Shown here: positions 1 to 64,000 of the stretch, one piece after another | Numbering within the stretch: the stretch's first letter is position 1 | Layout of the letters: each line of letters opens with the position of its first letter | Assembly (NCBI GenBank): GCA_026417895.1 | Contig: JAOACJ010000009.1 | Span: 2,128 to 66,127, forward strand | Direction of reading: 5' to 3' | DNA length: 64,000 bases | DNA from: Patescibacteria group bacterium | GTDB taxonomy: Bacteria; Patescibacteriota; Patescibacteriia; UBA2591; CALHIP01 | Position numbers and translations under genes: made by a program | The notes under the pieces: model-generated | The model's database searches: none | What the model saw: the letters and a program-made list of their open reading frames with translations, nothing else | Told to the model about the DNA's origin: nothing

Positions 1-755
1 GATTAAAATCTCACCTTGATTAGAGGCGGCAGCTAAAATTGCCATTGTTCCTGCTTCAATTCGATCGGGAATAATTTTGCATTCCCCACCCTTTAGTTCT
101 TTAACTCCTTTGATTTTAATAGTTGGGGTACCCGCTCCCTCAATTTTCGCTCCGGCTCTTTTTAGATATTCAGACAAAGCCACAATTTCTGGTTCCATGG
201 CACAATTTTTTAAGATGGTCGTGCCTTCGGCTAAGCAAGCGGTCATCATTAAACTTTCTGTGCCGGTTACGGTAATTTTAGGAAAGAAAATTTTTGTTCC
301 TTTTAATTTTTTTGCTTTTAGGCTATAATATTTTTCAGAAATTTTAACTTCTGCGCCCATCTTTTTAAAACCTTCTAAAAACATATCGATTGGCCGACTG
401 GCAGCGCCAATGACACAGCCACCAGGATGAGGAAAGCGAACCTTACCATAGGAAGCCAAGAGTGGACCAACAAACATAATCGAGGCACGGAATTTACTTA
501 CTAAATCAACCGGTAAATTCGTTGATGTTAGCCTCTTAAAACTAATTTCAAAAACTCCCCTTTTGAGTCTTTTTACTTCGCCACCAAGGGCTATTAACAA
601 TTCTTCAGCTCTCCGACAGTCTTCTATTTCTGGCACGTTGATCAGGCGGATTTTTCCTCGAGTAATTAAAGCAAGGGGGAAGATTTTTAAAGCAGCGTTT
701 TTTGCTCCAGAAACAGCAATTTCCCCTTCTAAAGGTCTATTGCCTTCAATAATAA
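1..755 (-). CDS. murA: UDP-N-acetylglucosamine 1-carboxyvinyltransferase MurA, 5' part; the gene runs off the window start
   Basis: Manual minus-strand translation from ATG (plus-strand 'cat' at 753-755) gives MAKFIIEGNRPLEGEIAVSGAKNAALKIFPLALITRGKIRLINVPEIEDC... It stays open to the window edge and reads as a MurA/EPSP-synthase-fold N-terminus. Not in the ORF track because no stop lies inside the window. It overlaps the weak plus-strand ORFs 77..328 and 563..787. Confidence 0.75.
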
Positions 756-791
756 ACTTAGCCATAGGAAAATATTATATCATTTAATAAA

Positions 792-2198
792 ATGAAAACA
801 AGAACGAGTAAAGTTTTGTTTTTAATCTTTTTCTTAATCTTTATTATTTTAACCCCGCTTGTTCTTCTTTATTCTCAGGGTTATCGTCTTGATTGGGCAA
901 AGAGAAAATTAGTCAAAACTGGTAACCTCTATCTTATTTCTCGGCCGGCTGGCGCCGCTGTCTTTTTAGATAAAAAACCATATCAAATAAGTTTTAGAGA
1001 AAGATTATTGTTTTATAAGAATTTATTAGGCCTGACAAAGCTACGCAGTCTAACACCAACACTTATTAACTATCTCTATCCAAAAGAGTATCTCGTGACT
1101 TTAAAAAAGGATGGCTACTCTCCTTGGCAAAAAAAAATAAAAATTGTTTCAGAAAAGACAGTAATTTTTAGAGAGATTTTACTTTTCCGAAACCAACCAG
1201 AAATTTACCTGGTCAAAAAATTATCATTGGCAAACTTTAAATTTTCTCCTAATCTAAGAAAAATTGCGACTCTTGATAGTTCAAAAAAAGAAATGTTAAT
1301 TTTTGATTTAGAAACGGCTCAAGAAAAAAAATTTAAATTAAAAGGAATGGTAAAAGATTTTTTTTGGTTGCCTGGTGAGGAAAAAATGATGGTTTGGCTT
1401 GAAAATTCAAACTATCCTTTATTTTTAAATTTATTAGATGGTTCTTTGATTAACTTAAGAGATTTTTTAGAACAAAAGATAGTGATTCAAGATATTAAAT
1501 TTTCTTCCGAAAGAACAATATCTTTTCATGATCAGTCATCTATTTATCAATTTGATTTAGCTAACAAAAGTTTAGATTTACTTTATCGTTTAGAAGAAAA
1601 AAATACTTCTCTGGTTGATTTCATTCTGGTGAATAATCTTTTATTTTATCTTAAAAAAAAGAGGAGTCATTTTTTTCTTGAAGGATTTGATTTAGAAACG
1701 AAAAGAACTTTTTATCATCTGGAAGTTCCGATTACTGAAAATTATAGATTGGTCAATGGGCAAAAATGGTTAAAAAATTTTGTTTTCCTTCAGGACAAAG
1801 AAAATCTTCTTGTTTTTGACTGGCGAGAAGAAAAGATTGAAAAATCGCTGATTTTAAAAATGAAAAGTAAAAACTTTGATTTAAAGGATAAAAAAATAGT
1901 CTCTCATGACGGTTACGAAATATCGTCTTTTGATTTTGAAACAAAAAAGAAGGAAACCATTGATCGAACCAGTGAAGAAATTTTAAAAGTTCTTTGGTTA
2001 AGTAGAGGAAATTATCTTTTTGTCTTGTTTCCAAAAAAAATAAAAATCATTGAGGTTGATTCAGGAGAGCCAAAGAATTATATTGAATATAATTTTGAAA
2101 AAGTCGTTGATCTAAAGCCGACAAAAAATTATAATTTCATTTATTTTATCGGCCAAATCAAGGAAGAAGAAGGTATTTTCAAAATTAAAATTCAATAA
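792..2198 (+). CDS. hypothetical membrane-anchored protein with a PEGA-like segment
   Basis: 468-aa ORF with an N-terminal TM helix (LFLIFFLIFIILTPLVLLY). The segment YLISRPAGAAVFLDKKPY resembles the PEGA motif. Lys-rich, no other recognisable domain. Confidence 0.5.
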   Translation: MKTRTSKVLFLIFFLIFIILTPLVLLYSQGYRLDWAKRKLVKTGNLYLISRPAGAAVFLDKKPYQISFRERLLFYKNLLGLTKLRSLTPTLINYLYPKEYLVTLKKDGYSPWQKKIKIVSEKTVIFREILLFRNQPEIYLVKKLSLANFKFSPNLRKIATLDSSKKEMLIFDLETAQEKKFKLKGMVKDFFWLPGEEKMMVWLENSNYPLFLNLLDGSLINLRDFLEQKIVIQDIKFSSERTISFHDQSSIYQFDLANKSLDLLYRLEEKNTSLVDFILVNNLLFYLKKKRSHFFLEGFDLETKRTFYHLEVPITENYRLVNGQKWLKNFVFLQDKENLLVFDWREEKIEKSLILKMKSKNFDLKDKKIVSHDGYEISSFDFETKKKETIDRTSEEILKVLWLSRGNYLFVLFPKKIKIIEVDSGEPKNYIEYNFEKVVDLKPTKNYNFIYFIGQIKEEEGIFKIKIQ

Positions 2199-2943
2199 TT
2201 TTACCTTCTTTTTTGGCCACCAAAATTGTCGCCCTAAATAGAGAGTCAAAGGTGCCAGCGTCAGTCCAAAAACCTTTCAAAATTTCATGGGTTAATGTTC
2301 CTTGCCGAAGATAAAAATTATTGACATCAGTAATTTCTAACTCGCCTCGTTCTGATGGTTTTAAGGTCTTAATTATCCTAAAAACTTGTTGATCATACAT
2401 ATAAAGACCAGTCACTGCATAATTTGATTTCGGTTTTTTTGGTTTTTCTTCGATACTAATGACTTTATTACCTTTTATTTCTGCTACCCCGAAGCGTTCC
2501 GGATCGGGTACTTTTTTTAAAAAAATTTTTGCTCCACCAACTTTTCTGCCTTGAATTTTAAACTCCTGTTTCTGATATTTTTTAACAAAACTTGAAATAT
2601 CGTCTTCAATAATGTTGTCGCCTAAAATAACGACAATTTTTTGATTGTCAGCAAAATCTTCAGCCAAACTCAAAGCGGCAGCAATACCACCCGAGCCTTC
2701 TTGATAAGCAAAATGGATTTCTTTTAAACCAAATTCTTTGCCGTTTTTTAAAAGTTTTAAAAAATCACCTGGCGATTCGCCGCCAGTAACAATCATAATT
2801 TCCGTAATACCAGCCTTAACTAAAGTCTCCAATGGATAATAAATCATTGGTTTTTTATAAACCGGCAAAAGATGTTTGTTAGTAACCCGGGTTAAAGGCG
2901 CTAATCGCGTACCTAACCCGCCAGCAAGAATAACTCCTTTCAT
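2185..2943 (-). CDS. rmlA: glucose-1-phosphate thymidylyltransferase / NDP-sugar pyrophosphorylase, short form
   Basis: Nucleotidyltransferase signature MKGVILAGGLGTRLAPLT...NKHLLPV. 252 aa, next to rmlD. Confidence 0.7.
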   Translation of the reverse strand: MKGVILAGGLGTRLAPLTRVTNKHLLPVYKKPMIYYPLETLVKAGITEIMIVTGGESPGDFLKLLKNGKEFGLKEIHFAYQEGSGGIAAALSLAEDFADNQKIVVILGDNIIEDDISSFVKKYQKQEFKIQGRKVGGAKIFLKKVPDPERFGVAEIKGNKVISIEEKPKKPKSNYAVTGLYMYDQQVFRIIKTLKPSERGELEITDVNNFYLRQGTLTHEILKGFWTDAGTFDSLFRATILVAKKEGKIIEF

Positions 2944-2980
2944 ATTTTCCTAAAGTCTTATTTGAAATTTATTACCGAGA

Positions 2981-3850
2981 TTAACAATTTTTTAGATAAT
3001 CCCTAAGTGCTAATTTCCAATTTCTTAATCTTTTAAACTTTGTATTAAGCAGTATACTATATCTGGGTCTTTTGGCAAGAGTTTTATATTCTAAAGTCTG
3101 ACAAGGTAAAATTTTTATTTTAAGTTTTTTTATTTTAATAATTTCTTTAGCCAATTTATACCAAGTAGTGATTCCTTCATTAGTTAAATGGTAAATACCG
3201 GCTGGTCTTTGGCTCGACAATAATTCCTTAGTTGCTTGGGCCAAATCAAAAGTATAGGTTGGCTTACCAAACTGATCATTGATGACCTTCAATTCTTTTT
3301 TTTCTTTAGCCAATTTTAAAATAGTCTGAACAAAATTTTTGTGTTTTTTTGGCTCAACATACGATCCAAAAAGCCAGAAAGTTCTGAGAAGATAAAATTT
3401 AAAGTTTGGATTTTGAAATTTGAGATTTAAAATTGCTTGCTCGCCGAATAATTTTGACAGACCGTATTTATTCACTGGATTCTTTGGTCTATCATTTTCT
3501 CGATATCCTTTTTTCTTTTTCCCATCAAAAACATAATCCGTTGAATAATGAATAAAAAGGGCACCAATCTCGGCACAAATTTTAGCTAAAGACTTCACTG
3601 CCGTGGCATTAATTTTTTTTGCTTTGACAAACTCTTTTTCTGCTTTTTCCACATTAGTATAAGCAGTTGCGTTAATAACAATTTTTGGTTTCAATCTCTT
3701 AATTTTTTTCTCAACTTCTTTTTGATCGGTAATATCTAAATTTTTGCGATGCCAACAAATTGGCTTGTCTTTTTTAAAAACAAAAGAAAGGTCAGAGCCT
3801 AACATACCTTTGGCGCCAAGAATTAAAATTTTATTCTTATCTTTCCACAT
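2981..3850 (-). CDS. rmlD: dTDP-4-dehydrorhamnose reductase
   Basis: 289 aa with an N-terminal Rossmann GxxGxxG (ILILGAKGMLGSDL) and RmlD-like YSTDYVFDG and YGLSK motifs. Confidence 0.8.
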   Translation of the reverse strand: MWKDKNKILILGAKGMLGSDLSFVFKKDKPICWHRKNLDITDQKEVEKKIKRLKPKIVINATAYTNVEKAEKEFVKAKKINATAVKSLAKICAEIGALFIHYSTDYVFDGKKKKGYRENDRPKNPVNKYGLSKLFGEQAILNLKFQNPNFKFYLLRTFWLFGSYVEPKKHKNFVQTILKLAKEKKELKVINDQFGKPTYTFDLAQATKELLSSQRPAGIYHLTNEGITTWYKLAKEIIKIKKLKIKILPCQTLEYKTLAKRPRYSILLNTKFKRLRNWKLALRDYLKNC

Positions 3851-4040
3851 TTTTTTAAATTAATCATCTCAAATTCTTAAAAATCTGAGCAAGATGTTCG
3901 GCGACCAGGCTTTTGTTTTATTTCACCTTAGACAGCTTGGTAAATCCTTGGGTTGAATAATTTTATCAGAAAATGACCTCTTTGACAAAAATAAAAACTA
4001 CCCAAATATGGGGAGTTTTATCAATTTATTTAAATTTAAA

Positions 4041-4655
4041 TCATTTTATTTTCTCTTTTATTTTCATTAAAGAAATGATGGCGCTTCTTTCTTGTTCGTC
4101 AAGTTTTCGAGTAATATATTTAATTGTTTCGACAATTGAGGGTAGATAAACATATTCTAAAGCATTAACCCGGCGACGAGTTTTTTCAATTTCTAAAGAA
4201 AGTAAATGAGCCGAATTTTCCAATTCGGCTAATTTTAAAATATCATTTAGTAATGCAGAAAAAATTTTCAAAAAATTATCAAGTTCAATACTAGAAAAAA
4301 CTAAAGAATAACAAAAACAATCGCCTTCCTCTTGAAACTGAAAATCAGGAATGGTCACATTCATAATATTTTTAGTCGTTAAGGTTAATTTTATTTTCTT
4401 TGATGAAGTAGCAAATGCCTCTTCTAAAACCTCCGGCCTTGTTTCAACGGAAGCAAAAACAAAACTTTTTAAAGCGAGCTGAATTTCTTTTTCTATTTTT
4501 TCTGTTAACAACCGCGTCTCTTTAATGATTTTTAAAAATTCTCTCATCAGAGAGTCTCTTTTTTCTTTTAAAAGTTTATAACCATAAGAAGCGAGCTCTT
4601 TTCTTTTTTTGAGCCTTAGAAGCTCCATGCGGGTTGGGTTGATGGTGAGTCTCAT
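4041..4655 (-). CDS. atpD: V/A-type ATP synthase subunit D
   Basis: MRLTINPTRMELLRLKKRKELASYGYKLLKEKRDSLMREF is a typical V-type D N-terminus. It is the last gene of the V-ATPase operon. Confidence 0.85.
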   Translation of the reverse strand: MRLTINPTRMELLRLKKRKELASYGYKLLKEKRDSLMREFLKIIKETRLLTEKIEKEIQLALKSFVFASVETRPEVLEEAFATSSKKIKLTLTTKNIMNVTIPDFQFQEEGDCFCYSLVFSSIELDNFLKIFSALLNDILKLAELENSAHLLSLEIEKTRRRVNALEYVYLPSIVETIKYITRKLDEQERSAIISLMKIKEKIK

Positions 4656-4757
4656 AATTTAGATTAAGCAATAAATTTCAATGTATATCACGAAATATAT
4701 TTCTATAAGTTTCAGAAACTAATAAAAATTCATAGAAACTTCTAGATACTCATTGAA

Positions 4758-6134
4758 TTAGCTGATGCGAGATAAATATTTATTGATATAAACATCTTTG
4801 ATTCTTTTCAATTCCTGTCTCGGTAAGATGGCTAAAAGTTGCCAAGCCAAATCTAATGTCTCAAAAATCGTTCGATCTTCGTATAAACCTTGCCTGATAA
4901 ACCGATTTTCAAATTCTTGAGCAAATTTTAAGTATTTTTGGTCTAATTCTGTCAAAGCTGCTTCACCTAAAATAGTTGCCAATTCTCTGGCTTGTTTTCC
5001 CTGGGCATAGGCAGAAAAAAGTTGATTAGAAATGCCTGGATGATCTTCTCTTGTTTTTCCTTCACCAATACCCTTGTCTTTCAATCTTGAAAGTGAGGGT
5101 AAAACATCAACTGGTGGATAAATACCCTTCCGATGAAGTTCGCGAGAAAGAATAATCTGACCTTCGGTAATATAACCAGTTAAGTCAGGAATAGGATGGG
5201 TCTTATCATCTTCTGGCATTGAGAGAATGGGAATCTGGGTGATAGAGCCCTTTTTATTTTTTAAACGACCAGCTCTTTCGTAAAGAGTAGCTAAATCCGA
5301 ATACATATAACCGGGGTAACCGCGTCTGGCTGGGACCTCTTTTCTGGCGGCAGAGATTTCTCGCAATGCTTCACAATAGTGAGTCATATCAATCAAAATA
5401 ACCAAAACATGCATCTCCTTTTCAAAAGCAAAATATTCAGCCGTGGTTAAAGCAATTCTCGGCAAAGTAATTCTTTCAATAACTGGGTCATCAGCCAAGT
5501 TGACAAATAAAACAGCCCTTTCTATCGCCCCGGTTTCTTTGAAATCTTTAATAAAATATTCAGCCTCTTCAAAAGTAATACCCATAGCACCAAAAACAAC
5601 AGCAAATTTCTCTCCGCCTTTAATCAGTTTAGCTTGACGAGCAATTTGTGCTGCAATTTCTAGGTGAGGTAAACCAGCTCCAGAAAAAATCGGCAATTTT
5701 TGACCACGAACCAAAGGATTCATAGCATCAATTGAAGAAATACCGGTTTGAATGAATTCATTAGGATAATCTCTTGCCTCAGGATTAATCGGTGCACCAT
5801 TAATGTCTAACCTCGCTTCAGGAATAATTTTTGGACCACCGTCAATTGGTAAACCGGAACCAGAAAAAATTCGACCCAACATTTCTTCCGCCACATCAAT
5901 TTCCATGGTTTTACCTAAAAATTTTGCTTTTGAGCCTTCGAGAGAAATACCTCTTGTTTCTTCAAACATCTGAATAATGGCTTTGTCTTCATCAACTTCC
6001 AAAACGCGACCGCGTCGAATTTCGCCGTTAGGCAATTCAACCTCAACCAGCTCCTGATAAGTAACTCTTTCTACTCCTTGGACAATTAAAAGTGGTCCGG
6101 CAATTTCTTTGATTGTTTTGTATGACCTAAGCAT
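4758..6134 (-). CDS. atpB: V/A-type ATP synthase subunit B
   Basis: 458 aa, non-catalytic B-subunit motifs (GPLLIVQGV..., PIDGGP). Sits next to the A subunit. Confidence 0.9.
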
Positions 6135-6205
6135 AGAGATAATTTAAATTTAAGAATGGGTATAGATAAATATTTGCTCAAATTTTCTTGCCTCAGTCTT
6201 CTTAA

Positions 6206-7939
6206 TTATAAATTTTCTATTTCATCAATTAAATCTTCGATTTTCTCAAGTTCTTTTTCTGAGATAAATTTTATTTTCGCTATTTTCTCGCGCAGAGGAG
6301 AAGAAGAAATTTCTAAAAATGGCTTTCCTTCAATTAATCTTTTATTGGCTACTTCATGAAAGGTAATAATTGTTTTCAGCATCAGATACTGTTTCTTTAA
6401 AGAAGTATAAGTATCAATCTCGTCAAAAGCATTTTGTTGAAGAAAATCCTCGCGAATTGATTTAGCGGTTAAAAGTGTTAACTGGTCTTTTTCAGATAAT
6501 GATTCAACACCAACCAATCTAACAATTTCTTGAAGCTTCGCTTCTTCTTGTAAAATATCCATCGCCTTTGTCCTTAAAAGAGGAAAATCAGAAGCAATTT
6601 CTTTTTTCAAAAAATCATCAAGATCTTGGGTATAGAGAGAGTAGCTGGTTAACCAATTAAGAGCTGGAAAATGTCTTTGACTAGCTAAATTATCATCAAG
6701 GGCCCAGAAAACTTTGGTGACGCGCAAGGTATTCTGGGTGACTGGTTCAGAAAAATCCCCACCAGGTGGCGAAACGGCGCCAATGATGGCTAAGGAACCA
6801 ATTCTTTCTTCCTTGCCTAAACAGATAACTTCACCGGCCCTTTCATAAAAACCAGCTGTTCTGGAACCTAAATAAGCGGGATAGCCTTCTTCACCCGGCA
6901 TTTCTTCTAAACGACCAGAAACTTCTCTTAAGGCCTCAGCCCAACGAGAAGTTGAATCAGCCATTAAAGCCACTTTATAACCCATATCGCGAAAATATTC
7001 AGCGATGGTAATACCGGTATAAATTGAAGCTTCGCGAGCTGCCACTGGCATATTTGAAGTATTGGCAATTAAAACGGTTCTTTTCATTAAAGGCTCACCC
7101 GATCTTGGATCAAGAAGATGAGGAAATTCTAACAAGACATCAGCCATTTCATTACCTCTTTCACCACAGCCAATAAAAATAATAATTTCGGCATCAGCCC
7201 ATTTGGCTAATTGATGTTGAACAACGGTTTTACCGCTGCCAAATGGTCCAGGCACACAGGCCGTTCCCCCTTTCGCCACCGGGAAAAAAGTGTCAATCAC
7301 TCGCTGGCCGGTCACCAATGGCTCCTTTGGCATTATTCTTGCTTTAACTGGTCTAGCTTGACGAATTGGCCATTCTTGCTTCATTGTTATTTCTCTTATT
7401 CCTTTTTTTGTCTCAATTAAAGCAATAACCTCTTCGACGGTAAATTTTCCTTTTTTAATTTCTTTGATTTTTCCTTTAATGTTTGGTGGAACCATAATCC
7501 GATGTTCAACTAAACTTGTCTCCTGAACGCTACCTAAAATATCTCCGGCCTCAACCTCTTCTCCCTTTTTAACTTTTGGTTGAAAATCCCATTTTTTATT
7601 TCTCTCAAGAGCTGGTAATTCAATGCCTCGACTAATATAGTCACCAAATTCTTCTCGCATTAAATTTAACGGTCTTTGAATACCGTCATAGATTGAGCTA
7701 ATTAAGCCAGGACCGAGTTCGACAGTTAAAGGCTTGCCCTCAAGATAAATTGGTTCACCTGGCCCTAAGCCAGCGGTTTCTTCGTAAACCTGAATTGCCG
7801 CTTCGTCACCTTCGATTTTAATAATTTCGCCAATTAATTTTTTCTCAGAAACTTTGGCTAAATCATACATTTTCACACCAGTCATCTTTTTACCAATGAC
7901 TAATGGACCAGAAATTTTTTTGATAAAACCTTCTTGCAT
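6206..7939 (-). CDS. atpA: V/A-type ATP synthase catalytic subunit A
   Basis: 577 aa with Walker [18 protein letters not shown] and conserved A-subunit regions. Confidence 0.92.
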
Positions 7940-7951
7940 ATTTTTATTATT

Positions 7952-8278
7952 TTATTTTTTATTTTGAAAAAGTATATCACTGCCAACGGCTTTTTCGACA
8001 ATTTTCTTTAACTCTCTTAAACCATATCCGGTGCTACCTAAATGGGTTGGTAAAGAAACGACGGCCGGAATAGTTGATGTTTTTAAAGGCAACAGTTCTT
8101 CTTCCAATTTTTCTTCCCAATCCTCAGTGATAAAAACAATGGCAAAATTATCTTGACTAATTTTTTTGATTGCTTCTTTTCCTTCTTCCAAATTAGTAAT
8201 GGGAAAAATTTCTAAATTAAAAGCTTTGAAACCAAAAATGACATCTTTATGACCAATAATACCAATTTTATATTCCAT
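7952..8278 (-). CDS. atpF: V/A-type ATP synthase subunit F
   Basis: 108 aa, MEYKIGIIGHKDVIFGFKAFNLEIFP matches V-type F. Lies between C and A. Confidence 0.8.
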   Translation of the reverse strand: MEYKIGIIGHKDVIFGFKAFNLEIFPITNLEEGKEAIKKISQDNFAIVFITEDWEEKLEEELLPLKTSTIPAVVSLPTHLGSTGYGLRELKKIVEKAVGSDILFQNKK

Positions 8279-8298
8279 ATTTCTATATTTATTTCTAA

Positions 8299-9288
8299 TT
8301 AATATATTTCTACCCTTTCTTTTAATAAATCCGCTTCGACTTTATTTAATTTACCGCTCATAATTAATCTAACATTTTTGTTGGCATTCTTTTTAGCATA
8401 AAAATAGGCAACCACTACTTCTGGACCATAGGCAATGTATTTTGCTTTTCTTAAATATTCAATCTCTGCTTCAAAAAATCTTTTTTCTAATAACCAGGGT
8501 TTTTTTTCTCTTAAATATTCTAAAAAATACTTGGCTAAAGAAGGGGGGACAATTTTACTAAAATATTCAAGGGCAATTTCTAAATCTTGGTGATAAAAAT
8601 TGATAAAGTCGTCAGTTTTAATTCGGCCGGAGCTAATTAAAGCTTCTTTTAAAAATTCAATCTCCTTTCCTAAATTTTTTAATCGTAAAAAAATTCTCAG
8701 ATTTGTTAAATCAATTTTTAAATTAACAAAGTCAATTAAAAACTGATTTTTAAGTCTTTTGGCTATTTTTTTTAAAAGAGAAAAGTATTCTCGATCAAAG
8801 AAAAATTCTATTTGATAGGGTAATGGCTGTTGATGAAAGAATTGATTAGCTTGAGTAATAAAAGTTTGAATTTCTTCATCAATTTTTATTTTTTCTTCTT
8901 GAAGAATGATTTTTTTTAAAATTGTTGGTTCAAAAAAACCAAAAGGAAGAAGTAAGTAATCTAAATCTTTGTTAAATAATTTTTCTTTGAAAATCACTTT
9001 TAAATTATGGAAGTCGTATTCTAAAAGGAGAAATTTTATCAAGTCTTTGTCAGGAACAATTTGCCATAATAATTTTTTATTCTCCAGTAAATCATCTGAG
9101 ATGACTTGTTCAAATTCTTCCGGCTTTTTTTCAAAAAGATGTTCGGCGTAGTCGGTGTCATAAAAAACCTTGAAGGCTGTTGCTAGATCTGGTGCCCCCA
9201 ACATTCTTTCCAAATCTACTCGATCAAGTAATTTTGTTTCCAGGTATCTAATTTTACCGGTAGCAAAAGTATAATTTGAAATGTTCAT
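8299..9288 (-). CDS. atpC: V/A-type ATP synthase subunit C (d-type)
   Basis: 329 aa, in the C slot between E and F. Length and helical composition fit. Confidence 0.75.
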   Translation of the reverse strand: MNISNYTFATGKIRYLETKLLDRVDLERMLGAPDLATAFKVFYDTDYAEHLFEKKPEEFEQVISDDLLENKKLLWQIVPDKDLIKFLLLEYDFHNLKVIFKEKLFNKDLDYLLLPFGFFEPTILKKIILQEEKIKIDEEIQTFITQANQFFHQQPLPYQIEFFFDREYFSLLKKIAKRLKNQFLIDFVNLKIDLTNLRIFLRLKNLGKEIEFLKEALISSGRIKTDDFINFYHQDLEIALEYFSKIVPPSLAKYFLEYLREKKPWLLEKRFFEAEIEYLRKAKYIAYGPEVVVAYFYAKKNANKNVRLIMSGKLNKVEADLLKERVEIY

Positions 9289-9396
9289 ATAGTTAATTGA
9301 GCAGACAATAAGTTTCTATTTATTTCTATTTATTTCTACAAATTACAGAAATTGATAGAAATATGCTTTGGTGAAATTTATAGAAATTTGTTGTAG

Positions 9397-9981
9397 TTAT
9401 CCAAATAGAATTTTGCTGACTTCTATCTCTGTTTTTTCTCTAATAATTTTGATTAAATTTTCAAAACTATTATCAATCTCTAAGTTTTCAGAAGAGAAGA
9501 TAAAGCCACCCTTTATCGCTAATGATTTTTTAGCAAGATGAAATTTCTTTTTACTTTCGGCAATAGCTTTTTCGGTAACCCTCTCTCTATTTTGAGCCGG
9601 TATAATCTCGCCTCTCTCTGGACATCTTTTCAGTAAATTCAAAATTAACTTCTGATAGTCAGAGTCGCTAAGATTTGATAATTCGTCTAAAACCTCTTGA
9701 TAAATGTTATCTAAAATTTCTTGCTTCTTTTGTAAAAGTAAATTTTTTGTCTCTAAATTAAGACGGATTTGGGTCTGTTGAATTCTCTTTTGCACCTCGG
9801 CTTCCGTTTCGGCCAAAATTTCGCTCTTTCTTTTCTCAATCTCGGCCCGATATTTTTCTTCAAGTTTTCTAACCTCTTCTCTGTTCCTTTCTTCAATTTC
9901 TTTGATTTTTTCTTCTGTTTCTTTTTTAATTTTTTTTAAGATGTCATCTAAAGCCATAGGAAATTTATGGAAATCATCCAA
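9397..9981 (-). CDS. atpE: V/A-type ATP synthase subunit E
   Basis: 194 aa with a charged coiled-coil N-terminus (KKIKKETEEKIKEIEE...). It is in the E position. The true start may be an internal Met because the ORF track also uses TTG/GTG starts. Confidence 0.8.
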   Translation of the reverse strand: MDDFHKFPMALDDILKKIKKETEEKIKEIEERNREEVRKLEEKYRAEIEKRKSEILAETEAEVQKRIQQTQIRLNLETKNLLLQKKQEILDNIYQEVLDELSNLSDSDYQKLILNLLKRCPERGEIIPAQNRERVTEKAIAESKKKFHLAKKSLAIKGGFIFSSENLEIDNSFENLIKIIREKTEIEVSKILFG

Positions 9982-10058
9982 ATAATTCGAGTATATCCAA
10001 ACGCTCCGAATAAAATTATTCGTCGCGTCGAAATAAATTTGTTAATCTCGGGATTATA

Positions 10059-10535
10059 TTAACTCACTTTAATACCGTTAAGCAATAAAATTGTTACTAG
10101 TAAGCCTAAAACGGCATAAGTCTCAACCATAGCCGCCATAATGACTGGCTTACCTGATTCGCCGGGTTTTTTGGCAACGACATGGACGCCAGCGGCAGCA
10201 ACCCTTCCCTGCATAATGGCAGAAATTAAACCAACCACTCCAACCGGCAAACAGGCAAAAAGAATCTGCCAACCAACCTCTAAAGAAATAGTTGGCATCT
10301 GTCCCCCTAAAAGTCCAACTTTTTGTAAAGACATAATGGCGCCCAAAAATCCGTAAATACCTTGAGTACCTGGCAAAGCCTGAAGTAAGAGAACCTTACC
10401 AAATTTTTCTGGGTCTTCTGAAACTAAACCAGCCGCTACTTCGCCAACAATTCTTACCCCTAAAGCTGATCCAATGCCAGCTAAAGCGGCGGCCAAAACT
10501 GCTCCTAAAATGGCTAAAGCTAATCCTAATTCCAT
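10059..10535 (-). CDS. atpK: V/A-type ATP synthase proteolipid subunit K (c-ring)
   Basis: 158 aa, four TM helices, Gly/Ala-rich (MELGLALAILGAVLAAALAGIGSALG), conserved Glu in MVETYAVLG. Confidence 0.88.
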   Translation of the reverse strand: MELGLALAILGAVLAAALAGIGSALGVRIVGEVAAGLVSEDPEKFGKVLLLQALPGTQGIYGFLGAIMSLQKVGLLGGQMPTISLEVGWQILFACLPVGVVGLISAIMQGRVAAAGVHVVAKKPGESGKPVIMAAMVETYAVLGLLVTILLLNGIKVS

Positions 10536-10548
10536 AAGTGTTAAATTA

Positions 10549-12528
10549 TTATTTATAATTGATTAATTGAACATATTTTCCTTCTTTTCTAAACGGCTTA
10601 AACCTGACACCACCTCCTTCCATAAATTTGGGGAAGAACTCAACAAATTGAAGACGAGCCGAATGAATAAAAGCACCCAAGGCATTTATCCCAATATTGA
10701 AAAGATGTCCGCCAATTAAGATAAAGATAGCCAAGATAAAACCAACAAAAGGAATCATTTGGCTGAAAATTTTGGCAATCAGATTGATGACCATACCAAT
10801 AATACTAGTGGCTAATCCCAAAGCTAAAAGTCGAGAGTAAGAAAGTGTATCAGAAAGATAACCAATTAAGCCGTAAAGACTTAAAACGCCAGCCGGAATT
10901 TTTAAGAAAATATTTTTTTGTTTCCGACCTTGAGTCAGGACAACTAAAATAAGACCGATCAAAACTAAATATTTGGCTAAATTGTGAGAAATAGAAAGAA
11001 ATTTACTTTGAGAACCGATAAAGATTAACAACGAACTAATCAAAAATATCCATGGGCCATTATCTAAAATGGCATTCAGGGTGTCTTTATTTTTTATTTT
11101 CCAATACAGATTAATTATTAAGCCAGCCAAAATTTGAAAGACACCTAAAACCAAAGAAATAATTAAAAGCTGTAAAGGATTCTTGATCGGATCAATGATT
11201 CTTATTTGAATCAAAAATTCTTTAACTGGTTTTAAAAATTCTGGCAAAGTTTCCAATTCCAAACCAAACCAACTACCCAAAATGGCACCAATAAAAATAG
11301 TCGTTAGTCCTAACCAAAGGAAAAGTCTAAAAAAATTTTTTGTTTTTTGGGGTAAATTTAAGAACTTAATTATAGTTATCGAGATGATGGTTAAAACTAA
11401 ACCATAGCCAGCATCAGAAAGACAAAGGGCGAAAAAAAGAACAAAAAATGGTGTTAAAAATGGAGTTGGGTCCGGCTCATGATATTTTGGCACCCCATAG
11501 ACATTGGTCACTGTTTCAAAGTCATTAACAAATTCCTTATTTTTTAGAAGAACTGGTACTTCTTCATCTGCCTTGACTGGCATTTCAATGATTTCAAACT
11601 CTGGCGTAATTCTTCTAAGCCCACTTTGAAGATCGGGCAATGAGTCCTTAACAACCCAAGCAAAAAGGAAGAGGGTAAAATTAGTTTTCTGGATTTTTTG
11701 TTTCACTTCTTCTTTTTCTTTTTGCCAAGAAAGCCAATCAAAGATAATTTTTAATTTTTCTTGTTGATTGGCTAAACGAGAAATTTTTCTTCTTACGATT
11801 TTCATTTTTGGCTCTAAAATTGCCAATTCATCTTCTAGGCGTTCAAAATATTGAGCTGGCGAAGATTTAAAAGGTGGTAATTCTATTTTTATAAATTGAT
11901 TTTCTTCTAAAAATTTCAATAAGTCTTTCTCTGTGACTCGATCAAAAATAATCAAACAATAAACATCTTTTTCTAACTGATCAACTTTGATGACCTCAGT
12001 TAATTTAATTTCATTTTTTATTTTCTCTAAAAATTTTGGCCAATTGATCAAAGAAATTTTCCCAGTCAAAAAAGAAAAATTTTTAGTCTTTTTTATCTCC
12101 GCTAAATTTAAATCTAATTTTCGCCAAGGATAAACTTTTTCTTTTTCTTCTTGAATTTTTTTAATTTTAGAAGAAAGAGTGGTAAAATCCATTTCCAATT
12201 TTTCTGTCTCTTGAATAATCATTGCCCACGGTGTTTGAGAAACCGTTTTGTTTAATTCTTGTTTGGTCAGTTTAATTTTTGGTGATAAAAAGGTTGTAAT
12301 TTTTTGCTTTAAACTGACCTTCTCTTTTTTTTGATAGGGTGCTAAAAAATCAATGGCAAATTTTACTCTAGCTAATTGATAGTTTAAATCAATCATCTCT
12401 TTTTCTTCTCTGTGGCCCTCGCCTAAATCAATGATCTCAACGGTGCCAAGTTCCTGTAAAAAACTCAAAATTTCTCGTCGAAATGATTTTGAAGCAACCA
12501 AACAAATTTTTTTTAATTGAGCGACCAT
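10549..12528 (-). CDS. atpI: V/A-type ATP synthase subunit I (a-subunit)
   Basis: 659 aa with a hydrophilic N-terminal half and a multi-TM C-terminal half, in the I slot. Confidence 0.85.
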   Translation of the reverse strand: MVAQLKKICLVASKSFRREILSFLQELGTVEIIDLGEGHREEKEMIDLNYQLARVKFAIDFLAPYQKKEKVSLKQKITTFLSPKIKLTKQELNKTVSQTPWAMIIQETEKLEMDFTTLSSKIKKIQEEKEKVYPWRKLDLNLAEIKKTKNFSFLTGKISLINWPKFLEKIKNEIKLTEVIKVDQLEKDVYCLIIFDRVTEKDLLKFLEENQFIKIELPPFKSSPAQYFERLEDELAILEPKMKIVRRKISRLANQQEKLKIIFDWLSWQKEKEEVKQKIQKTNFTLFLFAWVVKDSLPDLQSGLRRITPEFEIIEMPVKADEEVPVLLKNKEFVNDFETVTNVYGVPKYHEPDPTPFLTPFFVLFFALCLSDAGYGLVLTIISITIIKFLNLPQKTKNFFRLFLWLGLTTIFIGAILGSWFGLELETLPEFLKPVKEFLIQIRIIDPIKNPLQLLIISLVLGVFQILAGLIINLYWKIKNKDTLNAILDNGPWIFLISSLLIFIGSQSKFLSISHNLAKYLVLIGLILVVLTQGRKQKNIFLKIPAGVLSLYGLIGYLSDTLSYSRLLALGLATSIIGMVINLIAKIFSQMIPFVGFILAIFILIGGHLFNIGINALGAFIHSARLQFVEFFPKFMEGGGVRFKPFRKEGKYVQLINYK

Positions 12529-12821
12529 AATCTTTTAAAAATTAAGTTTTTAGCTTTTTCTTTTTTTGCCATTTCTAATTTTTTAATTTCGTTTTTCTGT
12601 TTCTCTTTTTCTATTTTTTCTATTTCTTTAATTTTTTCTTCCGCTGTCTTTCTAATTTTTTCTATGGTCGGAGCCATTATTTCTGGTAAATTGGCTAAAA
12701 TTTCAAGCTGTTTTTTTTCTTGAAAAATAATTCTCTCTTGCCCTTCTTTTTCCGCCTTTAAAATAGCTTCCTCTGCTTCTTCTTCTGCTCTTTTGATTTT
12801 TTGAATTATCTCTTCGCTCAT
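12513..12821 (-). CDS. V/A-type ATP synthase subunit G/H (peripheral stalk)
   Basis: 102-aa charged coiled-coil protein (MSEEIIQKIKRAEEEAEEAILKAEKE...) and the first gene of the operon, as in the Thermus-type order G-I-K-E-C-F-A-B-D. Confidence 0.65.
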   Translation of the reverse strand: MSEEIIQKIKRAEEEAEEAILKAEKEGQERIIFQEKKQLEILANLPEIMAPTIEKIRKTAEEKIKEIEKIEKEKQKNEIKKLEMAKKEKAKNLIFKRLWSLN

Positions 12822-12902
12822 AAGATTTGGATATTATAACAAAAAAAAGAAAAAAATAAAGAATAGGGTCGTGGATAAGTTTTTAATTTTTAAAATTATG
12901 GC

Positions 12903-13487
12903 TTAGGCGGTCTTCTTTTTCTGATAAAGATATTGATTACCGTCTACCCCATATTGATACTTATCGTCAACGATATCTTTTTGCTGCCAATTTTTCCGCC
13001 AATTTTCAACCTTAAATATTTTATAATGACCATCGGCTTGACTACAGATTACTCTTTTCAGGCCAGCATTGATAATCATTTTTTTACAAAGAAAACAAGG
13101 CAAAACATCCATTTTCTTGGCTGGCGATAAATATTCTCCATAAATAAACATCTCGCCATTTAAAAGAGAAACGCCAGTACGAGCGGCATTAATCAAACAA
13201 TTCATTTCGGCATGAACACTGCGACAAATTTCGTAGCGATGACCATGAGGAATGCCAAGTTGATCACGCAAACAAAAACCGTGTTCAAAACAGTCCTTTG
13301 TCTTTCTTGGCGCGCCAACATAACCAGTGGCGACAATGGCATCATCTTTAACAATAATAGCTCCAATTTTTACTCGGAAACAGGTACTCCGCTGGGAAAT
13401 CTCTCTGGCTATATGGAGATAATGATTTTCTTTACTTGGTCGATTGTTTTTTAATTTTATTTTTTTATTTTTTATCTTATCGCCCAT
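12903..13487 (-). CDS. dCMP (deoxycytidylate) deaminase family protein
   Basis: Zinc-ligand motifs HAEMNCLINAA and PCFLCKKMIINAGLKRV, as in the ComEB/dCMP deaminase family. Confidence 0.8.
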   Translation of the reverse strand: MGDKIKNKKIKLKNNRPSKENHYLHIAREISQRSTCFRVKIGAIIVKDDAIVATGYVGAPRKTKDCFEHGFCLRDQLGIPHGHRYEICRSVHAEMNCLINAARTGVSLLNGEMFIYGEYLSPAKKMDVLPCFLCKKMIINAGLKRVICSQADGHYKIFKVENWRKNWQQKDIVDDKYQYGVDGNQYLYQKKKTA

Positions 13488-14472
13488 ATTGTCTTTGATA
13501 ATATTTTAAAAATTCACCTGATTTTAATTTTCTCCACCACCACTGATTTTCTTTATACCAATTAATTGTTTCTTTAATTGCTTTCTCAAATTTATAAATT
13601 GGTCGCCAGCCAAGCTTTTTTATTTTTTGACAAGAAAGAGCATAGCGCCAATCGTGACCCGGTCGATCTTTAACATATTCAATCGATGTTTTGTCCTTTT
13701 TTAATTCTTTCAAAATAATCTTTGTCAATTCTAAATTTGTTAATTCATAACCAGAAGCGACATTATAAATTTCACCAATTTTCCCGCGGTGTAAAATTAA
13801 ATCAATGGCTCGACAATTATCCAAAACGTAAAGCCAATCTCTTCTGTTTAGTCCTCGACCATATAAAGGAACCTTCTTTCCTTCCAATAAATTAGTAATA
13901 AACAGAGGAATAATTTTCTCTGGATATTGGTAAGGACCGTAATTGTTAGTCGACCGGCTAATCAAAACTGGTAGCTGATAAGTTTTAAAATAAGCCAACG
14001 TTAAAAGATCAGCGCTGGCTTTTGAAGCGGAATAAGGAGAAGAGGGGTTAAGAGGATCGTTTTCTTTAAAATAACCTCTTTTTCGACTGCCATAAACCTC
14101 ATCGGTAGAAATCTGGATATACTTTTTGATTTTATATTTTTTGGCTGCTTCAAGGAGGGTGAAGGTACCAAAAATATCTGTCTTAATAAAAGAATCTGGT
14201 TCTAAAATTGAACGATCAACGTGCGATTCAGCGGCAAAATTTATAATCACCTCAACATTTTTGACTAATTTTTCCACCAATTTTTGGTCAGCAATATCAC
14301 CCTTAAAAAAATGATGTCTTGGATTTTTTTTAAAATCGTGCAAATTGTCTAAATTCCCGCAATAGGTCAGTTTATCCAAATTAAAAATCTGATAGTTTTT
14401 ATATTTCTTTAAAAGATAGCGGATAAAATTTGAACCAATAAAACCGGCCCCGCCGGTAATTAAAATTTTCAT
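13477..14472 (-). CDS. rmlB: dTDP-glucose 4,6-dehydratase
   Basis: MKILITGGAGFIGSNFIRYLL...NFAAESHVDRSI, a typical RmlB. Confidence 0.85.
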   Translation of the reverse strand: MKILITGGAGFIGSNFIRYLLKKYKNYQIFNLDKLTYCGNLDNLHDFKKNPRHHFFKGDIADQKLVEKLVKNVEVIINFAAESHVDRSILEPDSFIKTDIFGTFTLLEAAKKYKIKKYIQISTDEVYGSRKRGYFKENDPLNPSSPYSASKASADLLTLAYFKTYQLPVLISRSTNNYGPYQYPEKIIPLFITNLLEGKKVPLYGRGLNRRDWLYVLDNCRAIDLILHRGKIGEIYNVASGYELTNLELTKIILKELKKDKTSIEYVKDRPGHDWRYALSCQKIKKLGWRPIYKFEKAIKETINWYKENQWWWRKLKSGEFLKYYQRQYGR

Positions 14473-14726
14473 ATCATTTCATTTTTCTTTAAAAATTTAT
14501 TCGTCAAAAAAGAGTGATTATAATTTTGCCTTGACTAATCCATTTTAGATCTTCAGTCAAAGAATTTTAACCATCTTTTTGATCTCACCTTTTCTTTTAG
14601 TCTTTTTCTTTTTTTTAATTTGTCTTGCCAAAAAAGATGTCAAACTTCAGTGATAATGCCGCGGCTTGGCCAAAAACTCCTAATTTTTTCCATAATTTTG
14701 CTTGAAAAAATATTAGTTAAAGATGT

Positions 14727-15776
14727 TTATTCTTCTTGGTAATCTTCGTCATATTTTGAAATTAATGGCTGAAGAAGCATCCGATTGATTTTTACATCTT
14801 CAATCGTTCTTCTCAGTCCTTCTTCTAAAGAAACAACCGGATACCAATCAAGTTTTTCTTTGGCTAAAGTAATGTCCGGTAGACCTAAAGGAGTCATGAA
14901 AAGAAGGGGTGGCCTAAAAATAATTTCTGATTTAGAATGGGTCTCTTGAATAATTTTTTTAGCCAAATCAGCCATTTTATATTTTTCGGGATGACCAAGA
15001 TTGAAAGGTCCTGATTCATCAGAAGCCATCATTTTAATTATTCCTTCAACGATATCAGAAATATAACAAAAAGAAGAGTCAAAGGATTCATCGCCATAAA
15101 TAATTAATGGTTTGTCATTTAGGGCCTGTAAGACGAAGTCAGGAACCATATGGCCATCGAATAAAGGCATTCTTGGTCCATAGGTTCTAAAAATTCTTAA
15201 AATTTTTGTATCTAAATTATAGACTTGGCGATAGGTCATAACACAAGTTTCAGCCATTCTTTTGCCTTCGTCATAACAAGCTCGAGGGGAAAGAAAATTA
15301 ACTTGACCAAAATCATCTTCTTTAAAATAAGGATTTTCTTTTCTTCTTGGTCCATAAACGACAGCTGATGAAGTAAATAAAAATTTAGCCTTATATCTTA
15401 AGGCTAATTCTAACATATTAATCGTGCCGATAACGTTCGTCTTTAAAGTCTTGATTTTTGTTTTTTCAAAATTTTTCGGTGAGGTTGGACAGGCTAAATG
15501 ATAAATCTCTTGAAGACCTTGTACATCAATTCTAAACCTTTTCAACTCTGGAAATTTTTCTAAATCAATCGGTTCGTTAATATCGAAGTTAATAAATTCG
15601 AAATTTGGCAATTGAAGTAAATGATCGATGTTTCTTTCTGAAGAAGAAGTGAAATCATCTAAACAAATAACATTGTTCTCCTTCACTAATTCATCGCATA
15701 AATGTGAGCCAATAAAACCAGCACCACCAGTAATTAAAACATTTTTTCTGCCAGTGATGAAAACTTTATGAGCCAT
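14727..15776 (-). CDS. NAD-dependent epimerase/dehydratase, UDP-glucuronate decarboxylase (UXS)-like
   Basis: VLITGGAGFIGSHLCDEL...YHLACPTSP..., an SDR-extended fold most similar in motif pattern to UDP-xylose synthases. Confidence 0.6.
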   Translation of the reverse strand: MAHKVFITGRKNVLITGGAGFIGSHLCDELVKENNVICLDDFTSSSERNIDHLLQLPNFEFINFDINEPIDLEKFPELKRFRIDVQGLQEIYHLACPTSPKNFEKTKIKTLKTNVIGTINMLELALRYKAKFLFTSSAVVYGPRRKENPYFKEDDFGQVNFLSPRACYDEGKRMAETCVMTYRQVYNLDTKILRIFRTYGPRMPLFDGHMVPDFVLQALNDKPLIIYGDESFDSSFCYISDIVEGIIKMMASDESGPFNLGHPEKYKMADLAKKIIQETHSKSEIIFRPPLLFMTPLGLPDITLAKEKLDWYPVVSLEEGLRRTIEDVKINRMLLQPLISKYDEDYQEE

Positions 15777-15788
15777 AGATTTTAGTTA

Positions 15789-15823
15789 TTGGTTTTTGGT
15801 TATTGGTTATTGGTTATTGGTTA
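15789..15823. repeat. heptanucleotide tandem repeat TTGGTTA x5 (first unit TTGGTTT)
   Basis: Read directly from the sequence. It fills most of the 44-nt gap between the rplK stop and the UXS-like start, and the last unit overlaps the rplK stop codon. Confidence 0.9.
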
Positions 15824-16246
15824 ATCTACAATCTCTAAACCCATTTGCTTAGCTGTTCCTTCGATAATTTTCATTGCTTGTTCAAGATTATTGGTGTTTA
15901 GATCGGGCATTTTAATCTTGGCAATTTCTCTGATTTGCGACCGGCTAATCTTGCCTACTTTCTCTTGAAGAGGTTTGCCGGAACCTTTTTCAACACCAGC
16001 TGCTTTTTTTAGAAGTTCACTGGTTAAAGGGGTTTTAATGAAAAAATCAAAAGACCTGTCTTCATAAACAACTAATTTCACCGGTAGGGTCTGGCCGATT
16101 TTGTCTTTCGTCAAATCATTGAATTTTTTACAGAAATCAGCGATGTTAATACCGGCCTGTCCTAAAGCTGGTCCAACCGGCGGAGCTGGTGTTGCTTGAC
16201 CACCGGGTACAAGAAGTTTGACAATGGTTTTTATTTTCTTAGCCAT
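15821..16246 (-). CDS. rplK: 50S ribosomal protein L11
   Basis: [35 protein letters not shown]... is a canonical L11. Confidence 0.95.
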
Positions 16247-16247
16247 A

Positions 16248-16790
16248 TTAAATTTTCTTGACTTGTAAAAAGTCTAAATCAACAGGTGTTTCTCGACCAA
16301 AAACATTAATAAGTACTTTAACTCTTCCTTTCTCTTCATCAACTTCATCAACTTTTCCTTCAAAACTTTTAAATGGTCCTTCCATCACTCTCACCGGTGT
16401 ACCAGGCGAGAGTTCAATTTTATATTTTGGCTCTTCAATTTGCATTCTTTTGAGAATAATTTTAATTTCTTTTTCCGAGATAGGGGTTGGAATAGTGCCT
16501 GAACCAATAAAACCAGTAACGCCGGGCGTATTTCTCACTACATACCAAGAGTCATCGTCAACAATCATTTCAACCAAAACATAACCGGGGAACATTTTTT
16601 CTGTTACCACTCTTCTTTTTCCACCCTTAAATTTAATTCTTTTTTCTGTTGGAACTAAAACATTAAAAATTTTATGAGCCAGATCAAAAGATTCAATCCG
16701 TTGACGAAGATTGGTCGCCACGTTTTCTTCATAACCAGCATAGGTATGAATAGCATACCAACGACGGCCTTGTTCTATTTGTCTGGGCAT
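16248..16790 (-). CDS. nusG: transcription termination/antitermination factor NusG
   Basis: NGN domain ([14 protein letters not shown]) plus a C-terminal KOW domain, upstream of rplK. Confidence 0.9.
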
Positions 16791-16805
16791 ATAAATTAAT
16801 TTTAA

Positions 16806-16991
16806 TTATCGAAAAATTTTTTCTAAAAAAATAGTTAAAAGTCGATCAATCAACCCTAAAAAAATAGCTACCCCTAAGGAAATAACAATTACCAAAAAGG
16901 TCAAATTCAATGTCTCTTTTTTACTTGGCCAAACGACTTTTTTTAATTCTTCCTTTGACTCTTTAAGGTATTGAATAATTTTTTGAATCAT
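16806..16991 (-). CDS. secE: preprotein translocase subunit SecE
   Basis: Internal Met of the 106-aa ORF (plus 'cat' at 16989-16991) gives the 61-aa MIQKIIQYLKESKEELKKVVWPSKKETLNLTFLVIVISLGVAIF..., a typical SecE. This also removes the overlap with gyrB. Confidence 0.7.
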   Translation of the reverse strand: MIQKIIQYLKESKEELKKVVWPSKKETLNLTFLVIVISLGVAIFLGLIDRLLTIFLEKIFR

Positions 16992-17064
16992 CTTGACTAA
17001 ATTGACAATGACAAAATTTTTTGACTGATTGATTATATTAATTATATAGTATATTGAATCATCT

Positions 17065-19068
17065 TTAAATGTCAAGGTGACGAGCGGTTTTCGCATAGAT
17101 CTGAATAAATCTTTTACGCGGTTCAACTTCTTTGCCCATTAAAATTTCGAAAATCTCATTGGCTTTTTCTGCTTCTTCTAAGGTAATTTTTTTTAAGATT
17201 CTTCTCTTTGGGTCCATGGTTGTCTCCCAAAGTTGTTCAGGATTCATTTCTCCTAAACCTTTATATCGCTGGATTGATATTTTTTCTGGAATCTCTTCAT
17301 CTTTTGCCTCGCCAATTTTTTTAATTTTAAAATTTTTGGCAACAACTTTTTCTTTTAAATTTTTTATAATTTTTTCTTTTTCCTCTTCAGAATAAGCGTA
17401 TTTCAATTCTTTGCCAATTTCTAAACGATAAAGAGGTGGGGTAGCAATATAAAGATGGCCACGGAGGATAATTTCTGGAAAATATCGATAGAAAAGTGTT
17501 AAAAGAAGAGTTTTGATGTGAGAACCGTCAATGTCAGCATCAGTGGCAATAATGATCTTATGATAACGAAGTTTTTCAATCTGAAATTGATCGCCAATAT
17601 TGGTACCTAAGGCAACAATTAAAGACTTAACTTCTTCGTTGGCGATAATTTTTTCTAATCTGGCTTTTTCCACATTTAAAATTTTTCCTCTTAAAGGTAA
17701 AACCGCCTGCCTTTCTCTATCTCTCGCCTGCTTACAGCTGCCACCAGCGCTATCTCCTTCGACAATAAAAAGTTCACTCTGGGTTGGATCGGTTGTGTTA
17801 CAATCGGCTAGTTTGCCTGGCAATAAAAATCCTTCCAAAGTACTTTTTTTCAAAACCGCCTCCCGAGCCTGTTTTGCTGCTAGCCGGGCTCGAACCGACA
17901 GAAGACATTTTTCAATAATGGCTTTGGCATCTTTTGGATATTCTTCTAAAAAAGAAGAAAAACTTTCTGAGAAAACAGAGTCGACCAACCCCTTAACTTC
18001 CGGATTACCAAGTTTTGTTTTTGTTTGTCCTTCAAATTGTGGCTCTCTGACTTTTACACTAATAACGGCCGTCAACCCCTCTCGTAAATCTTCGCCGACA
18101 AAATTACTCTCTTTTTCTTTGAGAAATTCTTTTTTGCGGGCGTAATTATTAATCGTCCGCGTCAAAGCCGAACGAAACCCCGCCAAATGTGAGCCGCCTT
18201 CCGGTGTATAAATATTATTAGCAAAACTATAAATTACTTCTTTATAATCGTCAGTATACTGAAGAGCAATTTCAACCATAACTTTTTCAATTTCTTTACT
18301 CACATAAAAAATATGGGGATGTTTTACCGGACTATTCTTGTTTAAGTATTTAACATAGGAAACAATACCTCCTTCAAAATAAAAAGCATAAGAAAATTCT
18401 GGTTTTTTTCTTCTATCAAAGACAATAAACTTTACTCCTTTTGTCAAATAGGCTTGCTGTCTCAAATGTTCCAAGACTCGCGAAAGAGAAAATTTTGTTT
18501 CAGGAAAAATTTCTTTATCTGGTTTAAAGGTAACAATCGTCCCCGTACCTTTGGTCTTGCCTATTTTTTTGACTTTATTTAATGGCTTGCCTCTTTGGTA
18601 TTCCTGCTGATATAAAAAACCATCACGTTTAACCTGGGCTTTAAAAGCTTCTGACAAGGCATTAACAACCGAAACACCAACACCGTGAAGACCGCCCGCT
18701 ACTTTATAGACCTGATGGTCAAATTTAGCCCCGGCGTGAAGTTTGGTCATGACCACCTCTAAAGCTGACTTACCTGTTTGTTTGTGTAGGTCAACGGGGA
18801 TGCCTCGACCGTTATCCTCAACCCTGACATAATCATCGGGCAAAAGTTCAACTTTAATTTCATCAGCAAAGCCAGCCAAAGCTTCATCAATACAATTGTC
18901 TAGACATTCCCAAATTAAATGATGTAAGCCGTCAGGTCCGGTTGAACCAATATACATGGCTGGTCTTTTCCGCACGGGGGTTAAGCCATCTAAGACTGTA
19001 ATGTGTTCAGCTTTATATTCTTTAGCCGCTTCTTCGGTATTATTTTTTGGTCTTTCTTGTTGAACCAT
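17065..19068 (-). CDS. gyrB: DNA gyrase subunit B
   Basis: GHKL ATPase, TOPRIM and C-terminal domains. Start placed at the internal ATG giving MVQQERPKNNTEE... (667 aa). No gyrA is adjacent. Confidence 0.93.
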   Translation of the reverse strand: MVQQERPKNNTEEAAKEYKAEHITVLDGLTPVRKRPAMYIGSTGPDGLHHLIWECLDNCIDEALAGFADEIKVELLPDDYVRVEDNGRGIPVDLHKQTGKSALEVVMTKLHAGAKFDHQVYKVAGGLHGVGVSVVNALSEAFKAQVKRDGFLYQQEYQRGKPLNKVKKIGKTKGTGTIVTFKPDKEIFPETKFSLSRVLEHLRQQAYLTKGVKFIVFDRRKKPEFSYAFYFEGGIVSYVKYLNKNSPVKHPHIFYVSKEIEKVMVEIALQYTDDYKEVIYSFANNIYTPEGGSHLAGFRSALTRTINNYARKKEFLKEKESNFVGEDLREGLTAVISVKVREPQFEGQTKTKLGNPEVKGLVDSVFSESFSSFLEEYPKDAKAIIEKCLLSVRARLAAKQAREAVLKKSTLEGFLLPGKLADCNTTDPTQSELFIVEGDSAGGSCKQARDRERQAVLPLRGKILNVEKARLEKIIANEEVKSLIVALGTNIGDQFQIEKLRYHKIIIATDADIDGSHIKTLLLTLFYRYFPEIILRGHLYIATPPLYRLEIGKELKYAYSEEEKEKIIKNLKEKVVAKNFKIKKIGEAKDEEIPEKISIQRYKGLGEMNPEQLWETTMDPKRRILKKITLEEAEKANEIFEILMGKEVEPRKRFIQIYAKTARHLDI

Positions 19069-19160
19069 AATATAGATATTATAGCAAATTTTTAATTTTT
19101 TGACAAATAAAAAATGGCTAATTAAGGCCAATCATTGAGAAAAACTAAACGGTTTAAATC

Positions 19161-19670
19161 TTAAATGGCTGATTCTATTTTCTTTAAAATTTCAGGCAAA
19201 AGGGGTAAAAGAATCTTGGCTAAATTAATGAAATGTTGGGCTAATTTTGAATTTTCAATCAAATTAATTAACCAGGGCAAAGGAAATCTGACGATAAAAT
19301 AAAGAAAGAGACCAACAGTTAAACTCCCGGTAACGAAACCAATCAGAGCACCACCCAAACGATTAATCGCTTTTAAAAATGGTAGATGGGTAATCGGTCT
19401 CAAAATTCGGTCAAGAATAAAAAAAACAAAACCAACCAAACGATTAACGACGATATAAATAACTAAAAAAGAAATGATATTGGCTAAATTGATATTCCCG
19501 CCCAGTAGAAAAACAATTTTTATTGCTAACTCGTCATACCAACGACTAGCCACTGCCACACCAACAATTAAACCAGCTAAACCACCTAAAGCATAAATTA
19601 GACCAAACCAAAAATCAAACCAAATAAAACCAAAGACAATTAAGATAAGAATGAGGTCGAATAAGGTCAT
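19161..19670 (-). CDS. CvpA-family small membrane protein, putative
   Basis: Four TM helices and a CvpA-like hydrophobic N-terminus. The ORF track starts at a TTG (19700); ATG at 19670 is more likely. Confidence 0.45.
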   Translation of the reverse strand: MTLFDLILILIVFGFIWFDFWFGLIYALGGLAGLIVGVAVASRWYDELAIKIVFLLGGNINLANIISFLVIYIVVNRLVGFVFFILDRILRPITHLPFLKAINRLGGALIGFVTGSLTVGLFLYFIVRFPLPWLINLIENSKLAQHFINLAKILLPLLPEILKKIESAI

Positions 19671-19801
19671 AAATGGAAAACGACTAATAACAAAATCCAA
19701 ATGACAAATTAATGACTAAAATCAAAAATCAAAATTATTTTAAGTGTCTGAACTTCGGATTTAATTTGACGTTTGAATTTTGAAATTTAGATTTCAAGGT
19801 A

Positions 19802-21301
19802 TTATAACCTCGGAAATAATATTTCACCCTTTTTTATCTTATCAAATTCTACTCCTCCCCATTCTTTCGCTTCTTCAAGATTTTTCTTTTTTTCACTAGA
19901 TAAAATGCCCAGTTGATCGAAGATTTTATCAGCCGTTTCAGGCATCAAGGGTTGAATGAGCCAAGCCAGTTGACGAAGACTTTCAAGTAAATTATAGATT
20001 ACTTTTTGAAATTCAACAAGATTGGTTTTCAACAACCGCCAAGGTTCTTTCTTATTAATTTCCCGATCAACCAAGGCGATAAAATTTAAAATTTCTTTTG
20101 CTACTTCCTCAAAAGCTAATTTCTCCATCGCCCTCTGGTAGCCCCGCCAAACTCTCTCTATCTTTTTAACCCATTCTCTTTCTTTTTTTAACTTGTAATT
20201 TGTAAGTTGTAATTTGGTAGCGAGAGCCAAAACCCGAGCCACTAGATTGCCAATGCCATTGGCTAAATCAGCCTTATATTTTTCATAAAATTTTTCTAAC
20301 GAAACATCTCCATCAACACCAAAAGGAAAACTTGAAAGTAGGAGCCATCTTAAACCATCGCTGGAAAAATTTTTCGCTTGTTCAATTGGATCTAAAACAT
20401 TACCTAAAGATTTACTCATTTTCTGACCATTAACGGTAAAAAAACCGTGGGCAAAAATTTTCTTTGGTAAAGGAACTTCTAAAGCCAAAAGTAAAGCCGG
20501 CCAAATCGTTGAATGAACTCTCAAAATATCTTTAGCCATTAGTTGCAGATCGGCTGGCCAAAGTTCCGGAACTCTTTCTTCTCCATCCCAACCTAAACCG
20601 GTGAGATAATTCAAAAAGGCATCAATCCAAACATAAAGTGTCTGTGATCCATCCCACGGCAAAGGAATTCCCCATTGAACCCTTTTTCGAGAAATAGAAA
20701 CATCTTCTAATTTCTCGGTTTTTAAAAAACCAACCACCTCATTTTTCCTTTTTTCTGGCTCAATCACCAATGTCTTTTCATCAATTAATCTCAGTAATGG
20801 TTTTTGAAAGGCAGAAAGTTTGAAAAGGTAACATTCTTCCGAAACCCTTTCCGGCACTCTTTGATGGTCTGGACATCGACCATCAATTAATTCTTTTGTG
20901 GTATAGTATCTTTCACAACCAACACAATATAAACCTTCGTAAAGTCCTTTTTTAATCCAACCCTTTTGGTAAAGTCTTGTGATCGCTTTTTTTACCGCCT
21001 GTTCATGATTTTGGTCAGTCGTTCGAATAAAATTATCATAAGAGATGTTTAAAACATCCCAGGCTAATTTAAAACGAGCCGACATTTCATCACACCACTC
21101 CTGGGGTGTTTTTTTATTTTTCTCGGCTGATTCGGCAATTTTTGCTCCATGTTCATCAGTGCCCGTTAGAAAGAAAACTTGATCACCCTTCATTCGATAA
21201 TAGCGCGCCAAAACATCAGCGGCAATCGTCGTATAAGCATGACCTAAATGCGGTTGATCATTAACATAATAAATTGGCGTGGTAAGATAAAATTTAGACA
21301 T
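19802..21301 (-). CDS. metG: methionyl-tRNA synthetase
   Basis: HIGH-type motif PHLGHAYT and KMSKS. 499 aa. Confidence 0.95.
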   Translation of the reverse strand: MSKFYLTTPIYYVNDQPHLGHAYTTIAADVLARYYRMKGDQVFFLTGTDEHGAKIAESAEKNKKTPQEWCDEMSARFKLAWDVLNISYDNFIRTTDQNHEQAVKKAITRLYQKGWIKKGLYEGLYCVGCERYYTTKELIDGRCPDHQRVPERVSEECYLFKLSAFQKPLLRLIDEKTLVIEPEKRKNEVVGFLKTEKLEDVSISRKRVQWGIPLPWDGSQTLYVWIDAFLNYLTGLGWDGEERVPELWPADLQLMAKDILRVHSTIWPALLLALEVPLPKKIFAHGFFTVNGQKMSKSLGNVLDPIEQAKNFSSDGLRWLLLSSFPFGVDGDVSLEKFYEKYKADLANGIGNLVARVLALATKLQLTNYKLKKEREWVKKIERVWRGYQRAMEKLAFEEVAKEILNFIALVDREINKKEPWRLLKTNLVEFQKVIYNLLESLRQLAWLIQPLMPETADKIFDQLGILSSEKKKNLEEAKEWGGVEFDKIKKGEILFPRL

Positions 21302-21302
21302 T

Positions 21303-21983
21303 TTATGATTTTAAATTTTTAATCACGATGACGAATTCTCCTTTTATTTTATCATTTTTTATCTTTTCTGTCACCTGACTAATTGTTCCGCGATAAATCG
21401 TTTCAAATTTTTTCGTCAATTCGCGAGCAATAACAATTTCTCGTTCACCGCAATGATTTTTTAAATCAGCTAAGGTTTTGAAAAGACGATAAACTGATTC
21501 GTAAAGGACAATAGTTTCTTCATAAGTGGTCAATTTCTTAAAAAATTTTTCTCGTTTCTTTTTGCTGGGTGGAAAGCCTAGAAAAACAAATTTATCACTT
21601 GGCAAACCAGAAATACTTAAAGCAGTAACTAAAGCACAAGGGCCGGGAATGGGCACAATTTTTACTCTCTCACCCAATTTTTTCACCACTTCTTGAATCA
21701 ATAAATTTCCTGGATCAGCAATCCCTGGTGTCCCAGCCTCAGAAACTAAAGCCAGATTTTTACCTTGTTTTAATAAAGCAATAATATCATCAATTTTTTT
21801 CAATCTTGAATGTTGGTGATAAGAAATCAGAGGTTTTTTGATTTGATAACGATCAAGTAAAATTTTTGTTTTTCTTGTATCTTCACATAAAATGAAATCA
21901 ACCTCTTTTAAAACTTTAAGAGCACGCAGGGTGATATCTTCGAGATTGCCAATCGGTGTGGCGACAAGATAAAGAATTGACAT
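21303..21983 (-). CDS. rsmI: 16S rRNA (cytidine1402-2'-O)-methyltransferase RsmI
   Basis: Tetrapyrrole-methylase fold with MSILYLVATPIGNLEDITLRALKVLKEVDFILCEDTR. Confidence 0.85.
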   Translation of the reverse strand: MSILYLVATPIGNLEDITLRALKVLKEVDFILCEDTRKTKILLDRYQIKKPLISYHQHSRLKKIDDIIALLKQGKNLALVSEAGTPGIADPGNLLIQEVVKKLGERVKIVPIPGPCALVTALSISGLPSDKFVFLGFPPSKKKREKFFKKLTTYEETIVLYESVYRLFKTLADLKNHCGEREIVIARELTKKFETIYRGTISQVTEKIKNDKIKGEFVIVIKNLKS

Positions 21984-21997
21984 ATTAAAATAATTAT

Positions 21998-22036
21998 AGC
22001 AGAAAAATAAGAGAAGTCTTGAAAAAGACTTCTCTT
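21998..22036 (-). terminator. perfect 12-bp stem / GAAA-loop hairpin followed by a U-run on the minus strand; putative intrinsic terminator or attenuator
   Basis: aagagaagtctt-gaaa-aagacttctctt at 22009-22036, then a minus-strand U-tract from 21998-22008. It lies 3' of the 22060..23487 gene and 15 nt upstream of rsmI. Confidence 0.5.
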
Positions 22037-22059
22037 AAAAATATTTGAATTTCCGATCT

Positions 22060-23487
22060 TTATCTTAGAGAAATAATAACAAACTCTGAACGACCGTTGG
22101 CAAATCTAATCTCTAATTGCCAGGTACCAGTGGAAAGCGATTTTGTTCCAAGATTAAAGATATAAAGGTTATCTAAATTATCATACCGAAACAAATTACC
22201 ACTGTTAGCTGAGCCACTGGAAACTGCTTCTAAAACTGAACCGGAAATATTATTACTAATTTTCAATAAATACAATCTCGCCATTACTGTGCTCACAGAT
22301 TGGTTATTAAAGTCAGTCAAGCGGAATTTTACTGGCACCGTTGAACCTAATTTGAAAATACTACTCCCATCTGCATTGATTGGTTGAAGAATACCGCTAA
22401 AAAGATAACCAACTTCATAAGTAATCGTCTGATAACTTTCCCAGCCAGCCTGATCAACCGCTCTTACTTCAAAATTTTTTAGACCAATAGTTCCGGTTTC
22501 AATCGCTGCACCATTGGGGATTGTCGCTATTACTGAGGCTAAACCAGAAACTTCATCACTAACTGACCAATCAGCCAAAACCGGTTGATTTAACAGATAA
22601 AAACCAGCCGTTGGACTATTAATGGTAATGACTGGTGGTGTTTGATCAATTTTAATCAAAACTGTCTTGACGGTTTCGCTATTACCGGCATTGTCGATTG
22701 AATAGTAATAAAGAGTCGTCACGCCTTCGCTATTAATCATCAATGGCTGAGTATAAGAAAACCAACTGTTTTGATCGAAGCTATATTTCGTCTGAGCAAC
22801 GCCAGAGCCGCCTTCGTTATCAATGGCTGTTAAAGCAACCTCAACCGCAGAAAGATACCAGTTGTTTAAACCTTCATTACCAGTTAAAGTCGCGGTTGTT
22901 GTTGGTGGCAAATTATCAGTCGGTCCAGTCAATTCTTCCGCATCAAGATAAACCCAGGTCGGATTATAAGTATCAATCGTGCCAGCGACATTAAAGCGCA
23001 GCCTAACCATTCGACCTAAATAAGCTGATAAATCAATATTGACTAACTGCCAACCGGTTGTTTTTAAACCAAAACCTGTTCCCCAGGCTCCTTGTGAATA
23101 ATAACGAATTGTTGCCCCGGTTTCTAAATCTTGAACTAAATAACTAAAATGATTAAAACCAGCATAATCATAGGTAAAAATGTTATAAGCAAAGCTTAAG
23201 GTTGGCGCAACAACCAGAAAGTCTTGATAAATAATATTTGGACCAATCGGTTGAAGGCCGGTTGTTCGACCAAGTCGAGCCATATAGGTACCGGCATAGG
23301 GTGTGGTAAAACTATCAGCTGTAACCACGCCAGCAAAATCAACAACTGTTCCTCTTGTCCAGCCAGTGAAATCTCCGGTTTCAAAGCCTCCATTAATTAA
23401 ATTACTCGTCGTCGCTAAAAGAGGCTGTGGGAAAATCGGTATTAAAATAAAAAACGAAAAAATAAGACCAAAAATGACTTTTTTCAT
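22060..23487 (-). CDS. secreted protein with an N-terminal CBM4/9-like carbohydrate-binding module and Ig-like domains
   Basis: Signal peptide, then the NGGFETGDFTGWT start typical of CBM_4_9, then DNAGNSETVKTVLIKIDQTPPVITI Ig-like motifs. GC is higher than in neighbouring genes. Confidence 0.5.
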   Translation of the reverse strand: MKKVIFGLIFSFFILIPIFPQPLLATTSNLINGGFETGDFTGWTRGTVVDFAGVVTADSFTTPYAGTYMARLGRTTGLQPIGPNIIYQDFLVVAPTLSFAYNIFTYDYAGFNHFSYLVQDLETGATIRYYSQGAWGTGFGLKTTGWQLVNIDLSAYLGRMVRLRFNVAGTIDTYNPTWVYLDAEELTGPTDNLPPTTTATLTGNEGLNNWYLSAVEVALTAIDNEGGSGVAQTKYSFDQNSWFSYTQPLMINSEGVTTLYYYSIDNAGNSETVKTVLIKIDQTPPVITINSPTAGFYLLNQPVLADWSVSDEVSGLASVIATIPNGAAIETGTIGLKNFEVRAVDQAGWESYQTITYEVGYLFSGILQPINADGSSIFKLGSTVPVKFRLTDFNNQSVSTVMARLYLLKISNNISGSVLEAVSSGSANSGNLFRYDNLDNLYIFNLGTKSLSTGTWQLEIRFANGRSEFVIISLR

Positions 23488-23522
23488 AGGACAATAAAAA
23501 TTTAAAATTAATTAAAGATATG

Positions 23523-24932
23523 TTACTTTTCTTGCCAACGGGTAGGTGGCAAGCAAGTTGACTTGCCTGATTTCATATAGCCATAAGGTGATTCCTGATA
23601 AGGCGGACAAAGAGGTTCAAGACAGGAAAGAGCCGTCACCCAATAGTGATAATTGACGTTCGCAATAATACTTTTGTCTTCATAAGCACAAAGGCTTTCA
23701 CCACAAACATCCTCGGGTCTAATATTTTCGGCAATTCTTCGACACTGTGATAGTTCACAGTCATTTCTATTGTCTTTATTTTTGACTGCTCGATAAACAT
23801 TATAGCCAACCGCCCCTCCGACTGGTAGCCATTGAACAGTTATTTCACCGCACTTTGAAGAGAGAATTGGCTCCAGAGGCTGTGATGGCGCGCATAAAAC
23901 CGTTGTCCCAGAAGCAGCATCACTGATTATTCCGTCACCGTTTAAATTCCAGGCTTGAACTTGATAGCGATATATCTGTCCACCGCTTAAACCAACATCT
24001 TGCCATTTACATATATCACCACTACAATCAACCTCATTGACAGAAATATTGGCAATAAGGACTCCATTTGTCTGTGGATTACACCCCTCACCCCGACAAC
24101 GATAAATTTTATAACCTTGAGCACACTTAGTTGGTGGTTGCCAATTTAAAAGTAAAGACTGACAATTTTGAGAAACCGATCTGACGGTTAAATTTCTTAC
24201 CTGATCAGGTGGATTTTTTAAACAATAACTTTGATAAGCACCGAGCCAGCCTAAACCAGCACCAGTAATTTGTGGATTATAAGTTGAACTCCAGGCAAAA
24301 CCTGTTAATTCTTTATGATTAAAACCAAAATCTTCTAAAGAAAGACCATAGCTAATACCGCCAGTTGTCTGTCCTCTTAATTTAATCCAGCCATCAGTTG
24401 TTGGTGACGACCAAACTACCTTTGCCCAACCAAAAACTTTTTTGCCTTCCCCAAGACAATTAGTGCCCGAAACATTTTCTCCTTTGCAAGCCCAAGGAGT
24501 AAAATTATCAGGTGAATTAATAAATGAACAAGTCCCACAACCTTCGCAAGTAATATAATTACTACAACTTGGACAATGAGCACACTTACAGGTCTCACCA
24601 AAACAAATCCAGCCAACATTTGGTGACCAACCATAACCAGAAATTTTATTGGTGGAAGAATCTAATTTTAAGCCGTAATTGATATTAGTTGGACAATTAT
24701 TTTCCGGTTGACCATCATTGTTATAGTCGTTATAACAATTCAAAGAAATCCAGCCAATGCCACCCGGATAACTGCCATCACTTCTACTCCAAAGCCAACC
24801 ACGGATGTTATCACTCCTCCCCCCTTGAACTAAATGTGGTTTTTCTATGTGAAAAACAAAAAATAATAAAGCAGCCGCCCCTATGAGACTTAAGATTAAT
24901 ATAAAAACTTGTCGTAACCAAATATTTTTCAT
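23523..24932 (-). CDS. Cys-rich secreted protein with C-terminal fibronectin-III-like domains
   Basis: N-terminal TM/signal segment, many Cys with Trp/Gly motifs (GWICFGETCKCAHCPSCSNYITCEGCGTC), and two FN3-like modules (GYKIYRCRG...YRYQVQAWN; ITVQWLPVGGAVGYNVYRA). Confidence 0.5.
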   Translation of the reverse strand: MKNIWLRQVFILILSLIGAAALLFFVFHIEKPHLVQGGRSDNIRGWLWSRSDGSYPGGIGWISLNCYNDYNNDGQPENNCPTNINYGLKLDSSTNKISGYGWSPNVGWICFGETCKCAHCPSCSNYITCEGCGTCSFINSPDNFTPWACKGENVSGTNCLGEGKKVFGWAKVVWSSPTTDGWIKLRGQTTGGISYGLSLEDFGFNHKELTGFAWSSTYNPQITGAGLGWLGAYQSYCLKNPPDQVRNLTVRSVSQNCQSLLLNWQPPTKCAQGYKIYRCRGEGCNPQTNGVLIANISVNEVDCSGDICKWQDVGLSGGQIYRYQVQAWNLNGDGIISDAASGTTVLCAPSQPLEPILSSKCGEITVQWLPVGGAVGYNVYRAVKNKDNRNDCELSQCRRIAENIRPEDVCGESLCAYEDKSIIANVNYHYWVTALSCLEPLCPPYQESPYGYMKSGKSTCLPPTRWQEK

Positions 24933-25063
24933 TATTTTAATATTATCATTTTTTCATCAATTGTCAATCAAAATTTCAAAATTTCAACTCCTTCACGACA
25001 TTTCAATATTCTCACTAATGCGCCAACATTCTTAAGTGTAATTAATGTTTAAATTCATAATTT

Positions 25064-27946
25064 CTATTCAAAATAAACAAGAGGCATTGGTTCGACATAT
25101 TGACGTAAATAGAGATAATCAACAAAAGTCCGCCAATCCCATGGCCTTGGCCAAGGACAGGTTGCGCACCAACAAGACCACCAGTCAAGAATAAAAATTT
25201 TGCCGGCTTGATTAAAGACTGGTCTGTCTGTTTGACTGAAAGGAAGAACGTCTTTCACCTCAACAGAGTGCTTCGTTTCATAAGCTTTTACCTCCCATAA
25301 AGTCGCCCCTCCTTCCCAAAGAATACCACGACCTAATTCATACCAGGCTCTGCCTTTCATATACCCCCAGGTCGCCAAAGGTACCCCCCACGGCGTCCAA
25401 CCATAAAGCCAATTAGTCGAACCAGAATGAATCTGCCAACTATTTTCTTGATCATCTAAATAACGCCAATAAAGAAAAGTTGAACCATTGGGTCCACCTC
25501 TTGACATTTTTGATTTAAGCCAAAAATTTTTGATTTCTATTTTTGGTTTTAACCAACCAACACTGTTAACACCGATTTGAATTTTTGATTCGCTGGTGAG
25601 CCAATCAACATCATTAAAGTCATAGTCATCCATTCTCATTTGATCAAAATGGTCAAACCAAGTTAAAGTCTTCTCTAAATTTGCCACCGACCCAGCCTGT
25701 TGATTACCATAGTAAAGATAAATCTTTTTCCGAGAATTGGCAGGAATTTCTGGAATTCTGACAACCGCTTCAGCAAAAAGACCATTTTCTTTTTTCGCTA
25801 ATCCTTCATCGTTGATTTCCCAACCATAATTTAATAATGTCTGGCCATCTTCATCAGTAAATCTTAAATCAGAAAAATCCAGCTTCATTTCTGGCTGATA
25901 ATTGATCAAAAGATTAATTTCAAAATTAGTTAAAGTTTCCGAGCTATTGGTATTGTCAATGATAACTGCTTTTCTTTTTTTCCAGTTTTCTAAAAAAGGA
26001 CGAAGAAGATAAGTAATGCAAGATTGAATGGCCGGTTCTTGTTGATTGCCAAGTTTATCTTTGGCTCGAACATAAATTTTGTAATTTCCTTCTTCAATTA
26101 AATCTTTTGGCCAAGCAAATTGCCATTTTTTATTTTCCCAATCAAGAGTAGCTTCAAACCAAAATTCCTCTTTTTGCCAGGAAAATGATGATAATTGAGC
26201 TAAATATTGGCTATCTTTTTCTCTTTGAATAGCTAAAAATATCTTTTCTGTATCCTCGCCCTCAAAAATACCTTCAATTGATGAGGGTAAATTTTCTAAG
26301 CCAACAAAAGTTCCACTTGTCAGAATCGCTGAAGTCGGTGGTGTCAAGTCAATCTGCCAAAGATAAACAAAACTTGCCTGATTGCCGGCTAAATCAAAGG
26401 CTTCTAAAAAGAAACTGTGTTCACCTTCAGAAAGATCATAGTAAATTTTTGGTGATAAACAATCTTCTTTTTCTTTGTCGTCTAACTTACACTTGAAAGT
26501 AACATTTTCATTGGCCGAAAATTCAAAAATGGCATGTCGAGTGTTGGTGGGATTGTTCGGAAAAGCAGTCAGGGTAATTTCCGGCGGTGTGATGTCTGGC
26601 GGTGGTGAAGGAGATCCGCCACCTCCACCAAAATAAACAATGGGTGTAACTTTTTCTTCTTCAATTTTTTCTGTTTCTAACAAATTTTCTTGATTTGTTT
26701 TTTCTAAAAGAGGAGACAAAAGATTCAACTCGCTTAAACTGCCTGGAGCTGGTTCTAAAACAATCTTCTCTTCCGACTTTTCAAAAGCAATTTGCCAAGA
26801 AACCGTTTCTCCTCCTAACCAATGAAAACCTTGACTATCTTGATAAACCGGTCGAAAAGAAAATTGATAAATTTTTGGTTCTAAATTTTTGGCGGTAATA
26901 AAAAATTCAAAAGAACCGATTTCATTTGGTTTGATTTCTGATTCTTTTAGCTTGGCTGGCCTCTTCTTTGTTAACCAACTTGAATGATAAAAATTTTTTG
27001 CTTCTTCGGAAGCAACATTTAAAGAAACAGTTTCTTTTTGCCAAATGGTATTACCGGTATTTTTGAATTTGACGGAAAGAAAAATTTCTTGATTTTCTTT
27101 TAAAGTTAAATTTTGGTTTGGATTTCTCTCAATTAGTTTCGCGTCATAAATTAATTCCTGATTCGTTATTCCTAATTCCTGATTCACTGCTTTTTCCTGT
27201 TCTCCTGATTGACTTTCTTGATTTAAACCTAATAAGTTATTAATTAAAGAAGTAATCCCTTGCCACCAGCCGGTCAGAAGTGAACCGAGATTTTGCCAAA
27301 AATTACTTGAAGATTCGGGTTGAGATGACGGTTGCTGAGATAATTGTTCCTCTGCTAATCTCGTTTGGAAAATTTCATTATCCGAAAGATACCAATTGCC
27401 AGCGACAAAGTTGGTATAGCCCGACATTGGTTCTGGCTTATAAGCAATGAGTTTCCCGTCTGGCTGTCGCTGATACATAGCAAAATGAAGATGGGTACCA
27501 GGGTATTCTGGACAGGCAGAGCCACTAACTTCACCACTTCTACCAATCTTACCAATAATTGTTCCTTGTCTAACGTCCTGATTTTGTGCGACTCCTATGG
27601 AATAAGGAATTAGATGAGCATAACGACTAATTAAGTTATTACCATGATTGATTAATACAGTTGTTCCATATCCACCATTATAACCATCTTGGAGTACTAA
27701 TATCACCTTTCCGTCAACTACTGTTAAAACATTTTTTCCGTAAGCTTCGCATCCATTTTTAGTGAAATCTAAAGCGTATTGATCTTTACTGTTGGGTGCA
27801 TGGGTTGGTAACGTATTATATCCTCGCGTAATAATAAATCTTTCTCCTTTCTGATAAGGAAGTTTAAAAATTAAATCTGCAGCTAAAACAGAACTGACTG
27901 ATAGAATGGATAAAAATAAATAAGTGAAAATTTTTTGTTTTGACAT
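25064..27946 (-). CDS. large secreted multidomain protein: N-terminal M23 (LytM) peptidase, Ig-like repeats and a C-terminal DUF2341-like domain
   Basis: M23 motifs (GTTVLINHGNNLISRYAHL; GTHLHFAMYQ); Ig-like DLAGNQASFVYLWQIDLTPPTS; DUF2341-like DFSDLRFTDEDGQTLLNYGWEI. The likely start is MSKQKIFTYLF... at 27946, followed by a signal peptide. Confidence 0.65.
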   Translation of the reverse strand: MSKQKIFTYLFLSILSVSSVLAADLIFKLPYQKGERFIITRGYNTLPTHAPNSKDQYALDFTKNGCEAYGKNVLTVVDGKVILVLQDGYNGGYGTTVLINHGNNLISRYAHLIPYSIGVAQNQDVRQGTIIGKIGRSGEVSGSACPEYPGTHLHFAMYQRQPDGKLIAYKPEPMSGYTNFVAGNWYLSDNEIFQTRLAEEQLSQQPSSQPESSSNFWQNLGSLLTGWWQGITSLINNLLGLNQESQSGEQEKAVNQELGITNQELIYDAKLIERNPNQNLTLKENQEIFLSVKFKNTGNTIWQKETVSLNVASEEAKNFYHSSWLTKKRPAKLKESEIKPNEIGSFEFFITAKNLEPKIYQFSFRPVYQDSQGFHWLGGETVSWQIAFEKSEEKIVLEPAPGSLSELNLLSPLLEKTNQENLLETEKIEEEKVTPIVYFGGGGGSPSPPPDITPPEITLTAFPNNPTNTRHAIFEFSANENVTFKCKLDDKEKEDCLSPKIYYDLSEGEHSFFLEAFDLAGNQASFVYLWQIDLTPPTSAILTSGTFVGLENLPSSIEGIFEGEDTEKIFLAIQREKDSQYLAQLSSFSWQKEEFWFEATLDWENKKWQFAWPKDLIEEGNYKIYVRAKDKLGNQQEPAIQSCITYLLRPFLENWKKRKAVIIDNTNSSETLTNFEINLLINYQPEMKLDFSDLRFTDEDGQTLLNYGWEINDEGLAKKENGLFAEAVVRIPEIPANSRKKIYLYYGNQQAGSVANLEKTLTWFDHFDQMRMDDYDFNDVDWLTSESKIQIGVNSVGWLKPKIEIKNFWLKSKMSRGGPNGSTFLYWRYLDDQENSWQIHSGSTNWLYGWTPWGVPLATWGYMKGRAWYELGRGILWEGGATLWEVKAYETKHSVEVKDVLPFSQTDRPVFNQAGKIFILDWWSCWCATCPWPRPWDWRTFVDYLYLRQYVEPMPLVYFE

Positions 27947-27956
27947 GCTATTATTA

Positions 27957-28547
27957 TTAAAACTTAATTGATGACAGATATAAATCAAAATCCTTCAAAC
28001 ACCTCTCTTTATCCTCCCCTTTGGGATAAAGAATAAGTTCGTATATTTTCTGTCTCAAAGGAACTATAACCGCTATAGAATACCCCGTTTCATTCGTATC
28101 CAACACTCTTTTAATACCTCTTTGTCCGTCAATATTAACCTCTACGCGTTCATCCAAATTAATTGTCAAAAATGATTCATTAAGTTTTACCTCTTCACGA
28201 TTCAACCACTGCTCAGCTGTAAGTTTCTGTGGGTTATCAATTATGTATGTCTCTATTTTACAATATTCATCTTTTGGATTATCCCAATCGATATCGTTGA
28301 AGCTAAGATAGCCAGCACTTGGTCGTTCAACGTTCCACCCCTTCGACACAGTCACCTCATAACCCTCTGTCTTATTTCTTATAATTTTCCCCTCTTTTGT
28401 TTCAATAACCTCAATGCCGGCAGGTGCAGTTGTTTCAGGCGACGGTTTTTCCGTGGTATAAATAAAAAGGGCGGTACCAGCCACAAGACACGCCAAAATA
28501 ATAAAAATAATAATGCCTAAATTTTTTGGTTCTTTTTGCCAAAACAT
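27957..28547 (-). CDS. hypothetical membrane-anchored protein
   Basis: 196 aa with a single N-terminal TM helix and no recognised domain. Co-directional with, and just upstream of, the M23 gene. Confidence 0.45.
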   Translation of the reverse strand: MFWQKEPKNLGIIIFIILACLVAGTALFIYTTEKPSPETTAPAGIEVIETKEGKIIRNKTEGYEVTVSKGWNVERPSAGYLSFNDIDWDNPKDEYCKIETYIIDNPQKLTAEQWLNREEVKLNESFLTINLDERVEVNIDGQRGIKRVLDTNETGYSIAVIVPLRQKIYELILYPKGEDKERCLKDFDLYLSSIKF

Positions 28548-28649
28548 AAAGATTAAATTAAGTTGTCAAGGTCTCTTATCTATTAAATAACAAATAAAAA
28601 CACCCTCTCAATAAAATAATTCAAATTCAATCTGCTGACCGTCAGTTTT

Positions 28650-29915
28650 TTAAACATTTTTGAGTATTTCTAAAAATGACTTTTCTTCCTGAAGTGGACC
28701 AACCAAAGCTAAACTGATAAAATTTTGATTAAAAATTCTTTGCCCAAGTTTTTTAATCTGCTCTTTTGTTACCTTTTTAATTTTTCTAAATTTTTCTTCG
28801 GGTGTCTCAATTTTTCTTAAATAAAGTGCCTGATGACCATACCAACCAGCCATAGTCTGCGAATCTTCTAAATTAAGTTTTATTTTTCTGATAAGGTAAT
28901 CTTTGGTTTGTTCAACCTCTCTTTCGCTTGGTCCTTCTTTTTTTATTTTTCTAATTTCTTCAACTATTACTTCCAACGTCTCTGCCACTTTTTTTGGATC
29001 AATGCCAGCCTCAATAGTCAAAAGACCAGTTTCATAAAAAGAGATGCCGCTACAGCCAACTGAGTAAGCTAGACCTCTTTTTACCCTTACTTCTTGAAAA
29101 AGACGCGAACTCATATTGCCACCAAAAAGAGTAGAAAAAATTTCCAACACTTCAATTGCTGGTGAAAAATAAGAAAGGCCTGGAAAACCAATCATCATTT
29201 GAACTTGTTCAGTTGGTCGATGAGCAATTTTTATTTTTGGTAAATGAGGTTGAAGGGTAAATTTTTCAAATTTTCTCTTCTCTCCCCTCCCTTTCCGACC
29301 GAAATATTTTTCAACTAAACAAAAATCTTTTTTACCAACCGCTCCAGCTAAAACCAAAAGAAGGTTATTTGGTTGGTAGATTTTTTCTTTAAAATTGAGA
29401 AGTTTTTCCTGATTGACGCTCATTATTGTTTCTGGGCAGCCAGCGATATTTCGGCCCAAGGGATGATCGCCAAAAAATGTTTCATAAAAAAGATCCGAGA
29501 TATAAAAACTCGGATTATCTTGATAAAAACGAATTTCTTCTAAAATAACGGTTTTTTCTTTTTCTAATTCTTTTGGTTCAAAAAGTGAATTAAAAAAGAT
29601 ATCCGCTAGGATGTCTAAAGATTGATTCAGGTTCTCTTTTAAAATTTTTATCCAGTAACCCGTTGACTCGCGAGAAGTAAAAGCATTATAGTCAGCTCCT
29701 AAGGAGTCAAGTTCTTGAGAAATAGCTAAAGTACTCGGTCGATTTTTTGTCCCTTTAAAAAGCATGTGTTCAATAAAATGAGCCTGACCATTTTCTTCTT
29801 TTTTTTCGTAACGCGAGCCGAAGGGCAACAGTGCTAAGGCAGTGACCGCCTTAGTATTCTTCATGGGGGCTAAAATTACTTTGGCACCATTGGAAAGTCT
29901 TGACTGAATAAACAT
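28650..29915 (-). CDS. M16-family (pitrilysin/insulinase-like) zinc peptidase
   Basis: Inverted zinc motif HFIEHMLFKGT (HxxEH). 421 aa. Confidence 0.8.
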   Translation of the reverse strand: MFIQSRLSNGAKVILAPMKNTKAVTALALLPFGSRYEKKEENGQAHFIEHMLFKGTKNRPSTLAISQELDSLGADYNAFTSRESTGYWIKILKENLNQSLDILADIFFNSLFEPKELEKEKTVILEEIRFYQDNPSFYISDLFYETFFGDHPLGRNIAGCPETIMSVNQEKLLNFKEKIYQPNNLLLVLAGAVGKKDFCLVEKYFGRKGRGEKRKFEKFTLQPHLPKIKIAHRPTEQVQMMIGFPGLSYFSPAIEVLEIFSTLFGGNMSSRLFQEVRVKRGLAYSVGCSGISFYETGLLTIEAGIDPKKVAETLEVIVEEIRKIKKEGPSEREVEQTKDYLIRKIKLNLEDSQTMAGWYGHQALYLRKIETPEEKFRKIKKVTKEQIKKLGQRIFNQNFISLALVGPLQEEKSFLEILKNV

Positions 29916-29923
29916 AAAAAATT

Positions 29924-30124
29924 TTATTCAACAACAAAAGCAATTTTAAGGTTAACACGATACTCAACAATCTTACCATTTTTAATCACTACCTTTTGGC
30001 GAACAACATCAGCTCCAGTTACATTTCTAACGGTCTTTGTTGTTCTTTGGACGGCTCGTCGAATAGCGTCTTCAAAAGATTTTTTGGAAGTACTAACAAG
30101 TTCAATAATTTTGACCACGGCCAT
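29924..30124 (-). CDS. dodecin-family small flavin-binding protein
   Basis: 66 aa, VKIIELVSTSKKSFEDAIRRAVQRTTKTVRNVTGADVV...YRVNLKIAFVVE follows the dodecin pattern. Confidence 0.55.
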   Translation of the reverse strand: MAVVKIIELVSTSKKSFEDAIRRAVQRTTKTVRNVTGADVVRQKVVIKNGKIVEYRVNLKIAFVVE

Positions 30125-30143
30125 AAAATTTTAATTAAATTAA

Positions 30144-31475
30144 TTAAAAAGAATAAAATTTATCAAAAAAATATTTTCTTAAATTTTTAATCTCTACCCT
30201 CTCTTGTTTCATCGTATCACGATCGCGAACGGTTACCTTTTGATCATTTATACTTTCAAAGTCAATAGTAACGGCATAAGGTGTGCCAATTTCATCTTGG
30301 CGACGATAACGGCGACCAATCGAATCTGTTTCATCGTAATCAACGAGCCAATATTTTTTTAAATCTTGATAAATTTCTTGGGCTAATTTAATTAACGGCT
30401 CTTTTTTCACTAAAGGGAAAATAGCAATTTTTATGGGGGCTAAATTTTTATCTAATTTTAAAACCACTTCTACTTCTTTACTGGCCTTAGTTGTTGTTGT
30501 CCGTCCGCCTTTTACCTCTTGATAAGCATCAATCAAAAAAGTCAAAAGTGCCCGGTCAATGCCACCGGAAGTTTCGATAATATAGGGAATATATCTCTCT
30601 TGAGTGATTGGATCAAAGTAAGAAAGATCTTGTCCAGAATATTTGCTATGACGAGATAAATCCCAATCACCACGGTTGTGAATACCTTCAATCTCTTGCC
30701 AACCGAAGGGAAAATGATAGACAATATCGCAACCGGCCTTGGCATAATGAGCTAATTCTTCTTTCTTGTGTTCCTGAAGTTTAATATTTTCTTTTTTAAT
30801 ACCTAGATTCAAATACCAATTTAATCTCTCTTTCTTCCAATATTCATACCATTTTTCTGCTTCTGATGGTCTGACAAAAAATTGCATCTCCATTTGTTCA
30901 AATTCGCGGGTACGGAAAATAAAATTGCTTGGCGTAATTTCGTTGCGAAATGATTTGCCGATCTGAGCGATACCAAAAGGAATTTTCAGTCGACTAACAT
31001 TTAAGACATTTAAAAAATTCATATAAATTCCTTGACAAGTTTCGGCTCGTAAATAAGTCACAGCACTTTCATCTTCAATTGGTCCAACATAAGTTTTCAT
31101 CATTAAATTAAATTTACGAGCTGGCAAAAATTCACCGCCACAAACCGGACACCTATTCCCTGTCTCAGTCTCTTTAAATCTTTTATGGCAATTTTTACAT
31201 TCAACTAAACAATCAGCAAAACCAGCCGAGAGGTGGCCACTCGCCTCCCAAACTTTTGGGTTCATCAGAATAGCAGCATCAAGACCAACGATTTCTTTTC
31301 TTTCTTGAACGATATTTTTCCACCAAACTTTTTTAAGGTTATTTTTTAATTCCACGCCTAATGGTCCGTAATCATACCCACTCTCAAAACCACCATAGAT
31401 TTCTGAAGAAGGAAAGATAAAACCACGCCGTTTAGAAAGCGAAATTATTTTTTCCATTAAAGATTCATTAGTCAT
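30144..31475 (-). CDS. glyQS: glycyl-tRNA synthetase, dimeric alpha2 type
   Basis: N-terminal GFIFPSSEIYGGFESGYDYGPLG is characteristic of class II GlyRS (GlyQS). Confidence 0.9.
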   Translation of the reverse strand: MTNESLMEKIISLSKRRGFIFPSSEIYGGFESGYDYGPLGVELKNNLKKVWWKNIVQERKEIVGLDAAILMNPKVWEASGHLSAGFADCLVECKNCHKRFKETETGNRCPVCGGEFLPARKFNLMMKTYVGPIEDESAVTYLRAETCQGIYMNFLNVLNVSRLKIPFGIAQIGKSFRNEITPSNFIFRTREFEQMEMQFFVRPSEAEKWYEYWKKERLNWYLNLGIKKENIKLQEHKKEELAHYAKAGCDIVYHFPFGWQEIEGIHNRGDWDLSRHSKYSGQDLSYFDPITQERYIPYIIETSGGIDRALLTFLIDAYQEVKGGRTTTTKASKEVEVVLKLDKNLAPIKIAIFPLVKKEPLIKLAQEIYQDLKKYWLVDYDETDSIGRRYRRQDEIGTPYAVTIDFESINDQKVTVRDRDTMKQERVEIKNLRKYFFDKFYSF

Positions 31476-31529
31476 ATTTAATTATTTTAACAAAGTTAAT
31501 AAAAAAAGGAAGGATATTTTTTATCTATC

Positions 31530-32612
31530 CTAAAATTTTCCAAGCTTAATTAATGAGGCAAAGATTTTTTCTCTTGAATTTTTGAGTATTATTTCTTTCA
31601 TTCTTTCTCCTAAATTTTTTCTCTCCTCCTGATGGTCAATCATTTTTTTAATTTCGTGAAAAAGTTTTTCGTCGGTTAATTCTTTTTGATTCAAAACTAT
31701 CACTGCTTTTTTTTCAGCAAAATATTTGGCATTTGCTTCTTGGTGAGAGTTGGGAATGGGAATAACTATTGTTGGTTTGCCTAAAACTGCTAATTCAGAA
31801 AGAACATTGATCCCTGCCCGAGAAACAACTAAATCCGCTACAGCATAAGCATCAGCTATTTCATCAGTCAAAAATTCATAAGTATGATATCTAAAATTTT
31901 TAATTTTTGATGGCCAATTACCAATTTTTGCCTTTCCTGGACCGGTCAGATGAATAATTTGACAAATTTTTGTTAACCTTTCAAGGTTTCGCCAAATCAA
32001 TTCATTCAAGATCGCGGCACCGGTCCCGCCACCCAAAACCAATAAAGTTGGTAAATTTTTTTCTAAGTTAAATTTTTGTATGGCTTTTTCTTTGTCACCT
32101 TTAAAAATCATTTCTCTGATTGGCTGACCGGTTAAAATAGTTTTACCTTTCGGAAAATCATTTAAAGACTTATCAAAAGAAACGGTAATTTTTTTGGCGA
32201 AAGGAATTAAAATTTTATTAGTCAAGCTGGGAATAATATCTTGCTGATGAATCAAGGAAGGAATTTTTAAGAACCAGCCAGCAATAACCACTGGGACGGC
32301 GACGAAACCACCGGCTGAAATAATCATTTTTGGCCGAAAAGAAAGCAGTAAAAATAGCGCCTGCCAGAAACCTAAAAAAATGAGAAGGGGATCAAGAAAA
32401 TTTCTTAAGGAAAAATATCGTCGAAGTTTACCAGCAAAAATTCCTTTAAAAGAGAAATGATAATCTTGAACCATCTCTTTTTCCGGCTTTCCTTTTCGCG
32501 TGCCAATAAATAAAAATTCTGTTTCTGGTTTTCTTTTTCTAATTTCTTCGGCGATGGCTAAAAGTGGCGCCACGGAACCACCACTACCACCGCCGGTTAA
32601 AACCACCTTCAT
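31530..32612 (-). CDS. murG: undecaprenyldiphospho-muramoylpentapeptide beta-N-acetylglucosaminyltransferase
   Basis: MKVVLTGGGSGGSVAPLLAIAEE and its position in the dcw cluster. Confidence 0.9.
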   Translation of the reverse strand: MKVVLTGGGSGGSVAPLLAIAEEIRKRKPETEFLFIGTRKGKPEKEMVQDYHFSFKGIFAGKLRRYFSLRNFLDPLLIFLGFWQALFLLLSFRPKMIISAGGFVAVPVVIAGWFLKIPSLIHQQDIIPSLTNKILIPFAKKITVSFDKSLNDFPKGKTILTGQPIREMIFKGDKEKAIQKFNLEKNLPTLLVLGGGTGAAILNELIWRNLERLTKICQIIHLTGPGKAKIGNWPSKIKNFRYHTYEFLTDEIADAYAVADLVVSRAGINVLSELAVLGKPTIVIPIPNSHQEANAKYFAEKKAVIVLNQKELTDEKLFHEIKKMIDHQEERKNLGERMKEIILKNSREKIFASLIKLGKF

Positions 32613-32637
32613 ATAATTATTTTAACGATTGAGTAAT

Positions 32638-33741
32638 TTATAATTCTTGAGTTTTTTTAGAAATATTCACCAAGATACCAAAAGCGGCTAAATTGGCTAT
32701 TAAAGCGCTGCCACCATAACTAATTAAAGGTAAGGGAACACCAGTTAAAGGTAAAAGTTTGAGCATTGCCCCAATATTGATAAAAGTTTGAAAGCCAAAC
32801 CAAGAAACAATGCCAACCCCGACTAATCGAGAAAAGAGATCGGGGGCATTTTTAGCAATTTTTAAACCACGCCAGATTAAAAGAAAAAACAAGACAACCA
32901 CTAAACTAGTCAAAACAAACCCCAACTCTTCAGCCATCACGGCAAAAATAGAATCACCAAAAACTTCTGGCAGGTAGAAAAATTTCTGACCAGAACGGCC
33001 AAGTCCCCGGCCAAACAAACCACCAGAACCAATGGCAATTAGAGCTTGTTGAAGATGATAAGAGATTCCTTGTGGCTCAAGACCAGGAGAAATAAAGGTT
33101 AAAAGTCGGTTTTTGAGATAGGGAAAGAATTTAAGAAAAAGAGGTGAAAAGATAGCTAACAAGCAAAAAACGAGAAATAAATAAATCAAATTAGCACCAG
33201 CAACAAAATAGATTGAGAGAGAAATTAAGAGGACAATCATTAAACCACTAAAATTGGGTTGTTTAATAATTAAAAAAGAAATAAGGCCCAAGATAAAAAT
33301 AAATGGTAAGAAGGTAGAAGAAAAATTTTTAATTGTCGCCTCTTTTTTCTCAAAAAAGTAAGCCAAAAATAAAATGAGGCTTAATTTTAAAACTTCGATT
33401 GGCTGAAAAGAAAAGACTCTCAAATTAAGCCAACGATGAGCTTGGCCCTTAATACCTAAGCCAGGAATAAAAACAGCCAGAAGAAGCACAATGGAAAAAA
33501 TAAGTGAAAGGAGGCTCAATTTTCGCCAGAATTGATAACGAATTAAAGCAAAAATAAAGAAAAATAATAGGCCTGGCAAAAGGCCGTAAAAAATCTGGTG
33601 TTTTAAATAATAATCTGGATCTTGGAAGTTTTTATAACCCATGACCCAACTGGCTGAGGCTAAAAAAATTAGACCAATGATTAAAAGAATAAAAATTAAA
33701 ACGATTAAAAAATAATCTGGCGCATGAGGTGTTTTTTTCAT
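32638..33741 (-). CDS. ftsW: peptidoglycan glycosyltransferase FtsW (SEDS family)
   Basis: Ten-TM SEDS protein between murD and murG. Confidence 0.8.
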   Translation of the reverse strand: MKKTPHAPDYFLIVLIFILLIIGLIFLASASWVMGYKNFQDPDYYLKHQIFYGLLPGLLFFFIFALIRYQFWRKLSLLSLIFSIVLLLAVFIPGLGIKGQAHRWLNLRVFSFQPIEVLKLSLILFLAYFFEKKEATIKNFSSTFLPFIFILGLISFLIIKQPNFSGLMIVLLISLSIYFVAGANLIYLFLVFCLLAIFSPLFLKFFPYLKNRLLTFISPGLEPQGISYHLQQALIAIGSGGLFGRGLGRSGQKFFYLPEVFGDSIFAVMAEELGFVLTSLVVVLFFLLIWRGLKIAKNAPDLFSRLVGVGIVSWFGFQTFINIGAMLKLLPLTGVPLPLISYGGSALIANLAAFGILVNISKKTQEL

Positions 33742-35108
33742 ATTTTTTCTACTGCCTGAATAAATTTTTTGGCTCGGTCATAAATATTTTGAAAAAGACC
33801 AAAGCTGGCACAACCGGGCGAAAGAAGAACAACATCGCCCTTCTCAGCAATTTTTTTTGCTTTACCCACTGCTTCTTTCATAGTCTTCGCTTCAATGAAT
33901 AATTTATAGCCAACCATCAATAACTCTTTTTTTATCTTAGGGGTAGCTGTACCGGGAAGAAGAATGACTTTCTTACACCTTTTTTTAATTTCTTGAGCAA
34001 ATTTTTTGAAATTTAATTTTTTATCAGCGCCGCCAGAAATAAGAATAATCCGACCAGTCGGAAAATTATTTAAAGCATTGATAGCGGCTTCAGGAATCGT
34101 GGCTGTCGTATCATTATAATATTTTACTCCTTCCACTTTTCGAATCAGTTCTAATCGATTGGCTAAACTTTTAAAATTTTTTACCGCCATTTTAATTGCT
34201 CTCAAAGAAAGGTTAGCGACAATGCCAACAGAAACAGCCGCTAAGATATTTTCTAAATTGCAATTATTCTTTATCTCTTTTAGAGCAATAATTTTTTTCT
34301 CTCTGCCTTGAAAGCGAGTAAATATTTTTTGATTTTTGATAAAAACACTATTATTGTTCTTTAAAAATTTTTTAGAAAAATAAAAAACCTGGCTTTTTGC
34401 CTCAGTAGCAAATCTTCTCACCAAAGGGTTGTCATAATTTAAAATAACAAAGTCATTTTTCTTTTGCCATTTTAAAATTAATTTTTTTGCTCTCAGATAT
34501 TCTTGAAAATTTTTATAACGATCAAGATGATCTTGAAAAATAGTTGTCACAACCGCCACGGCTGGACTTCGTTTTAAATGAGCCAAATCTTCAAGCTGCC
34601 ATGAAGAAAGTTCTAAAACGGCTAAAGGATAATTTTGATCTAAATAAGAAAGTGGTGATTGGCCAATATTTCCGCCTAAAAAGACTTTTTGACCAGCCTT
34701 TTTAAAAAGTTGGTAAATTAAAAAAGTTGTCGTTGATTTTCCTTTTGTACCGGTGACGCCAATAATTTTACCCTTAAATAATCTAAAAAAAATAGAAATG
34801 TCTGTTTCAATTGGAATTTTATTTTTTCTGGCAATTTTTAAAAATTTTGATTCTTTGGGCACGCCGGGGTTCTTGATAATCAAATCAGCCTTCTTAAAAT
34901 CTTCTTCTCGATGTCTACCTAAAATATATTTAACCGATAAACCTTTTAAGTCATTTAACGATTTTTTTAATTGATTTTTTGTTTTTAAATCGGTCACTAA
35001 AACTCGAGCACCTTTCTTGACCAACCATTTGGCCGTTTCTACCCCCCCGCCTAATAAACCAAGACCCATAACCACCACCTTTTTATTTTTGAGATTTTGA
35101 AAATCCAT
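33738..35108 (-). CDS. murD: UDP-N-acetylmuramoylalanine--D-glutamate ligase
   Basis: VVVMGLGLLGGGVETAKWLVKKGARVLVTD plus a Mur ligase P-loop (GVTGTKGKST). Confidence 0.9.
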   Translation of the reverse strand: MDFQNLKNKKVVVMGLGLLGGGVETAKWLVKKGARVLVTDLKTKNQLKKSLNDLKGLSVKYILGRHREEDFKKADLIIKNPGVPKESKFLKIARKNKIPIETDISIFFRLFKGKIIGVTGTKGKSTTTFLIYQLFKKAGQKVFLGGNIGQSPLSYLDQNYPLAVLELSSWQLEDLAHLKRSPAVAVVTTIFQDHLDRYKNFQEYLRAKKLILKWQKKNDFVILNYDNPLVRRFATEAKSQVFYFSKKFLKNNNSVFIKNQKIFTRFQGREKKIIALKEIKNNCNLENILAAVSVGIVANLSLRAIKMAVKNFKSLANRLELIRKVEGVKYYNDTTATIPEAAINALNNFPTGRIILISGGADKKLNFKKFAQEIKKRCKKVILLPGTATPKIKKELLMVGYKLFIEAKTMKEAVGKAKKIAEKGDVVLLSPGCASFGLFQNIYDRAKKFIQAVEKI

Positions 35109-35121
35109 AGATTATATTCTA

Positions 35122-35150
35122 CCAAAAAATCGCCTTTTTGGCGACTTTTA
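35122..35150 (-). terminator. short GC hairpin (tcgcc-5 nt-ggcga) with flanking T/A runs; weak candidate terminator or attenuator between mraY and murD
   Basis: aaaaaatcgcctttttggcgactttta at 35122-35150. Read on the minus strand it is followed by UUUUUU. Confidence 0.3.
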
Positions 35151-35189
35151 ATAATACGAGACAAGATTGAGTGTAACTGCATCTAAAAA

Positions 35190-36239
35190 TCAAACCAACA
35201 ATCTCTCAATCAAAAATATCATTAGACCGAAAGCAGCGCAAATACCACCAATAAGCCAAAAGCGCATAACAATTTTTGGCTCAGGTAGTCCTCTTGCCTC
35301 TAAATGATGATGAAGAGGGGTAGAAAGAAAAACTTTACGGTGAAAAATTTTTTTAGAAATAACTTGAATAATGACGGAAAGTGATTCTAAAACAAAAGGG
35401 AAACAAATAATCGGCAGTAAAATCACGGTGTTAGTTAGCATGGCAATAACACCCAGGGTAACACCTAAACCCATTGCCCCCGTATCGCCCATAAAAAACC
35501 TGGCTGGATAAATGTTATGCCAAAGAAAAGCAATCAGGCCGCCAATAATTACCCCACAGAAAGTAGCCAAATTAGTCTTTTCTTGTAAAAAGGCAATGAG
35601 ACCATAACTTAAAAAAGCAATTAACAATAAACCACCAGCCAAGCCATCTAATCCGTCCGTTTCATTGACGGAAAATGAAGTGGCGACAATGACAAAAATA
35701 AAAAGTGGAATGTACCACCAACCGATTTCAAAATTGCCAAGAAATGGAAGGTGAATAGTTGTCCATTCTAGTTTATCAAAAAACCACCAGGCACCAATAG
35801 CGGCGATTAAGGTATAAAGAATTAAACGATGCCTCATTCTTAAACCACCCTTACCCAACTCACCCTTTCTGACATCGATTAAATCATCAATTAAGCCAAC
35901 TATAGCTGAGGCAACTAAAACACCTAAAGGTAGAAATGTTTCTTTTCGCACTAAAAAATTTAAAATTTTAAAAATTTCATGACCAGTCGTCTGCCAAAGA
36001 AAAAAAATTATCAGAATTAAAAAAAGAGTCGTTAACCAAATAATCAATCCGCCCATCGTCGGGGTACCAGCTTTTTTCTGATGAAGTTGAGTATAGATTG
36101 GCGTCTGGCCATTATTACGAATCTTTTTGCCAAGTTTGTATTTATAAAGAAAGTTAATTAAAAACGGCAGCCAGGCAATGGCTAAAAGAAAAGCAACAAT
36201 CGTTAAAAAAATAATTTTAATAATAGCCAGCAATTCCAT
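35190..36239 (-). CDS. mraY: phospho-N-acetylmuramoyl-pentapeptide transferase
   Basis: Multi-TM protein with MraY motifs (NPARFFMGDTG). Confidence 0.9.
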   Translation of the reverse strand: MELLAIIKIIFLTIVAFLLAIAWLPFLINFLYKYKLGKKIRNNGQTPIYTQLHQKKAGTPTMGGLIIWLTTLFLILIIFFLWQTTGHEIFKILNFLVRKETFLPLGVLVASAIVGLIDDLIDVRKGELGKGGLRMRHRLILYTLIAAIGAWWFFDKLEWTTIHLPFLGNFEIGWWYIPLFIFVIVATSFSVNETDGLDGLAGGLLLIAFLSYGLIAFLQEKTNLATFCGVIIGGLIAFLWHNIYPARFFMGDTGAMGLGVTLGVIAMLTNTVILLPIICFPFVLESLSVIIQVISKKIFHRKVFLSTPLHHHLEARGLPEPKIVMRFWLIGGICAAFGLMIFLIERLLV

Positions 36240-36287
36240 AGCTCAATAGGGCTAAATCTCTAATATTTGTCATTTGGATTTTGAAAT

Positions 36288-37295
36288 TTAGATTTTCTTT
36301 AACTTCTTTAAAATGTACTCTACCATTTCCACATACCGACAAGCATAACCCCATTCATTATCATACCAGGCAACAACTTTAATGAGGTTTCTGTTAACCA
36401 TCGTTAAGGAAAGATCAATAATGGCGGAATAAGGACTCCCCTTTAAGTCAACGGAAACCAAAGGTTCTTCAATGACTGATAAAATTCCTTTTAATCGACC
36501 AGTTGTTGCTTTCTTAAACAGATTGTTTAATTCATTTTGATTAGTCTCTTTCTTCACTACACAAATTAAGTCAAGAAGACTAACGGTTGGCACTGGTACT
36601 CTTAAAGCAAGACCGTCTAATTTTCCTTTCAGTTCTGGTATGACTTCATTGATGGACTTGGCAGCACCAGTTGAGGTGGGAATAATTGATAAATTTGCTG
36701 CCCTTGCCCTTCTTAAATCTTGATGAGAAAGGTCAAGCAGTCGCTGATCATTGGTGTAGGCATGAGTAGTGGTAAAAAATCCTTTCTGAATAATAAAATT
36801 CTGATGGATAATTTTGACGATTGGCGCTAAACAATTGGTCGTACAAGAAGAATTAGAAATAATTAAATCTTTTTTCGGATTAAACTTTTCTTCGTTAACG
36901 CCCAAAATATAAGTTGGAATGTCTGGAGTTTTCGGTGGGGCAGAAATAATCACTCTTTTTGCGCCGGCCTGAAGGTGTTTTTCGGCCCCTTCTCGATGGG
37001 TGAAAACTCCTGAAGATTCTAAAACAATATCAATGCCAAGCTCTCTCCAGGGTAAATTGGCTGGATCTTTTTCGGCAAAAACTTTTATCTTTTTTCCGTC
37101 AACGATAAGATTTTTTTCGTCAAAACTGACTTCTTTTTCGTAGCGACCATAGAGAGAATCGTACTTTAAAAGATGGGCTAAAACCTTTGTTTCGGTTAGA
37201 TCATTAATAGCAACAATCTTAAGACCCTTTTCTAAGGCAATTCTGAAGGCTAATCGACCAATCCGGCCAAAACCATTGATGGCAATTTTAGTCAT
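36288..37295 (-). CDS. gap: glyceraldehyde-3-phosphate dehydrogenase
   Basis: MTKIAINGFGRIGRLAFR and the active-site SNSSCTTNCLAP. Confidence 0.95.
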   Translation of the reverse strand: MTKIAINGFGRIGRLAFRIALEKGLKIVAINDLTETKVLAHLLKYDSLYGRYEKEVSFDEKNLIVDGKKIKVFAEKDPANLPWRELGIDIVLESSGVFTHREGAEKHLQAGAKRVIISAPPKTPDIPTYILGVNEEKFNPKKDLIISNSSCTTNCLAPIVKIIHQNFIIQKGFFTTTHAYTNDQRLLDLSHQDLRRARAANLSIIPTSTGAAKSINEVIPELKGKLDGLALRVPVPTVSLLDLICVVKKETNQNELNNLFKKATTGRLKGILSVIEEPLVSVDLKGSPYSAIIDLSLTMVNRNLIKVVAWYDNEWGYACRYVEMVEYILKKLKKI

Positions 37296-37306
37296 AATTT
37301 TAATTT

Positions 37307-38131
37307 TTAACTTTTAATTTTTAATTTTTCTAATGGTACTTCTATAATTTTATCTTGATCAATTTTTAGGTCAACGGTTTCTTTTAAAATATGCCAACCA
37401 ACCACCTCTCCTTCTTGATTGTCAATTTTAACTTTTGTTCCAATGAGAGGGAAGTTTTTCGCTAATTCTTTATAGACTTCTGTTTCAAATGAAAGACAAC
37501 ATTTAAGACGACCACAAAGACCAGAAAGTCTCTCTACTCCCCGATGGTCAAGATTCTGTTCTTTAATTAAACTAGTCATGACGCCACCTAAATTTTTTAA
37601 AAAGGCAACACAACAAAGTTTCTGACCACAGGGACCAAAGCCAGAAAAAAATTTCATTTCTTCCCTTGGTCCAACTTGATGCATTCTAATTGATTTATGA
37701 AACTCTTTTGATAAATCTTTGACTAAATTACGAAAATCAATTCTTTCTGCAGAAGAAAAGGCAAAAACGATTTGTCCAGCATCAAGCGAAAGATGAGCGT
37801 CAATCAATTTCATTGGTAGATGATGTTTTTTGACAATGGCACTTGCTTTGATTAAAATTTCTTTCACTCTTTTCTTTTTTTCTTCCATCTTTTTAAGATC
37901 GGCATGATTTGCTTTTCGAACCAGCAAATTTCCTTTTTCTTCTTTTACCTTTTCTTCATCTTTTGTCTTTTCTAAAATCTCGACTATTCTGCCTAAATCA
38001 GTATGTGAGTCAATTTTTACGACAAACCAGTTGCCAATTTTAAGGTCGGTAATTTTAATTTTTTTTGTCAAAGAAGAATCAGAAAATTCAAAAATTTTAT
38101 CCCAGGGAGCAAGTTTAATTTGCACGACCAT
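37307..38131 (-). CDS. PSP1 C-terminal domain protein (RicT/YaaT-like)
   Basis: Conserved Cys cluster GFGPCGQKLCC...LSGLCGRLKCCLSFE, typical of the PSP1 domain. Confidence 0.55.
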   Translation of the reverse strand: MVVQIKLAPWDKIFEFSDSSLTKKIKITDLKIGNWFVVKIDSHTDLGRIVEILEKTKDEEKVKEEKGNLLVRKANHADLKKMEEKKKRVKEILIKASAIVKKHHLPMKLIDAHLSLDAGQIVFAFSSAERIDFRNLVKDLSKEFHKSIRMHQVGPREEMKFFSGFGPCGQKLCCVAFLKNLGGVMTSLIKEQNLDHRGVERLSGLCGRLKCCLSFETEVYKELAKNFPLIGTKVKIDNQEGEVVGWHILKETVDLKIDQDKIIEVPLEKLKIKS

Positions 38132-38139
38132 AGATTAAT

Positions 38140-38730
38140 CTAAATTTCAAACCTGATAAATCTTTTAATTTGAATATTTTCTCTTAATTTGGCAATCTTA
38201 TTTTTAATCAAATCGACAATTTTTATTTTTTCATCTTTAATAAACGGTTGGTTTAAAAGGCAAACTGTTTCGTAAAATTTTTCTAATTTTCCTTCAATAA
38301 TTTTCTCTAAAATTTTAGTCGGTTTTTTTTCTCTCGCCAGCTCAGCTTGATAAATTTCTTTTTCTTTTTCTACAATCTCATGAGGAATATCTTCCGGTCT
38401 TAAGTAAAGAGGGTTCGTCGCCGCCACTTGCATGGCTAAATCATGAGCTAATTCTTTAAATTCTTTATTTCTAGCAACGAAATCTGTCTCACAAGTTAGC
38501 TCAACTAGGGCAGCGATTTTTTCATTAGAATGAAGGTAGACGCCGATGATGCCTGATTTGGTCAATCGATTGGTTTTAGAAGCAATAATTTTTTGCCCTC
38601 TTTTTCTCAAAACTTCTTCAGCCTTAACAAGATCGCCTTTTGTTTCTGCTAAGGCTCTCTGACAATCCTGAAAGCCGGCGCCGGTTTTTTCTTTTAATTG
38701 TTTAATTAAATTAAATTCCATAATTTTCAA
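38140..38730 (-). CDS. tsf: translation elongation factor Ts (short form)
   Basis: N-terminal UBA-like LIKQLKEKTGAGFQDCQRALAETKGDLVKAEEVLRKRG. Confidence 0.85.
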   Translation of the reverse strand: MKIMEFNLIKQLKEKTGAGFQDCQRALAETKGDLVKAEEVLRKRGQKIIASKTNRLTKSGIIGVYLHSNEKIAALVELTCETDFVARNKEFKELAHDLAMQVAATNPLYLRPEDIPHEIVEKEKEIYQAELAREKKPTKILEKIIEGKLEKFYETVCLLNQPFIKDEKIKIVDLIKNKIAKLRENIQIKRFIRFEI

Positions 38731-38732
38731 TT

Positions 38733-40043
38733 TTAAAAGGGTAATATTTTTTCTATCTGTCTAAATGTCTTTTGGTCAAATTCATTTCTTACTTTTACAA
38801 TTGGTTTATTTGATTGAATCAGGCGAGAAAGATCAGCTGAAGTAACGGCTAAAACAGTATCACATTGTGCTCGATTGATGGTTTTTTCTAAATCTTTCAT
38901 TTGTTTCTGGCTATAACCCATTGTTGGGACAACTTGAAGGTAAGGATATTTTTGAAATGTTTTCTTAATCTCTCCGACAACAAAATTTTGAGGCGAAATA
39001 ATTTTTTTAGCTTTAAATTTTTTAGCTAATAAGAGACCATAGCTTTCAGCCTCACCATGAGTAATTGTTGGCGCGTCCTCTACGATTAAAACATTTTTCC
39101 CTTTAATTAATTCTGGCTGAGAAAGTTTTGTTTCTGATTTAGCTTGAATAATTTTTGCCTTTTGATTTAAAAGACGAATATTCTCAATCATCTTTCTGGC
39201 TGATTTTTTTGAAGCGGTCGAAATTTTTGAAATAATAACTAAATCAGAAAGAATTAAATTTATAGCGCTTGGCCAATAATTAAGCTCATCACCAACCCGA
39301 TGTGGATCTGCCACTGTAATATAGAAATTTGGTTGAATAAAGGAAAAATCATTATTACCCCCATCCCACAAGATAATCTCAGCCTCTTTTTCTGCTGCTT
39401 TTAAAATCTTTTGATAATCAATGCCGGCATAAATTGAAGCACCGTCCTCAAGATATGGCTCGTATTCCTCTCTTTCTTCAATGGTTGCTCGATAATAATT
39501 TAAATCTTCGTAAGTAGAAAATTTTTGAACCTCCTGTCTTTTCAAATTAGGATCGTAGGGCATGGGATGACGGATAACAGCCACCCGATAATCCCTTTTT
39601 CTTAAGATTTTTAAAACGGTTCTCGAAACCATCGATTTGCCAGCTCCGGTCCTCGTTGCACAAACAGCAATAACCTTTCTTCTCGAAATAATCATCGTTT
39701 GTCTCGGTCCTAATAATCTAAAACTCGCCCCTACCGCCATAGCTGAAGAAGCAAGGTTCATAATTTTTTGGTAAGAAACATCGGAATAAGAGAAGACAAT
39801 TTCATCAACTTTAAATTTTTTCACTAATTTAACTAAATCTTTTTCTGGATAAATAGGAATGCCTCGCGGATAGAGTTTGCCAGCTAAAGAAGCTGGATAA
39901 TGTCTCTTTTCAATGCCGGGAATTTGAGCAGCGGTAAAACAGACGACTCTATATTCAGGGTTGTCTTTAAAATAAACTAAAAAATTATGAAAATCTCGTC
40001 CGGCCGCACCAATGATAATAATTTTTTTAATTTTTTGTAGCAT
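38733..40043 (-). CDS. P-loop protein, possibly cyclic 2,3-diphosphoglycerate synthetase (CpgS)-like; function uncertain
   Basis: About 436 aa from the internal ATG at 40043. N-terminal Rossmann-like IIIIGAAGRDFHNF, central P-loop VCATRTGAGKSMVS. The assignment rests on memory of the CpgS family architecture and is not verified. Confidence 0.4.
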   Translation of the reverse strand: MLQKIKKIIIIGAAGRDFHNFLVYFKDNPEYRVVCFTAAQIPGIEKRHYPASLAGKLYPRGIPIYPEKDLVKLVKKFKVDEIVFSYSDVSYQKIMNLASSAMAVGASFRLLGPRQTMIISRRKVIAVCATRTGAGKSMVSRTVLKILRKRDYRVAVIRHPMPYDPNLKRQEVQKFSTYEDLNYYRATIEEREEYEPYLEDGASIYAGIDYQKILKAAEKEAEIILWDGGNNDFSFIQPNFYITVADPHRVGDELNYWPSAINLILSDLVIISKISTASKKSARKMIENIRLLNQKAKIIQAKSETKLSQPELIKGKNVLIVEDAPTITHGEAESYGLLLAKKFKAKKIISPQNFVVGEIKKTFQKYPYLQVVPTMGYSQKQMKDLEKTINRAQCDTVLAVTSADLSRLIQSNKPIVKVRNEFDQKTFRQIEKILPF

Positions 40044-40827
40044 CGTTTTTTGATTCTTCTTTATTTTTGAGTTTCTTATTTTTTTTATCTGACACATCCA
40101 CTGACAAAAGAGAAACGGATCCATTTTTGGTAACAGTGTTGATTTCTTTTTGTCCTTCTTGAATTGCCTCAGTAATTAACCTAGTAACAATTTCAATGGA
40201 TTTGATAGCATCATCGTTGCCAGGAATAGGATAGTCAACTAAAGTTGGGTCACAATTGGTATCAACTAAACCAATACTTTTAATTTTGGCTTTTTTCGCT
40301 TCTCGAACGGCTGTCTTTTCATACCGAAGATCAATAATATAAATTGCTTCAGGAATTTTCTCTAAATTTCTTAAACCACCAACAAAATTATTTAATCGGT
40401 TGAGCTCTTTTTCTAACTTCATTCTTTCTTTTTTTGGATATTTATCCCATTCACCTGATTCTTTTTCTTCTTCCATTTTTTTTAATTTTTGAATTAACTG
40501 AGAAACCACAGAAAAATTTGTCAACAGACCAGCCAACCAACGCTCAACGATGTAGGGCATCTTGACTTCTTCAGCATATTTTTTGACAATGACTTGAGCG
40601 GCTGGTTTAGTGCCAACAAATAAAATCTGGCCATTTTGCTCAACAACCCTTTTAACAAAATCTAACACTTTAACTAGAGCTTGACGTGTTTTCTCTAAAT
40701 CGATTAAATGAACATTATTTTTTATCGTGTATAAATATGGCGCCATTTTGGGATGGCACTTCCTTGCTTGATGACCAAAATGAACCATCGCCTCAAACAA
40801 TTCTTCTTCGGTAGGAATATTAACCAT
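40027..40827 (-). CDS. rpsB: 30S ribosomal protein S2
   Basis: Canonical S2 core (HFGHQARKCHPKMAPYLY...) with a Lys-rich C-terminal extension. Confidence 0.9.
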   Translation of the reverse strand: MVNIPTEEELFEAMVHFGHQARKCHPKMAPYLYTIKNNVHLIDLEKTRQALVKVLDFVKRVVEQNGQILFVGTKPAAQVIVKKYAEEVKMPYIVERWLAGLLTNFSVVSQLIQKLKKMEEEKESGEWDKYPKKERMKLEKELNRLNNFVGGLRNLEKIPEAIYIIDLRYEKTAVREAKKAKIKSIGLVDTNCDPTLVDYPIPGNDDAIKSIEIVTRLITEAIQEGQKEINTVTKNGSVSLLSVDVSDKKNKKLKNKEESKNDATKN

Positions 40828-40886
40828 AAATTTTAAGAAAAAGTTATTTTAATTTTAAGAAAAAAAGTATAACATATTATCATTGT

Positions 40887-40914
40887 TTGTCAAAATGAAA
40901 AAATTGTGTATAAT
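40887..40914 (+). promoter_or_regulatory. sigma70-like promoter (TTGTCA-16-TATAAT) upstream of rpmE-prfA
   Basis: ttgtca at 40887-40892 and tataat at 40909-40914, about 130 nt upstream of the rpmE ATG. Confidence 0.45.
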
Positions 40915-41046
40915 TAGTTTATCAAAATAATATAATTTTCTTGTTTTCTGATACCAATATGAACGACTTTCTGTCACAAAGATTGACCCAGAGATCTAAC
41001 AATTTCAACGTTCTCATAACAAAACAAGGCTTCTTTATATAAAATT

Positions 41047-41289
41047 ATGGCAAAAAAAGAAAAAAATCAATACTATCCCTATCCAGAAGCAAAAATCATT
41101 TGTAGTTGCGGCAATGTCATGAAGGTCGGTTCAACAGTCAAAGAAATGCATGTCGAAATTTGTTCGCAATGTCATCCTTTTTATACGGGGAAACAAAAAT
41201 TTATTGACACGGCTGGTCAATTAGAAAAGTTTCAGAAACGATTAGCAAAGAAAAAATTGCTGGAGAAAAAAGAAGGAAAGAAAAAATGA
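41047..41289 (+). CDS. rpmE: 50S ribosomal protein L31
   Basis: CxxC...CxxC zinc ribbon (CSCGNVMKV...[10 protein letters not shown]). Confidence 0.85.
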
Positions 41290-42302
41290 CAATTGAAGAA
41301 CTAAAAAATAAAATAAAAAAAATGGAACAGGATTTTAATGATCCCCAAGTTTTTAATTGTCCTGAAAAATTAGCTGTCCTTCAAAAAGAATATCAAAAAA
41401 TAAAAAAGACATTAGTTGTTTTAGAAAAGATTGAAAAAATTAAAAAAGAAATTAATGAGACAGAAAAAATTTTAAACGAAGACCGTGATGAAGAATTACT
41501 AGTCTTAGCCGAAAAAGAGTTGGAAAGGTTAAAAAAAGAAAAAGAAAAGCTAGAAAAAGAACTTGCCGGAGAAGAAAAATTAGAAAACAAAAGTGTGATA
41601 GTGGAAATCCGAGCCGGTACTGGCGGCGAAGAAGCGGCTCTTTTCGCCGCTGATTTATTCCGAATGTATTCAAAATTTGCCGAAAAGCAAGGTTGGACAA
41701 CAGAATTATTTTCTACCAATCGTACCGGCATCGGTGGTTTTAAAGAAGTCATTTTTAGAGTTTCTGGCCAAAATGTCTGGCTAAACTTAAAAAATGAAGC
41801 CGGCGTTCATCGTGTCCAAAGAATTCCAGTGACCGAAAAATCAGGACGAATTCACACTTCGACTGCTTCGGTGGCCATTTTACCAGAAGCAAATGAAAGT
41901 GAAATATCTATTAGACCAGAAGATTTAAAAATTGAAACCTTTCGTGCCTCCGCCAAAGGTGGTCAAAATGTCCAGAAGGTAGAAAGTGCAGTGCGGATCA
42001 CTCATTTACCAACTGGCCTGACTGTCTCCTGTCAAGAAGAAAGATCGCAGGCAAGAAATAAAGAAAAGGCTTTAAAAATTTTACGCACCAGGCTGTTAGC
42101 TCAAGAACAAGAAAAAAAAGAAAAAGAAATCAGTCAAACTAGAAAAGAGCAAATCAAAAAGGCTGAACGGGCAGATAAAATCCGTACTTATAATTTTCCC
42201 CAAAATCGTGTCACTGACCATCGACTGAATAAATCTTGGTATAATTTAGCTGAAATTATGGACGGAAATTTAGAGGAAATTGTGGAGGAATTTAAAAAAT
42301 AA
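41286..42302 (+). CDS. prfA: peptide chain release factor 1
   Basis: GGQ motif ([22 protein letters not shown]) and an RF1-type PVT tripeptide ([14 protein letters not shown]). Confidence 0.9.
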
Positions 42303-42397
42303 TTATTGGTTTATCGTCTAAAACTAATGTGTTAACACGTTAATTATTGATTAAAAAATGTTTTAATAAATTTTTTGATTTTAATTGTGACGATGGT

Positions 42398-43435
42398 TTA
42401 ATAATTAACTCTGTTGTTTTTTGAAATAATACCTAGCCAACTTTTCCCTGGTAAAAATTTTATTTCTTTGCCATTCTCATCATAAAAGCGCGTCCGACCT
42501 GCTTCTTTGAGCCACCGACTATTGATAACGTGGCCGTTTTGAAAAACCCTCGCCTCACCTTGGCCGGTCAGTTTAATTTTGCGTCGCCCTTCAGCATCAA
42601 TGATCGTCATCTCTATGTATTGAAGAATTAAATTTTTAACTCTTAATTCTTGACCATCTTTATCTAAATAAATTTTTCCGTTTTGCCAATATTGATATTC
42701 ATTATTTTTTGAATCGTACTGCCATTTGACTTGATAAATCGGAGAAAAGGCAAGGTTGATTTTTTCTATTTTTCCCTTTGCCAATTCTTTTTCCTCAAAT
42801 AACCAGGGCGCAAATTTCGCTTCTGGATTAATTTTTTGCTCGGTTAAAAATTTTTCTATTGACTCTTTTTTTATATAAAGATTGTGCGGGGCAGGTTCAC
42901 TACTTCGATAAAAATATTTTCCCTGCCAACTAATTTCATTAAGGTCGAAGAGTTTATAAAAGCCCTGTTTTAATTTAAAAAGAACATCTGCCGAACCACC
43001 GGCATGAATAAATAATGCTTTGTACTCCTCGGCAATTTCGGCAAAATAAGACCGAGCTGATCGGATTGGTCCTAAATTTTCCGGTAAATTATCTAAATCA
43101 AAAATGGCTAAAAAACGAGTCACACCTCCTTCAACTGGTACTTCATAGATTATTGAGGCTAAAGAAAGATTTGGTTTTGGAGCACCTGATAAATTTTCCA
43201 AAATCACTGTCACGGGTAACAGACTCTCTTTATTTCGTTCAACAGTCGAACCATCGAGAAGACGGTTATTTTTTCCTTCTCCCTGCTTATCTCCCTGCTC
43301 GTTACTTAAGACTGGAGACTGATTCTCAATTTGATTAAAATAAATTTTTGGTTGATGGAAAAGATAACTATTCAACCATAAGAAAAGAATTAGGGAAAAA
43401 ACAATAATTAATAAAAAGAGGGAAATTTTCGTCAT
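42398..43435 (-). CDS. DUF3048 (YerB-like) secreted or lipo-protein
   Basis: IIYEVPVEGGVTRFLAIFD matches the DUF3048 core. N-terminal TM/signal. Confidence 0.6.
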   Translation of the reverse strand: MTKISLFLLIIVFSLILFLWLNSYLFHQPKIYFNQIENQSPVLSNEQGDKQGEGKNNRLLDGSTVERNKESLLPVTVILENLSGAPKPNLSLASIIYEVPVEGGVTRFLAIFDLDNLPENLGPIRSARSYFAEIAEEYKALFIHAGGSADVLFKLKQGFYKLFDLNEISWQGKYFYRSSEPAPHNLYIKKESIEKFLTEQKINPEAKFAPWLFEEKELAKGKIEKINLAFSPIYQVKWQYDSKNNEYQYWQNGKIYLDKDGQELRVKNLILQYIEMTIIDAEGRRKIKLTGQGEARVFQNGHVINSRWLKEAGRTRFYDENGKEIKFLPGKSWLGIISKNNRVNY

Positions 43436-44082
43436 TGACTTTCTTCTTTTTTACTCCCTGGTGTTTGGGGAATTGATGTCTCCTCTTTTCCTTCACTAAC
43501 TACCTCTTCTCCTTTGATTTCTTCTTTTTCGACTTTTGGCGCAGAAACGCTAACAACCACGTCTTCTAAATTATGAAGAACCCGAATAGTGGTTGGAGTT
43601 TTTAGGTCTTTAATTCTAATCAAATCATTTAATTCACGCAATAAGGAAAGATCAACTTCTATTTCATGAATCAAGTCTTTTGGTAAACATTCTATTTTAA
43701 TTTTCGTCAATTGATGAACAAGAATACCTCCCTTTTCTTTAACGGCTGGGGCCTCACCAAGAAATTTCAAATCAACTTCAACAGTTACTTTTTCTTTTTC
43801 TTTCACTTGATAAAAATCAATATGAGAAATTTTTTCTGTTAAAGGATCGTATTGAATGTCATGAATTAAGGCTTTAACTGGCAATTGATCGTCAATTATT
43901 AAGTCAATTAAAGTGCTCTCACCGGTCTGTTTAAAAATCTTTTCAAATGGTATCTTTTCAACTTCGATCGCTTGAGGCGTCTTCCCGTGACCATAAAGAA
44001 TGGCTGGAATCAAACCGGCTTTGCGCAATTTTTTGACTTTTTTGCCAAAAATTTTTCTTGATTTTACTTTAAGAGTTGGCAT
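43432..44082 (-). CDS. rplY: 50S ribosomal protein L25 / general stress protein Ctc
   Basis: MPTLKVKSRKIFGKKVKKLRKAGLIPAILYGHG. Confidence 0.8.
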   Translation of the reverse strand: MPTLKVKSRKIFGKKVKKLRKAGLIPAILYGHGKTPQAIEVEKIPFEKIFKQTGESTLIDLIIDDQLPVKALIHDIQYDPLTEKISHIDFYQVKEKEKVTVEVDLKFLGEAPAVKEKGGILVHQLTKIKIECLPKDLIHEIEVDLSLLRELNDLIRIKDLKTPTTIRVLHNLEDVVVSVSAPKVEKEEIKGEEVVSEGKEETSIPQTPGSKKEESQ

Positions 44083-44103
44083 AAAATTAAAAATTATTTT
44101 TTA

Positions 44104-45231
44104 TTATACCCTGCCTTCTTTTTTTGTCAATGTTTGATGAATAATTGCACTCTGAACAAGACCAAGGGAAAGACAATTCATTATTAAAGCACTCCCCCCA
44201 TAACTAATAAAGGGCAAGGGAATACCAATAATTGGTAAAAGACCCAAGTTCATGCTGACATTAATGATAGCCTGAATCAAAATATTAAACGCTAAACCAA
44301 GAATAAGAAAAAAACTAAAATCATCATAAATATTTCTTGCCACCTTAATCATTTTTAAAAAAAACGTTAAAAATAAAACAAGGAGGGAGCCTGCCCCCAA
44401 AAAACCAAACTCTTCAGCCAAGGCGGCAAAAATAAAATCTGTCTGACTGGCTGGTAAAAATCTTAATTGGGCCTGAGAACCAGCACCAATCCCTCGACCA
44501 AAAAGACCGCCAGCACCAATGGCAATTTTGGCTTGAGCAATTTGGTAGCCCCGACCTAACGGATCTGAGGTTGGAGAAAGAAAAGTTATAATTCTTGCTT
44601 TCTGATAATCTTTAAAAAGAAAATGCCAGAAAAAAAGGAAAATTAAAAAGAGAATCAGAAAAATATAGCCTAGATATTTAATTTTCTTAAGGTTCAAAAT
44701 CATCATTAATAACCAAACGGCACAGATGACCAAGGCTGAACCAAAGTCTGGTTGAAGTAAAATAGGAAAAACAAGAGAGAATAAAATCACAAAACTGAAG
44801 AATAAGTCTTTCAACCTCAGTCCTTTTTTTAATTTTTCAGATAAAATTTTCGCTAAAACAATAATTAAGACAATTTTTGCCAATTCCACTGGTTGAAAAT
44901 AAACCGGACCGAAAAAAAACCAACCCTTAACGCCGTGAAAACTTTTTCCGAAAATTAAAACTAAAATCAAGAGAAGAAGTGTTAAAAAATAAAGTAAATA
45001 GGCAGAAAAGTTGAGAAGTCGGAAATCAATCAAACTAAAAAGAAAAAAAAGAAAGAGACCGAAAAGAATAAAAATCAGATGTCTAATAAAAATACTGGCG
45101 GCGTTTTTTTCTAAACCTAAAGAAAGGCTATAATGAATAACCAAGCTGAAAATTAAAATCAGAACAAATAAAAAAAATATTGTCCAGTCAAATGATTTAA
45201 ACTTTCTGATTAGGGCGGTGAAAATTGACAT
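44104..45231 (-). CDS. rodA: SEDS-family peptidoglycan polymerase, RodA-like
   Basis: Second SEDS paralogue in the window. It lies outside the dcw cluster, so RodA is the more likely call. Confidence 0.7.
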   Translation of the reverse strand: MSIFTALIRKFKSFDWTIFFLFVLILIFSLVIHYSLSLGLEKNAASIFIRHLIFILFGLFLFFLFSLIDFRLLNFSAYLLYFLTLLLLILVLIFGKSFHGVKGWFFFGPVYFQPVELAKIVLIIVLAKILSEKLKKGLRLKDLFFSFVILFSLVFPILLQPDFGSALVICAVWLLMMILNLKKIKYLGYIFLILFLIFLFFWHFLFKDYQKARIITFLSPTSDPLGRGYQIAQAKIAIGAGGLFGRGIGAGSQAQLRFLPASQTDFIFAALAEEFGFLGAGSLLVLFLTFFLKMIKVARNIYDDFSFFLILGLAFNILIQAIINVSMNLGLLPIIGIPLPFISYGGSALIMNCLSLGLVQSAIIHQTLTKKEGRV

Positions 45232-45234
45232 ATT

Positions 45235-46092
45235 TTAATCTTTTTTTTGTTGAAAGATCGAACTCATAAAAGAGAGAGGATCGAAAACGTTAATTTCAGG
45301 TAAAACTTTTATCTCTGAAACAAAGGAAAAGGACGATGGCCAAATAATTTTTACTTCTCTTTCTTCTTGGCTAAAAATTTCTTTAAGATTTGTTCGTTCG
45401 ATAGCCACAATTTCTTGTCCTTGATAAAGTAAGACAATTAAATTAATTTGCCAAAAATTATAAATGGTCGAATTAATAAACTGAAAAGTAGTAACATCTC
45501 TTTCTTCTTCTCCTTGGGCGGGTAGATATTTAAGATTTTTAATCAAAAATTGTTTTGGAACTTCTAAAAGATATTTTTTTTCTTGACGAAGACGTTGCCA
45601 CTCAATTTCTTCAATTTGACAAGTCAAATTAAGTGGCGGTTCGTTAATTTGATGATTAAAAATGATTAAAAATTTTTCTTCGTTTGGTAAAAGAAACTTT
45701 GTCATTGAAGGTGACTCGCCCTTGGACCAAATAAAATGATATTTCAACGAACGAGCATACCAATTTTGATTGGGATTTTTAACTAAACAAATCAAATGAT
45801 ATCTACCACGACCAAGAGGAATGGCTTTACTATAAATAATTTCTGGCATTAAAGGGGTAATACTTTTATGAAGTTTTTCATAGTTGATGTTGACTAACCG
45901 CCCTAATTCTTTTTCCATTTCTTGATACTCTTTACTTTGAATAAGATAAAGAGTAAAATGATAGAAAAAATAGAACCAAATGAGAAGATCAATGATTATG
46001 AAGGTGGCAAAAAATATCTTTTTCAGCAATCTCTTTTTGGTGATTAAAAAATGAGCAATTCTCAATTTTTTAAGAGTTATCTCTTCGTCCAT
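45235..46092 (-). CDS. hypothetical membrane-anchored protein
   Basis: 285 aa, one N-terminal TM helix, no recognised domain. Co-directional with rodA. Confidence 0.45.
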   Translation of the reverse strand: MDEEITLKKLRIAHFLITKKRLLKKIFFATFIIIDLLIWFYFFYHFTLYLIQSKEYQEMEKELGRLVNINYEKLHKSITPLMPEIIYSKAIPLGRGRYHLICLVKNPNQNWYARSLKYHFIWSKGESPSMTKFLLPNEEKFLIIFNHQINEPPLNLTCQIEEIEWQRLRQEKKYLLEVPKQFLIKNLKYLPAQGEEERDVTTFQFINSTIYNFWQINLIVLLYQGQEIVAIERTNLKEIFSQEEREVKIIWPSSFSFVSEIKVLPEINVFDPLSFMSSIFQQKKD

Positions 46093-46100
46093 AGGAAGAT

Positions 46101-46129
46101 TTGATAGCTTTTAATAAAATAGTTATAAT
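46101..46129 (+). promoter_or_regulatory. canonical sigma70 promoter TTGATA-17-TATAAT
   Basis: ttgata at 46101-46106, a 17-nt spacer, tataat at 46124-46129, about 40 nt upstream of the 46171 ORF. Confidence 0.55.
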
Positions 46130-46170
46130 ATTATAACAATTATATCTTATTAATAAAATTTGTAAAACTT

Positions 46171-46482
46171 ATGATTCAAACAAGCAAAGATGTTTTATTT
46201 CTTGTTTTAGGCATTTCGATTTTAGTTGTTTCTTTTTTCCTTATCTTGTTATTGTATTATCTGATGAAATTTTTCCGAGAATGTTATAAAGTAAGTAAGT
46301 CTTTCTCAAAAATTACTGATCGAATTAATGAAACAACAAAAATAGTCAAAGAAAAGGGGCGACAATTTACTTTACTCCCTCTTTTAAGTGAAGCGATACG
46401 AACGATCATTGAATTTTTAAAAGAAATGAAAAGAAAAAAGGAAGAAAAAAGAGAAGAGGTAGAGCAAGAAAGTAAAAAATAA
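46171..46482 (+). CDS. small membrane protein (DUF948-like?)
   Basis: 103 aa with an N-terminal TM helix and a charged C-terminus. Confidence 0.4.
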   Translation: MIQTSKDVLFLVLGISILVVSFFLILLLYYLMKFFRECYKVSKSFSKITDRINETTKIVKEKGRQFTLLPLLSEAIRTIIEFLKEMKRKKEEKREEVEQESKK

Positions 46483-46591
46483 GACGAGGTAATCAATTTC
46501 TATATATAAAATGAGTTAGAAACTAATTAATTATCAATCTTTCTTTGCTTTATTGGAAGAAAAGAAATATTTTTCGTTTTAAATTTTTCCT

Positions 46592-49500
46592 ATGGCTTTT
46601 ACCCATCTCCATCTTCATTCACATTATAGTTTACTCGACGGATTAATAAAAATAGATCAGCTGATTGAAAGAGTAAAAAAAGAAAAGATGAAAGCGGTAG
46701 CCTTGACCGACCATGGTGTAATGTATGGAGCGATTGAATTTTATAAAAAAGCAAAAGAGGCTGAGGTTAAACCAATCATTGGTGTAGAGGCTTACCTAGC
46801 GCCAAACGGTCGATTCTCTAAAAGGGCCAAAATTGATGACAAGCCTTTTCATCTAACTCTACTAGCAAAAAATGAAGAGGGTTATAAGAACCTAATCAAA
46901 TTAACTAGCCTTGGCCATCTTGAGGGATTTTATTATAAACCGAGAATCGATTTTGAACTTTTAAGACTGTATTCAAAGGGGTTAATTGCTCTTTCTGGTT
47001 GCCTTCAGGGAGAAATTCCACAAATGATTTTAATGAAAAAAAGGCAAGAAATTAATTATTCGCTTTCTCGTTATAAAGAAATTTTTGGTGAAGATTTTTA
47101 CTTAGAAGTTCAGGCTCATAATTTTCCCGAACAAATCGAGGTTAATAAAGAATTATTTGCTTTAGCCAAAAAATTTAATTTAAAGGTGGTGGCCACCAAT
47201 GATACTCATTATTTAGATAAAGAAGACGCTGAAATTCAAGACATTCTTCTCTGTTTACAGACGAAAAAAAAGTTAAACGATAAAGAGAGGTTAAAAATGT
47301 CAAGTAATGATTTTTATTTCCGATCCGAAGAGGAAATGATAGATTTTTTCAAAGAAAATCCAGAGGCAATCATTCATACCCAGGAGATTGTAGAGAAATG
47401 TAATTTAGAGATTGAACTTGGCAAAATTAAGTTTCCTAAATTTCCTTTAAAAAATAACGAGTCAGCCGATGAATATTTAAAAAAATTATGTTATGAAAAA
47501 TTAAAAATAAAATACCCTAAAGGTGAAAAAGAAGTTATTCAAAGATTAGAATATGAATTAGAAATTATTAAAAAAACTGGTTTTGCTACTTATTTTTTAA
47601 TTGTCCATGACTTTGTCAGTTGGGCGAAGAAAAATAAAATTATGGTTGGTCCAGGCCGTGGCAGTGCCGCTAGTTCAATTGTTTCTTATATTCTAGATAT
47701 CACTTCAGTCGATCCTTTAAAATATGATTTAATTTTTGAAAGATTTTTAAATCCAGAAAGAATCTCGGCGCCAGATATTGATTTAGATTTTGCTGATACG
47801 AGAAGAGATGAAGTTATTCATTATATAGAAAATAAATACGGTAAAGACAATGTCGCTCAAATTATTACTTTTGGTACGATGGCTGCTCGAGTCGCTATTC
47901 GCGATGTTGGTCGGGTTCTTGGCCTGCCTTATAATTTTTGTGACCGATTGGCAAAGACGGTTCCGCCATTTTTTTCTTTAGATGAAGCTTTAAAAAAAGT
48001 AAAAGATTTAAGAGATACTTATCTAGAAAATCCTGAAGCGCGGAAGATTATTGATATAGCCAAAAAATTAGAAGGAGTTGCCAGACATGCTTCGACACAT
48101 GCCTGTGGTGTTGTTATCACTCCCGAACCATTAAATAATTTTTTACCTACTCAATACGATGTCTCTCAAGAAAAAAAAGTTCTTATTTCTCAGTATTCAA
48201 TGCATTCAATCGAAGATTTGGGTCTTTTGAAAATCGATCTTCTTGGTCTAAAAAATCTGACTATTTTAGAGACAACTATTAAATTGATTGAGAGTCGGGG
48301 AGGAAAATTAGAAATAGAAAAAATTTCTTTTAATGATAAAAAAACTTTTGAAATTTTAAAAACTGGGGCAACGGTTGGCATTTTTCAATTAGAAAGCGAG
48401 GGAATGAGAAAATATTTAGTCGAACTTCAACCCACAACTTTTGAAGATATTGTCGCTATGATTGCTCTTTATCGACCTGGGCCAATGGAACTAATTCCAA
48501 AATATATTACTGGCAAACATACAAAAAGAATTACTTATCTCCATCCAAAACTTAAACCAATTTTAGAAAAAACTTATGGCGTGGCTGTTTATCAAGAACA
48601 AATTTTAGAAATTGCCAAAGAGCTGGCTGGTTTTTCGTTAGCTGAAGCTGATATTCTGAGAAAGGCTATTGGCAAGAAAATTCCTGGCCTCCTGAAAGAG
48701 CAACGGAATAAATTTATTGAAGGTTGTCTGGCTAAAAAAATTGATCGAAAAATCGCAGAAGAGATCTTTAACTTTATTGAACCTTTCGCCGGTTATGCTT
48801 TTAATCGAGCCCATGCTGTCTGCTATGCCACCATTGCTTATCAAACTGCCTATCTTAAAGCTAATTGGCCAGTTGAGTTTATAACAGCTTTACTTATTTC
48901 TGATGCCGGTGATTTAGATCGAATGGCTATTGAAATAGAAGAAGCCCGAAGATTAAATATTGAGGTTTTGCCACCCGATATTAATGAGAGTCGAGAAAAT
49001 TTCACAATTGTTGAAAAAGAGGGTAAGAAAGCAATCAGGTTTGGTTTGATGGCTATAAAAAATGTCGGCGAAAACGTGGCAAAAGCCATTATTCAGGAAA
49101 GAGATGAAAATGGTCTTTATCAAAGTTTTACTGATTTTCTTAGTCGTGTACCGTTACAGTATCTTAATAAAAAATCTTTGGAAAGTTTAATCAAGGGTGG
49201 CGCCTTGGATCGATTTGGCCATCGAGGAAATCTTTTAGAAAATTTAAGTGAAGCCTTAGCCTTTGCCAAAAAAAGTCAAAAGGAAAAAAACTCTCCCCAA
49301 AAAACACTCTTTGGTAATTTTAACTCTCATCAATCTTGCCCTTCTTTTCCATTAAAAAATAATAAAAATCTTTCTTTTCAAGAAATACTTTGTTTAGAAA
49401 AAGAATTTTTGGGCCTTTATATTTCTGGACACCCCCTCCAGGATTTTAAAAATTTAGAAAATAAAAAAATTACTCCCTGCGCCAAGCTTAACGAATTAAA

Positions 49501-49762
49501 AGAAAATCAAATCGTCAAAGTAGTCGGCGTCATCACTAAAATTAAAAAAGTCATTGCTCAGTCTCAGGAACCAATGCTTTTTGTGAAAATTGAAGATCTC
49601 TCTGGTAACGTAGAATTATTAGTTTTCCCTGCCGTTTTAAAAGAATCATCACTCCTTTGGCAAGAGAATAAAATTATTCTTGCCGAAGGAAGAATTTCTG
49701 AAAAAGAAGGAGAGCCAAAGGTCATTGTTCAAAAGGCAAAAGAGATAGAGGTCTTGATATAA
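46592..49762 (+). CDS. dnaE: DNA polymerase III alpha subunit
   Basis: N-terminal PHP motif HLHLHSHYSLLDG, polymerase core and a C-terminal OB domain. 1056 aa. Confidence 0.95.
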   Translation: MAFTHLHLHSHYSLLDGLIKIDQLIERVKKEKMKAVALTDHGVMYGAIEFYKKAKEAEVKPIIGVEAYLAPNGRFSKRAKIDDKPFHLTLLAKNEEGYKNLIKLTSLGHLEGFYYKPRIDFELLRLYSKGLIALSGCLQGEIPQMILMKKRQEINYSLSRYKEIFGEDFYLEVQAHNFPEQIEVNKELFALAKKFNLKVVATNDTHYLDKEDAEIQDILLCLQTKKKLNDKERLKMSSNDFYFRSEEEMIDFFKENPEAIIHTQEIVEKCNLEIELGKIKFPKFPLKNNESADEYLKKLCYEKLKIKYPKGEKEVIQRLEYELEIIKKTGFATYFLIVHDFVSWAKKNKIMVGPGRGSAASSIVSYILDITSVDPLKYDLIFERFLNPERISAPDIDLDFADTRRDEVIHYIENKYGKDNVAQIITFGTMAARVAIRDVGRVLGLPYNFCDRLAKTVPPFFSLDEALKKVKDLRDTYLENPEARKIIDIAKKLEGVARHASTHACGVVITPEPLNNFLPTQYDVSQEKKVLISQYSMHSIEDLGLLKIDLLGLKNLTILETTIKLIESRGGKLEIEKISFNDKKTFEILKTGATVGIFQLESEGMRKYLVELQPTTFEDIVAMIALYRPGPMELIPKYITGKHTKRITYLHPKLKPILEKTYGVAVYQEQILEIAKELAGFSLAEADILRKAIGKKIPGLLKEQRNKFIEGCLAKKIDRKIAEEIFNFIEPFAGYAFNRAHAVCYATIAYQTAYLKANWPVEFITALLISDAGDLDRMAIEIEEARRLNIEVLPPDINESRENFTIVEKEGKKAIRFGLMAIKNVGENVAKAIIQERDENGLYQSFTDFLSRVPLQYLNKKSLESLIKGGALDRFGHRGNLLENLSEALAFAKKSQKEKNSPQKTLFGNFNSHQSCPSFPLKNNKNLSFQEILCLEKEFLGLYISGHPLQDFKNLENKKITPCAKLNELKENQIVKVVGVITKIKKVIAQSQEPMLFVKIEDLSGNVELLVFPAVLKESSLLWQENKIILAEGRISEKEGEPKVIVQKAKEIEVLI

Positions 49763-49792
49763 ATTTTCGAGACAAATTTATAGATTGAAATT

Positions 49793-50914
49793 ATGGCTTT
49801 CTACAATCCTCATAAAAAAATTGCTCTTTTCTTTCTTTTTTCGATGTGCGGTGTTTTGACTTTAACTCTTATTTTTTTCTTCATTCAAGAAGGAAGGGTT
49901 ATAATTAAAATTGTCCCAAGGCCCGAAGAGATATTTTTAGAAAAAACAATCAAAATACCAGACGATTTGCCTGGTGAAGTGTTAGAAATTAATTTAGACA
50001 AAGAAATAACCTCTACCCCAAAAGCTAGTCTGGAGGTTGAATCAATTGCTAGAGGTGAGGTAGAAATTGTTAACAATTCTCGTCAGAATCAAACTTTAGT
50101 TAGGACGACCAGACTTCTTTCGCCGGCCGGTATTCTTTTCCGTTTAGATCAACAGGTTCTTGTGCCAGCCAAAGGAAAAGTTAGAGCTAAAGTTTATGCT
50201 GATCAACCTGGTCGAGCGAGTGAAATCGGTCCAACCAGATTTACTATTCCAGGCCTCTCGCCGGCCTTACAAAAATTAATCTTTGCCGAAAGTTACGAGA
50301 AAATGACCGGTGGAATAAAAAAAATAGGCTTAGTAACGGAAAGGGATATTGAGGAGGCAAAATCGATCCTTGAAGAAAGTCTTAATCAAGAAGCAGAAGA
50401 AAAAATTCAAGAAAAAATTAAAGAAAAATTAGGAGAAATTATTGGCTGGAAAATTATTTTGGGCGATAAAGTTCTCAATGTTACCACCGAAGCAAAACCA
50501 AATCAAGAGGTGAGCGAATTTAAAACCAAAGGAAAAATAAGGGTTGGTTTAGTGGCGATAAGAGAAAAGGACTTATTAAATCTTGCCAAAAATTTTCTAG
50601 AGAAAAGCATTCCTCTTGATAAAAAATTAGAGAGTTTCGACGAGAAAAGTTTAAAATATAATCTAAAAAGTTTTAATCTAAAGGATAAAAGGGCGGAGAT
50701 AGAAATGAAAATTAAGGGCAAAACAATTCTTCAAAAAAATTCGGCTATTTTCGATGTAGAAAAAATTAAAAATTTAGAAAAGAATGCTTTAAAAAATTAT
50801 TTAGAGCAATATAAAGAAATTAATTCGGTAAAAATTTATTTTTCACCTTTTTGGAAAAAGAGAGTACCTAGTAAAAAAGAACTAATTGAAATAAAAATCG
50901 AACAATCTCTTTAA
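49793..50914 (+). CDS. hypothetical membrane-anchored protein
   Basis: 373 aa with an N-terminal TM helix and no recognised domain. Confidence 0.5.
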   Translation: MAFYNPHKKIALFFLFSMCGVLTLTLIFFFIQEGRVIIKIVPRPEEIFLEKTIKIPDDLPGEVLEINLDKEITSTPKASLEVESIARGEVEIVNNSRQNQTLVRTTRLLSPAGILFRLDQQVLVPAKGKVRAKVYADQPGRASEIGPTRFTIPGLSPALQKLIFAESYEKMTGGIKKIGLVTERDIEEAKSILEESLNQEAEEKIQEKIKEKLGEIIGWKIILGDKVLNVTTEAKPNQEVSEFKTKGKIRVGLVAIREKDLLNLAKNFLEKSIPLDKKLESFDEKSLKYNLKSFNLKDKRAEIEMKIKGKTILQKNSAIFDVEKIKNLEKNALKNYLEQYKEINSVKIYFSPFWKKRVPSKKELIEIKIEQSL

Positions 50915-50938
50915 TAAATTTATTACTGATAAAATTCT

Positions 50939-52708
50939 ATGATTAATTTAGAAATTTTACGTCATTCAACTAGTCATTTGATGGCTGCTGCTGTTTTAGC
51001 GCTTTTTCCTGAAGCAAAATTTGGCATAGGACCGGTCATTGAAAATGGTTTTTATTATGATTTCGAATTAGAAAGAACACTCAGATCAGATGATTTAGAA
51101 AAAATTGAAAAGAAAATGAAAGAGCTTATTAAAGAAGACTTAAGATTTGAAAAAAAAGAAATGCCACTTGAAGAAGCAATGGAATTATTTAAGAAATTAA
51201 ATCAACCCTATAAAATAGAACTTTTAGAAGATTTAAAAAAGTATGGCACAACCGATGAAAATCTCAAATCTCAAATCTCAAATCTCAAACCTCAGAAAAC
51301 TGTGACAATTTATCAACTGGGAAATTTTATTGATCTTTGTCGCGGACCGCATCTTAAATCGACTAAAGAAATTGGCGTTTTTAAACTTTTAAAAGTTGCT
51401 GGCGCTTATTGGCGGGGTGATGAAAAAAATAAAATGTTGCAAAGAATTTATGGGACAGCCTTTTTTACTCAAGAAGAGCTAAATGATTATCTAAAAAATC
51501 TGGAAGAGACAGAAAAAAGAGATCACCGAGAATTGGGTAAAAATTTAGATTTTTATAGCTCGCCAGAGGAACTAGGCGCTGGTTTAATTTTATGGCATCC
51601 CAAAGGCGCTTTAGTTCGGAAAATGATTGAAGACTTTTGGAAGGAGGAACATAAAAAACGAGGCTATCAATTGGTTTATTCCCCTCATCTTGGCAAATTA
51701 AATTTATGGAAAAAATCTGGTCATTGGGATTTTTATCGAGATAATCTCTATTCACCCATAAAAATTGAAAATGAGGAATATCTTTTAAAGCCAATGAATT
51801 GCCCCTTTCATATTTTGATTTATCAATCACAAGTAAGAAGTTATCGCGATTTACCACTTCGTTATGCCGAATTGGGTACTGTCTATCGCTATGAACGTTC
51901 TGGGGTTCTTCACGGTTTAACAAGGGTTCGTGGCTTTACTCAAGATGATGCTCATATCTTTTGTACAACCGAACAATTAGAAAAAGAAATTGTTAATGTC
52001 CTAAAATTAGCTATTTTTATGATGAAAACTTTCGGCTTTAGAAATTACCAAGTCTTTCTTTCAACTCGGCCAGAAAAATCAATTGGCACTGACCAGATGT
52101 GGGAAAGGGCAACAAAAGCCCTTAAGAATGCTTTAGAAAAAACAAAGATAAAATACCAAATTGATCCAGGTGAGGGTGTCTTTTATGGTCCAAAGATTGA
52201 TATTAAAACGATTGATGCCTTGGGTCGCGCCTGGCAGGGTCCAACCATTCAGGTCGACTTTAATTTCCCAGAAAGGTTTAATCTCTATTATATCGACAAA
52301 AATGGTAAGAAAATTCAGCCAGTCATGATTCACCGCACCGTCCTTGGCTCGATGGAAAGATTTTTTGGTTGCTTAATTGAACATTATGCTGGTGCTTTAC
52401 CCCTCTGGCTTTCGCCGATTCAAATTTATTTAGCGCCAGTTGGTAAGGCTCATTGGCAAGCCAGCCAAAAATTAGGTCAAGAGTTCGAAAAATTAGGCTT
52501 ACGAGTCTTGGTCGATCAGGCCCGCGAAACTATTTCTTATAAAGTCCGTAAAGCCGAACAACAGAAAATTCCTTACATTTTAGTCGTTGGCGACAAAGAG
52601 ATTAAGGGAAAAACTTTAAATATCAGAGAACGGGGAAATAAGGTCAAAAAAATGACAAAGAAAAAATTTATTGAAAAAATTTTGAAAGAAATAGAAAGTA
52701 AAAAATAA
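50939..52708 (+). CDS. thrS: threonyl-tRNA synthetase lacking the N-terminal TGS domain
   Basis: Begins within the editing domain (ILRHSTSHLMAAAVLALFPEAKFGIGPVIENGFYYDF), then a class II catalytic core and anticodon-binding domain. Confidence 0.93.
   Translation: MINLEILRHSTSHLMAAAVLALFPEAKFGIGPVIENGFYYDFELERTLRSDDLEKIEKKMKELIKEDLRFEKKEMPLEEAMELFKKLNQPYKIELLEDLKKYGTTDENLKSQISNLKPQKTVTIYQLGNFIDLCRGPHLKSTKEIGVFKLLKVAGAYWRGDEKNKMLQRIYGTAFFTQEELNDYLKNLEETEKRDHRELGKNLDFYSSPEELGAGLILWHPKGALVRKMIEDFWKEEHKKRGYQLVYSPHLGKLNLWKKSGHWDFYRDNLYSPIKIENEEYLLKPMNCPFHILIYQSQVRSYRDLPLRYAELGTVYRYERSGVLHGLTRVRGFTQDDAHIFCTTEQLEKEIVNVLKLAIFMMKTFGFRNYQVFLSTRPEKSIGTDQMWERATKALKNALEKTKIKYQIDPGEGVFYGPKIDIKTIDALGRAWQGPTIQVDFNFPERFNLYYIDKNGKKIQPVMIHRTVLGSMERFFGCLIEHYAGALPLWLSPIQIYLAPVGKAHWQASQKLGQEFEKLGLRVLVDQARETISYKVRKAEQQKIPYILVVGDKEIKGKTLNIRERGNKVKKMTKKKFIEKILKEIESKK
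51260..51294. repeat. heptanucleotide tandem repeat AATCTCA x4 plus one variant unit, inside thrS
   Basis: Read directly. It encodes LKSQISNLKPQ in an inter-domain linker. Confidence 0.85.
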
Positions 52709-52709
52709 A

Positions 52710-53186
52710 ATGAAACATTCATTCAAAACAGGATTTAGTTTTGGCTTGACCTCGGGAATTATTACCACCCTCGGTTTGATGGTTGGTTTACACTCGGGCA
52801 CACATTCAAAATTGATTGTCATTGGCGGCATTCTAACAATTGCTGTCGCCGATGCTTTTTCCGACGCTTTAGGCATCCATCTCTCTGAAGAGTCAGAAAA
52901 TAAGCATTCTAGTCAAGAAATTTGGCAGTCAACTTTCGCTACATTTTTTGCTAAATTTATTTTTGCCTCCACATTTATTATCCCTCTTTTGTTGTTTAAA
53001 CTTTCAACAGCTATTATCGTTAATATCATTTGGGGATTATCTTTACTGAGTCTTTTTAGCCTCATCATTGCTCAAAAGCAAAAGACAAAACGATGGAAGG
53101 TTGTCATCGAACACCTAATAATCGCGACGATTGTTATCAGTATCACTCATTATCTCGGTGATTTAATATCAAAAATATTTGATTAA
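52710..53186 (+). CDS. small membrane protein, possibly VIT1/CCC1-family-like
   Basis: 158 aa, about four TM helices. FGLTSGIITTLGLMVGL...AVADAFSDALGIHLSEESE resembles VIT-family helix motifs. Weak. Confidence 0.35.
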   Translation: MKHSFKTGFSFGLTSGIITTLGLMVGLHSGTHSKLIVIGGILTIAVADAFSDALGIHLSEESENKHSSQEIWQSTFATFFAKFIFASTFIIPLLLFKLSTAIIVNIIWGLSLLSLFSLIIAQKQKTKRWKVVIEHLIIATIVISITHYLGDLISKIFD

Positions 53187-53300
53187 ACAAAATTTCTTAC
53201 AAAAATCTATTTTACCACGTCTTAATGTGTTAACACGTTATGATTGATTTTTTATTATAGATTAATTAAAATAGTCAAAAAAGAATTGAAAATAAATATT

Positions 53301-54671
53301 ATGAAATATCATCTCATCACTTACGGTTGTCAAATGAATAAATCTGATGCCGAGCGCATTGCCGCTCTTTTGGAAAAAATTGGTTATTCGCCAACGTCAA
53401 ATAAAAATGAGGCAGATTTAATAGTCATTATTGTTTGTTCGGTGCGACAATCAGCTGTTGATCGTCTTTCTGGACAAATTCGAAATTTAGCTAAATTAAA
53501 AATTAAAAATTCAAAATTAAAAATTTTACTAACGGGGTGTCTTTTACCAAAAGATAAAGAAAAATTAAAGAGCCAAGTTGATCTAATTTTTGAAATTAAT
53601 CAGCTCCCAAATTTACCCCTGATTCTCTCTCGTCTCGAAGGAAATTCTAAAAATAAAAAAATTAAAAATTTAAAATTAAAAATTACAAATTATTTAGAGA
53701 TTAAACCTAAATTTTCAACCTTTCCTATTGCTTACATCCCTATTATGACTGGCTGTAATAATTTTTGTACCTACTGCGTTGTGCCTTATACGCGGGGTCG
53801 AGAAGTCTCAAGACCGGCAAAAGAAATCATTGACGAAGTGAAAGAATTAATTAAAAAAGGATATAAAATGATTATTCTCTTGGGCCAGAATGTTAATTCT
53901 TATCAATCTCCAATTCAAAACTCCAAAGCCAAAATGCCGAATACCAAAAAAATAGATTTTCCAAAGTTGCTGAAAATGGTCAATAATTTGAAAGGTAATT
54001 TTTGGCTAACTTTTATTACCAGCCATCCGAAAGATTTATCAGATGAATTAATGAAAACAATGGCAAGATGTAAAAAAGTAATGCCTTATTTACATTTACC
54101 AGTCCAGTCAGGTGATAATGAAATTTTAAAAAAAATGAATCGTCAATATACGGCGACTGATTACAAAAATTTAGTCAAAAAAATAAAAAAGACTTTTGAA
54201 AAATATCGAAGGGGGTTAGAAAGAAATTTAAGTCTTTCCACAGATATTATTGTCGGTTTCCCCGGTGAAACTAAAAAACAGTTTGAAAATACCGCCAAAT
54301 TAATGCGAGAAGTAAAATTTGATATGGCTTATATTGCTAAATACTCGCCTCGCCCCCAGACGGCAGCCTCAAAACTCAGGGACAACATCTCGATTAAAGA
54401 AAAGGAAAGGCGCTGGAAAATTTTAACTGAAATTTTACAAAAAACATCTTTAGAAAATAATAAAAAATATTTAGGAAAAGTAATACCAGTTCTTGTTGAA
54501 AATAAAAAAAATCACCTTCTTTTTGGTCAAACAAGAAGTTTTAAAAAAGTAAAAATGGAAAATCTATTAGAAAAGAAGCAAAAAATATCAATTGGTGATA
54601 TGATCAAGGTTAAAATTAAGAAAATAAAGCCTTTTGGCTTAGAGGGTGTTGCTCTCGCGAAGTTTTCTTAA
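53301..54671 (+). CDS. miaB: tRNA-i6A37 methylthiotransferase MiaB (radical SAM MTTase)
   Basis: N-terminal MTTase TYGCQMN, radical-SAM CNNFCTYCVVPYTRG and a C-terminal TRAM domain, with Lys-rich low-complexity insertions. Confidence 0.85.
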   Translation: MKYHLITYGCQMNKSDAERIAALLEKIGYSPTSNKNEADLIVIIVCSVRQSAVDRLSGQIRNLAKLKIKNSKLKILLTGCLLPKDKEKLKSQVDLIFEINQLPNLPLILSRLEGNSKNKKIKNLKLKITNYLEIKPKFSTFPIAYIPIMTGCNNFCTYCVVPYTRGREVSRPAKEIIDEVKELIKKGYKMIILLGQNVNSYQSPIQNSKAKMPNTKKIDFPKLLKMVNNLKGNFWLTFITSHPKDLSDELMKTMARCKKVMPYLHLPVQSGDNEILKKMNRQYTATDYKNLVKKIKKTFEKYRRGLERNLSLSTDIIVGFPGETKKQFENTAKLMREVKFDMAYIAKYSPRPQTAASKLRDNISIKEKERRWKILTEILQKTSLENNKKYLGKVIPVLVENKKNHLLFGQTRSFKKVKMENLLEKKQKISIGDMIKVKIKKIKPFGLEGVALAKFS

Positions 54672-55320
54672 GGCCAAACAAAATATAGATATAAACACTT
54701 AAAATCAAAAAAATCAGAGGCACGATGTTCCAGAAAAAATTAAAACGAATAATCGTGTTGTAAAGCCCATGAAAACCAACAGCCAAAAAAAGACTGCCCG
54801 CAAGAATAAATTTTTTGTTTTTAGGTTGGAAAAACTTTACTTCCCCTAAATGATAGCCTATGATACCGCTGGCTAAAACATGCATTAAGGTTGGAGTGGC
54901 AAAACGAAGGACGATTAATTGCGGCCCACTCGAAAGCAAATAGAAAAAATTTTCAAAAAAAGCAAAACCAGTGGCGACGGTTACGGCGTAAACAAAACCA
55001 TCTAATGGTTCATTAAAAACCTTACGGTCATAAACGCCCTCTTTCAGGATAAGATATTTAGCAAATTCTTCAATTAAACCATCAACGAAAAATGAGATAA
55101 TAATGATATAAAAAAAATAGTTGACAGCAATTTTATCTAAAAAAAATTTTAATCCCTGGGCCAAAACTAAGGTCGGCAAAGCAATCATAATTCCCAGTAA
55201 GAAAACTCTTAAAATTTCCTTGATTGGCTCTGGGTTTTTTTTATCAATTCTTCGAGCAATAAAAAGCCAAAAAAGACTTGGCAAAAAAGAAAGGGATAAA
55301 ATTAAAACATATTTATTCAT
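54616..55320 (-). CDS. PrsW-family intramembrane protease
   Basis: Multi-TM protein with EEFAKY, FENFFY and HxxxxxxG-type motifs. Confidence 0.6.
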   Translation of the reverse strand: MNKYVLILSLSFLPSLFWLFIARRIDKKNPEPIKEILRVFLLGIMIALPTLVLAQGLKFFLDKIAVNYFFYIIIISFFVDGLIEEFAKYLILKEGVYDRKVFNEPLDGFVYAVTVATGFAFFENFFYLLSSGPQLIVLRFATPTLMHVLASGIIGYHLGEVKFFQPKNKKFILAGSLFLAVGFHGLYNTIIRFNFFWNIVPLIFLILSVYIYILFGLKKTSREQHPLSQKALFS

Positions 55321-55762
55321 CGAGTGGTAAAATTTTAATCTTTAAAGAAACTGTGAGGGAGAGAGAAAGTCTAATTTTTATCTCATTATCGCCAATTGTT
55401 TTAATTGGTTCAAATTTTTCAATTTGTTCTTCTCGAATAAAAATATCTTTCTCTTTTAATTGAGTGACAATTCTTTCGGCGTTAATCGAACCATAAAGCT
55501 TACCTTCAGGATTAACTTTTTCTTTAAAAACTAATTCTAATTCTTTTATTTTTTGAGCAATTAGTTGAGTCTTTTTTTCTTCTCTCTTTTTTCTTTCTTC
55601 TTCTAAAGTTTTTTTTCTTTCAATTTTTTCGATCTCGTGTGGTGTGGCTAAAATCGCTAATTTCTTTGGTAGTAAAAAATTTCTGGCAAATCCATCAGCT
55701 ACCTCTTTAATTTCATCTTTTTTGCCAAGATGATTGACGTCTTGTAATAAGATGACTCGCAT
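55313..55762 (-). CDS. rplI: 50S ribosomal protein L9
   Basis: MRVILLQDVNHLGKKDEIKEVADGFARNFLLPKKLA. Confidence 0.9.
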   Translation of the reverse strand: MRVILLQDVNHLGKKDEIKEVADGFARNFLLPKKLAILATPHEIEKIERKKTLEEERKKREEKKTQLIAQKIKELELVFKEKVNPEGKLYGSINAERIVTQLKEKDIFIREEQIEKFEPIKTIGDNEIKIRLSLSLTVSLKIKILPLDE

Positions 55763-55813
55763 AAAAATAGACTTAAAAATATATTCTCCTCCTCGCGGTT
55801 AAATATCACGATC

Positions 55814-55873
55814 AGTATAAAGAGCAGCGAGATAAAGAGCAGCGTGATAAAGAGCAGCGTGATAAAGAGCAGC
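55814..55873. repeat. four tandem 15-bp direct repeats (G/A)(T/A)GATAAAGAGCAGC
   Basis: Read directly in the divergent intergenic region between rplI and the 56085 ORF. Confidence 0.9.
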
Positions 55874-55903
55874 CTTGTTATTGGTAATAAAGAGATGTCG
55901 AAA

Positions 55904-55983
55904 ATATCTATAAGTATCTATCGGTATCAATCAATATCCATGAATATCTATCGATATCTATCAATATCTAAGGTATCTTGACT
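55904..55983. repeat. eight degenerate 10-bp helical-phase repeats (A/G)TATCTATCR
   Basis: atatctataa / gtatctatcg / gtatcaatca / atatccatga / atatctatcg / atatctatca / atatctaagg / tatcttgact. Confidence 0.85.
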
Positions 55984-56005
55984 TTTTTGCAAATTTTGCT
56001 ATCTT
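55978..56005 (+). promoter_or_regulatory. candidate promoter TTGACT-16-TATCTT for the 56085 ORF
   Basis: ttgact at 55978-55983 and tatctt at 56000-56005. Two GC-rich hairpins at 56013-56070 follow in the leader. Confidence 0.35.
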
Positions 56006-56084
56006 GAAAATGTCGGGTTAGTCGCCTCTTCGGCGACTAAATCCAAGCCCGACCATCCGCTGTAAGCGGATGATGGAGGAAAAA

Positions 56085-57545
56085 ATGAGAAGTTTGACAT
56101 TGTTGATAATCTTGTTGCATTTTCTTGTTTTCTCGACTTCGGCGGCGACCGCGCAAACATGGTGGACTTACGAGGAACTCGGTAACGCCGCGCCTTGTAA
56201 GGGGATCGAAACGGAAAACGGATATGTCCATACAGGGGGCACCTTTAACGTGCCGGGTGGAGGTTGTTACTTAGCAAAAACCAATAAAGTAACTGGTGCT
56301 CTTGACTGGTATCAATATTATCCCAGTCTCTTTTTCGAGCAAAGTTGGGGATATGATTTAGTCCAGACGCCAGATGGTGGCTTCGCTATTCTTTCTACCG
56401 ATGATATGGGTTTCGGCAATGTCTTTAGACTGATTAGGACGAACCCGATGGGAGAAAGTTTGTGGAACAAATTGATTGCCCCTCAAAATCAAGCCGTTGC
56501 CGCTCCTTATTATCTCGTTCTTTTTTCGCCTGATTCTGGATTTATTATGGGCGGTCGAAACGATGGAGGAATTATTATGGCCCGGACGAACAAGTACGGG
56601 GAAACGCTATGGACGCGTCGCGGGGTGGCAAGAGAAAGTATTTACCGTTCTATGGAAGTCAGGGGCATAATAACAAAAACAAACACGATCATCTATCTCC
56701 TTGGTTTAGCAACTGTTGATTTGCCAACCGGACAAAGCATTTGGCGAAGTTTTTTGGCAACAATTAATGCTGCTGGACAAGTGATTAATAAAAGGGAATA
56801 TGTTGACGAGTGGCAAAGAATGGTGCATTTATATGGTCAAACCTTTTTTCAACTTGATAATTCCGGCTTTCTAATAGCTGGTATAAGAGGCGTCGCAAGT
56901 TCTAGTGCAAATCCTGTTGAATCAATTTTTGTTTTTCTTTTGAAAACCGACTCTTTGAAAAATGAACTCTGGAGAAAGATGTATTTTTTACCAAGCATAC
57001 ACAGTGATTTTTACAGGTGTGGCGTCGAAAAAGTTTGGCAAAATGAAAATACGATTAATATTGCGGTTTGCTTTTATAATTCGTCATTGTTCCCGAAAGG
57101 GGGAATTATTACCACGGATTTAGAGGGCAATTTTCTAAACTGTATCACCTACTCCCATCCGATTTATACCTATGTTTCTTTAAGAGACGCTATGAAAACA
57201 AGTGATGGACACGCAGTTTTAGCTGGACGCTCTCCTCCAGCCGGACCCCCAGCTTATGTGACCCTTCTTAAAACTCCTTTAAGTGGCATTAGTGAAAATT
57301 CTTTTTTCTCTTCCCAATTCTCTACTCTTAAAGTTTTTCCCAATCCAAGCACCGGCTTAGTTAATTTTCACTTGCCAACTGGGTACAACAGCAGCAAAGT
57401 AAAAATCTATGATGCCACCGGAAGAATAGTCAAGACATTCGAATTTCAAAATCAATTTCGGGTGAAACTTTCACCCGGCATCTATCTCTGTGAGACCGCC
57501 GCTGAGACCGACGCAAAATTTAAGATTATCATCCTGGGACAATAA
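56085..57545 (+). CDS. secreted repeat (beta-propeller-like) protein with a C-terminal T9SS sorting domain (Por_Secre_tail)
   Basis: RBS GGAGG five nt before the ATG at 56085, and a signal peptide. The C-terminal 70 aa (LKVFPNPSTGLVNFHLP...KVKIYDATGRIVKTFEF...SPGIYLCE...KFKIIILGQ) fit the T9SS CTD consensus. GC is well above neighbouring genes. Confidence 0.6.
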   Translation: MRSLTLLIILLHFLVFSTSAATAQTWWTYEELGNAAPCKGIETENGYVHTGGTFNVPGGGCYLAKTNKVTGALDWYQYYPSLFFEQSWGYDLVQTPDGGFAILSTDDMGFGNVFRLIRTNPMGESLWNKLIAPQNQAVAAPYYLVLFSPDSGFIMGGRNDGGIIMARTNKYGETLWTRRGVARESIYRSMEVRGIITKTNTIIYLLGLATVDLPTGQSIWRSFLATINAAGQVINKREYVDEWQRMVHLYGQTFFQLDNSGFLIAGIRGVASSSANPVESIFVFLLKTDSLKNELWRKMYFLPSIHSDFYRCGVEKVWQNENTINIAVCFYNSSLFPKGGIITTDLEGNFLNCITYSHPIYTYVSLRDAMKTSDGHAVLAGRSPPAGPPAYVTLLKTPLSGISENSFFSSQFSTLKVFPNPSTGLVNFHLPTGYNSSKVKIYDATGRIVKTFEFQNQFRVKLSPGIYLCETAAETDAKFKIIILGQ

Positions 57546-57567
57546 ATATTGTCCCAGGTTTTTTTAT
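57533..57567 (+). terminator. intrinsic terminator: 10-12 bp stem (cctgggacaa/ttgtcccagg) followed by T9
   Basis: Read directly. It sits at the stop codon of the 56085..57545 ORF, between the two convergent genes. Confidence 0.65.
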
Positions 57568-57568
57568 T

Positions 57569-59233
57569 TTATTCAGGAGTTCCTGGTCCGCAATCAAGCT
57601 GCCAATCACACATAGAACAAGTTTTTTGAACCGCTCGATAGAAAATACAAGATCGGCTATCGCCTACTTTACAACTATCACAACGAGGATGGCTATAGGC
57701 ACCGGCTATCTGGAAATCAGGTAAATAAGAAACACTACTTCGACAAGTACCCCAGAAAGTACCTCCTGTTAAACAAGGAGGTTGATCACAACTAATAGTC
57801 GAAGAACAACAAACCCCTCCGCAACATTGATACCCAGAAGGACAAGTTGGGGAGCTACAAACTTCTGTTGATAAATCTACACAATGTGGAATTGGACATT
57901 CGCTTGGATTATTTGGATCACAATTACAACACCGACCAGTACCGGTACAATAATAATAATCAGAATAAGGACAACATCTGTTTTCACAAGCGCAATGACC
58001 AGAAGAACAATTTGATACAGTACATGGAGTACCTGCTCGACAAAAACCACTAACACAAGTTTGAGTTCCGGGATAACTACATATACCAAAAGGAGGTGTA
58101 GGATCGTTGCCTTCACAGACCTCACCACAATTACGAATCCCATCACCACAAGAAGTAACCCAATTACCTGATAAGTTAGGATCACACTTTTGCCGGGCTA
58201 TGCTTGGATGGCAACTATTGGGAATTACAGAAGCATTACTATCATCACAATCACCTCTTTGAATTGGACCGGTGTAATTTGGGTAATTCAGTGTATCTGC
58301 TTCTCTATAACCCGTACCAAGTTGAAGACAATCGGTGTCTAATGGATACCGACCCGCGATTTCAAAATTACCGAGATATTTGTCTGAATCAGAGTCGCGT
58401 ACGCAAATTTTGGCAGGCATCCCATTAATACTATCTGGTCTATTCCAGCCAATCAAAATAGAAGGGTTGGTAGTATATGGACCAAAAACAATTTTTCCGG
58501 TGCCGGTCAAATCAACACCCTTGTTTGTTCCTTTGGTAGCAAAAATCAAATAAGCTGGTTTTTTCTCTTGCAAATTCAAAGGATTCACCCAGCCACTCAA
58601 GTTAACGGTGGCACTACCAATAACCAGTCGGCCAGTTTCTGTGCCAATAACTAAACCTCTCTCTGGACTCTGACTATCAGTAATTAAACTACAGGATTGA
58701 GTAAGAGTTAAATTACCAATCCATAATGGACAGGTGTTCTGAGGAGCCCAATCTAATTCCAGTTTATCTTCCCTCCCTTCTTTATTTTTTACCAAAAAAT
58801 TTGTCCAAACAATTTCTTCTATTTCTTTAGGTAAAACTATTTCCGCCTGCCAAACTGATTCTTTTTCATCATAGCTCATAAACATCTCTTTTTCAAAATC
58901 TGGACGGGCAATGATTTTAAATTTCACCTCCGCTAAACCAGCTGGGTCTTCAATTTTGATTTTCGCCCAAATTTTTTCACCGCCCTTTACTTCCCTTGGC
59001 CGTTTGGAAAAAATACCGCCTAAAAATTTTGGATAAACACCTGGTGCCGAGGAAACACGAAAAGCATATTCACTGTTTTTTGGTTTCTCGGTCGGTTCAA
59101 AATGGTTCAGTTTTTCAATCTCTTCTTCGCTCAAAACATAGTTTTTTTGTTTTTCGACTTTGGAAGTTTGCCAAAAGAATAAACCTAAAACAACGAAAAC
59201 CAAAATAATGATGAGAGGAATGATTTTTTTCAT
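57569..59233 (-). CDS. very Cys-rich secreted protein (Myxococcus-type CxDG...GExCDDGN-like repeat); last gene of the pilus operon
   Basis: N-terminal TM anchor. The C-terminal 250 aa are about 20% Cys (CGDGIRNCGEVCEGND..., CCGGVCCSS...). Confidence 0.5.
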   Translation of the reverse strand: MKKIIPLIIILVFVVLGLFFWQTSKVEKQKNYVLSEEEIEKLNHFEPTEKPKNSEYAFRVSSAPGVYPKFLGGIFSKRPREVKGGEKIWAKIKIEDPAGLAEVKFKIIARPDFEKEMFMSYDEKESVWQAEIVLPKEIEEIVWTNFLVKNKEGREDKLELDWAPQNTCPLWIGNLTLTQSCSLITDSQSPERGLVIGTETGRLVIGSATVNLSGWVNPLNLQEKKPAYLIFATKGTNKGVDLTGTGKIVFGPYTTNPSILIGWNRPDSINGMPAKICVRDSDSDKYLGNFEIAGRYPLDTDCLQLGTGYREADTLNYPNYTGPIQRGDCDDSNASVIPNSCHPSIARQKCDPNLSGNWVTSCGDGIRNCGEVCEGNDPTPPFGICSYPGTQTCVSGFCRAGTPCTVSNCSSGHCACENRCCPYSDYYYCTGTGRCCNCDPNNPSECPIPHCVDLSTEVCSSPTCPSGYQCCGGVCCSSTISCDQPPCLTGGTFWGTCRSSVSYLPDFQIAGAYSHPRCDSCKVGDSRSCIFYRAVQKTCSMCDWQLDCGPGTPE

Positions 59234-59263
59234 AGACGTAAAAGTTAATTTTTAATTTATTTT

Positions 59264-60676
59264 TTATCTCACTTTTAAGCCTGAAGTGTTTTGATCTGAA
59301 GCTAAATTGGTTGCCCGGCCCGGCCAATCAAAACGGGGAGCAATTAAACGATAGGAAACATTAATCGGGGCGGTGCCGTAAATGAGAAGTTGATTTTTTG
59401 TGGGTTGAAATTCATACCAAACTTGTGCCCGTCCCTCGGGTGTTAAATTCACCACTAAATCCTGCCAATTTTGACCAAAGGCTGTAATCTGGCGAAAAAG
59501 CCATAAATCAGAACCTTTTTCTGTTCGGTTAAAATCAATAGTCGCTAAATAAATTTGATTTTCAACTTCTGGCATTTGAAATTTGTCATTTGACATTTGT
59601 AAACGAAGTTTGCCCACCACCTCTTCTTTTAAACCAACCGTTGAATGGCCATAAGTGGCATATTTTATTCCTTCAATTTCATAAATTGGATCGATTTCAT
59701 TGACTAAGAGCTTACCGGCCGGGCTTAAGGTCATAATAGGCGTTGATCCATAACCACCATCTTTATACCAAGCAAAAGTGCCACTGTTAGTAACAAAACG
59801 GATCCATTCACCAGAGCCCTGAGAATACAATCCTAGATCAGTCCCGGAGATGGCGTTCGTACCTTTTTGAATAATACCATTTCTTACATTGATCGCGCCA
59901 TTGATATCTAATTTTTGAATCGGACTGGTTGTCCCGATGCCGACGTTGGTGCCGTTGTTAAACAAATTACTATCTGCGACCCAAGCACTTCCACTGTGTC
60001 TGAGCGTTTGACCAGTAGTTCCTGAAGGCAAAAGTCCTGAAGGTAGAGAACAAGTCAAGGTTGGTCCTACTGCCGTGACATATTGACCTGACGGACAAGC
60101 AGAAGGAAATGAAGTTAAACGTGCCCATGGAACCGAACCGCCTTGAAGAATGCCAGTCCACCTCACGTCACCACTTACATCTAATTTATATCCTGGACTG
60201 GTTGTTCCGATGCCGAGATTACCGGTCGGTAAAATTGTGAATCGATCATCGTTATTTGTTCCACTACCCCAGAAACGAAGGCTATTATTTGATTTATTCA
60301 CATAAATAGCCCAATGATCATTAGTCCCTGTTCCATATTTAAGTTGCAACTCTGGATTTTCATTGGTGTCAGTATCAGTAATTCGCAAACGACAAGTTGT
60401 GCCACTTGGAGCAGTAAGTTCCATTCTTTCGGCTGGATTGACCGTCCCGATTCCTAATTGGCCATTAAATAAGACATTACCTGATTGAAGTGTTCCCGGT
60501 AAAGAACCTTGTAACCAAACCGGTCCGGGTAATTGGCCTTGTGGTGGTGGTTGGGTTGGCTCCTGCCAAGTCTGAGCCAAAACTGCAGGAATGGCTAAAA
60601 AGAAAAGTGATAAAGCCAGTAAAAAGAGTCGACCAAATAACCGGCTTTTTTTAAAGAAGAAAGTTGCTTTTTTCAT
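59264..60676 (-). CDS. secreted tail-fibre-like repeat protein in the PilY1 position of the minor-pilin operon
   Basis: Signal peptide (…AVLAQTW). Repeated motifs GQLGIGTVNPAERMEL, GNLGIGTTSPGYKLDVSGD and GTNVGIGTTSPIQKLDINGA are typical of phage tail-fibre / beta-helical adhesin repeats. Confidence 0.5.
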   Translation of the reverse strand: MKKATFFFKKSRLFGRLFLLALSLFFLAIPAVLAQTWQEPTQPPPQGQLPGPVWLQGSLPGTLQSGNVLFNGQLGIGTVNPAERMELTAPSGTTCRLRITDTDTNENPELQLKYGTGTNDHWAIYVNKSNNSLRFWGSGTNNDDRFTILPTGNLGIGTTSPGYKLDVSGDVRWTGILQGGSVPWARLTSFPSACPSGQYVTAVGPTLTCSLPSGLLPSGTTGQTLRHSGSAWVADSNLFNNGTNVGIGTTSPIQKLDINGAINVRNGIIQKGTNAISGTDLGLYSQGSGEWIRFVTNSGTFAWYKDGGYGSTPIMTLSPAGKLLVNEIDPIYEIEGIKYATYGHSTVGLKEEVVGKLRLQMSNDKFQMPEVENQIYLATIDFNRTEKGSDLWLFRQITAFGQNWQDLVVNLTPEGRAQVWYEFQPTKNQLLIYGTAPINVSYRLIAPRFDWPGRATNLASDQNTSGLKVR

Positions 60677-60702
60677 AGGCGTAAAAGTTAATTTTTAATT
60701 TA

Positions 60703-61365
60703 TCAATAGAAAAAATATTTAGGAAAAAAACTTTTGATTTTGCGCTGAAAATTTTTAAAAAAGCCTGACACCTCCACTTCAAAACCACTCGGAATAGGAT
60801 TAGGTGCATTAATGATAAAATTAACATCAGAAGAGTTAGGATTGCAAATTTTTAATCGATGATAACGATCTGAACGAATTTCATAATTGACTAAAGGTGG
60901 GACAGTGGTGACAAAATCTAAGGGATCTATCTCTCCGCTTCTCTGCCAGGAAAAAAGAAGTACCTCTCCCCCAGGTGAAGAAGCGTTAACGCTGAGAGAG
61001 GCCGGATAGGCAAGATTTAAATCAAGATCTAATTGAAACGATTGATTGGTCGAAAGACTGACGGACCATGGCACAGTATTTGTGATCACGTTTACTAGTC
61101 CTAAAAGATAAGAAGAGTTATTGGGAAGGGTGTCAGAGTCAGTAAGGGTTAATGGATCAACTTTTTCTTGGTTAATTTTATAAAATGCTCTTTCAACACC
61201 ACTTTCGGCCGCATAATAAGCCAATTCAGAAAAAGAAGTTGCCCGAACAATCTGTCCTTGACGAACCAAGACTTCACTCATCATTAAACCAGCGGCTAAA
61301 AGACTGCCTAAAATTAAGACGACCAGAAGTAAAGAAACGCCTGATTGAGATTGACTAAAGTTCAT
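60703..61365 (-). CDS. PilX-like minor pilin / pilus assembly protein
   Basis: N-terminal hydrophobic helix (SGVSLLLVVLILGSLLAAGLMMSEV) of PilX_N type, in the position after a PilW-like gene. Confidence 0.45.
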   Translation of the reverse strand: MNFSQSQSGVSLLLVVLILGSLLAAGLMMSEVLVRQGQIVRATSFSELAYYAAESGVERAFYKINQEKVDPLTLTDSDTLPNNSSYLLGLVNVITNTVPWSVSLSTNQSFQLDLDLNLAYPASLSVNASSPGGEVLLFSWQRSGEIDPLDFVTTVPPLVNYEIRSDRYHRLKICNPNSSDVNFIINAPNPIPSGFEVEVSGFFKNFQRKIKSFFPKYFFY

Positions 61366-61429
61366 TTTTTTATTTTATCATTTTTTAACAATTTTTGCAA
61401 TGAGAGTTTGAATTTTTGTGTTCTTTTAT

Positions 61430-62002
61430 CTATTTTCTTTCCCCATATCTTTGAATGACGGTTTGTTGAAGGCTAAAAACTTGACCTTTGGCTTTTAATT
61501 CTAAAACAATTGTTACCCGTGGCTGAATTCTTGTTGTCGCATTAGAGGTAAAGGGGTCTTGGGAAGGGGAAATATAAAATTTAAGATCCGTCACTTCAAC
61601 CTCACTACTCGTTAACGGCTGGTCCCCGCTACCACCAACATTTTTCATTATCTTATTACTACTGAAGCTGTAAACCACTGTCTGATTGGTTTGATAATTA
61701 ATGAGTGCCAAAGTAGAAGTGGGTGAAGGAATTTGAGAGCCATAATGCAGATAATCGACTAAACCAGCGCGAATGTCTTTGGCGATGATAGAGAGTAAAT
61801 AATTGGCCTCTTGTTGTAAACTAGAAAGTTCGGCTGATTTTCTTTGTGAGCCAATAGAAAAAGTATAAATACCAGTTGCCGCTAAAAAGACGAAAGCGAT
61901 GATACTCACTGAAGTTAACATTTCAACTAAAGTAAAGCTAGATTTGTTGGTAAATTTTTCTTTTTTAGTTTTTGGATTATTGAATTTATTTTTCATCGCC
62001 AA
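61430..62002 (-). CDS. type IV pilin-like protein (PilW-like minor pilin)
   Basis: Prepilin cleavage/methylation motif SSFTLVEMLTSVSIIAFVFLAA. Confidence 0.55.
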   Translation of the reverse strand: MAMKNKFNNPKTKKEKFTNKSSFTLVEMLTSVSIIAFVFLAATGIYTFSIGSQRKSAELSSLQQEANYLLSIIAKDIRAGLVDYLHYGSQIPSPTSTLALINYQTNQTVVYSFSSNKIMKNVGGSGDQPLTSSEVEVTDLKFYISPSQDPFTSNATTRIQPRVTIVLELKAKGQVFSLQQTVIQRYGERK

Positions 62003-62487
62003 TTAGTCAGAATTTGTTGAAGGTTAATTGTCTGGTCGCCTGCTTTTGTTCGCCAAAGAACCTGCGAAGAAATTCTTATTTCATTGGGCGAAAGACTTGT
62101 AATCTGGAGTAACCGTTTATAAATCGTATTAGGTGAAGGACAGTGAAAATACCGGCCACTAGAAAGACAGAGACCACAATTTGTGCAATCTTTAATCGTT
62201 GAACCGCCAGAAAAAGAAGCTTGTGTTAAACTGGTTGAATCAGCATTGGCAATAAAACTTCCGGCACTTAAACCATAATTCCAATCATTGAGAGCCAACC
62301 AATTGCTGTCGCGAATTGCCCTCATTACCTCCATTCCCTCCCGTGCCAAACTGGTAGCAAGAAGTGCTTCACCACTTCTTCCGCCAATAGAATAAGAATA
62401 AGAGGCTAAAGCGATGATGCCTAATAAAGCTGTGACAATCAGAGTTGCCGCGACAATTGTCTCCACTAAAGTAAACCCCTTTTTCAT
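61993..62487 (-). CDS. type IV pilin-like protein (PilV-like minor pilin)
   Basis: MKKGFTLVETIVAATLIVTALLGII from the ATG at 62487. Confidence 0.55.
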   Translation of the reverse strand: MKKGFTLVETIVAATLIVTALLGIIALASYSYSIGGRSGEALLATSLAREGMEVMRAIRDSNWLALNDWNYGLSAGSFIANADSTSLTQASFSGGSTIKDCTNCGLCLSSGRYFHCPSPNTIYKRLLQITSLSPNEIRISSQVLWRTKAGDQTINLQQILTNWR

Positions 62488-62508
62488 AATATAAATTAAA
62501 TTTGACAT

Positions 62509-63000
62509 TTAATCACTCACCTCAATTTGTCCGGAAAGGCAATTAATTTTTACTTTCTTTTGTTCATTTGTCCGACTGTCTTGAAGGGTGATAGTTTGAT
62601 TGGTTGAACAAGCGACGTTATTGACGTAAAGACTGGCTAAAGGCAAGGCGAAAACTTGATGTTGCGAAGAAAATGGATTGAAAAAAATATTTTTGGAAAG
62701 AGAGTAATTAAAAATTGCTTCACCACTATCATATAAATAGTCATTGTTAGTAGCAAAAAAAATATAGGTGTTGTTATTGGGCAAATAAACACCATAACCA
62801 CGGGGCAAACTACTGTCCATTTGTTGAGCACTTAAAGCCAAACTTTGGGCTTGTTTTAAAATACTGGCTAAACGCCGAGCATCTAATAAAACTAATTCTT
62901 TCCTTTCTTTAATCCGATAATTAACATAACCAATCCCTAAAATTAAAACAGTAATTGTCATCACCACCATCATTTCGATAAAAGTAAAGCCTCTTCTCAT
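62509..63000 (-). CDS. type IV pilin-like protein (FimT/GspH-like minor pilin)
   Basis: MRRGFTFIEMMVVMTITVLILGIGYVNY. Confidence 0.55.
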   Translation of the reverse strand: MRRGFTFIEMMVVMTITVLILGIGYVNYRIKERKELVLLDARRLASILKQAQSLALSAQQMDSSLPRGYGVYLPNNNTYIFFATNNDYLYDSGEAIFNYSLSKNIFFNPFSSQHQVFALPLASLYVNNVACSTNQTITLQDSRTNEQKKVKINCLSGQIEVSD

Positions 63001-63002
63001 AT

Positions 63003-63812
63003 TTATATTTTTCCAAAAAAAGACAAAAAAATCAAATCACCAAAAAATAGGGTCATTACGCCGCCAACAGCTAAAAATGGGCCAAGAGGAATTTTAGAGG
63101 TCAACTTTTTTTGATGAGTGATGAGAAGAATTAAAGAGGCAAAACCACCGAGTAGATAAGAAATGACTAAAACAACTAAAATTTTTGGCCAAGCAAAGGT
63201 TAAACCCAATAGCAAACCTAAACGTAAATCACCTTCGCCAATTCCTTTTTTCGCCGTCAAAAGATATTGAAGAAGAAAAAACCCAAAACCAAAAAAACCG
63301 CCGAGCAGAAGAGTAGTTAAGTGATAAGTTGTTGAGTTAATGAGTAAAAGGTTAAGGAGAAAAATGACAATGGTTGCTGGAATAACAACAGTATCTTCGA
63401 TTAACATATATTTCAAATCATAGACAAAAATAAAAACCATCACTGTTAGAAAAAGCCAATCGCGAAGAAGGAAAATTGAAAATTGAAAATTGGAAATTGG
63501 AAATTGGGGATAGATGGATAAAAATTGATGAGATAATTTCAAAGAGGCCAATAAAAATAAAGCGCCTGTTGTCAGTTCAATTAATGGATATTGCCAGGAA
63601 ATTTTTGCTTGACAATAGCGGCACCTACCCTTTAAAAATAAAAAGGAAAAAAGCGGAATTAAATCAAAAAAAGAAAGCCGGTGTTGACAAGCCGGACAAA
63701 AGGAATAGCCAAAAAGGCTCTTTTTTTGTGACAAACGATAAATCAGGCAATTTAAAAAACTGCCAATGGCTAAACCAAACAAAAACGAGAAAAGGGCAAA
63801 TAAGAAAACCAT
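63003..63812 (-). CDS. pilD: prepilin peptidase (A24 family)
   Basis: N-terminal helix, zinc-binding CPACQH...CRYCQ box and the A24 TM core. Confidence 0.85.
   Translation of the reverse strand: MVFLFALFSFLFGLAIGSFLNCLIYRLSQKKSLFGYSFCPACQHRLSFFDLIPLFSFLFLKGRCRYCQAKISWQYPLIELTTGALFLLASLKLSHQFLSIYPQFPISNFQFSIFLLRDWLFLTVMVFIFVYDLKYMLIEDTVVIPATIVIFLLNLLLINSTTYHLTTLLLGGFFGFGFFLLQYLLTAKKGIGEGDLRLGLLLGLTFAWPKILVVLVISYLLGGFASLILLITHQKKLTSKIPLGPFLAVGGVMTLFFGDLIFLSFFGKI
63471..63505. repeat. heptanucleotide tandem repeat (GAAAATT x3, GGAAATT x2) inside pilD
   Basis: Read directly. On the coding strand it encodes QFPISNFQFSIF. Coordinates are +/-1. Confidence 0.85.
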
Positions 63813-64000
63813 GAAATCTTAAAATTATAGCAATTTTAATAAAAAAAACAATTATTTCACTTCTTTAACGGAAATAACTGGTGATAAAAATGAAAAAATT
63901 TTCTACCTTATCCCAACTGGTGTTGCGTAGCGGTTACCTGCGGGATAGCCACCGGTATCTTTCTCTAAACAAAAATAGATGTTGTAGTTATCGCCTGCGG

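Follow-up and report, generated by a model that had tools for sequence, protein, structure and literature searches.

Four neighbouring genes for exported proteins, set in a housekeeping region of the genome of an ultrasmall bacterium (Patescibacteria), raise the question of whether they form a single apparatus for attacking or attaching to other cells, or are separate genes that happen to lie side by side. They occur in a window of 64,000 nucleotides (the whole stretch of DNA analysed), in which the initial annotation had recognised a co-directional cluster encoding a carbohydrate-binding-module (CBM)-like surface protein, a Cys-rich FN3 protein, a giant M23-peptidase protein and a small membrane protein. 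Four consecutive open reading frames (ORFs) are indeed found on one strand, with intergenic gaps of 10 (D/C), 131 (C/B) and 35 nt (B/A):

22060-23487, minus strand: gene A, ORF of 475 aa
23523-24932, minus strand: gene B, ORF of 469 aa
25064-27946, minus strand: gene C, ORF of 960 aa
27957-28547, minus strand: gene D, ORF of 196 aa

Each protein has a single cluster of hydrophobic 19-mers, which is N-terminal, in agreement with the signal or transmembrane (TM) segments proposed for all four. The N-termini of A (...PLLA/TTS) and C (...SVLA/ADL) resemble cleavable Sec signals, those of B and D resemble N-in signal anchors, and an extracytoplasmic location is predicted for each of the four. Domain searches did not point to unrelated intracellular functions, since the products are predicted to lie outside the cytoplasm and comprise one M23 peptidase, and others with adhesion-type modules. 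The flanks are of a housekeeping nature, as proposed, with Pfam matches to RsmI (TP_methylase), MetG, CvpA and GyrB on one side, and to an M16 peptidase, dodecin, GlyRS, MurG, FtsW and MurD on the other. A higher GC content than that of the neighbours had also been claimed; the excess is marginal (A 0.387, B 0.394, C 0.362 and D 0.365, vs 0.348 +/- 0.035 for the genes of the window), and GC3 (0.26-0.33) hardly differs from the 0.23-0.29 of neighbouring genes. Because GC3 is not raised, the excess is best explained by amino-acid composition, with no need for a foreign origin.

Two elements bear on how the block is transcribed:

22008-22037, minus strand: intrinsic terminator 3' of A, with a perfect 13-bp stem, a UUUC loop and a UUAUUUUUCU tail
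24940-24967, minus strand: candidate internal promoter, sigma70-like (TTGACA-16 nt-TAATAT), by consensus match only

On the transcribed strand, the first combines a GC-containing hairpin (4 GC pairs of 13) with a U-tract, as expected of a rho-independent terminator, and folds at -18.4 kcal/mol (z = -4.2), with 0 of 200 shuffles equally stable. The hairpin previously placed at 22009-22036 is therefore real, with a stem of 13 rather than 12 bp; its supposed GNRA (GAAA) loop exists only when the plus strand is read, the loop of the minus-strand transcript being UUUC, followed by the U-run. After the terminator, a TATAAT-like box is found 12 nt ahead of the rsmI ATG. The promoter-like site falls inside the C-B gap, with 7 nt between it and the start of B, and therefore suggests separate transcription units, D-C and B-A, the latter probably having a promoter of its own and running to the terminator. 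The C-B gap yielded no terminator-like site.

Gene A encodes a 475-aa secreted modular protein with a signal peptide and an Ig-like domain, named by NCBI a PxKF domain-containing protein. The following domains were delineated:

22933-23406, minus strand: jelly-roll-like N-domain of A, residues 28-185
22648-22857, minus strand: OmpL47-type barrel of A, residues 211-280 (NCBIfam)
22063-22398, minus strand: PxKF domain of A, residues 364-475 (NCBIfam)

In common with OmpL47/PxKF proteins, A matches the barrel_OmpL47 (73.9 vs a cut-off of 40) and PxKF ('rightmost'; 59.6 vs 35) models, the PxKF domain being C-terminal; it falls short of the full-length Leptospira OmpL47 equivalog (51.9 bits vs 250), and its jelly-roll N-domain is present in only a subset of relatives, such as P0145 (53% identity). 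With 25,422 relatives in the representative library, A is an ordinary, common PxKF/OmpL47-type surface protein. Its description as CBM-like is plausible in terms of fold class, but the similarity is weak and below threshold, and sugar binding is unproven: the N-domain profile matches CBM61 (2xom) at E 2.4e-4 across only 40 residues, the N-domain of the window protein matches nothing in Pfam even at E <= 10, and some relatives match SGBP_B_XBD (4.7e-4), CBM_4_9 (0.019) or MAM, all below threshold.

Gene B encodes a signal-anchored Cys-rich surface protein, with 28 Cys and a C-terminus (...CLPPTRWQEK) that carries the conserved LPxW(K/R/Q)E motif of its family. Its designation as a Cys-rich FN3 protein holds, the Pfam fn3 match scoring 26.7 bits vs a cut-off of 25, and two regions can be distinguished:

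24237-24815, minus strand: unannotated N-domain of B, residues 40-232 (family alignment)
23553-24203, minus strand: two fibronectin type III domains of B, residues 244-460 (Pfam and Foldseek)

The N-domain is without a match in Pfam or the PDB, and contains paired Trp/Gly hairpin-like repeats (GWxWS...GWIxL / YGLxL...GxxWS...GWIxF), with a Cys-rich insert at residues 113-160; its internal duplication is weak (E 0.003), and its AF2 confidence is moderate (10-residue block means of 38-88, with the minimum across residues 132-161). Pfam fn3 covers residues 244-340, within the variable middle of the B family, and the model, of low overall confidence, matches tandem FN3 structures by Foldseek. The B-type N-domain also occurs inside the type IV pilus operons of three other lineages, directly upstream of pilM-...-pilB-pilT-pilC in two (L014, L065), and between PilD/minor pilins and a PKD protein in the third (L066). 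B therefore belongs to a Patescibacteria family that is linked to type IV pili elsewhere; in the window, the nearest pilus genes (PilD and pilin-like ORFs) are 33 kb off, at 57.5-63.8 kb.

Co-expression of D, C, B and A as one operon, encoding a joint attachment-and-lysis apparatus, would be consistent with their shared direction and spacing, the predicted export of every product, and the presence of a single strong terminator, 3' of A, with none in the C-B gap. Comparison with relatives makes this improbable. HMMs for the N-domains of A and B found no match in 62 other loci, so that D-C is combined with either in 0/62, and no A match was found in L064-L066, which were compared by blastx only. 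The closest B homologue runs directly into rsmI (67% identical to that of the window), with no A or C adjoining and an upstream fragment that is not C-like, while EamA follows C in the close relatives L001 and L011. With gene order not conserved, a promoter-like site just ahead of B, and B-like genes residing in pilus operons elsewhere, the four-gene block is best read as a juxtaposition, not one system, in which A and B simply adjoin D-C. The proposal of a cell-surface attack or attachment toolkit thus survives in its components, all of which are exported and include an apparently active M23 domain and adhesion-type modules, but not as a four-gene unit.

Gene C encodes a 960-aa secreted multidomain M23 metallopeptidase, to which the 960-aa NCBI protein P0037 is 100% identical. 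Its ATG start, at 27946, is 10 nt past the D stop, and an alternative TTG start (27988) overlaps D. The M23-peptidase giant protein of the initial annotation is confirmed by Pfam matches to Peptidase_M23, Big_13 and DUF2341, and its domains are arranged as follows:

27362-27865, minus strand: M23 catalytic domain of C, residues 28-195 (Pfam PF01551, PDB M23 matches, alignment)
26747-27121, minus strand: NBR1-like (N_BRCA1_IG) Ig-type domain of C, residues 276-400 (PF16158 annotated on homologues)
25967-26551, minus strand: two Big_13/Big_3_3-type Ig-like domains of C, residues 466-660 (Pfam)
25067-25966, minus strand: DUF2341 and Trp-rich C-terminal region of C, residues 661-960 (Pfam)

The Peptidase_M23 match (PF01551, residues 69-160) scores 61.2 bits vs a cut-off of 28.7 (E 1.1e-16) and starts only at profile position 12, and, among PDB sequences, C is closest to Neisseria M23 proteins, ShyA, zoocin A and DipM. 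Residues H49, D55, D60, H111, H152 and H154 are invariant in a 17-sequence alignment, and the HxH motif (H152-L-H154) and catalytic H111 are present in 61-63 of 68-69 aligned family members. The first zinc-ligand motif is H-x3-D in most members; two inserted residues in C turn this into H-x5-D55 or H-x10-D60. Judged by these residues, C looks like an active peptidoglycan M23 peptidase. It resembles peptidase family M23 (LytM, lysostaphin, ShyA/MepM, DipM, zoocin A) in its Pfam match well above threshold, its HxH motif, His111 and candidate upstream His/Asp ligands, and its extracytoplasmic location. It is distinct in its domain order, the catalytic domain following the signal peptide immediately, at the very N-terminus, and NBR1-like, Ig-like and DUF2341 modules occupying the ~760 residues downstream; in having H49-x5-D55 instead of HxxxD, and a second invariant Asp60; in its Cys66/Cys145 pair, conserved in most family members; in lacking LysM, SH3b and coiled-coil domains; and in the dedicated partner gene that is always upstream.

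Beyond the catalytic domain, conservation is uneven. The NBR1-like domain is part of the conserved core of the M23 family (31-69% identity across homologues). The Ig-like pair, preceded by a Gly/Pro linker, is conserved in P0038-P0041 (Big_13, E 5.4e-7; the Big_3_3 match is weak). The DUF2341/C-terminal module (DUF2341, E 6.2e-14) is variable, being matched only in P0040/L003 and L009. C thus carries large, lineage-variable adhesin-like modules, and has no anchor of its own. The M23 domain itself is 47-56% identical where GAPDH in the same loci is 35-48%; conservation beyond that of GAPDH favours an unvarying substrate, for example the own wall of the cell, over varied host walls. Hosts of this phylum range from Actinobacteria to archaea, and include bacteria of differing wall chemistry and wall-less or pseudomurein archaea. 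Remodelling of a host cell wall, suggested initially, is therefore neither shown nor favoured.

Gene D, the small membrane protein of the cluster, encodes a 196-aa bitopic protein with one N-terminal, N-in TM helix (~ residues 10-32), followed by a conserved hairpin segment (residues 40-72, P.GIEVIE..KIVRN..EGYEVTVPKEW); by the positive-inside rule, its domain is predicted to be outside the cell. An AF2 model (pLDDT 83, pTM 0.71) compared by Foldseek assigns the ectodomain a PsbP/DcrB fold, the best match being PsbP (E 2e-6, probability 1.0, query/target TM-scores 0.45/0.54-0.58), with further matches to Apa, DcrB, LpqN, SciW/EagT6 and Tsi3, the last far weaker (E 1.8e-3); target-normalised TM-scores are 0.5-0.64. 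D therefore resembles the PsbP/Mog1/DcrB/LpqN-like alpha-beta sandwich proteins, many of which bind proteins outside the cytoplasm, as modules of the cell envelope, in predicted fold. It differs from them in its TM helix and highly conserved extra beta-hairpin, its invariable linkage to an M23 gene, and its sequence, which matches nothing in Pfam, NCBIfam (E <= 0.1), PHROG or PADLOC and so does not place it in the curated PsbP, DcrB or DUF1795 families (Pfam/NCBIfam); the profile of the D family (21 proteins, 148-217 aa) likewise finds nothing among PDB sequences at E <= 1. D diverges fast: in one relative it shares only 36% identity, against 92% for the V-ATPase B subunit. It is also mosaic, with an ectodomain 24-27% identical to that of L001, yet 59-60% to those of L009/L016, much like the genes of an arms race or of immunity. 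Each half of D varies in step with the M23 domain (rho 0.62 and 0.58, vs 0.33 between M23 and the adjacent NBR1 domain), a statistic that is independent of neither phylogeny nor physical DNA linkage.

The pairing of D with C extends well beyond the window. All loci reached from C homologues contain the D-C pair, in differing surroundings (V-ATPase ... EamA/hydrogenase in L001, ... FtsW in L003, ... GT2/GT4 in L004), as do all those reached from D homologues (L009, L011, L012, L013). An independent scan of GTDB species representatives yielded 26 Patescibacteria loci, 24 of them testable. A D-HMM match at E <= 1e-3 lies directly upstream of the C-type M23 gene in 17/24; the other seven have a same-strand upstream ORF of roughly 200-290 aa, with an N-terminal TM helix and a GY.h.hP..W strand motif in six, and a D-HMM E of 0.001-0.01 in four. 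The gap from D to C is 1-10 nt in most loci, and there is one pair per locus in ~30 loci, which carry Paceibacteria/Parcubacteria, Moranii-, Falkow-, Uhr- and Saccharibacteria labels. D and C are thus a conserved two-gene unit, with a D-like gene (one for a membrane helix plus a PsbP/DcrB-fold domain) kept wherever this M23 family was found in Patescibacteria. As for its surroundings, MurG, FtsW, MurD and MraY are on the same strand, 3 kb upstream of the pair, in the window, and FtsW is directly downstream in L003, such wall-synthesis genes adjoining D-C in only 2 of ~30 loci. In the seven loci with gene calls, the annotated neighbours of the pair include no secretion genes, the remaining loci having been compared with the genes of the window; searches of viral contigs and defence models turned up no relatives.

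We favour, at a probability of roughly 0.45, the reading that the block is a juxtaposition, with D acting as a tether or regulator of C on the wall of its own cell. Its main rival, which we consider possible but rather unlikely, is an effector and its immunity protein: secreted C would cut peptide cross-links in the wall of an attached host or prey cell, its variable C-terminal modules recognising the host surface, and D would be the membrane-anchored immunity protein that blocks the M23 site near the producer's wall. Known pairs of this kind are Tse3-Tsi3, in which Tsi3 neutralises a peptidoglycan muramidase, and Bd3459-Bd3460, in which Bd3460 protects Bdellovibrio from its own DD-endopeptidases. 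D-C shares with them a wall hydrolase gene with a small, co-oriented gene adjacent (D, 10 nt upstream of C), whose product is predicted to reside in the same compartment in which the enzyme might damage the producing cell. The tight gene pairing, the signal peptide, absent anchor and variable adhesin-like modules of C, the fast, mosaic divergence of D, the fold that it has in common with Tsi3 and Eag chaperones, and the two adhesin-like genes adjoining the pair here all point the same way. In addition, Patescibacteria have been expected to use secreted wall hydrolases on their hosts, with a Bdellovibrio-like self-protection partner (PMC8080830; PMC9530719). Against this stands the conservation of the catalytic domain across classes, beyond that of GAPDH, in a phylum whose hosts differ in their walls. 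Effector-immunity modules are patchy, polymorphic and often multi-copy, whereas D-C is a single pair with a D-like gene at every M23 locus examined, in lineages labelled as several candidate phyla; moreover, in the loci with gene calls it is linked to no T6SS or other delivery system, and its relatives are absent from the viral contigs and defence models searched.

D might alternatively be a secretion or folding helper, or a membrane receptor, needed only transiently by C and having no regulatory role, for example in the folding of a disulfide-containing M23 domain after Sec export. The chaperone function of its PsbP-fold relatives SciW and EagT6, the conserved Cys pair and the apparent translational coupling of D and C would be compatible with this. 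It is nevertheless improbable, as Eag chaperones are cytoplasmic and act on transmembrane helices, while the D domain is predicted to be outside the cell, and M23 enzymes are not generally known to require a dedicated chaperone.

If D does tether or regulate C, the arrangement would be comparable to membrane-partner-controlled hydrolases, in which a partner localises or gates the enzyme, such as FtsEX-EnvC/PcsB/CwlO/RipC, ActH-LytH, SpdC-SagB and NlpI-MepS. These partners are ABC-transporter-like (FtsEX), rhomboid-like (ActH), CAAX-like (SpdC) or a TPR lipoprotein (NlpI), whereas D is single-pass, of PsbP/DcrB fold, and unrelated to all of them. C would be exported by Sec, its signal peptide leading straight into an intact M23 (LytM-type) zinc endopeptidase domain, and its NBR1-like, Ig-like and lineage-variable terminal modules may place it on the wall or a surface polymer. 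D, anchored in the producer's membrane, would present its putative protein-binding domain outside and may bind the conserved M23 end of C, keeping at the surface of the producer an enzyme that would otherwise be unanchored, and gating its activity. What we infer here is that D and C interact physically, in what way they do so (D as tether, activator or inhibitor), and that the own wall is the substrate. The pairing of an M23 enzyme with a small membrane protein of this kind is previously undescribed, and in Patescibacteria it may allow the peptidoglycan cross-links of the cell's own wall to be cut under control, during growth or division.

The interval 22060-28547 lies on a contig from a metagenome-assembled genome that NCBI lists as 'Patescibacteria group bacterium'. 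Four consecutive ORFs fill it, all on the minus strand; in order of transcription they are:

27957-28547, minus strand: D, 196 aa
25064-27946, minus strand: C, 960 aa
23523-24932, minus strand: B, 469 aa
22060-23487, minus strand: A, 475 aa

For C, the ATG chosen here agrees with the NCBI protein; starting instead from the TTG at 27988 would make the gene overlap D. Each protein contains one hydrophobic segment, N-terminal in every case, in agreement with the initial annotation of all four as exported; in A and C it has the look of a cleavable signal peptide, in B and D that of an N-in signal anchor. The housekeeping flanks were confirmed with Pfam, with RsmI, MetG, CvpA and GyrB downstream, and M16 peptidase, dodecin and GlyRS upstream, with MurG, FtsW and MurD (Pfam), then MraY, further upstream of the D-C gene pair. 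The hairpin described after A is real, with a perfect stem of 13 bp (22008-22037), but its GNRA loop belongs only to the plus-strand reading: the transcript loop is UUUC, a U-run follows on the minus strand, and the RNA fold has an energy of -18.4 kcal/mol (z = -4.2). The reported higher GC amounts to a small overall excess (A 0.387, B 0.394, C 0.362 and D 0.365 vs 0.348 +/- 0.035 for window genes), with none at third codon positions, and is most likely due to amino-acid composition. The 131-nt gap between C and B contains TTGACA-16-TAATAT, 7 nt ahead of the B start, and this promoter-like element suggests two putative transcription units.

Comparison with other genomes singles out D and C. 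Three C homologues were looked up, and all three have a gene aligning with D directly upstream (187-215 aa, no Pfam match); conversely, a profile search gave a D family of 21 proteins, and at all four of its loci looked up an M23 peptidase protein of 828-1158 aa starts 1-5 nt downstream. Independently, the C alignment was run against GTDB species representatives and yielded 26 Patescibacteria loci, labelled by their submitters as Paceibacteria/Parcubacteria, or as Moranii-, Falkow-, Uhr- and Saccharibacteria. A D-HMM match lies immediately upstream of the C-type gene, on the same strand, at 17 of 24 testable loci; at the other seven the preceding ORF encodes roughly 200-290 aa; in six of them it has an N-terminal TM helix and the GY.h.hP..W strand motif, and in four of the seven it gives weak D-HMM scores. 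Scans with the D profile itself were less productive: two back-translated peptide patterns, too narrow, gave 189 pattern matches in GTDB genomes with none confirmed, and metagenome contigs gave only three loci, two of them previously known. HMMs of the A and B N-domains found no match in 62 other loci scanned, so the conserved unit is D+C, and B and A appear to adjoin it only in this lineage.

The genes flanking D-C vary between loci. In one subclade a GAPDH gene lies 1.6-4.4 kb downstream, and division genes are found near the pair only in the window and in one other locus (L003); conserved synteny with cell-division genes was accordingly rejected as too weak, at most a hint. Two FtsW/RodA-family (SEDS) paralogues are present in the window (32638-33741 and 44104-45231), of which one sits in the mraY-murD-ftsW-murG cluster and the other precedes a 285-aa ORF (45235-46092) with no Pfam matches. 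In the closest relative, L001, D-C is followed by EamA, DUF6390 and NiFe-hydrogenase genes in place of B and A. The window also holds a complete V/A-type ATPase operon (4041-12528, minus strand; subunits I, K, E, C, A, B, D), 64-92% identical to the subunits adjoining D-C in L001 (L001 1-6753). A horizontally acquired island was rejected, as GC3 is not raised, D-C occurs in several candidate phyla by label, and no mobile-element genes were seen. A phage or defence origin was likewise rejected: in PHROGs the matches of C were generic M23 ones only, and A and D had none, PADLOC defence models gave no match, and viral contigs held no C relatives.

The M23 domain that the initial annotation placed in the giant protein C was found by Pfam (1.1e-16) directly behind the signal peptide, followed by Big_13 Ig-like repeats and DUF2341. 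As a domain it is ordinary: named M23 enzymes in NCBIfam matched only partially, and in the PDB its matches were unremarkable members of that family, among them ShyA, DipM and zoocin A. H49, D55, D60, H111, H152 and H154 are invariant in 17 aligned members, from which C is predicted to be an active enzyme; Cys66/Cys145 are kept in most members, and the first M23 motif of C has a 2-residue insertion vs most relatives. Compared domain by domain, the conserved core comprises M23, an NBR1-like domain and two Ig domains, with a variable, fast-diverging C-terminal module (DUF2341 in the window; LTD, beta-helix or others in relatives). M23 identity is 47-56% in loci where GAPDH is at 35-48%, which indicates strong purifying selection on M23.

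Protein D matched nothing in Pfam, NCBIfam, PHROGs, PADLOC or PDB sequences. Its AlphaFold model, built on a 20-sequence alignment, is confident (pLDDT 83, pTM 0.71), and consists of a TM helix, then a helix-packed antiparallel sheet that Foldseek places in the PsbP/Mog1/DcrB class (PsbP at E 2e-6), with further matches to Apa, DcrB, LpqN, the T6SS chaperones SciW/EagT6 and the immunity protein Tsi3. The D ectodomain is fast-diverging. Relative to L001 and to two further loci, L009/L016, the window D-C pair (27957-28547, 27362-27865) is a mosaic: identity to L001 and to L009/L016, respectively, is 57-61% and 33-45% for the D N-part, 24-27% and 59-60% for the D ectodomain, about equal for M23 (65-67% and 67-72%), and 68-69% and 31-36% for NBR1. 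The NBR1/Ig domains of C and the D N-terminus share likeness to the L001 lineage, and the pattern suggests recombination within the pair, with a putative tract covering at least the D ectodomain. Across 16 loci M23 co-varies with the two halves of D at rho 0.62 and 0.58, and with its own NBR1 domain at 0.33; these comparisons are not independent, and the stronger D-M23 co-variation is a hint only.

The domains of A are ordinary, comprising an OmpL47-type barrel and a C-terminal PxKF domain, both over NCBIfam cut-offs; of the 'CBM-like' character ascribed to it, only a weak, partial similarity of the N-domain to CBM61, CBM_4_9 and MAM-type jelly rolls was retained. Its 25,422 relatives, some outside the phylum, are mostly reached via repeats in giant surface proteins. 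Elsewhere in the window (56070-57545, plus strand), a secreted 491-aa protein bears a Por_Secre_tail domain over cut-off (E 1e-8), and L014, another Patescibacteria locus, encodes two SdrD_B + Por_Secre_tail proteins (1-1612, 4542-6410). Por_Secre_tail is a type IX secretion C-terminal sorting domain; Patescibacteria are not known to possess either an outer membrane or type IX secretion.

Protein B is, as annotated, Cys-rich (28 cysteines) with two FN3 domains, themselves ordinary. Residues 40-232 form an N-domain of GWxWS...GWIxL and YGLxL...GWIxF units with no match in Pfam or PDB; Foldseek on the B model (mean pLDDT 65.5) returned FN3 tandems only, with none for the N-domain, and B-family profiles matched PDB and Pfam only in PKD/Ig parts of relatives. 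Family members have in common their N-terminal anchor, their N-domain and, at the very C-terminus, an LPxW(K/R/Q)E motif; the middle is interchangeable (FN3, PKD, Ig or LamG modules). The motif extends to LPxW(K/R/Q)E(I/V)xP in nearly all members of the family alignment (window 23523-23560), three of which have a hydrophobic tail behind it, and could be a sorting/processing signal or a strand docking back on the N-domain.

In L014 and L065 a B-like gene directly precedes a run of pilM, three small genes, pilB, pilT and pilC, and in L066 one lies behind a pilin, PilD and minor pilins; next in L066 (10692-13190) is an 832-aa PKD protein bearing a second B-type N-domain (blastx, B residues 42-230, E 2e-12), so two adjacent pilus-cluster proteins can carry this domain. 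The association of the B family with pilus operons points to an unannotated component of type IV pili, structures that in cultured Saccharibacteria drive host attachment. A type IV pilus accessory cluster with PilD and pilin-like genes is also present in the window itself (57569-63812, minus strand), including:

63003-63812, minus strand: prepilin peptidase (PilD)
62509-63000, minus strand: ORF with pilin-type N-terminus GFTFIEMMVV
61993-62508, minus strand: ORF with pilin-type N-terminus GFTLVETIVA
61430-62002, minus strand: ORF with pilin-type N-terminus SFTLVEMLTS

Next come three genes without Pfam matches, for a 220-aa product, a secreted protein of 470 aa and a Cys-rich protein of 554 aa. 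The second of these (59264-60676) shares 30% identity over 199 aa with the neighbour of the B-like gene in L065.

The preferred reading, to which we assign a probability of about 45%, is that D, at the producer's surface, would tether or gate C, which so held would cleave the cell's own peptidoglycan in a controlled manner. That the catalytic domain and its partner are both constant speaks for a substrate that is constant too, and the cell's own wall fits this best; wall-building genes also lie near D-C in the window and L003. The main rival, in which C is a host-wall effector and D its membrane-anchored immunity protein, is rather unlikely; it draws on the lack of an anchor and the variable adhesin-like modules in C, the fast evolution and Tsi3-like fold of D, and a Bdellovibrio precedent invoked for Patescibacteria (PMC8080830). 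That D, C, B and A form one system, the four-gene host-attack toolkit of the initial annotation, is improbable, being contradicted by the synteny data, in which only D+C are conserved together. The closest B homologue (38-51% identity) also speaks against it: rsmI, 67% identical to that of the window, is directly next with no A before it, and the upstream fragment is not C-like.

We found no description in the literature of the D-C gene pair or the B N-domain; the papers speak only in general terms of M23 or other wall hydrolases in Patescibacteria, with hosts as their presumed targets. Both the strict association of C with a PsbP-fold partner, D, and a B-type N-domain linked to pilus operons thus appear undescribed; D-C would be a partner-controlled or immunity-paired wall hydrolase. 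Jointly, and tentatively, it is proposed that D-C may be an unrecognised Patescibacteria-wide two-component wall-hydrolase system, in which a single-pass PsbP-fold protein would control a giant secreted M23 endopeptidase, and that the B N-domain may be a new type IV pilus-associated surface module of the phylum. If true, D would represent either a hydrolase regulator of a new class or a new fold for immunity proteins, and C might serve these reduced cells as their principal enzyme for making space or separating cells or, alternatively, open the host wall where they attach.

A large part of bacterial diversity belongs to the Patescibacteria, and very little is known of their wall building, division, or wall use at the host interface. 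Adjacency of exported-protein genes in these genomes should not be taken as a system. D-C, strictly conserved and with its enzyme half constrained like a core metabolic enzyme, gives a concrete starting point for tests: it may prove to be the regulated wall-cutting enzyme of the phylum, or a conserved effector against host walls together with its antidote, and in either case a new partner fold would join the means by which bacteria are known to restrain wall hydrolases.

Follow-up and report, generated by a model that had tools for sequence, protein, structure and literature searches.

A divergent gene-control region with tandem repeat arrays and a structured leader RNA upstream of a T9SS-type secreted-protein gene in a Patescibacteria genome

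The 322-bp region at 55763-56084 of the window (the whole 64-kb stretch of Patescibacteria DNA analysed here) is an elaborate but ordinary gene-control region and not a replication origin. We read it as a divergent transcription-control region lying between rplI and a T9SS-CTD secreted-protein gene, with its bulk (from 55772 onward) serving as the expression module of the latter. The full explanation combines a promoter, a stabiliser leader, a TATC operator and a lineage-specific array expansion, and we lean, if only slightly, towards all four holding jointly.

Organization of the region

No truly intergenic stretch elsewhere in the window is longer: the gap at 40828-41285, nominally larger at 458 bp, holds an 80-aa open reading frame (ORF) at 41047-41289, which, judged by eye alone, looks like ribosomal protein L31. 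The repeats, promoter and hairpins that an earlier note had listed here from the letters of the sequence are all present in their places and exceed chance expectation. The features are as follows.

55763-55799, minus strand: proposed short rplI leader, 5'-AGGAGGAGAAUAUAUUUUUAAGUCUAUUUUU-AUG, from the sequence and the L081 homology of 55772-55820, with a presumed start
55800-55808, minus strand: candidate extended -10 for the rplI transcript, TGATATTTA (L081 equivalent TGATATTTT)
55817-55876, no strand assigned: four tandem 15-bp repeats, (G/T)ATAAAGAGCAGC(GA/GT/GT/CT) (TRF and repeat-family analysis, families D2 and D3)
55903-55977, plus strand: eight TATC units of about 10 bp, consensus RRTATCTATM (TRF, repeat family D1, L081 alignment)
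55978-56005, plus strand: sigma-70-type promoter with -35 TTGACT (55978-55983), 16-nt spacer and extended -10 TGcTATCTT (55997-56005) (promoter scan, L081 match)
56012-56053, plus strand: leader domain 1 (RNAfold; same architecture in L081), starting at the predicted transcription start
56012-56018 with 56047-56053: outer stem of domain 1
56019-56026 with 56032-56039: inner hairpin of domain 1, loop 56027-56031
56040-56046: conserved 3' internal loop of domain 1, AAUCCAA
56054-56072, plus strand: leader hairpin 2, CAUCCGCU-GUA-AGCGGAUG (folds of both loci)
56073-56087, plus strand: conserved block AUGGAGGAAAAAAUG, comprising Shine-Dalgarno (SD) sequence GGAGG (56075-56079), 5-nt spacer and ATG (56085-56087) (L081 identity, folds)
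56085-57545, plus strand: secreted-protein gene, 486 aa, with signal peptide and C-terminal Por_Secre_tail (T9SS-type) domain (Pfam PF18962, E = 1e-08)

The only close homologue of the T9SS-CTD protein is P0002 (50% amino acid identity), encoded on Logan contig L081, and all statements on promoter and leader conservation below compare these two instances. Exact look-ups of the proteins encoded in the window found none on record. A profile protein search built on the window protein and P0002 returned no additional close relatives, and a genome-collection scan with L9 gave a best match just 47% identical, indicating that no close genome is present among the GTDB representatives. The conserved leader block AAATYCAARYCCYGACCATCMGCT had no matches in a metagenome scan and none in viral-contig scans, which yielded one chance match in a GC-rich phage. 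Two kinds of candidate were set aside: 74 metagenome matches to the promoter pattern TATCTTGACTTTTT-N13-19-TTGAAA, all unrelated and devoid of leader or TATC array, and the distant protein homologues on L082 and L086 (25-27% identity), the upstream regions of which are unrelated.

Promoters and repeat arrays

The rightward promoter, already proposed as a candidate from the letters, was recovered by promoter scan with 9 of 12 consensus positions and the TG extension. Its counterpart in L081, TTGACT-16-TGtTATGTT, has identical spacing, and the two loci share, at the same distances throughout, GTATCTTGACTTTTTT, a 16-nt spacer, a -10 with TGn extension and, beyond a gap of 6 nt, the stem. Within the window the pattern TTGAC-N15-19-TATNTTGAAA occurs nowhere else. 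Rightward transcription is predicted to begin at G56012, the seventh nucleotide after the -10 and the first base of the stem-loop leader; this position is derived solely from its spacing from the -10, and the stem begins at the same distance in both loci.

On the leftward side, 55772-55820 aligns to L081 361-403 with a local alignment score of 34, against 20.4 +/- 3.3 for shuffled sequences (1 of 300 shuffles scored as high). The alignment conserves the block AAATATCA. About 23 nt upstream of the rplI ATG (55762), the proposed rplI leader carries a purine block, GAGGAGGAG (read as CTCCTCCTC on the plus strand, 55786-55794). Elements of the TGnTATAAT type are common near start codons in this genome, and we suggest that rplI would be driven by the conserved extended -10 (55808 to 55800) of the same T9SS-CTD expression module; the promoter scan also returned a competing leftward promoter, TTGATA-16-GATATT, at 55930 to 55903. 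In three relatives of rplI (76%, 69% and 56% identity) the gene follows ctpB after a spacer of just 16-81 nt containing no repeats; the nearest of them, at 76%, lacks the region. A weak CGCGA..AGAAT likeness between the sequences upstream of rplI in the window and in L165 was considered as a sign of an ancestral rplI promoter and put aside, the statistically supported L081 homology being preferred.

Between these two promoters lie the repeat arrays. The 10-bp repeats described in the earlier note were detected by TRF at 55903-55970 (period 10, 6.8 copies, score 80), with a 30-bp super-period scoring 97. The eight boxes start at 55905, 55915, 55925, 55935, 55945, 55955, 55965 and 55974, and the array (27% GC) runs into the -35, its last box (55974) overlapping TTGACT at 55978. 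The pattern TATC-N6-TATC-N6-TATC is found in the window only within this array (chance expectation 0.21) and is missing from all 167 loci retrieved for comparison. In L081 the array aligns to about 5-6 degenerate units at 385-440, including a 16-nt match (TATCTATAAGTATCTA versus TATCTATAAGTAACAA) and the fully conserved GTATCTTGACTTTTTT. The TATC units are ancestral, with about 5-6 degenerate copies in L081 and 8 in the window.

Direct repeats of 10-bp period (55905-55965) with a last box, at 55974, overlapping the -35 have the layout of a response-regulator-type tandem operator. Most likely, the TATC units form a protein-binding array between two divergent promoters: boxes on one helix face would be putative operator or activator sites of a DNA-binding protein serving both, and on the rightward side they would lead into a strong sigma-70 promoter, TTGACT-16-TGcTATCTT. 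The TATC motif matched no known operator, and Pfam scans found no regulator or transcription-factor gene among the ORFs of the 64-kb window.

The four tandem 15-bp repeats reported earlier were confirmed at 55817-55873 (period 15, 3.8 copies, 97% matches), and their score of 107 tops all 121 TRF rows for the window. Of the four, the inner two are identical, the edge copies differ by 1-2 nt and a degenerate fifth copy lies at 55884-55899. Allowing up to two mismatches, GATAAAGAGCAGC has seven matches in the window against 1.43 expected; the four good ones are all in the array, and the repeat is otherwise unique within the window. The 15-mers were found neither in L081 nor upstream of rplI in the three relatives. 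Since the homologous flanking sequences are directly adjacent in L081, where the segment aligned to 55772-55820 abuts the TATC boxes, the 15-mers are placed as an insertion; we read them as a window-specific tandem expansion within sequence otherwise common to L081, and they may be functionless. The earlier suggestion of a binding-site array is plausible for the TATC repeats, which are partly conserved in position and sequence in the close homologue. The 15-mers cannot be called conserved iterons, being unique to this genome and missing from the homologous upstream region.

Both arrays could be minisatellites that replication slippage has produced in an unusually long spacer, functionally neutral, with only the core promoter and leader of consequence. 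The 15-mers, near-perfect, identical inside and degenerate at the edges, are typical of recent tandem duplication and missing from L081 and relatives; no regulator gene was found nearby, and on neither strand does the repeat region show an excess of RNA structure (z = +1.89 and +0.20). However, degenerate TATC units occupy the equivalent L081 positions, the box over the -35 is perfectly conserved though the proteins are only 50% identical, and the very short intergenic regions elsewhere in the genome suggest that DNA without a function is removed. We regard wholly neutral arrays as possible but doubtful. In the preferred reading, with a TATC operator, both arrays would still be lineage-specific tandem expansions: the 15-mer array would be new in this genome, and the TATC array would have been homogenised and grown from about 5-6 to 8 units, together widening the distance between the two promoters from about 50 to about 175 bp.

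Leader RNA

Two GC-rich hairpins had been described downstream of the promoter, and both fold exactly as described. The minimum free energy (MFE) fold of the window leader is -36.5 kcal/mol (z = -5.06) and that of the L081 leader is -28.2 kcal/mol (z = -3.35); the two folds have the same pair of domains, beginning 7 nt past the -10. Hairpin 2 directly adjoins domain 1, so that coaxial stacking is possible, and stops 2 nt short of GGAGG.

Helices 1 and 2 show 100% pairing, with three two-sided pair changes and two one-sided wobble changes; helix 3 (8 pairs) has one compensatory change (C-G to A-U), two wobble changes and no disruptions. Overall, all 23 modelled pairs are kept, with four double compensatory changes and four G-C/G.U or U-A/U.G changes, and leader cells are 100% paired, compared with 23-44% when the partners are slid. 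The observed covariation was reached in 32 of 500 shuffles, the statistics being thin because only two instances exist. When a covariance model was made with just the window sequence, it recovered L081 at 40.9 bits (E about 1e-9) and matched nothing else. Folding z-scores, pairing and compensatory changes agree that a stable leader structure is maintained by selection, and the wobble pairs indicate selection on the plus-strand RNA rather than on DNA. The earlier proposal that the hairpins serve the downstream mRNA as an RNA element is supported by their conservation in the one close homologue, where compensatory substitutions and G.U wobbles keep the pairs.

The note had also pointed to a recurrence of the inner hairpin sequence, TCGCC-N5-GGCGA. 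That recurrence is real, at 35130-35144, but has no bearing on the leader element: the copy there forms an A-run/stem/T-run terminator-like hairpin between two genes, so the likeness is coincidental and the 35130 hairpin was rejected as a second copy of the leader. Rfam 15 gave no matches at the gathering threshold over the whole window, and at E <= 10 over 55700-56200 only snoRNA and miRNA matches at chance level; a tRNA/tmRNA scan found none, so the leader is not tRNA-like.

Stabilisation of bacterial mRNAs by 5'-terminal stem-loops, and by a 5' stem-loop together with ribosome binding, was reportedly described by Emory and colleagues in 1992 and by Hambraeus and colleagues in 2002 (both listed in PMC3997798). 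A 5'-terminal stem-loop that protects the mRNA, combined with a strong ribosome-binding site, appears to us the best mechanism for the present leader. The 5'-terminal paired structure (56012-56072) would shield the mRNA 5' end from 5'-end-dependent decay, and would also keep the neighbouring GGAGG and the start codon free of pairing, so that initiation is efficient, a design of the ompA and aprE 5' stabiliser type. The conserved internal loop, AAAUYCAA, hints at specific protein recognition or a tertiary contact, beyond the needs of a pure stabiliser.

The leader might instead be a switch (a riboswitch, RNA thermometer or protein-binding operator) controlling translation by alternately hiding and exposing the SD. 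The stability and conservation of the structure would suit a switch, as would the sequence conservation of the unpaired internal loop (AAAUCCAA / AAAUUCAAA), and the window's inner hairpin carries CCUCU, which is able to pair with GGAGG. However, this candidate anti-SD is not kept in L081, where the corresponding sequence is CCCAAAAGGG, and conservation does not extend to the hairpin loops. Both loci leave the SD unpaired in their MFE and centroid folds, no terminator or U-run follows either hairpin, the Rfam scans named no family at either threshold, and no conserved SD-sequestering or terminator conformer was found in either locus. A switch is therefore unlikely, and we retain the constitutive stabiliser.

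The downstream gene

The block containing SD and start codon (56073-56087) lies in a 20-nt stretch identical to L081 save for one mismatch after the ATG, and its GGAGG is unpaired in both MFE folds. No other ORF among the window's 58 has a full GGAGG with canonical spacing; only 4 of the 58 have any SD-like sequence upstream (54 have none). The start codon is likely ATG 56085, which opens a signal peptide (MRSLTLL...), and not ATG 56070. The gene's GC3 of 0.392 is the highest of the 58 ORFs (mean 0.275, sd 0.036). This top GC3, a break in synteny and a canonical SD that has no second example in this SD-poor genome together make the T9SS-CTD gene look horizontally acquired; the short, repeat-free spacer between ctpB and rplI in the three rplI relatives also speaks for acquisition of the module. 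In NCBI the name is 'T9SS type A sorting domain-containing protein', with a Patescibacteria MAG as the source. The 16S anti-SD is missing in about half of Parcubacteria (PMC9297842); were this lineage among them, GGAGG would be unable to act as an SD here. The canonical GGAGG of this gene, next to 54 of 58 genes with no SD-like sequence, bears on how acquired genes are translated in SD-poor CPR lineages.

A bolder scenario may be sketched, which we offer as a tentative possibility. The region would be a self-contained, horizontally mobile expression cassette travelling with the T9SS-CTD beta-propeller surface-protein gene and made up of an operator array of phased TATC boxes, TGn-extended promoters placed back to back and an SD-carrying structured leader RNA not described before. 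Once the cassette had entered an SD-poor Patescibacteria genome, at a synteny breakpoint, its leftward promoter would have been captured by the essential rplI, after which expansion of the TATC and 15-mer arrays would have retuned or insulated both promoters; the conserved internal loop would be the site for a dedicated RNA-binding regulator.

DNA shape and replication

Two further explanations concern the DNA itself. The phased AT-rich TATC tract might work through DNA shape, by intrinsic curvature or UP-element-like contact with the alpha subunit and no dedicated regulator, as its 10-bp period, 27% GC and position (-5 to -75, directly upstream of the -35) would allow. We consider this very unlikely: the tract contains no A-tracts, its TpA and GATA steps break up the A/T runs, and the invariant TATC core resembles a recognition sequence more than a shape signal. 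The curvature that a Bolshoy-Trifonov wedge model predicts for the array does not stand out, lying between the 31st and 77th percentiles of the window, and the curved-DNA hypothesis is not supported.

The reading as a replication origin or plasmid-derived element, with the 15-mers as Rep/DnaA-binding iterons and the AT-rich 10-mers as a DNA-unwinding element, had been raised in the earlier note on the strength of a superficially origin-like layout (tandem direct repeats beside a phased AT-rich tract), but is largely refuted and keeps scarcely any probability: cumulative GC skew has no inflection at the site (flat at 55-57 kb, -3.60 to -3.55 across 53-57 kb), DnaA boxes (TTATCCACA-like, up to one mismatch) are at background (18 in the window against 16 expected) with none inside 55763-56084, Pfam scans of the 58 ORFs found no rep, par, relaxase, dnaA or dnaN in the window, blastn in distant mode gave no match in 72,556 plasmids (PLSDB) or 50,697 phages (INPHARED), and L081 lacks the 15-mers in the homologous region yet conserves promoter and leader. 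The cumulative skew minimum (-4.28) falls at about 44-46 kb, with a sign change and a gene-orientation switch near 45-46 kb. The 58 ORFs are housekeeping or surface genes, the neighbours of the region being miaB, prsW, rplI, the T9SS-CTD gene, secreted proteins and pilins.

Significance

In Patescibacteria (CPR), experiments have revealed almost nothing about promoters, leaders or regulators. This locus provides a compact, testable example, in which the gene of a probably horizontally acquired surface protein is preceded by a candidate operator array, a strong sigma-70-type promoter and a 5' leader with covarying pairs. The analysis corrects the origin/plasmid hypothesis and the annotated start codon and supplies a two-member candidate RNA motif; its practical value is modest.

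Comparison with known systems

Plasmid iterons and centromere-like arrays, such as R1 parC with its 11-bp repeats flanking a promoter, likewise cluster short tandem direct repeats at a promoter. Unlike them, the present region has no rep or par gene, a chromosomal housekeeping context, no similar plasmid DNA, no DnaA boxes at the site and 15-mers that are not conserved.

Winged-helix response regulators bind tandem direct-repeat operators, including the OmpR F1-F3 sites at ompF and the PhoB boxes. The TATC array shares with these its head-to-tail units, a 10-11-bp period, a single helical face and a position contiguous with or overlapping the -35. It differs in having eight units, above the usual number, in a TATC core that corresponds to no known box, in the lack of a cognate regulator found in the window and in its placement between two divergent promoters.

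Promoter-proximal VNTRs, such as the 7-bp repeats upstream of H. influenzae hmw or the TAAA tract of N. meningitidis nadA, modulate surface-protein expression. The units here are longer (15 and 10 bp) and the host is an uncultured Patescibacteria bacterium, whereas near-perfect short tandem repeats upstream of a surface-protein gene, with lineage-specific expansion, are common to both.

The 5'-terminal stem-loop stabilisers of E. coli ompA (in the 5' UTR) and of B. subtilis aprE (a leader that joins a 5' stem-loop to a strong RBS) are unrelated in sequence to the present leader, which has two abutting domains and a conserved asymmetric internal loop and occurs in a genome that scarcely uses SD sequences. 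Like them, however, it has a stable hairpin predicted from +1, is short (about 73 nt), is immediately followed by a strong exposed SD and precedes a gene for a secreted or surface protein.

Architecture of the divergent region

The stretch between rplI and the gene for a T9SS-CTD secreted protein serves as a divergent promoter region. It includes a candidate operator array and a structured 5' leader that is conserved, and tandem repeats particular to this lineage have enlarged it; it is neither an origin nor a plasmid relic. We infer transcription starts, mRNA stability and protein binding throughout. The earlier note's description of 55763-56084 matches the sequence, and its interpretation is partly supported.

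55313-55762, minus strand: rplI
55817-55873: 15-bp array, 3.8 copies, 97% matches, TRF score 107
55903-55970: 10-bp (TATC) array, 6.8 copies, TRF score 80
55978-56005, plus strand: promoter-like site
56012-56072, plus strand: predicted leader, two domains
56075-56079, plus strand: GGAGG
56085-57545, plus strand: T9SS-CTD protein gene

With 322 bp, this intergenic region is longer than any other among about 59 genes, once an 80-aa ORF in 40828-41285 is counted. That ORF (41047-41289), left out by our 100-aa listing threshold, fills most of what seemed a 458-bp gap from rpsB to the release-factor gene and by eye looks like ribosomal protein L31 (rpmE).

Promoter and leader

The candidate promoter of the earlier note was recovered as TTGACT-16-TGcTATCTT, and folding of RNA 56012-56095 gave the nested hairpin and second hairpin that it had drawn (-36.5 kcal/mol, z = -5.06; 0 of 200 shuffles equally stable). 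Among 5.8 billion clustered proteins the T9SS-CTD protein had one close relative (P0002, 50% identical), encoded on L081, a Logan contig of 2,019 nt; a profile search found no additional one. Upstream of the gene, L081 and the window have a control module in common: GTATCTTGACTTTTTT is identical in both and is followed in L081 by a 16-nt spacer, TGtTATGTT, six nt and a stem opening with GGUCGGG, and the block AUGGAGGAAAAAAUG is likewise identical. The -10 element ends at 56005, placing G56012, the seventh base downstream, at the canonical +1 distance, and the -10-to-stem spacing is the same in L081. The transcript would thus start within the outer stem.

The L081 leader has the same architecture (-28.2 kcal/mol, z = -3.35), and a covariance model trained on only the window sequence detected it at 40.9 bits (E about 1e-9), with no other match in the window or the relatives' loci. 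Model-guided alignment placed standard pairs in all 44 cells of 23 pairs, against 23-44% when partners were slid 1-3 columns. Four pairs changed on both sides (U.G to G.U, A-U to G-C, G-C to C-G, C-G to A-U), four changed on one side to or from wobble, and none was disrupted. Because G.U pairs are A/C mismatches on the opposite strand, these changes point to selection on the plus-strand RNA; the covariation is good but not conclusive, and the shuffle control (32/500) is weak with two sequences. Hairpin loop sequences differ between the loci, the 3' internal loop is conserved (AAAUCCAA versus AAAUUCAAA) and the junction GACCAUC is kept in both. The module is known from these two instances only: in JGI metagenome contigs, a leader-block scan gave 0 matches and a promoter-pattern scan 74, all unrelated, with no new instance.

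L081 also carries upstream repeats of its own, unrelated to the window arrays: an imperfect inverted repeat at 153-223 (26-nt arms; 7-bp units TTACGCT x3 / AGCGTNA x4) and a 24-bp direct repeat at 59-102 (CAGTAAGA-N6-AGCAAGG x2).

The leftward side

Within the segment that the two loci share (55772-55820 in the window), the minus strand carries TGATATTTA, for which L081 has TGATATTTT. A purine block comes next (GAGGAGGAG in the window, AGAGGGG in L081) and, ~23-26 nt past it, a minus-strand ATG. Since a TGn-extended -10 near the start codon is the usual promoter form in this genome, we propose TGATATTTA as the module's putative leftward promoter, which rplI may now use with a ~31-nt leader. 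The rival candidate for the rplI promoter is TTGATA-16-GATATT, inside the TATC array.

Repeat arrays and their history

The 15-bp array has the top score of 121 TRF rows in the 64-kb window; its 13-mer core has 7 matches there where 1.43 are expected, every good one of them local. The 10-bp array also shows a 30-bp super-period (score 97). Its eight boxes with an invariant TATC core begin at 55905, 55915, 55925, 55935, 55945, 55955, 55965 and 55974, the last overlapping the -35. Three phased TATC boxes occur in the window at this site only (0.21 expected by chance) and are absent from all 167 fetched loci. The repeat region shows no excess of RNA structure on either strand (z = +1.89 and +0.20).

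Local alignment showed that 55772-55820 is homologous to L081 361-403 (score 34 versus 20.4 +/- 3.3 for shuffles, 1 of 300 as high). In L081 this segment directly adjoins the TATC boxes, and in the window ~85 bp (the four 15-mers with a degenerate fifth copy, plus a spacer) are intercalated, which makes the 15-mers a lineage-specific tandem expansion. Their inner copies are identical and their edge copies degenerate, as is typical of such expansion, and no copy occurs upstream of rplI in three relatives (whose L9 is 76%, 69% and 56% identical). Candidate roles are neutral expansion, a spacer-insulator between divergent promoters or an rplI operator.

The TATC array, by its alignment, is ancestral: it matches about 5-6 degenerate 8-10-bp units in L081, where one match runs to 16 nt and the box that overlaps the -35 is conserved perfectly. 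In the window it has been homogenised and lengthened to eight units. In a Bolshoy-Trifonov wedge model, predicted curvature was very low for the 15-mers and unremarkable for the TATC array (31st-77th percentile), which speaks for sequence-specific binding rather than a role of DNA shape alone. The proposal that the repeats are regulator binding sites is thus plausible for the partly conserved TATC array, a candidate operator; the 15-mers, which L081 lacks, are not conserved iterons.

A separate 7-bp tandem repeat, GTTATTG x5.6 (15780-15823; TRF score 71-72), is found in the short spacer that separates rplK from the downstream epimerase gene.

Acquisition and Shine-Dalgarno usage

In the three relatives, rplI follows a co-oriented ctpB (spacer only 16-81 nt), an adjacency that is conserved, and the order is murA-ctpB-rplI. 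In the window, rplI faces the T9SS-CTD gene, and the putative murA (1-765, minus strand; assigned by eye and by synteny with L164, one relative's locus), syntenic with L164 together with the ATPase operon, lies 55 kb away; the element therefore lies at a break in synteny, directly upstream of rplI. In GC3 the T9SS-CTD gene ranks first among 58 ORFs (0.392; mean 0.275, sd 0.036, z about +3.2), and it alone among them has GGAGG at canonical spacing; SD-like sequences at -20 to -4 precede only 4 of the 58. Its distant homologues (33% identity or less) include source-named Ignavibacterium and Chitinophagaceae T9SS proteins, which places these relatives of the protein in Ignavibacteria and Bacteroidota; its one close homologue is on L081, an unassigned 2-kb contig. 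Breakpoint, GC3, lone GGAGG and distant T9SS homologues together indicate that the gene and its control region were probably acquired horizontally. NCBI places the start codon at 56070 (491 aa), probably 15 nt too far upstream.

The 16S anti-SD motif is missing from about half of Parcubacteria (PMC9297842). In the upstream 45 nt of the 58 ORFs, a TGnTATAAT-type -10 often lies only 9-25 nt from the ATG (e.g., 21303..21983, 12513..12821, 63003..63812, 23523..24932), implying that many genes may be leaderless or have very short AT-rich leaders. Two neighbouring genes for secreted proteins (57569..59233 and 59264..60676), both lacking a Pfam match, have ~25 nt of nearly identical 5'-proximal sequence (minus strand, 59234-59263 and 60677-60702: AAATTAAAAATTAACTTTTACG(T/C)CTATGAAA), suggesting paralogous translation-initiation regions or leaders.

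How the leader may work

With the start predicted from the -10 spacing, the transcript's 5' end would lie inside the outer stem. Base pairing at the 5' terminus is a classical guard against 5'-end-dependent decay, and the aprE leader mRNA is stabilised by a 5' stem-loop combined with ribosome binding (Emory et al. 1992; Bouvet and Belasco 1992; Hambraeus et al. 2002; all cited in PMC3997798). We suggest that the leader probably acts as a stabiliser and insulator that displays a strong SD.

The earlier note's RNA regulatory or stability element is borne out by the fold conserved in L081, but a switch is less likely because the window has no Rfam match, no terminator lies near the leader, GGAGG is unpaired in the predicted folds of both loci, and the window's sole anti-SD-like segment, CCUCU in the inner hairpin, is not kept in L081. 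The recurrence of TCGCC-N5-GGCGA at 35130 is real but coincidental, since it belongs to a terminator-like A-run/stem/T-run hairpin. This hairpin (A6-TCGCC-T5-GGCGA-CTTTT, 35124-35150), between convergently read cell-wall genes (murD-like and mraY-like), looks like a bidirectional intrinsic terminator.

Genomic setting and comparison with known elements

The suggestion of an origin-like or plasmid-derived element failed every test run: cumulative GC skew stays flat through the site, DnaA boxes do not exceed background and form no cluster at 55763-56084, and blastn against 72,556 plasmids and 50,697 phage records gave no match.

GC skew changes sign only once, at about 45-46 kb, where gene orientation also switches; this probably reflects operon orientation and not an origin. 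Cumulative skew there (intergenic 46093-46170, without DnaA boxes) has its minimum, about -4.28, at a divergent switch just upstream of dnaE, and the plus-oriented block is only ~8.5 kb long.

The window belongs to the ordinary chromosome of a Patescibacteria MAG (contig 66,330 nt; the downstream protein is listed at NCBI as 'T9SS type A sorting domain-containing protein [Patescibacteria group bacterium]'). Pfam identified gyrB, nusG, rplK, secE, metG, tsf, rpsB, a release factor, dnaE, thrS, miaB, rplI, a V/A-ATPase operon, mur genes, gap and prsW; to the right of the element are a prepilin peptidase, type IV pilin-like proteins and other proteins that are secreted. The window has no tRNA and no rep, par, dnaA, integrase or transcription-factor genes.

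The interest of the region lies mainly in its setting, an SD-poor CPR genome with a probably horizontally acquired surface-protein gene; in kind, it belongs with known elements, namely 5' stem-loop leaders and tandem-repeat operators.

Follow-up and report, generated by a model that had tools for sequence, protein, structure and literature searches.

An intact T9SS type A sorting domain on a beta-propeller gene cassette, probably moved horizontally, in a Patescibacterium

C-terminal sorting domains (CTDs) of the T9SS are treated as markers of outer-membrane secretion in Bacteroidota and their allies. The type A cargo proteins of Bacteroidota, such as NucA of Flavobacterium johnsoniae (8GLK chain D) and RgpB of Porphyromonas gingivalis (CTD in 7PQ4 and 5HFS), begin with a signal peptide and end in an Ig-like CTD of roughly 70 residues, with a functional domain between them. 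The gene analyzed here, on a 64,000-nucleotide stretch of DNA (hereafter the window), encodes a protein of the same layout that shares with this cargo the motifs fPNPstG, iYDatGR and spGIY. However, it differs from the Bacteroidota proteins in having a Patescibacterial host in which no T9SS is visible and which, by its lineage, lacks an outer membrane, so that translocation by SprA and cleavage or anchoring by PorU cannot be assumed. NCBI already lists the protein, from a Patescibacteria MAG, under the name T9SS type A sorting domain protein (MCX7778904.1, 56070-57545, 491 aa). A literature search gave no description of T9SS CTDs in either CPR or WOR-3. We propose that the gene is probably a xenolog, a self-contained cassette that was moved horizontally and whose tail has no T9SS role in the present host. 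The features of the locus are collected in Table 1, in which the shorter reading frame is preferred because of the position of the Shine-Dalgarno (SD) sequence and the starts of aligned homologs.

Table 1. Features of the propeller-CTD gene and its surroundings, in window positions.
Feature	Position	Strand	Basis or remark
15-bp tandem repeat ATAAAGAGCAGCGTG, 4 copies	55817-55876	+	rplI/target intergenic region
10-bp phased repeats AATATCTATC, about 7 copies	55903-55972	+	run up to -35 box
Sigma-70-type promoter, TTGACT-16 nt-TATCTT with TG extension	55978-56005	+	block shared with L001, L098, L089
Structured 5' leader: bipartite hairpin P1 (56012-56053), hairpin P2 (56054-56072)	56012-56072	+	begins at predicted transcription start
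Shine-Dalgarno GGAGG	56075-56079	+	5 nt upstream of ATG at 56085
CDS, 486 aa	56085-57545	+	start at 56085 preferred over 56070
Sec-type signal peptide MRSLTLLIILLHFLVFSTSAATA, predicted cleavage before QTWW	56085-56153	+	inspection; helix 2-23 in model; homologs alike in layout
Seven-bladed beta-propeller	56154-57278	+	AF2 model; residues 29-403 (491-aa numbering)
Low-confidence linker	57279-57329	+	pLDDT <50 at residues 408-417
T9SS type A CTD, seven-strand Ig-like sandwich	57330-57542	+	extreme C-terminus
Intrinsic terminator	57533-57567	+	stem takes in last codons, stop codon in loop

A preliminary description of this DNA had claimed a signal peptide, beta-propeller-like repeats and a C-terminus fitting the Por_Secre_tail consensus, and all three were found. 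The signal peptide, judged by eye and from the helix in the model, appears Sec-like. The AF2 model of the whole protein (pLDDT 83.5, pTM 0.80) has seven blades of four strands each and, after them, a beta-sandwich of seven strands, and from the order of the strands the N-terminal strand QTWWTY would close the last blade. The best fold match of the propeller is the C-terminal seven-bladed propeller of CylK (PDB 7RON/7FH6; E 3e-13, TM 0.58-0.60), but at 14% identity, and with nothing to suggest common catalytic residues, the resemblance is one of fold only. Pfam propeller families, for example DUF5122 (PF17164) and PQQ_2 (PF13360), gave no match to the target at E<=1. PF17164 or PF13360 is present in distant relatives.

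The tail is a genuine full-length T9SS type A CTD. It scores past the curated cut-offs over the full model length with both PF18962 (E 9.9e-9, 35.8 bits, cut-off 27, model positions 1-75 of 75) and TIGR04183 (E 2.3e-9, 37.1 bits, cut-off 23, positions 1-71 of 72), the latter being the check that the preliminary description had named; FlgD_ig reaches only 12.6 bits. The domain stops 3 residues short of the stop codon, and its motifs are conserved with homologs. Foldseek with the CTD model returned as its top two matches NucA in the translocon complex 8GLK (TM 0.71/0.75, rmsd 2.3) and RgpB 7PQ4, with E-values (2.7e-3 and 6.1e-3) that are marginal because the domain is small. In addition, the two best PDB sequence matches of the CTD (E about 0.03) include the NucA CTD of 8GLK. 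Used alone as a homolog query, the CTD gave four short matches only.

The backbone around the gene is Patescibacterial (CPR), of the Parcubacteria type, in agreement with the CPR-like gene content first described. The dnaE-thrS-miaB synteny is conserved between the window and Parcubacteria MAGs, a cluster with a type IV pilin and PilD is present in the window, and NCBI names the host a Patescibacteria group bacterium. Record titles or shared synteny place nearly all of the 80 MiaB relatives that were kept in Patescibacteria, the titles 'Saccharibacteria' and 'Gammaproteobacteria' being auto-named and unreliable and a few weak matches coming from other phyla. The nearest relatives of the host are nevertheless distant, with MiaB at best 56-59% identical within Patescibacteria and housekeeping proteins at best 56-60%. 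The target adjoins the end of an operon of pilin and surface proteins. A link to the protein at 59264-60676 had been seen in a shared mature N-terminus, AQTW; BLASTP shows no homology between the two, and we consider the likeness a coincidence, QTWW(T)Y being modelled in the target family as the first propeller beta-strand.

As had been stated earlier for the window, no T9SS components are visible. A scan of 24 ORFs, in which every large unknown or secreted one was covered, turned up neither a T9SS component nor an outer-membrane gene. CPR are without outer membrane, TonB and PilQ (PMC6744442). On this knowledge of the lineage, extended to the whole genome, the T9SS tail is probably an orphan in this host. 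The canonical and intact state of the CTD would equally suit ordinary T9SS cargo, with the organism or the true owner of the DNA carrying a T9SS elsewhere in the genome, but the Parcubacteria-like backbone, the membrane organization of CPR (PMC6744442) and the result of the ORF scan across the 64 kb make this very unlikely.

The composition of the gene is foreign to its surroundings, although not in the way first described. A GC content clearly above that of the flanking genes had been claimed. The raw GC does not separate them, since the target ORF has 0.419 against 0.344 for the window, but the neighboring ORFs 57569-59233 and 59264-60676 have 0.395 and 0.421, with ordinary GC3 values of 0.25 and 0.31. 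What distinguishes the target is GC3, codon usage and the SD sequence. Its GC3 of 0.394 is the highest among 54 window ORFs, the remaining ones lying at 0.19-0.35, and its synonymous codon usage is the most atypical of these ORFs (z -2.76, and -3.9 over the first 200 aa). The reported stretches above 50% GC are present: in 100-bp windows the GC content rises to 0.59 at 56141 and is above 0.50 over 56101-56280 and 56531-56680, with a maximum of 0.47 in 400-bp windows. The strong ribosome-binding site noted earlier, GGAGG, is the only full SD among the 46 window genes checked, 42 of which have no SD at all. Parcubacteria without the anti-SD motif exist (PMC9297842), and the SD-poor window fits this.

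The signals around the gene are conserved with copies in other genomes. The promoter block CTTGACTTTTTT is common to the loci L001, L098 and L089, and the SD is conserved in these three and in L091. The gene has its own strong terminator, as had been claimed, formed by a stem of 11 bp and a T run behind it at 57533-57558 (-18.2 kcal/mol, z -5.6), and the same design with the stop codon in the loop is found in L096, L089, L001 and L090. Promoter, two-hairpin leader, SD, ORF and terminator recur together as a unit elsewhere, and in every context with flanks (the window, L096, WOR-3 and L091) the GC3 of the cassette is unlike that of the flanks. An IS256-type transposase adjoins the L091 copy; transposon ends, target duplications, flanking repeats and insertion scars were not found at the borders of the target in the window. 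Related cassettes in other organisms and a composition unlike the flanks might also be expected from an assembly chimera or contaminant, in which a 1.7-kb cassette of a co-occurring diderm was wrongly joined to a Patescibacterial contig. However, the target lies inside a 66-kb contig with Patescibacterial genes on either side, the junctions are without repeats, and the target is unlike all other copies, the closest being 74% identical over a short piece; we regard such an artifact as extremely unlikely.

An exhaustive HMMER search yielded 5 proteins at E<=1e-30, the split WOR-3 gene described below being among them, versus 5689 at E<=1e-3. The broad propeller-CTD family of these 5689 representatives (named members from Flavobacteriales, Chitinophagales, Polaribacter and Eisenbacteria) has the same architecture in about 450-520 aa and shares with the target seven repeats of the form T.DGG...G...L.KTD..G..LW, but its members are only 20-27% identical to the target, which belongs to a small subfamily and itself has no Pfam propeller match. 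In a neighbor-joining tree of 30 family members, which is star-like and has no donor clade, this subfamily is long-branched. Metagenome scans for close relatives gave nothing beyond one weak match. The CTD 'dialect' is well conserved between the target and P0079, a propeller-CTD protein of locus L090.

The only other named carrier is a MAG of candidate division WOR-3, a diderm with other CTD proteins. Here the gene is split (MEO0091104.1 and MEO0091105.1, GCA_039801465.1, with the same locus in GCA_965649255.1) and adjoins OEP/TolC, MacB and two other CTD proteins. The intact P0215, of the same 90% cluster, is 62% identical to the target in the propeller and 53% in the CTD, compared with the best MiaB identity of 56-59%, so that the propeller is more similar across phyla than this housekeeping protein is within Patescibacteria. 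At the nucleotide level, promoter and leader are 72-74% identical versus 61-64% for the coding sequence. The WOR-3 copy resembles the target in promoter block, two-hairpin leader, SD, propeller and CTD. It differs in its diderm context, in an interruption at a G7 run in both MAGs, in the lack of a strong terminator and in an intact LMWPc gene that follows directly; the opposite flank is a leftover 5' part of such a gene. The preliminary description had called the gene Bacteroidetes-type and horizontally acquired. The T9SS CTD and the foreign nature of the gene stand, and GC3, codon usage, the sole full SD and the inter-phylum relatives support acquisition, but 'Bacteroidetes-type' is imprecise because the sole other named carrier is WOR-3. 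In addition, a sigma-70-type promoter and a strong SD speak against a gene that came recently and directly from Bacteroidota.

Several observations count against the xenolog reading: the WOR-3 copy is itself GC3-atypical and split and is compatible with transfer in either direction, the tree offers no donor clade, and the borders of the gene in the window carry no transposon ends or target duplications. The state and position of the WOR-3 copy would suit an old native family of the Patescibacterial lineage, with the composition arising from amino-acid content or expression level and WOR-3 as the recipient. Consistent with this is the locus L090, where the P0079 gene is convergent with a cys554 homolog, the homolog of the window neighbor 57569-59233; if L090 is Patescibacterial, the pairing is a hint that such genes have been at the locus for longer. 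However, a strong SD in an SD-poor genome and deviant codons are not easily accounted for in a native gene, and almost all named members among the 5689 proteins come from FCB-type diderms, with further CTD cargo in the vicinity. A homolog of the target occurs in 0 of the 80 loci fetched for MiaB, relatives that are distant and among which synteny downstream of miaB is not conserved. A native origin is therefore, in our view, improbable.

Based on these comparisons, we propose the following course for the xenolog. The cassette of promoter, two-hairpin 5' leader, strong SD, ORF and terminator would have moved between unrelated AT-rich bacteria, and would now be resident in a Parcubacteria-type Patescibacterium. 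The product would most likely be exported by Sec through its signal peptide, with cleavage at the predicted site, and released beyond the single membrane as a propeller of seven blades with CTD, the propeller being probably a binding or glycan-directed module. As the host lineage is without outer membrane, and hence presumably without the SprA/PorV/PorU machinery, the CTD would be no signal for T9SS translocation or anchoring there. It may persist as a folded Ig-like module that is kept for folding, stability or binding, or that has not yet decayed.

The CTD might instead be repurposed and functional in Patescibacteria, as an Ig module for surface retention or ligand binding or as an unknown sorting signal, which would make the target a domesticated surface protein. 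Identity across P0079 and the subfamily is 55-72% in the CTD versus 20-27% in the propeller, which argues for more than a passive relic, and the tail stays at the extreme C-terminus of an ORF that is intact in the window, beside the end of the pilin and surface-protein operon. A second Patescibacterial contig, from another Patescibacteria MAG (L065, CAYVXQ010000004.1), also encodes, beside miaB, a signal-peptide protein with a terminal PF18962 CTD (ORF 14-2104, P0060, 763 aa, 35.5 bits). Unlike the target, this protein has unrelated N-terminal domains, a CTD that matches FlgD_ig as well (28.6 bits) and a composition typical of its contig; as a query it found its own near-identical copy and CTD-only matches. 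On the other hand, no candidate machinery is known or visible, and similar CTDs on varied cargo are also expected from co-adaptation to the T9SS of a diderm donor, which leaves repurposing unlikely, although not negligible. More doubtful still is that the cassette marks a physical host-symbiont link between the Parcubacterium and a CTD-rich diderm of the WOR-3 type, with CTD and leader under selection as a unit. In that case the CTD would have been retained for a continuing role, for example in docking the secreted propeller onto the T9SS or CTD-handling surface proteins of the partner or in mimicking its cargo.

An intact and well-conserved CTD in CPR means that the annotation 'T9SS sorting domain protein' can mislead on cell biology. 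The probable xenolog documents gene flow between CPR and the diderm candidate phylum WOR-3, a possible clue to host association, and offers a natural test case for the role of a sorting domain once its machinery is gone.

The region upstream of the gene is rich in repeats. The 15-bp repeat is found nowhere else in the window, and its 4 matches were reached by 0 of 100 shuffles. The 10-bp phased repeats align partially with L001 and are possibly an UP-like or regulator-binding region. The leader folds with -36.5 kcal/mol (z -5.3), and that of L001 has the same architecture. All pairs are retained in three sequences and several are altered on both sides, in a manual structural alignment that is biased toward the structure, as the leaders were misaligned by MAFFT. 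A search of Rfam with the whole window gave nothing at the gathering threshold and for the leader only noise (E>5), and no tRNAs were found in the window. As a candidate regulatory RNA, the conserved two-hairpin leader would be new, if small.

The ORF under study lies on the + strand, starting at 56070 or 56085 and ending at 57545. The tail of its protein scored above the curated cut-offs of both PF18962 and TIGR04183, covering the full length of the models. In the AlphaFold2 model (pLDDT 83.5, pTM 0.80), a signal helix is followed by seven blades of four strands each, in agreement with the beta-propeller-like repeats of the preliminary description, and a floppy linker leads to a sandwich of seven strands. 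When the last 80 residues were modelled alone, the two best PDB matches were T9SS C-terminal sorting domains (CTDs), those of NucA (8GLK translocon complex) and RgpB (7PQ4). The 8GLK NucA CTD was also one of the two best matches, at E about 0.03, in a sequence search of the PDB. The T9SS CTD assigned to the last ~70 residues is thus supported by both profiles and structural matches, and the gene's own terminator proved real. The presence of a T9SS-tail gene in this window is confirmed, and the product is a known type of protein in an unexpected host.

The host backbone itself is CPR-like, as had been proposed. Judged by their record titles or by synteny, nearly all of the 80 MiaB relatives kept belong to Patescibacteria, with identities of at most 59%, some auto-generated titles being unreliable and a few weak matches coming from other phyla. 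The order dnaE-thrS-miaB is common to the window and the loci of these relatives. Also present in the window are genes for a V/A-type ATPase, peptidoglycan genes and a cluster of pilin and prepilin-peptidase genes, and no T9SS or outer-membrane genes were found among the window ORFs scanned, as the earlier claim for T9SS components had it. The V/A-type ATPase operon of this Patescibacterium spans 4041-12528 (subunits A, B, I, c/K proteolipid and others). Next after rplK (15821-16246) comes an epimerase gene instead of rplA. Together with the scarcity of Shine-Dalgarno (SD) motifs, nearly absent with 42 of 46 genes lacking an SD-like motif upstream of the start, this matches a subgroup of Parcubacteria in which uL1 and the anti-SD motif are reportedly absent (PMC9297842). 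The NCBI protein MCX7778904.1, on a 66-kb contig, is identical to the target protein and is annotated there as having a T9SS type A sorting domain.

The higher GC claimed for the target holds against the window (0.419 versus 0.344), with local peaks of 0.47 in 400-bp and 0.59 in 100-bp windows. However, the two genes downstream are as GC-rich, so that total GC is not distinctive. GC3 is the measure that discriminates the target, at 0.394 compared with 0.19-0.35 in the remaining 53 window ORFs. No other window ORF has synonymous codon usage as atypical as that of the target (z -2.76; -3.9 over its first 200 codons), and GGAGG occurs only upstream of the target, an SD-like motif of any kind being found in 4 of 46 genes. 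The proposed foreign origin therefore keeps the support of GC3, codon usage and the SD motif, but raw GC is no marker of it.

A word-indexed search yielded one relative at 50% identity (P0002), all others being at most 27% identical over most of the length. Most of the matches with a name are from Bacteroidota and Eisenbacteria; one has further CTD genes and a Kdo transferase in tandem with it. An exhaustive HMMER search gave 5689 family members, only five of them at E<=1e-30. The small subfamily so defined consists of P0002, P0067, P0069, the pair P0068 and P0070 and, falling just short of this threshold, the pair P0071 and P0072. P0068 and P0070 are adjacent halves of a single gene in candidate division WOR-3 MAGs. 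Their 90% cluster also has an intact member, P0215, which shares 62% of its propeller residues and 53% of its CTD residues with the target. Among the named relatives, the nearest comes from WOR-3 and not from Bacteroidota, against the "Bacteroidetes-type" label first given. The WOR-3 gene neighbours OEP/TolC, MFP, MacB, a two-component system, pst genes and two further CTD proteins. In two assemblies a G7 run interrupts its ORF (contig L098, 10720-10790); this could reflect slippage at that site, a pseudogene or an error in sequencing. Two LMWPc genes flank the WOR-3 cassette, one reduced to a 5' remnant and the other intact (L098 9713-10000 and 11409-11816). The closest copy, on contig L096, is frameshifted, with pieces 74%, 51%, 51% and 46% identical, and adjoins a homolog (2747-3653, 48-50% identical) of the fn3 surface protein encoded by window ORF 23523-24932. 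An ATP-dependent DNA-ligase-like fragment lies on L096 (2383-2568) and beside the copy on contig L091 (392-934), and an IS256-type transposase adjoins P0069.

The copies keep the -35 block, a two-hairpin leader, GGAGG and a terminator made from the last codons. Promoter and leader together show 72-74% nucleotide identity between copies, the coding sequence 61-64% and its third positions 44%. As judged from the aligned copies, the conserved unit is the whole cassette rather than the gene alone. When three leaders were aligned structurally by hand, a fit that favours the structure, all pairs were kept and five or six were changed on both sides, in a compensatory way. Hairpin P2 also forms in L096. 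Rfam holds no family for this leader, which may be an mRNA stabiliser or a cis-regulator of a new type. GC3 of the cassette deviates from that of its flanks in all four contexts with flanks, being lower in L091. Therefore, no observed host looks like the gene's first owner, and transfer may have gone in either direction.

Two-hairpin leader directly upstream of the SD motif, and GC3 of the cassette and flanking genes
Context	Leader	Cassette GC3	Flanking genes GC3
Window	56012-56072	0.39	0.19-0.35
L001	475-535
L098 (WOR-3)	9926-9987	0.34-0.37	0.25-0.33
L096	about 3667-3712	0.38-0.42	0.25-0.29
L089	53-70
L091		0.28	0.34-0.45

The rplI/target intergenic region contains four copies of a 15-bp tandem repeat (55817-55876), unique within the window, and about seven 10-bp phased ATATCT repeats (55903-55972) reaching the -35 box.

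Comparison of the target with P0002 shows roughly similar conservation of CTD (46-49% identity) and propeller (52-54%). In the protein P0079 the propeller looks unrelated (20-27% identical), but the CTD shares 55-72% of its residues with the CTDs of the subfamily, and the P0079 gene has the terminator type of contig L001. On contig L090 this gene is convergent with a 31% homolog (1440-3071) of window neighbour 57569-59233. An unrelated secreted protein with a PF18962/FlgD_ig-type CTD (full-length copy P0060) is encoded at 14-2104 of a Patescibacteria MAG contig (L065, CAYVXQ010000004.1), directly upstream of miaB and with a composition typical of its own contig. The conservation of the P0079 CTD, the pairing on L090 and the L065 protein suggest that in such genomes the CTDs may not be mere debris. 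The window neighbour closes the pilin operon and encodes a membrane-anchored protein rich in Cys; its homolog on L090, a short and unrelated contig, is again convergent with a propeller and CTD gene.

We propose that the strong sigma-70-type promoter would drive transcription of the target, the 5'-terminal hairpins probably stabilising or regulating the mRNA. The protein would leave the cell through the Sec pathway, with cleavage just before QTWW. According to the strand order in the model, the N-terminal strand would close the last blade of the propeller, which would explain the conservation of QTWW(T)Y in the family. An outer membrane is reported to be missing in CPR (PMC6744442); in its absence, the CTD would have no T9SS role and stay as an Ig-like module. 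Since QTWW(T)Y would be a propeller strand conserved in the target family, the AQTW start shared with the neighbouring adhesin-like protein, as pointed out earlier, is a chance match. The adjacent surface-protein genes 57569-59233 and 59264-60676 are each preceded by a 34-nt initiation region, AAATTAAAAATTAACTTTTACG[T/C]CTATGAAAAAA, differing in one base (59225-59258 and 60668-60701, - strand), and two matches were found in no shuffle.
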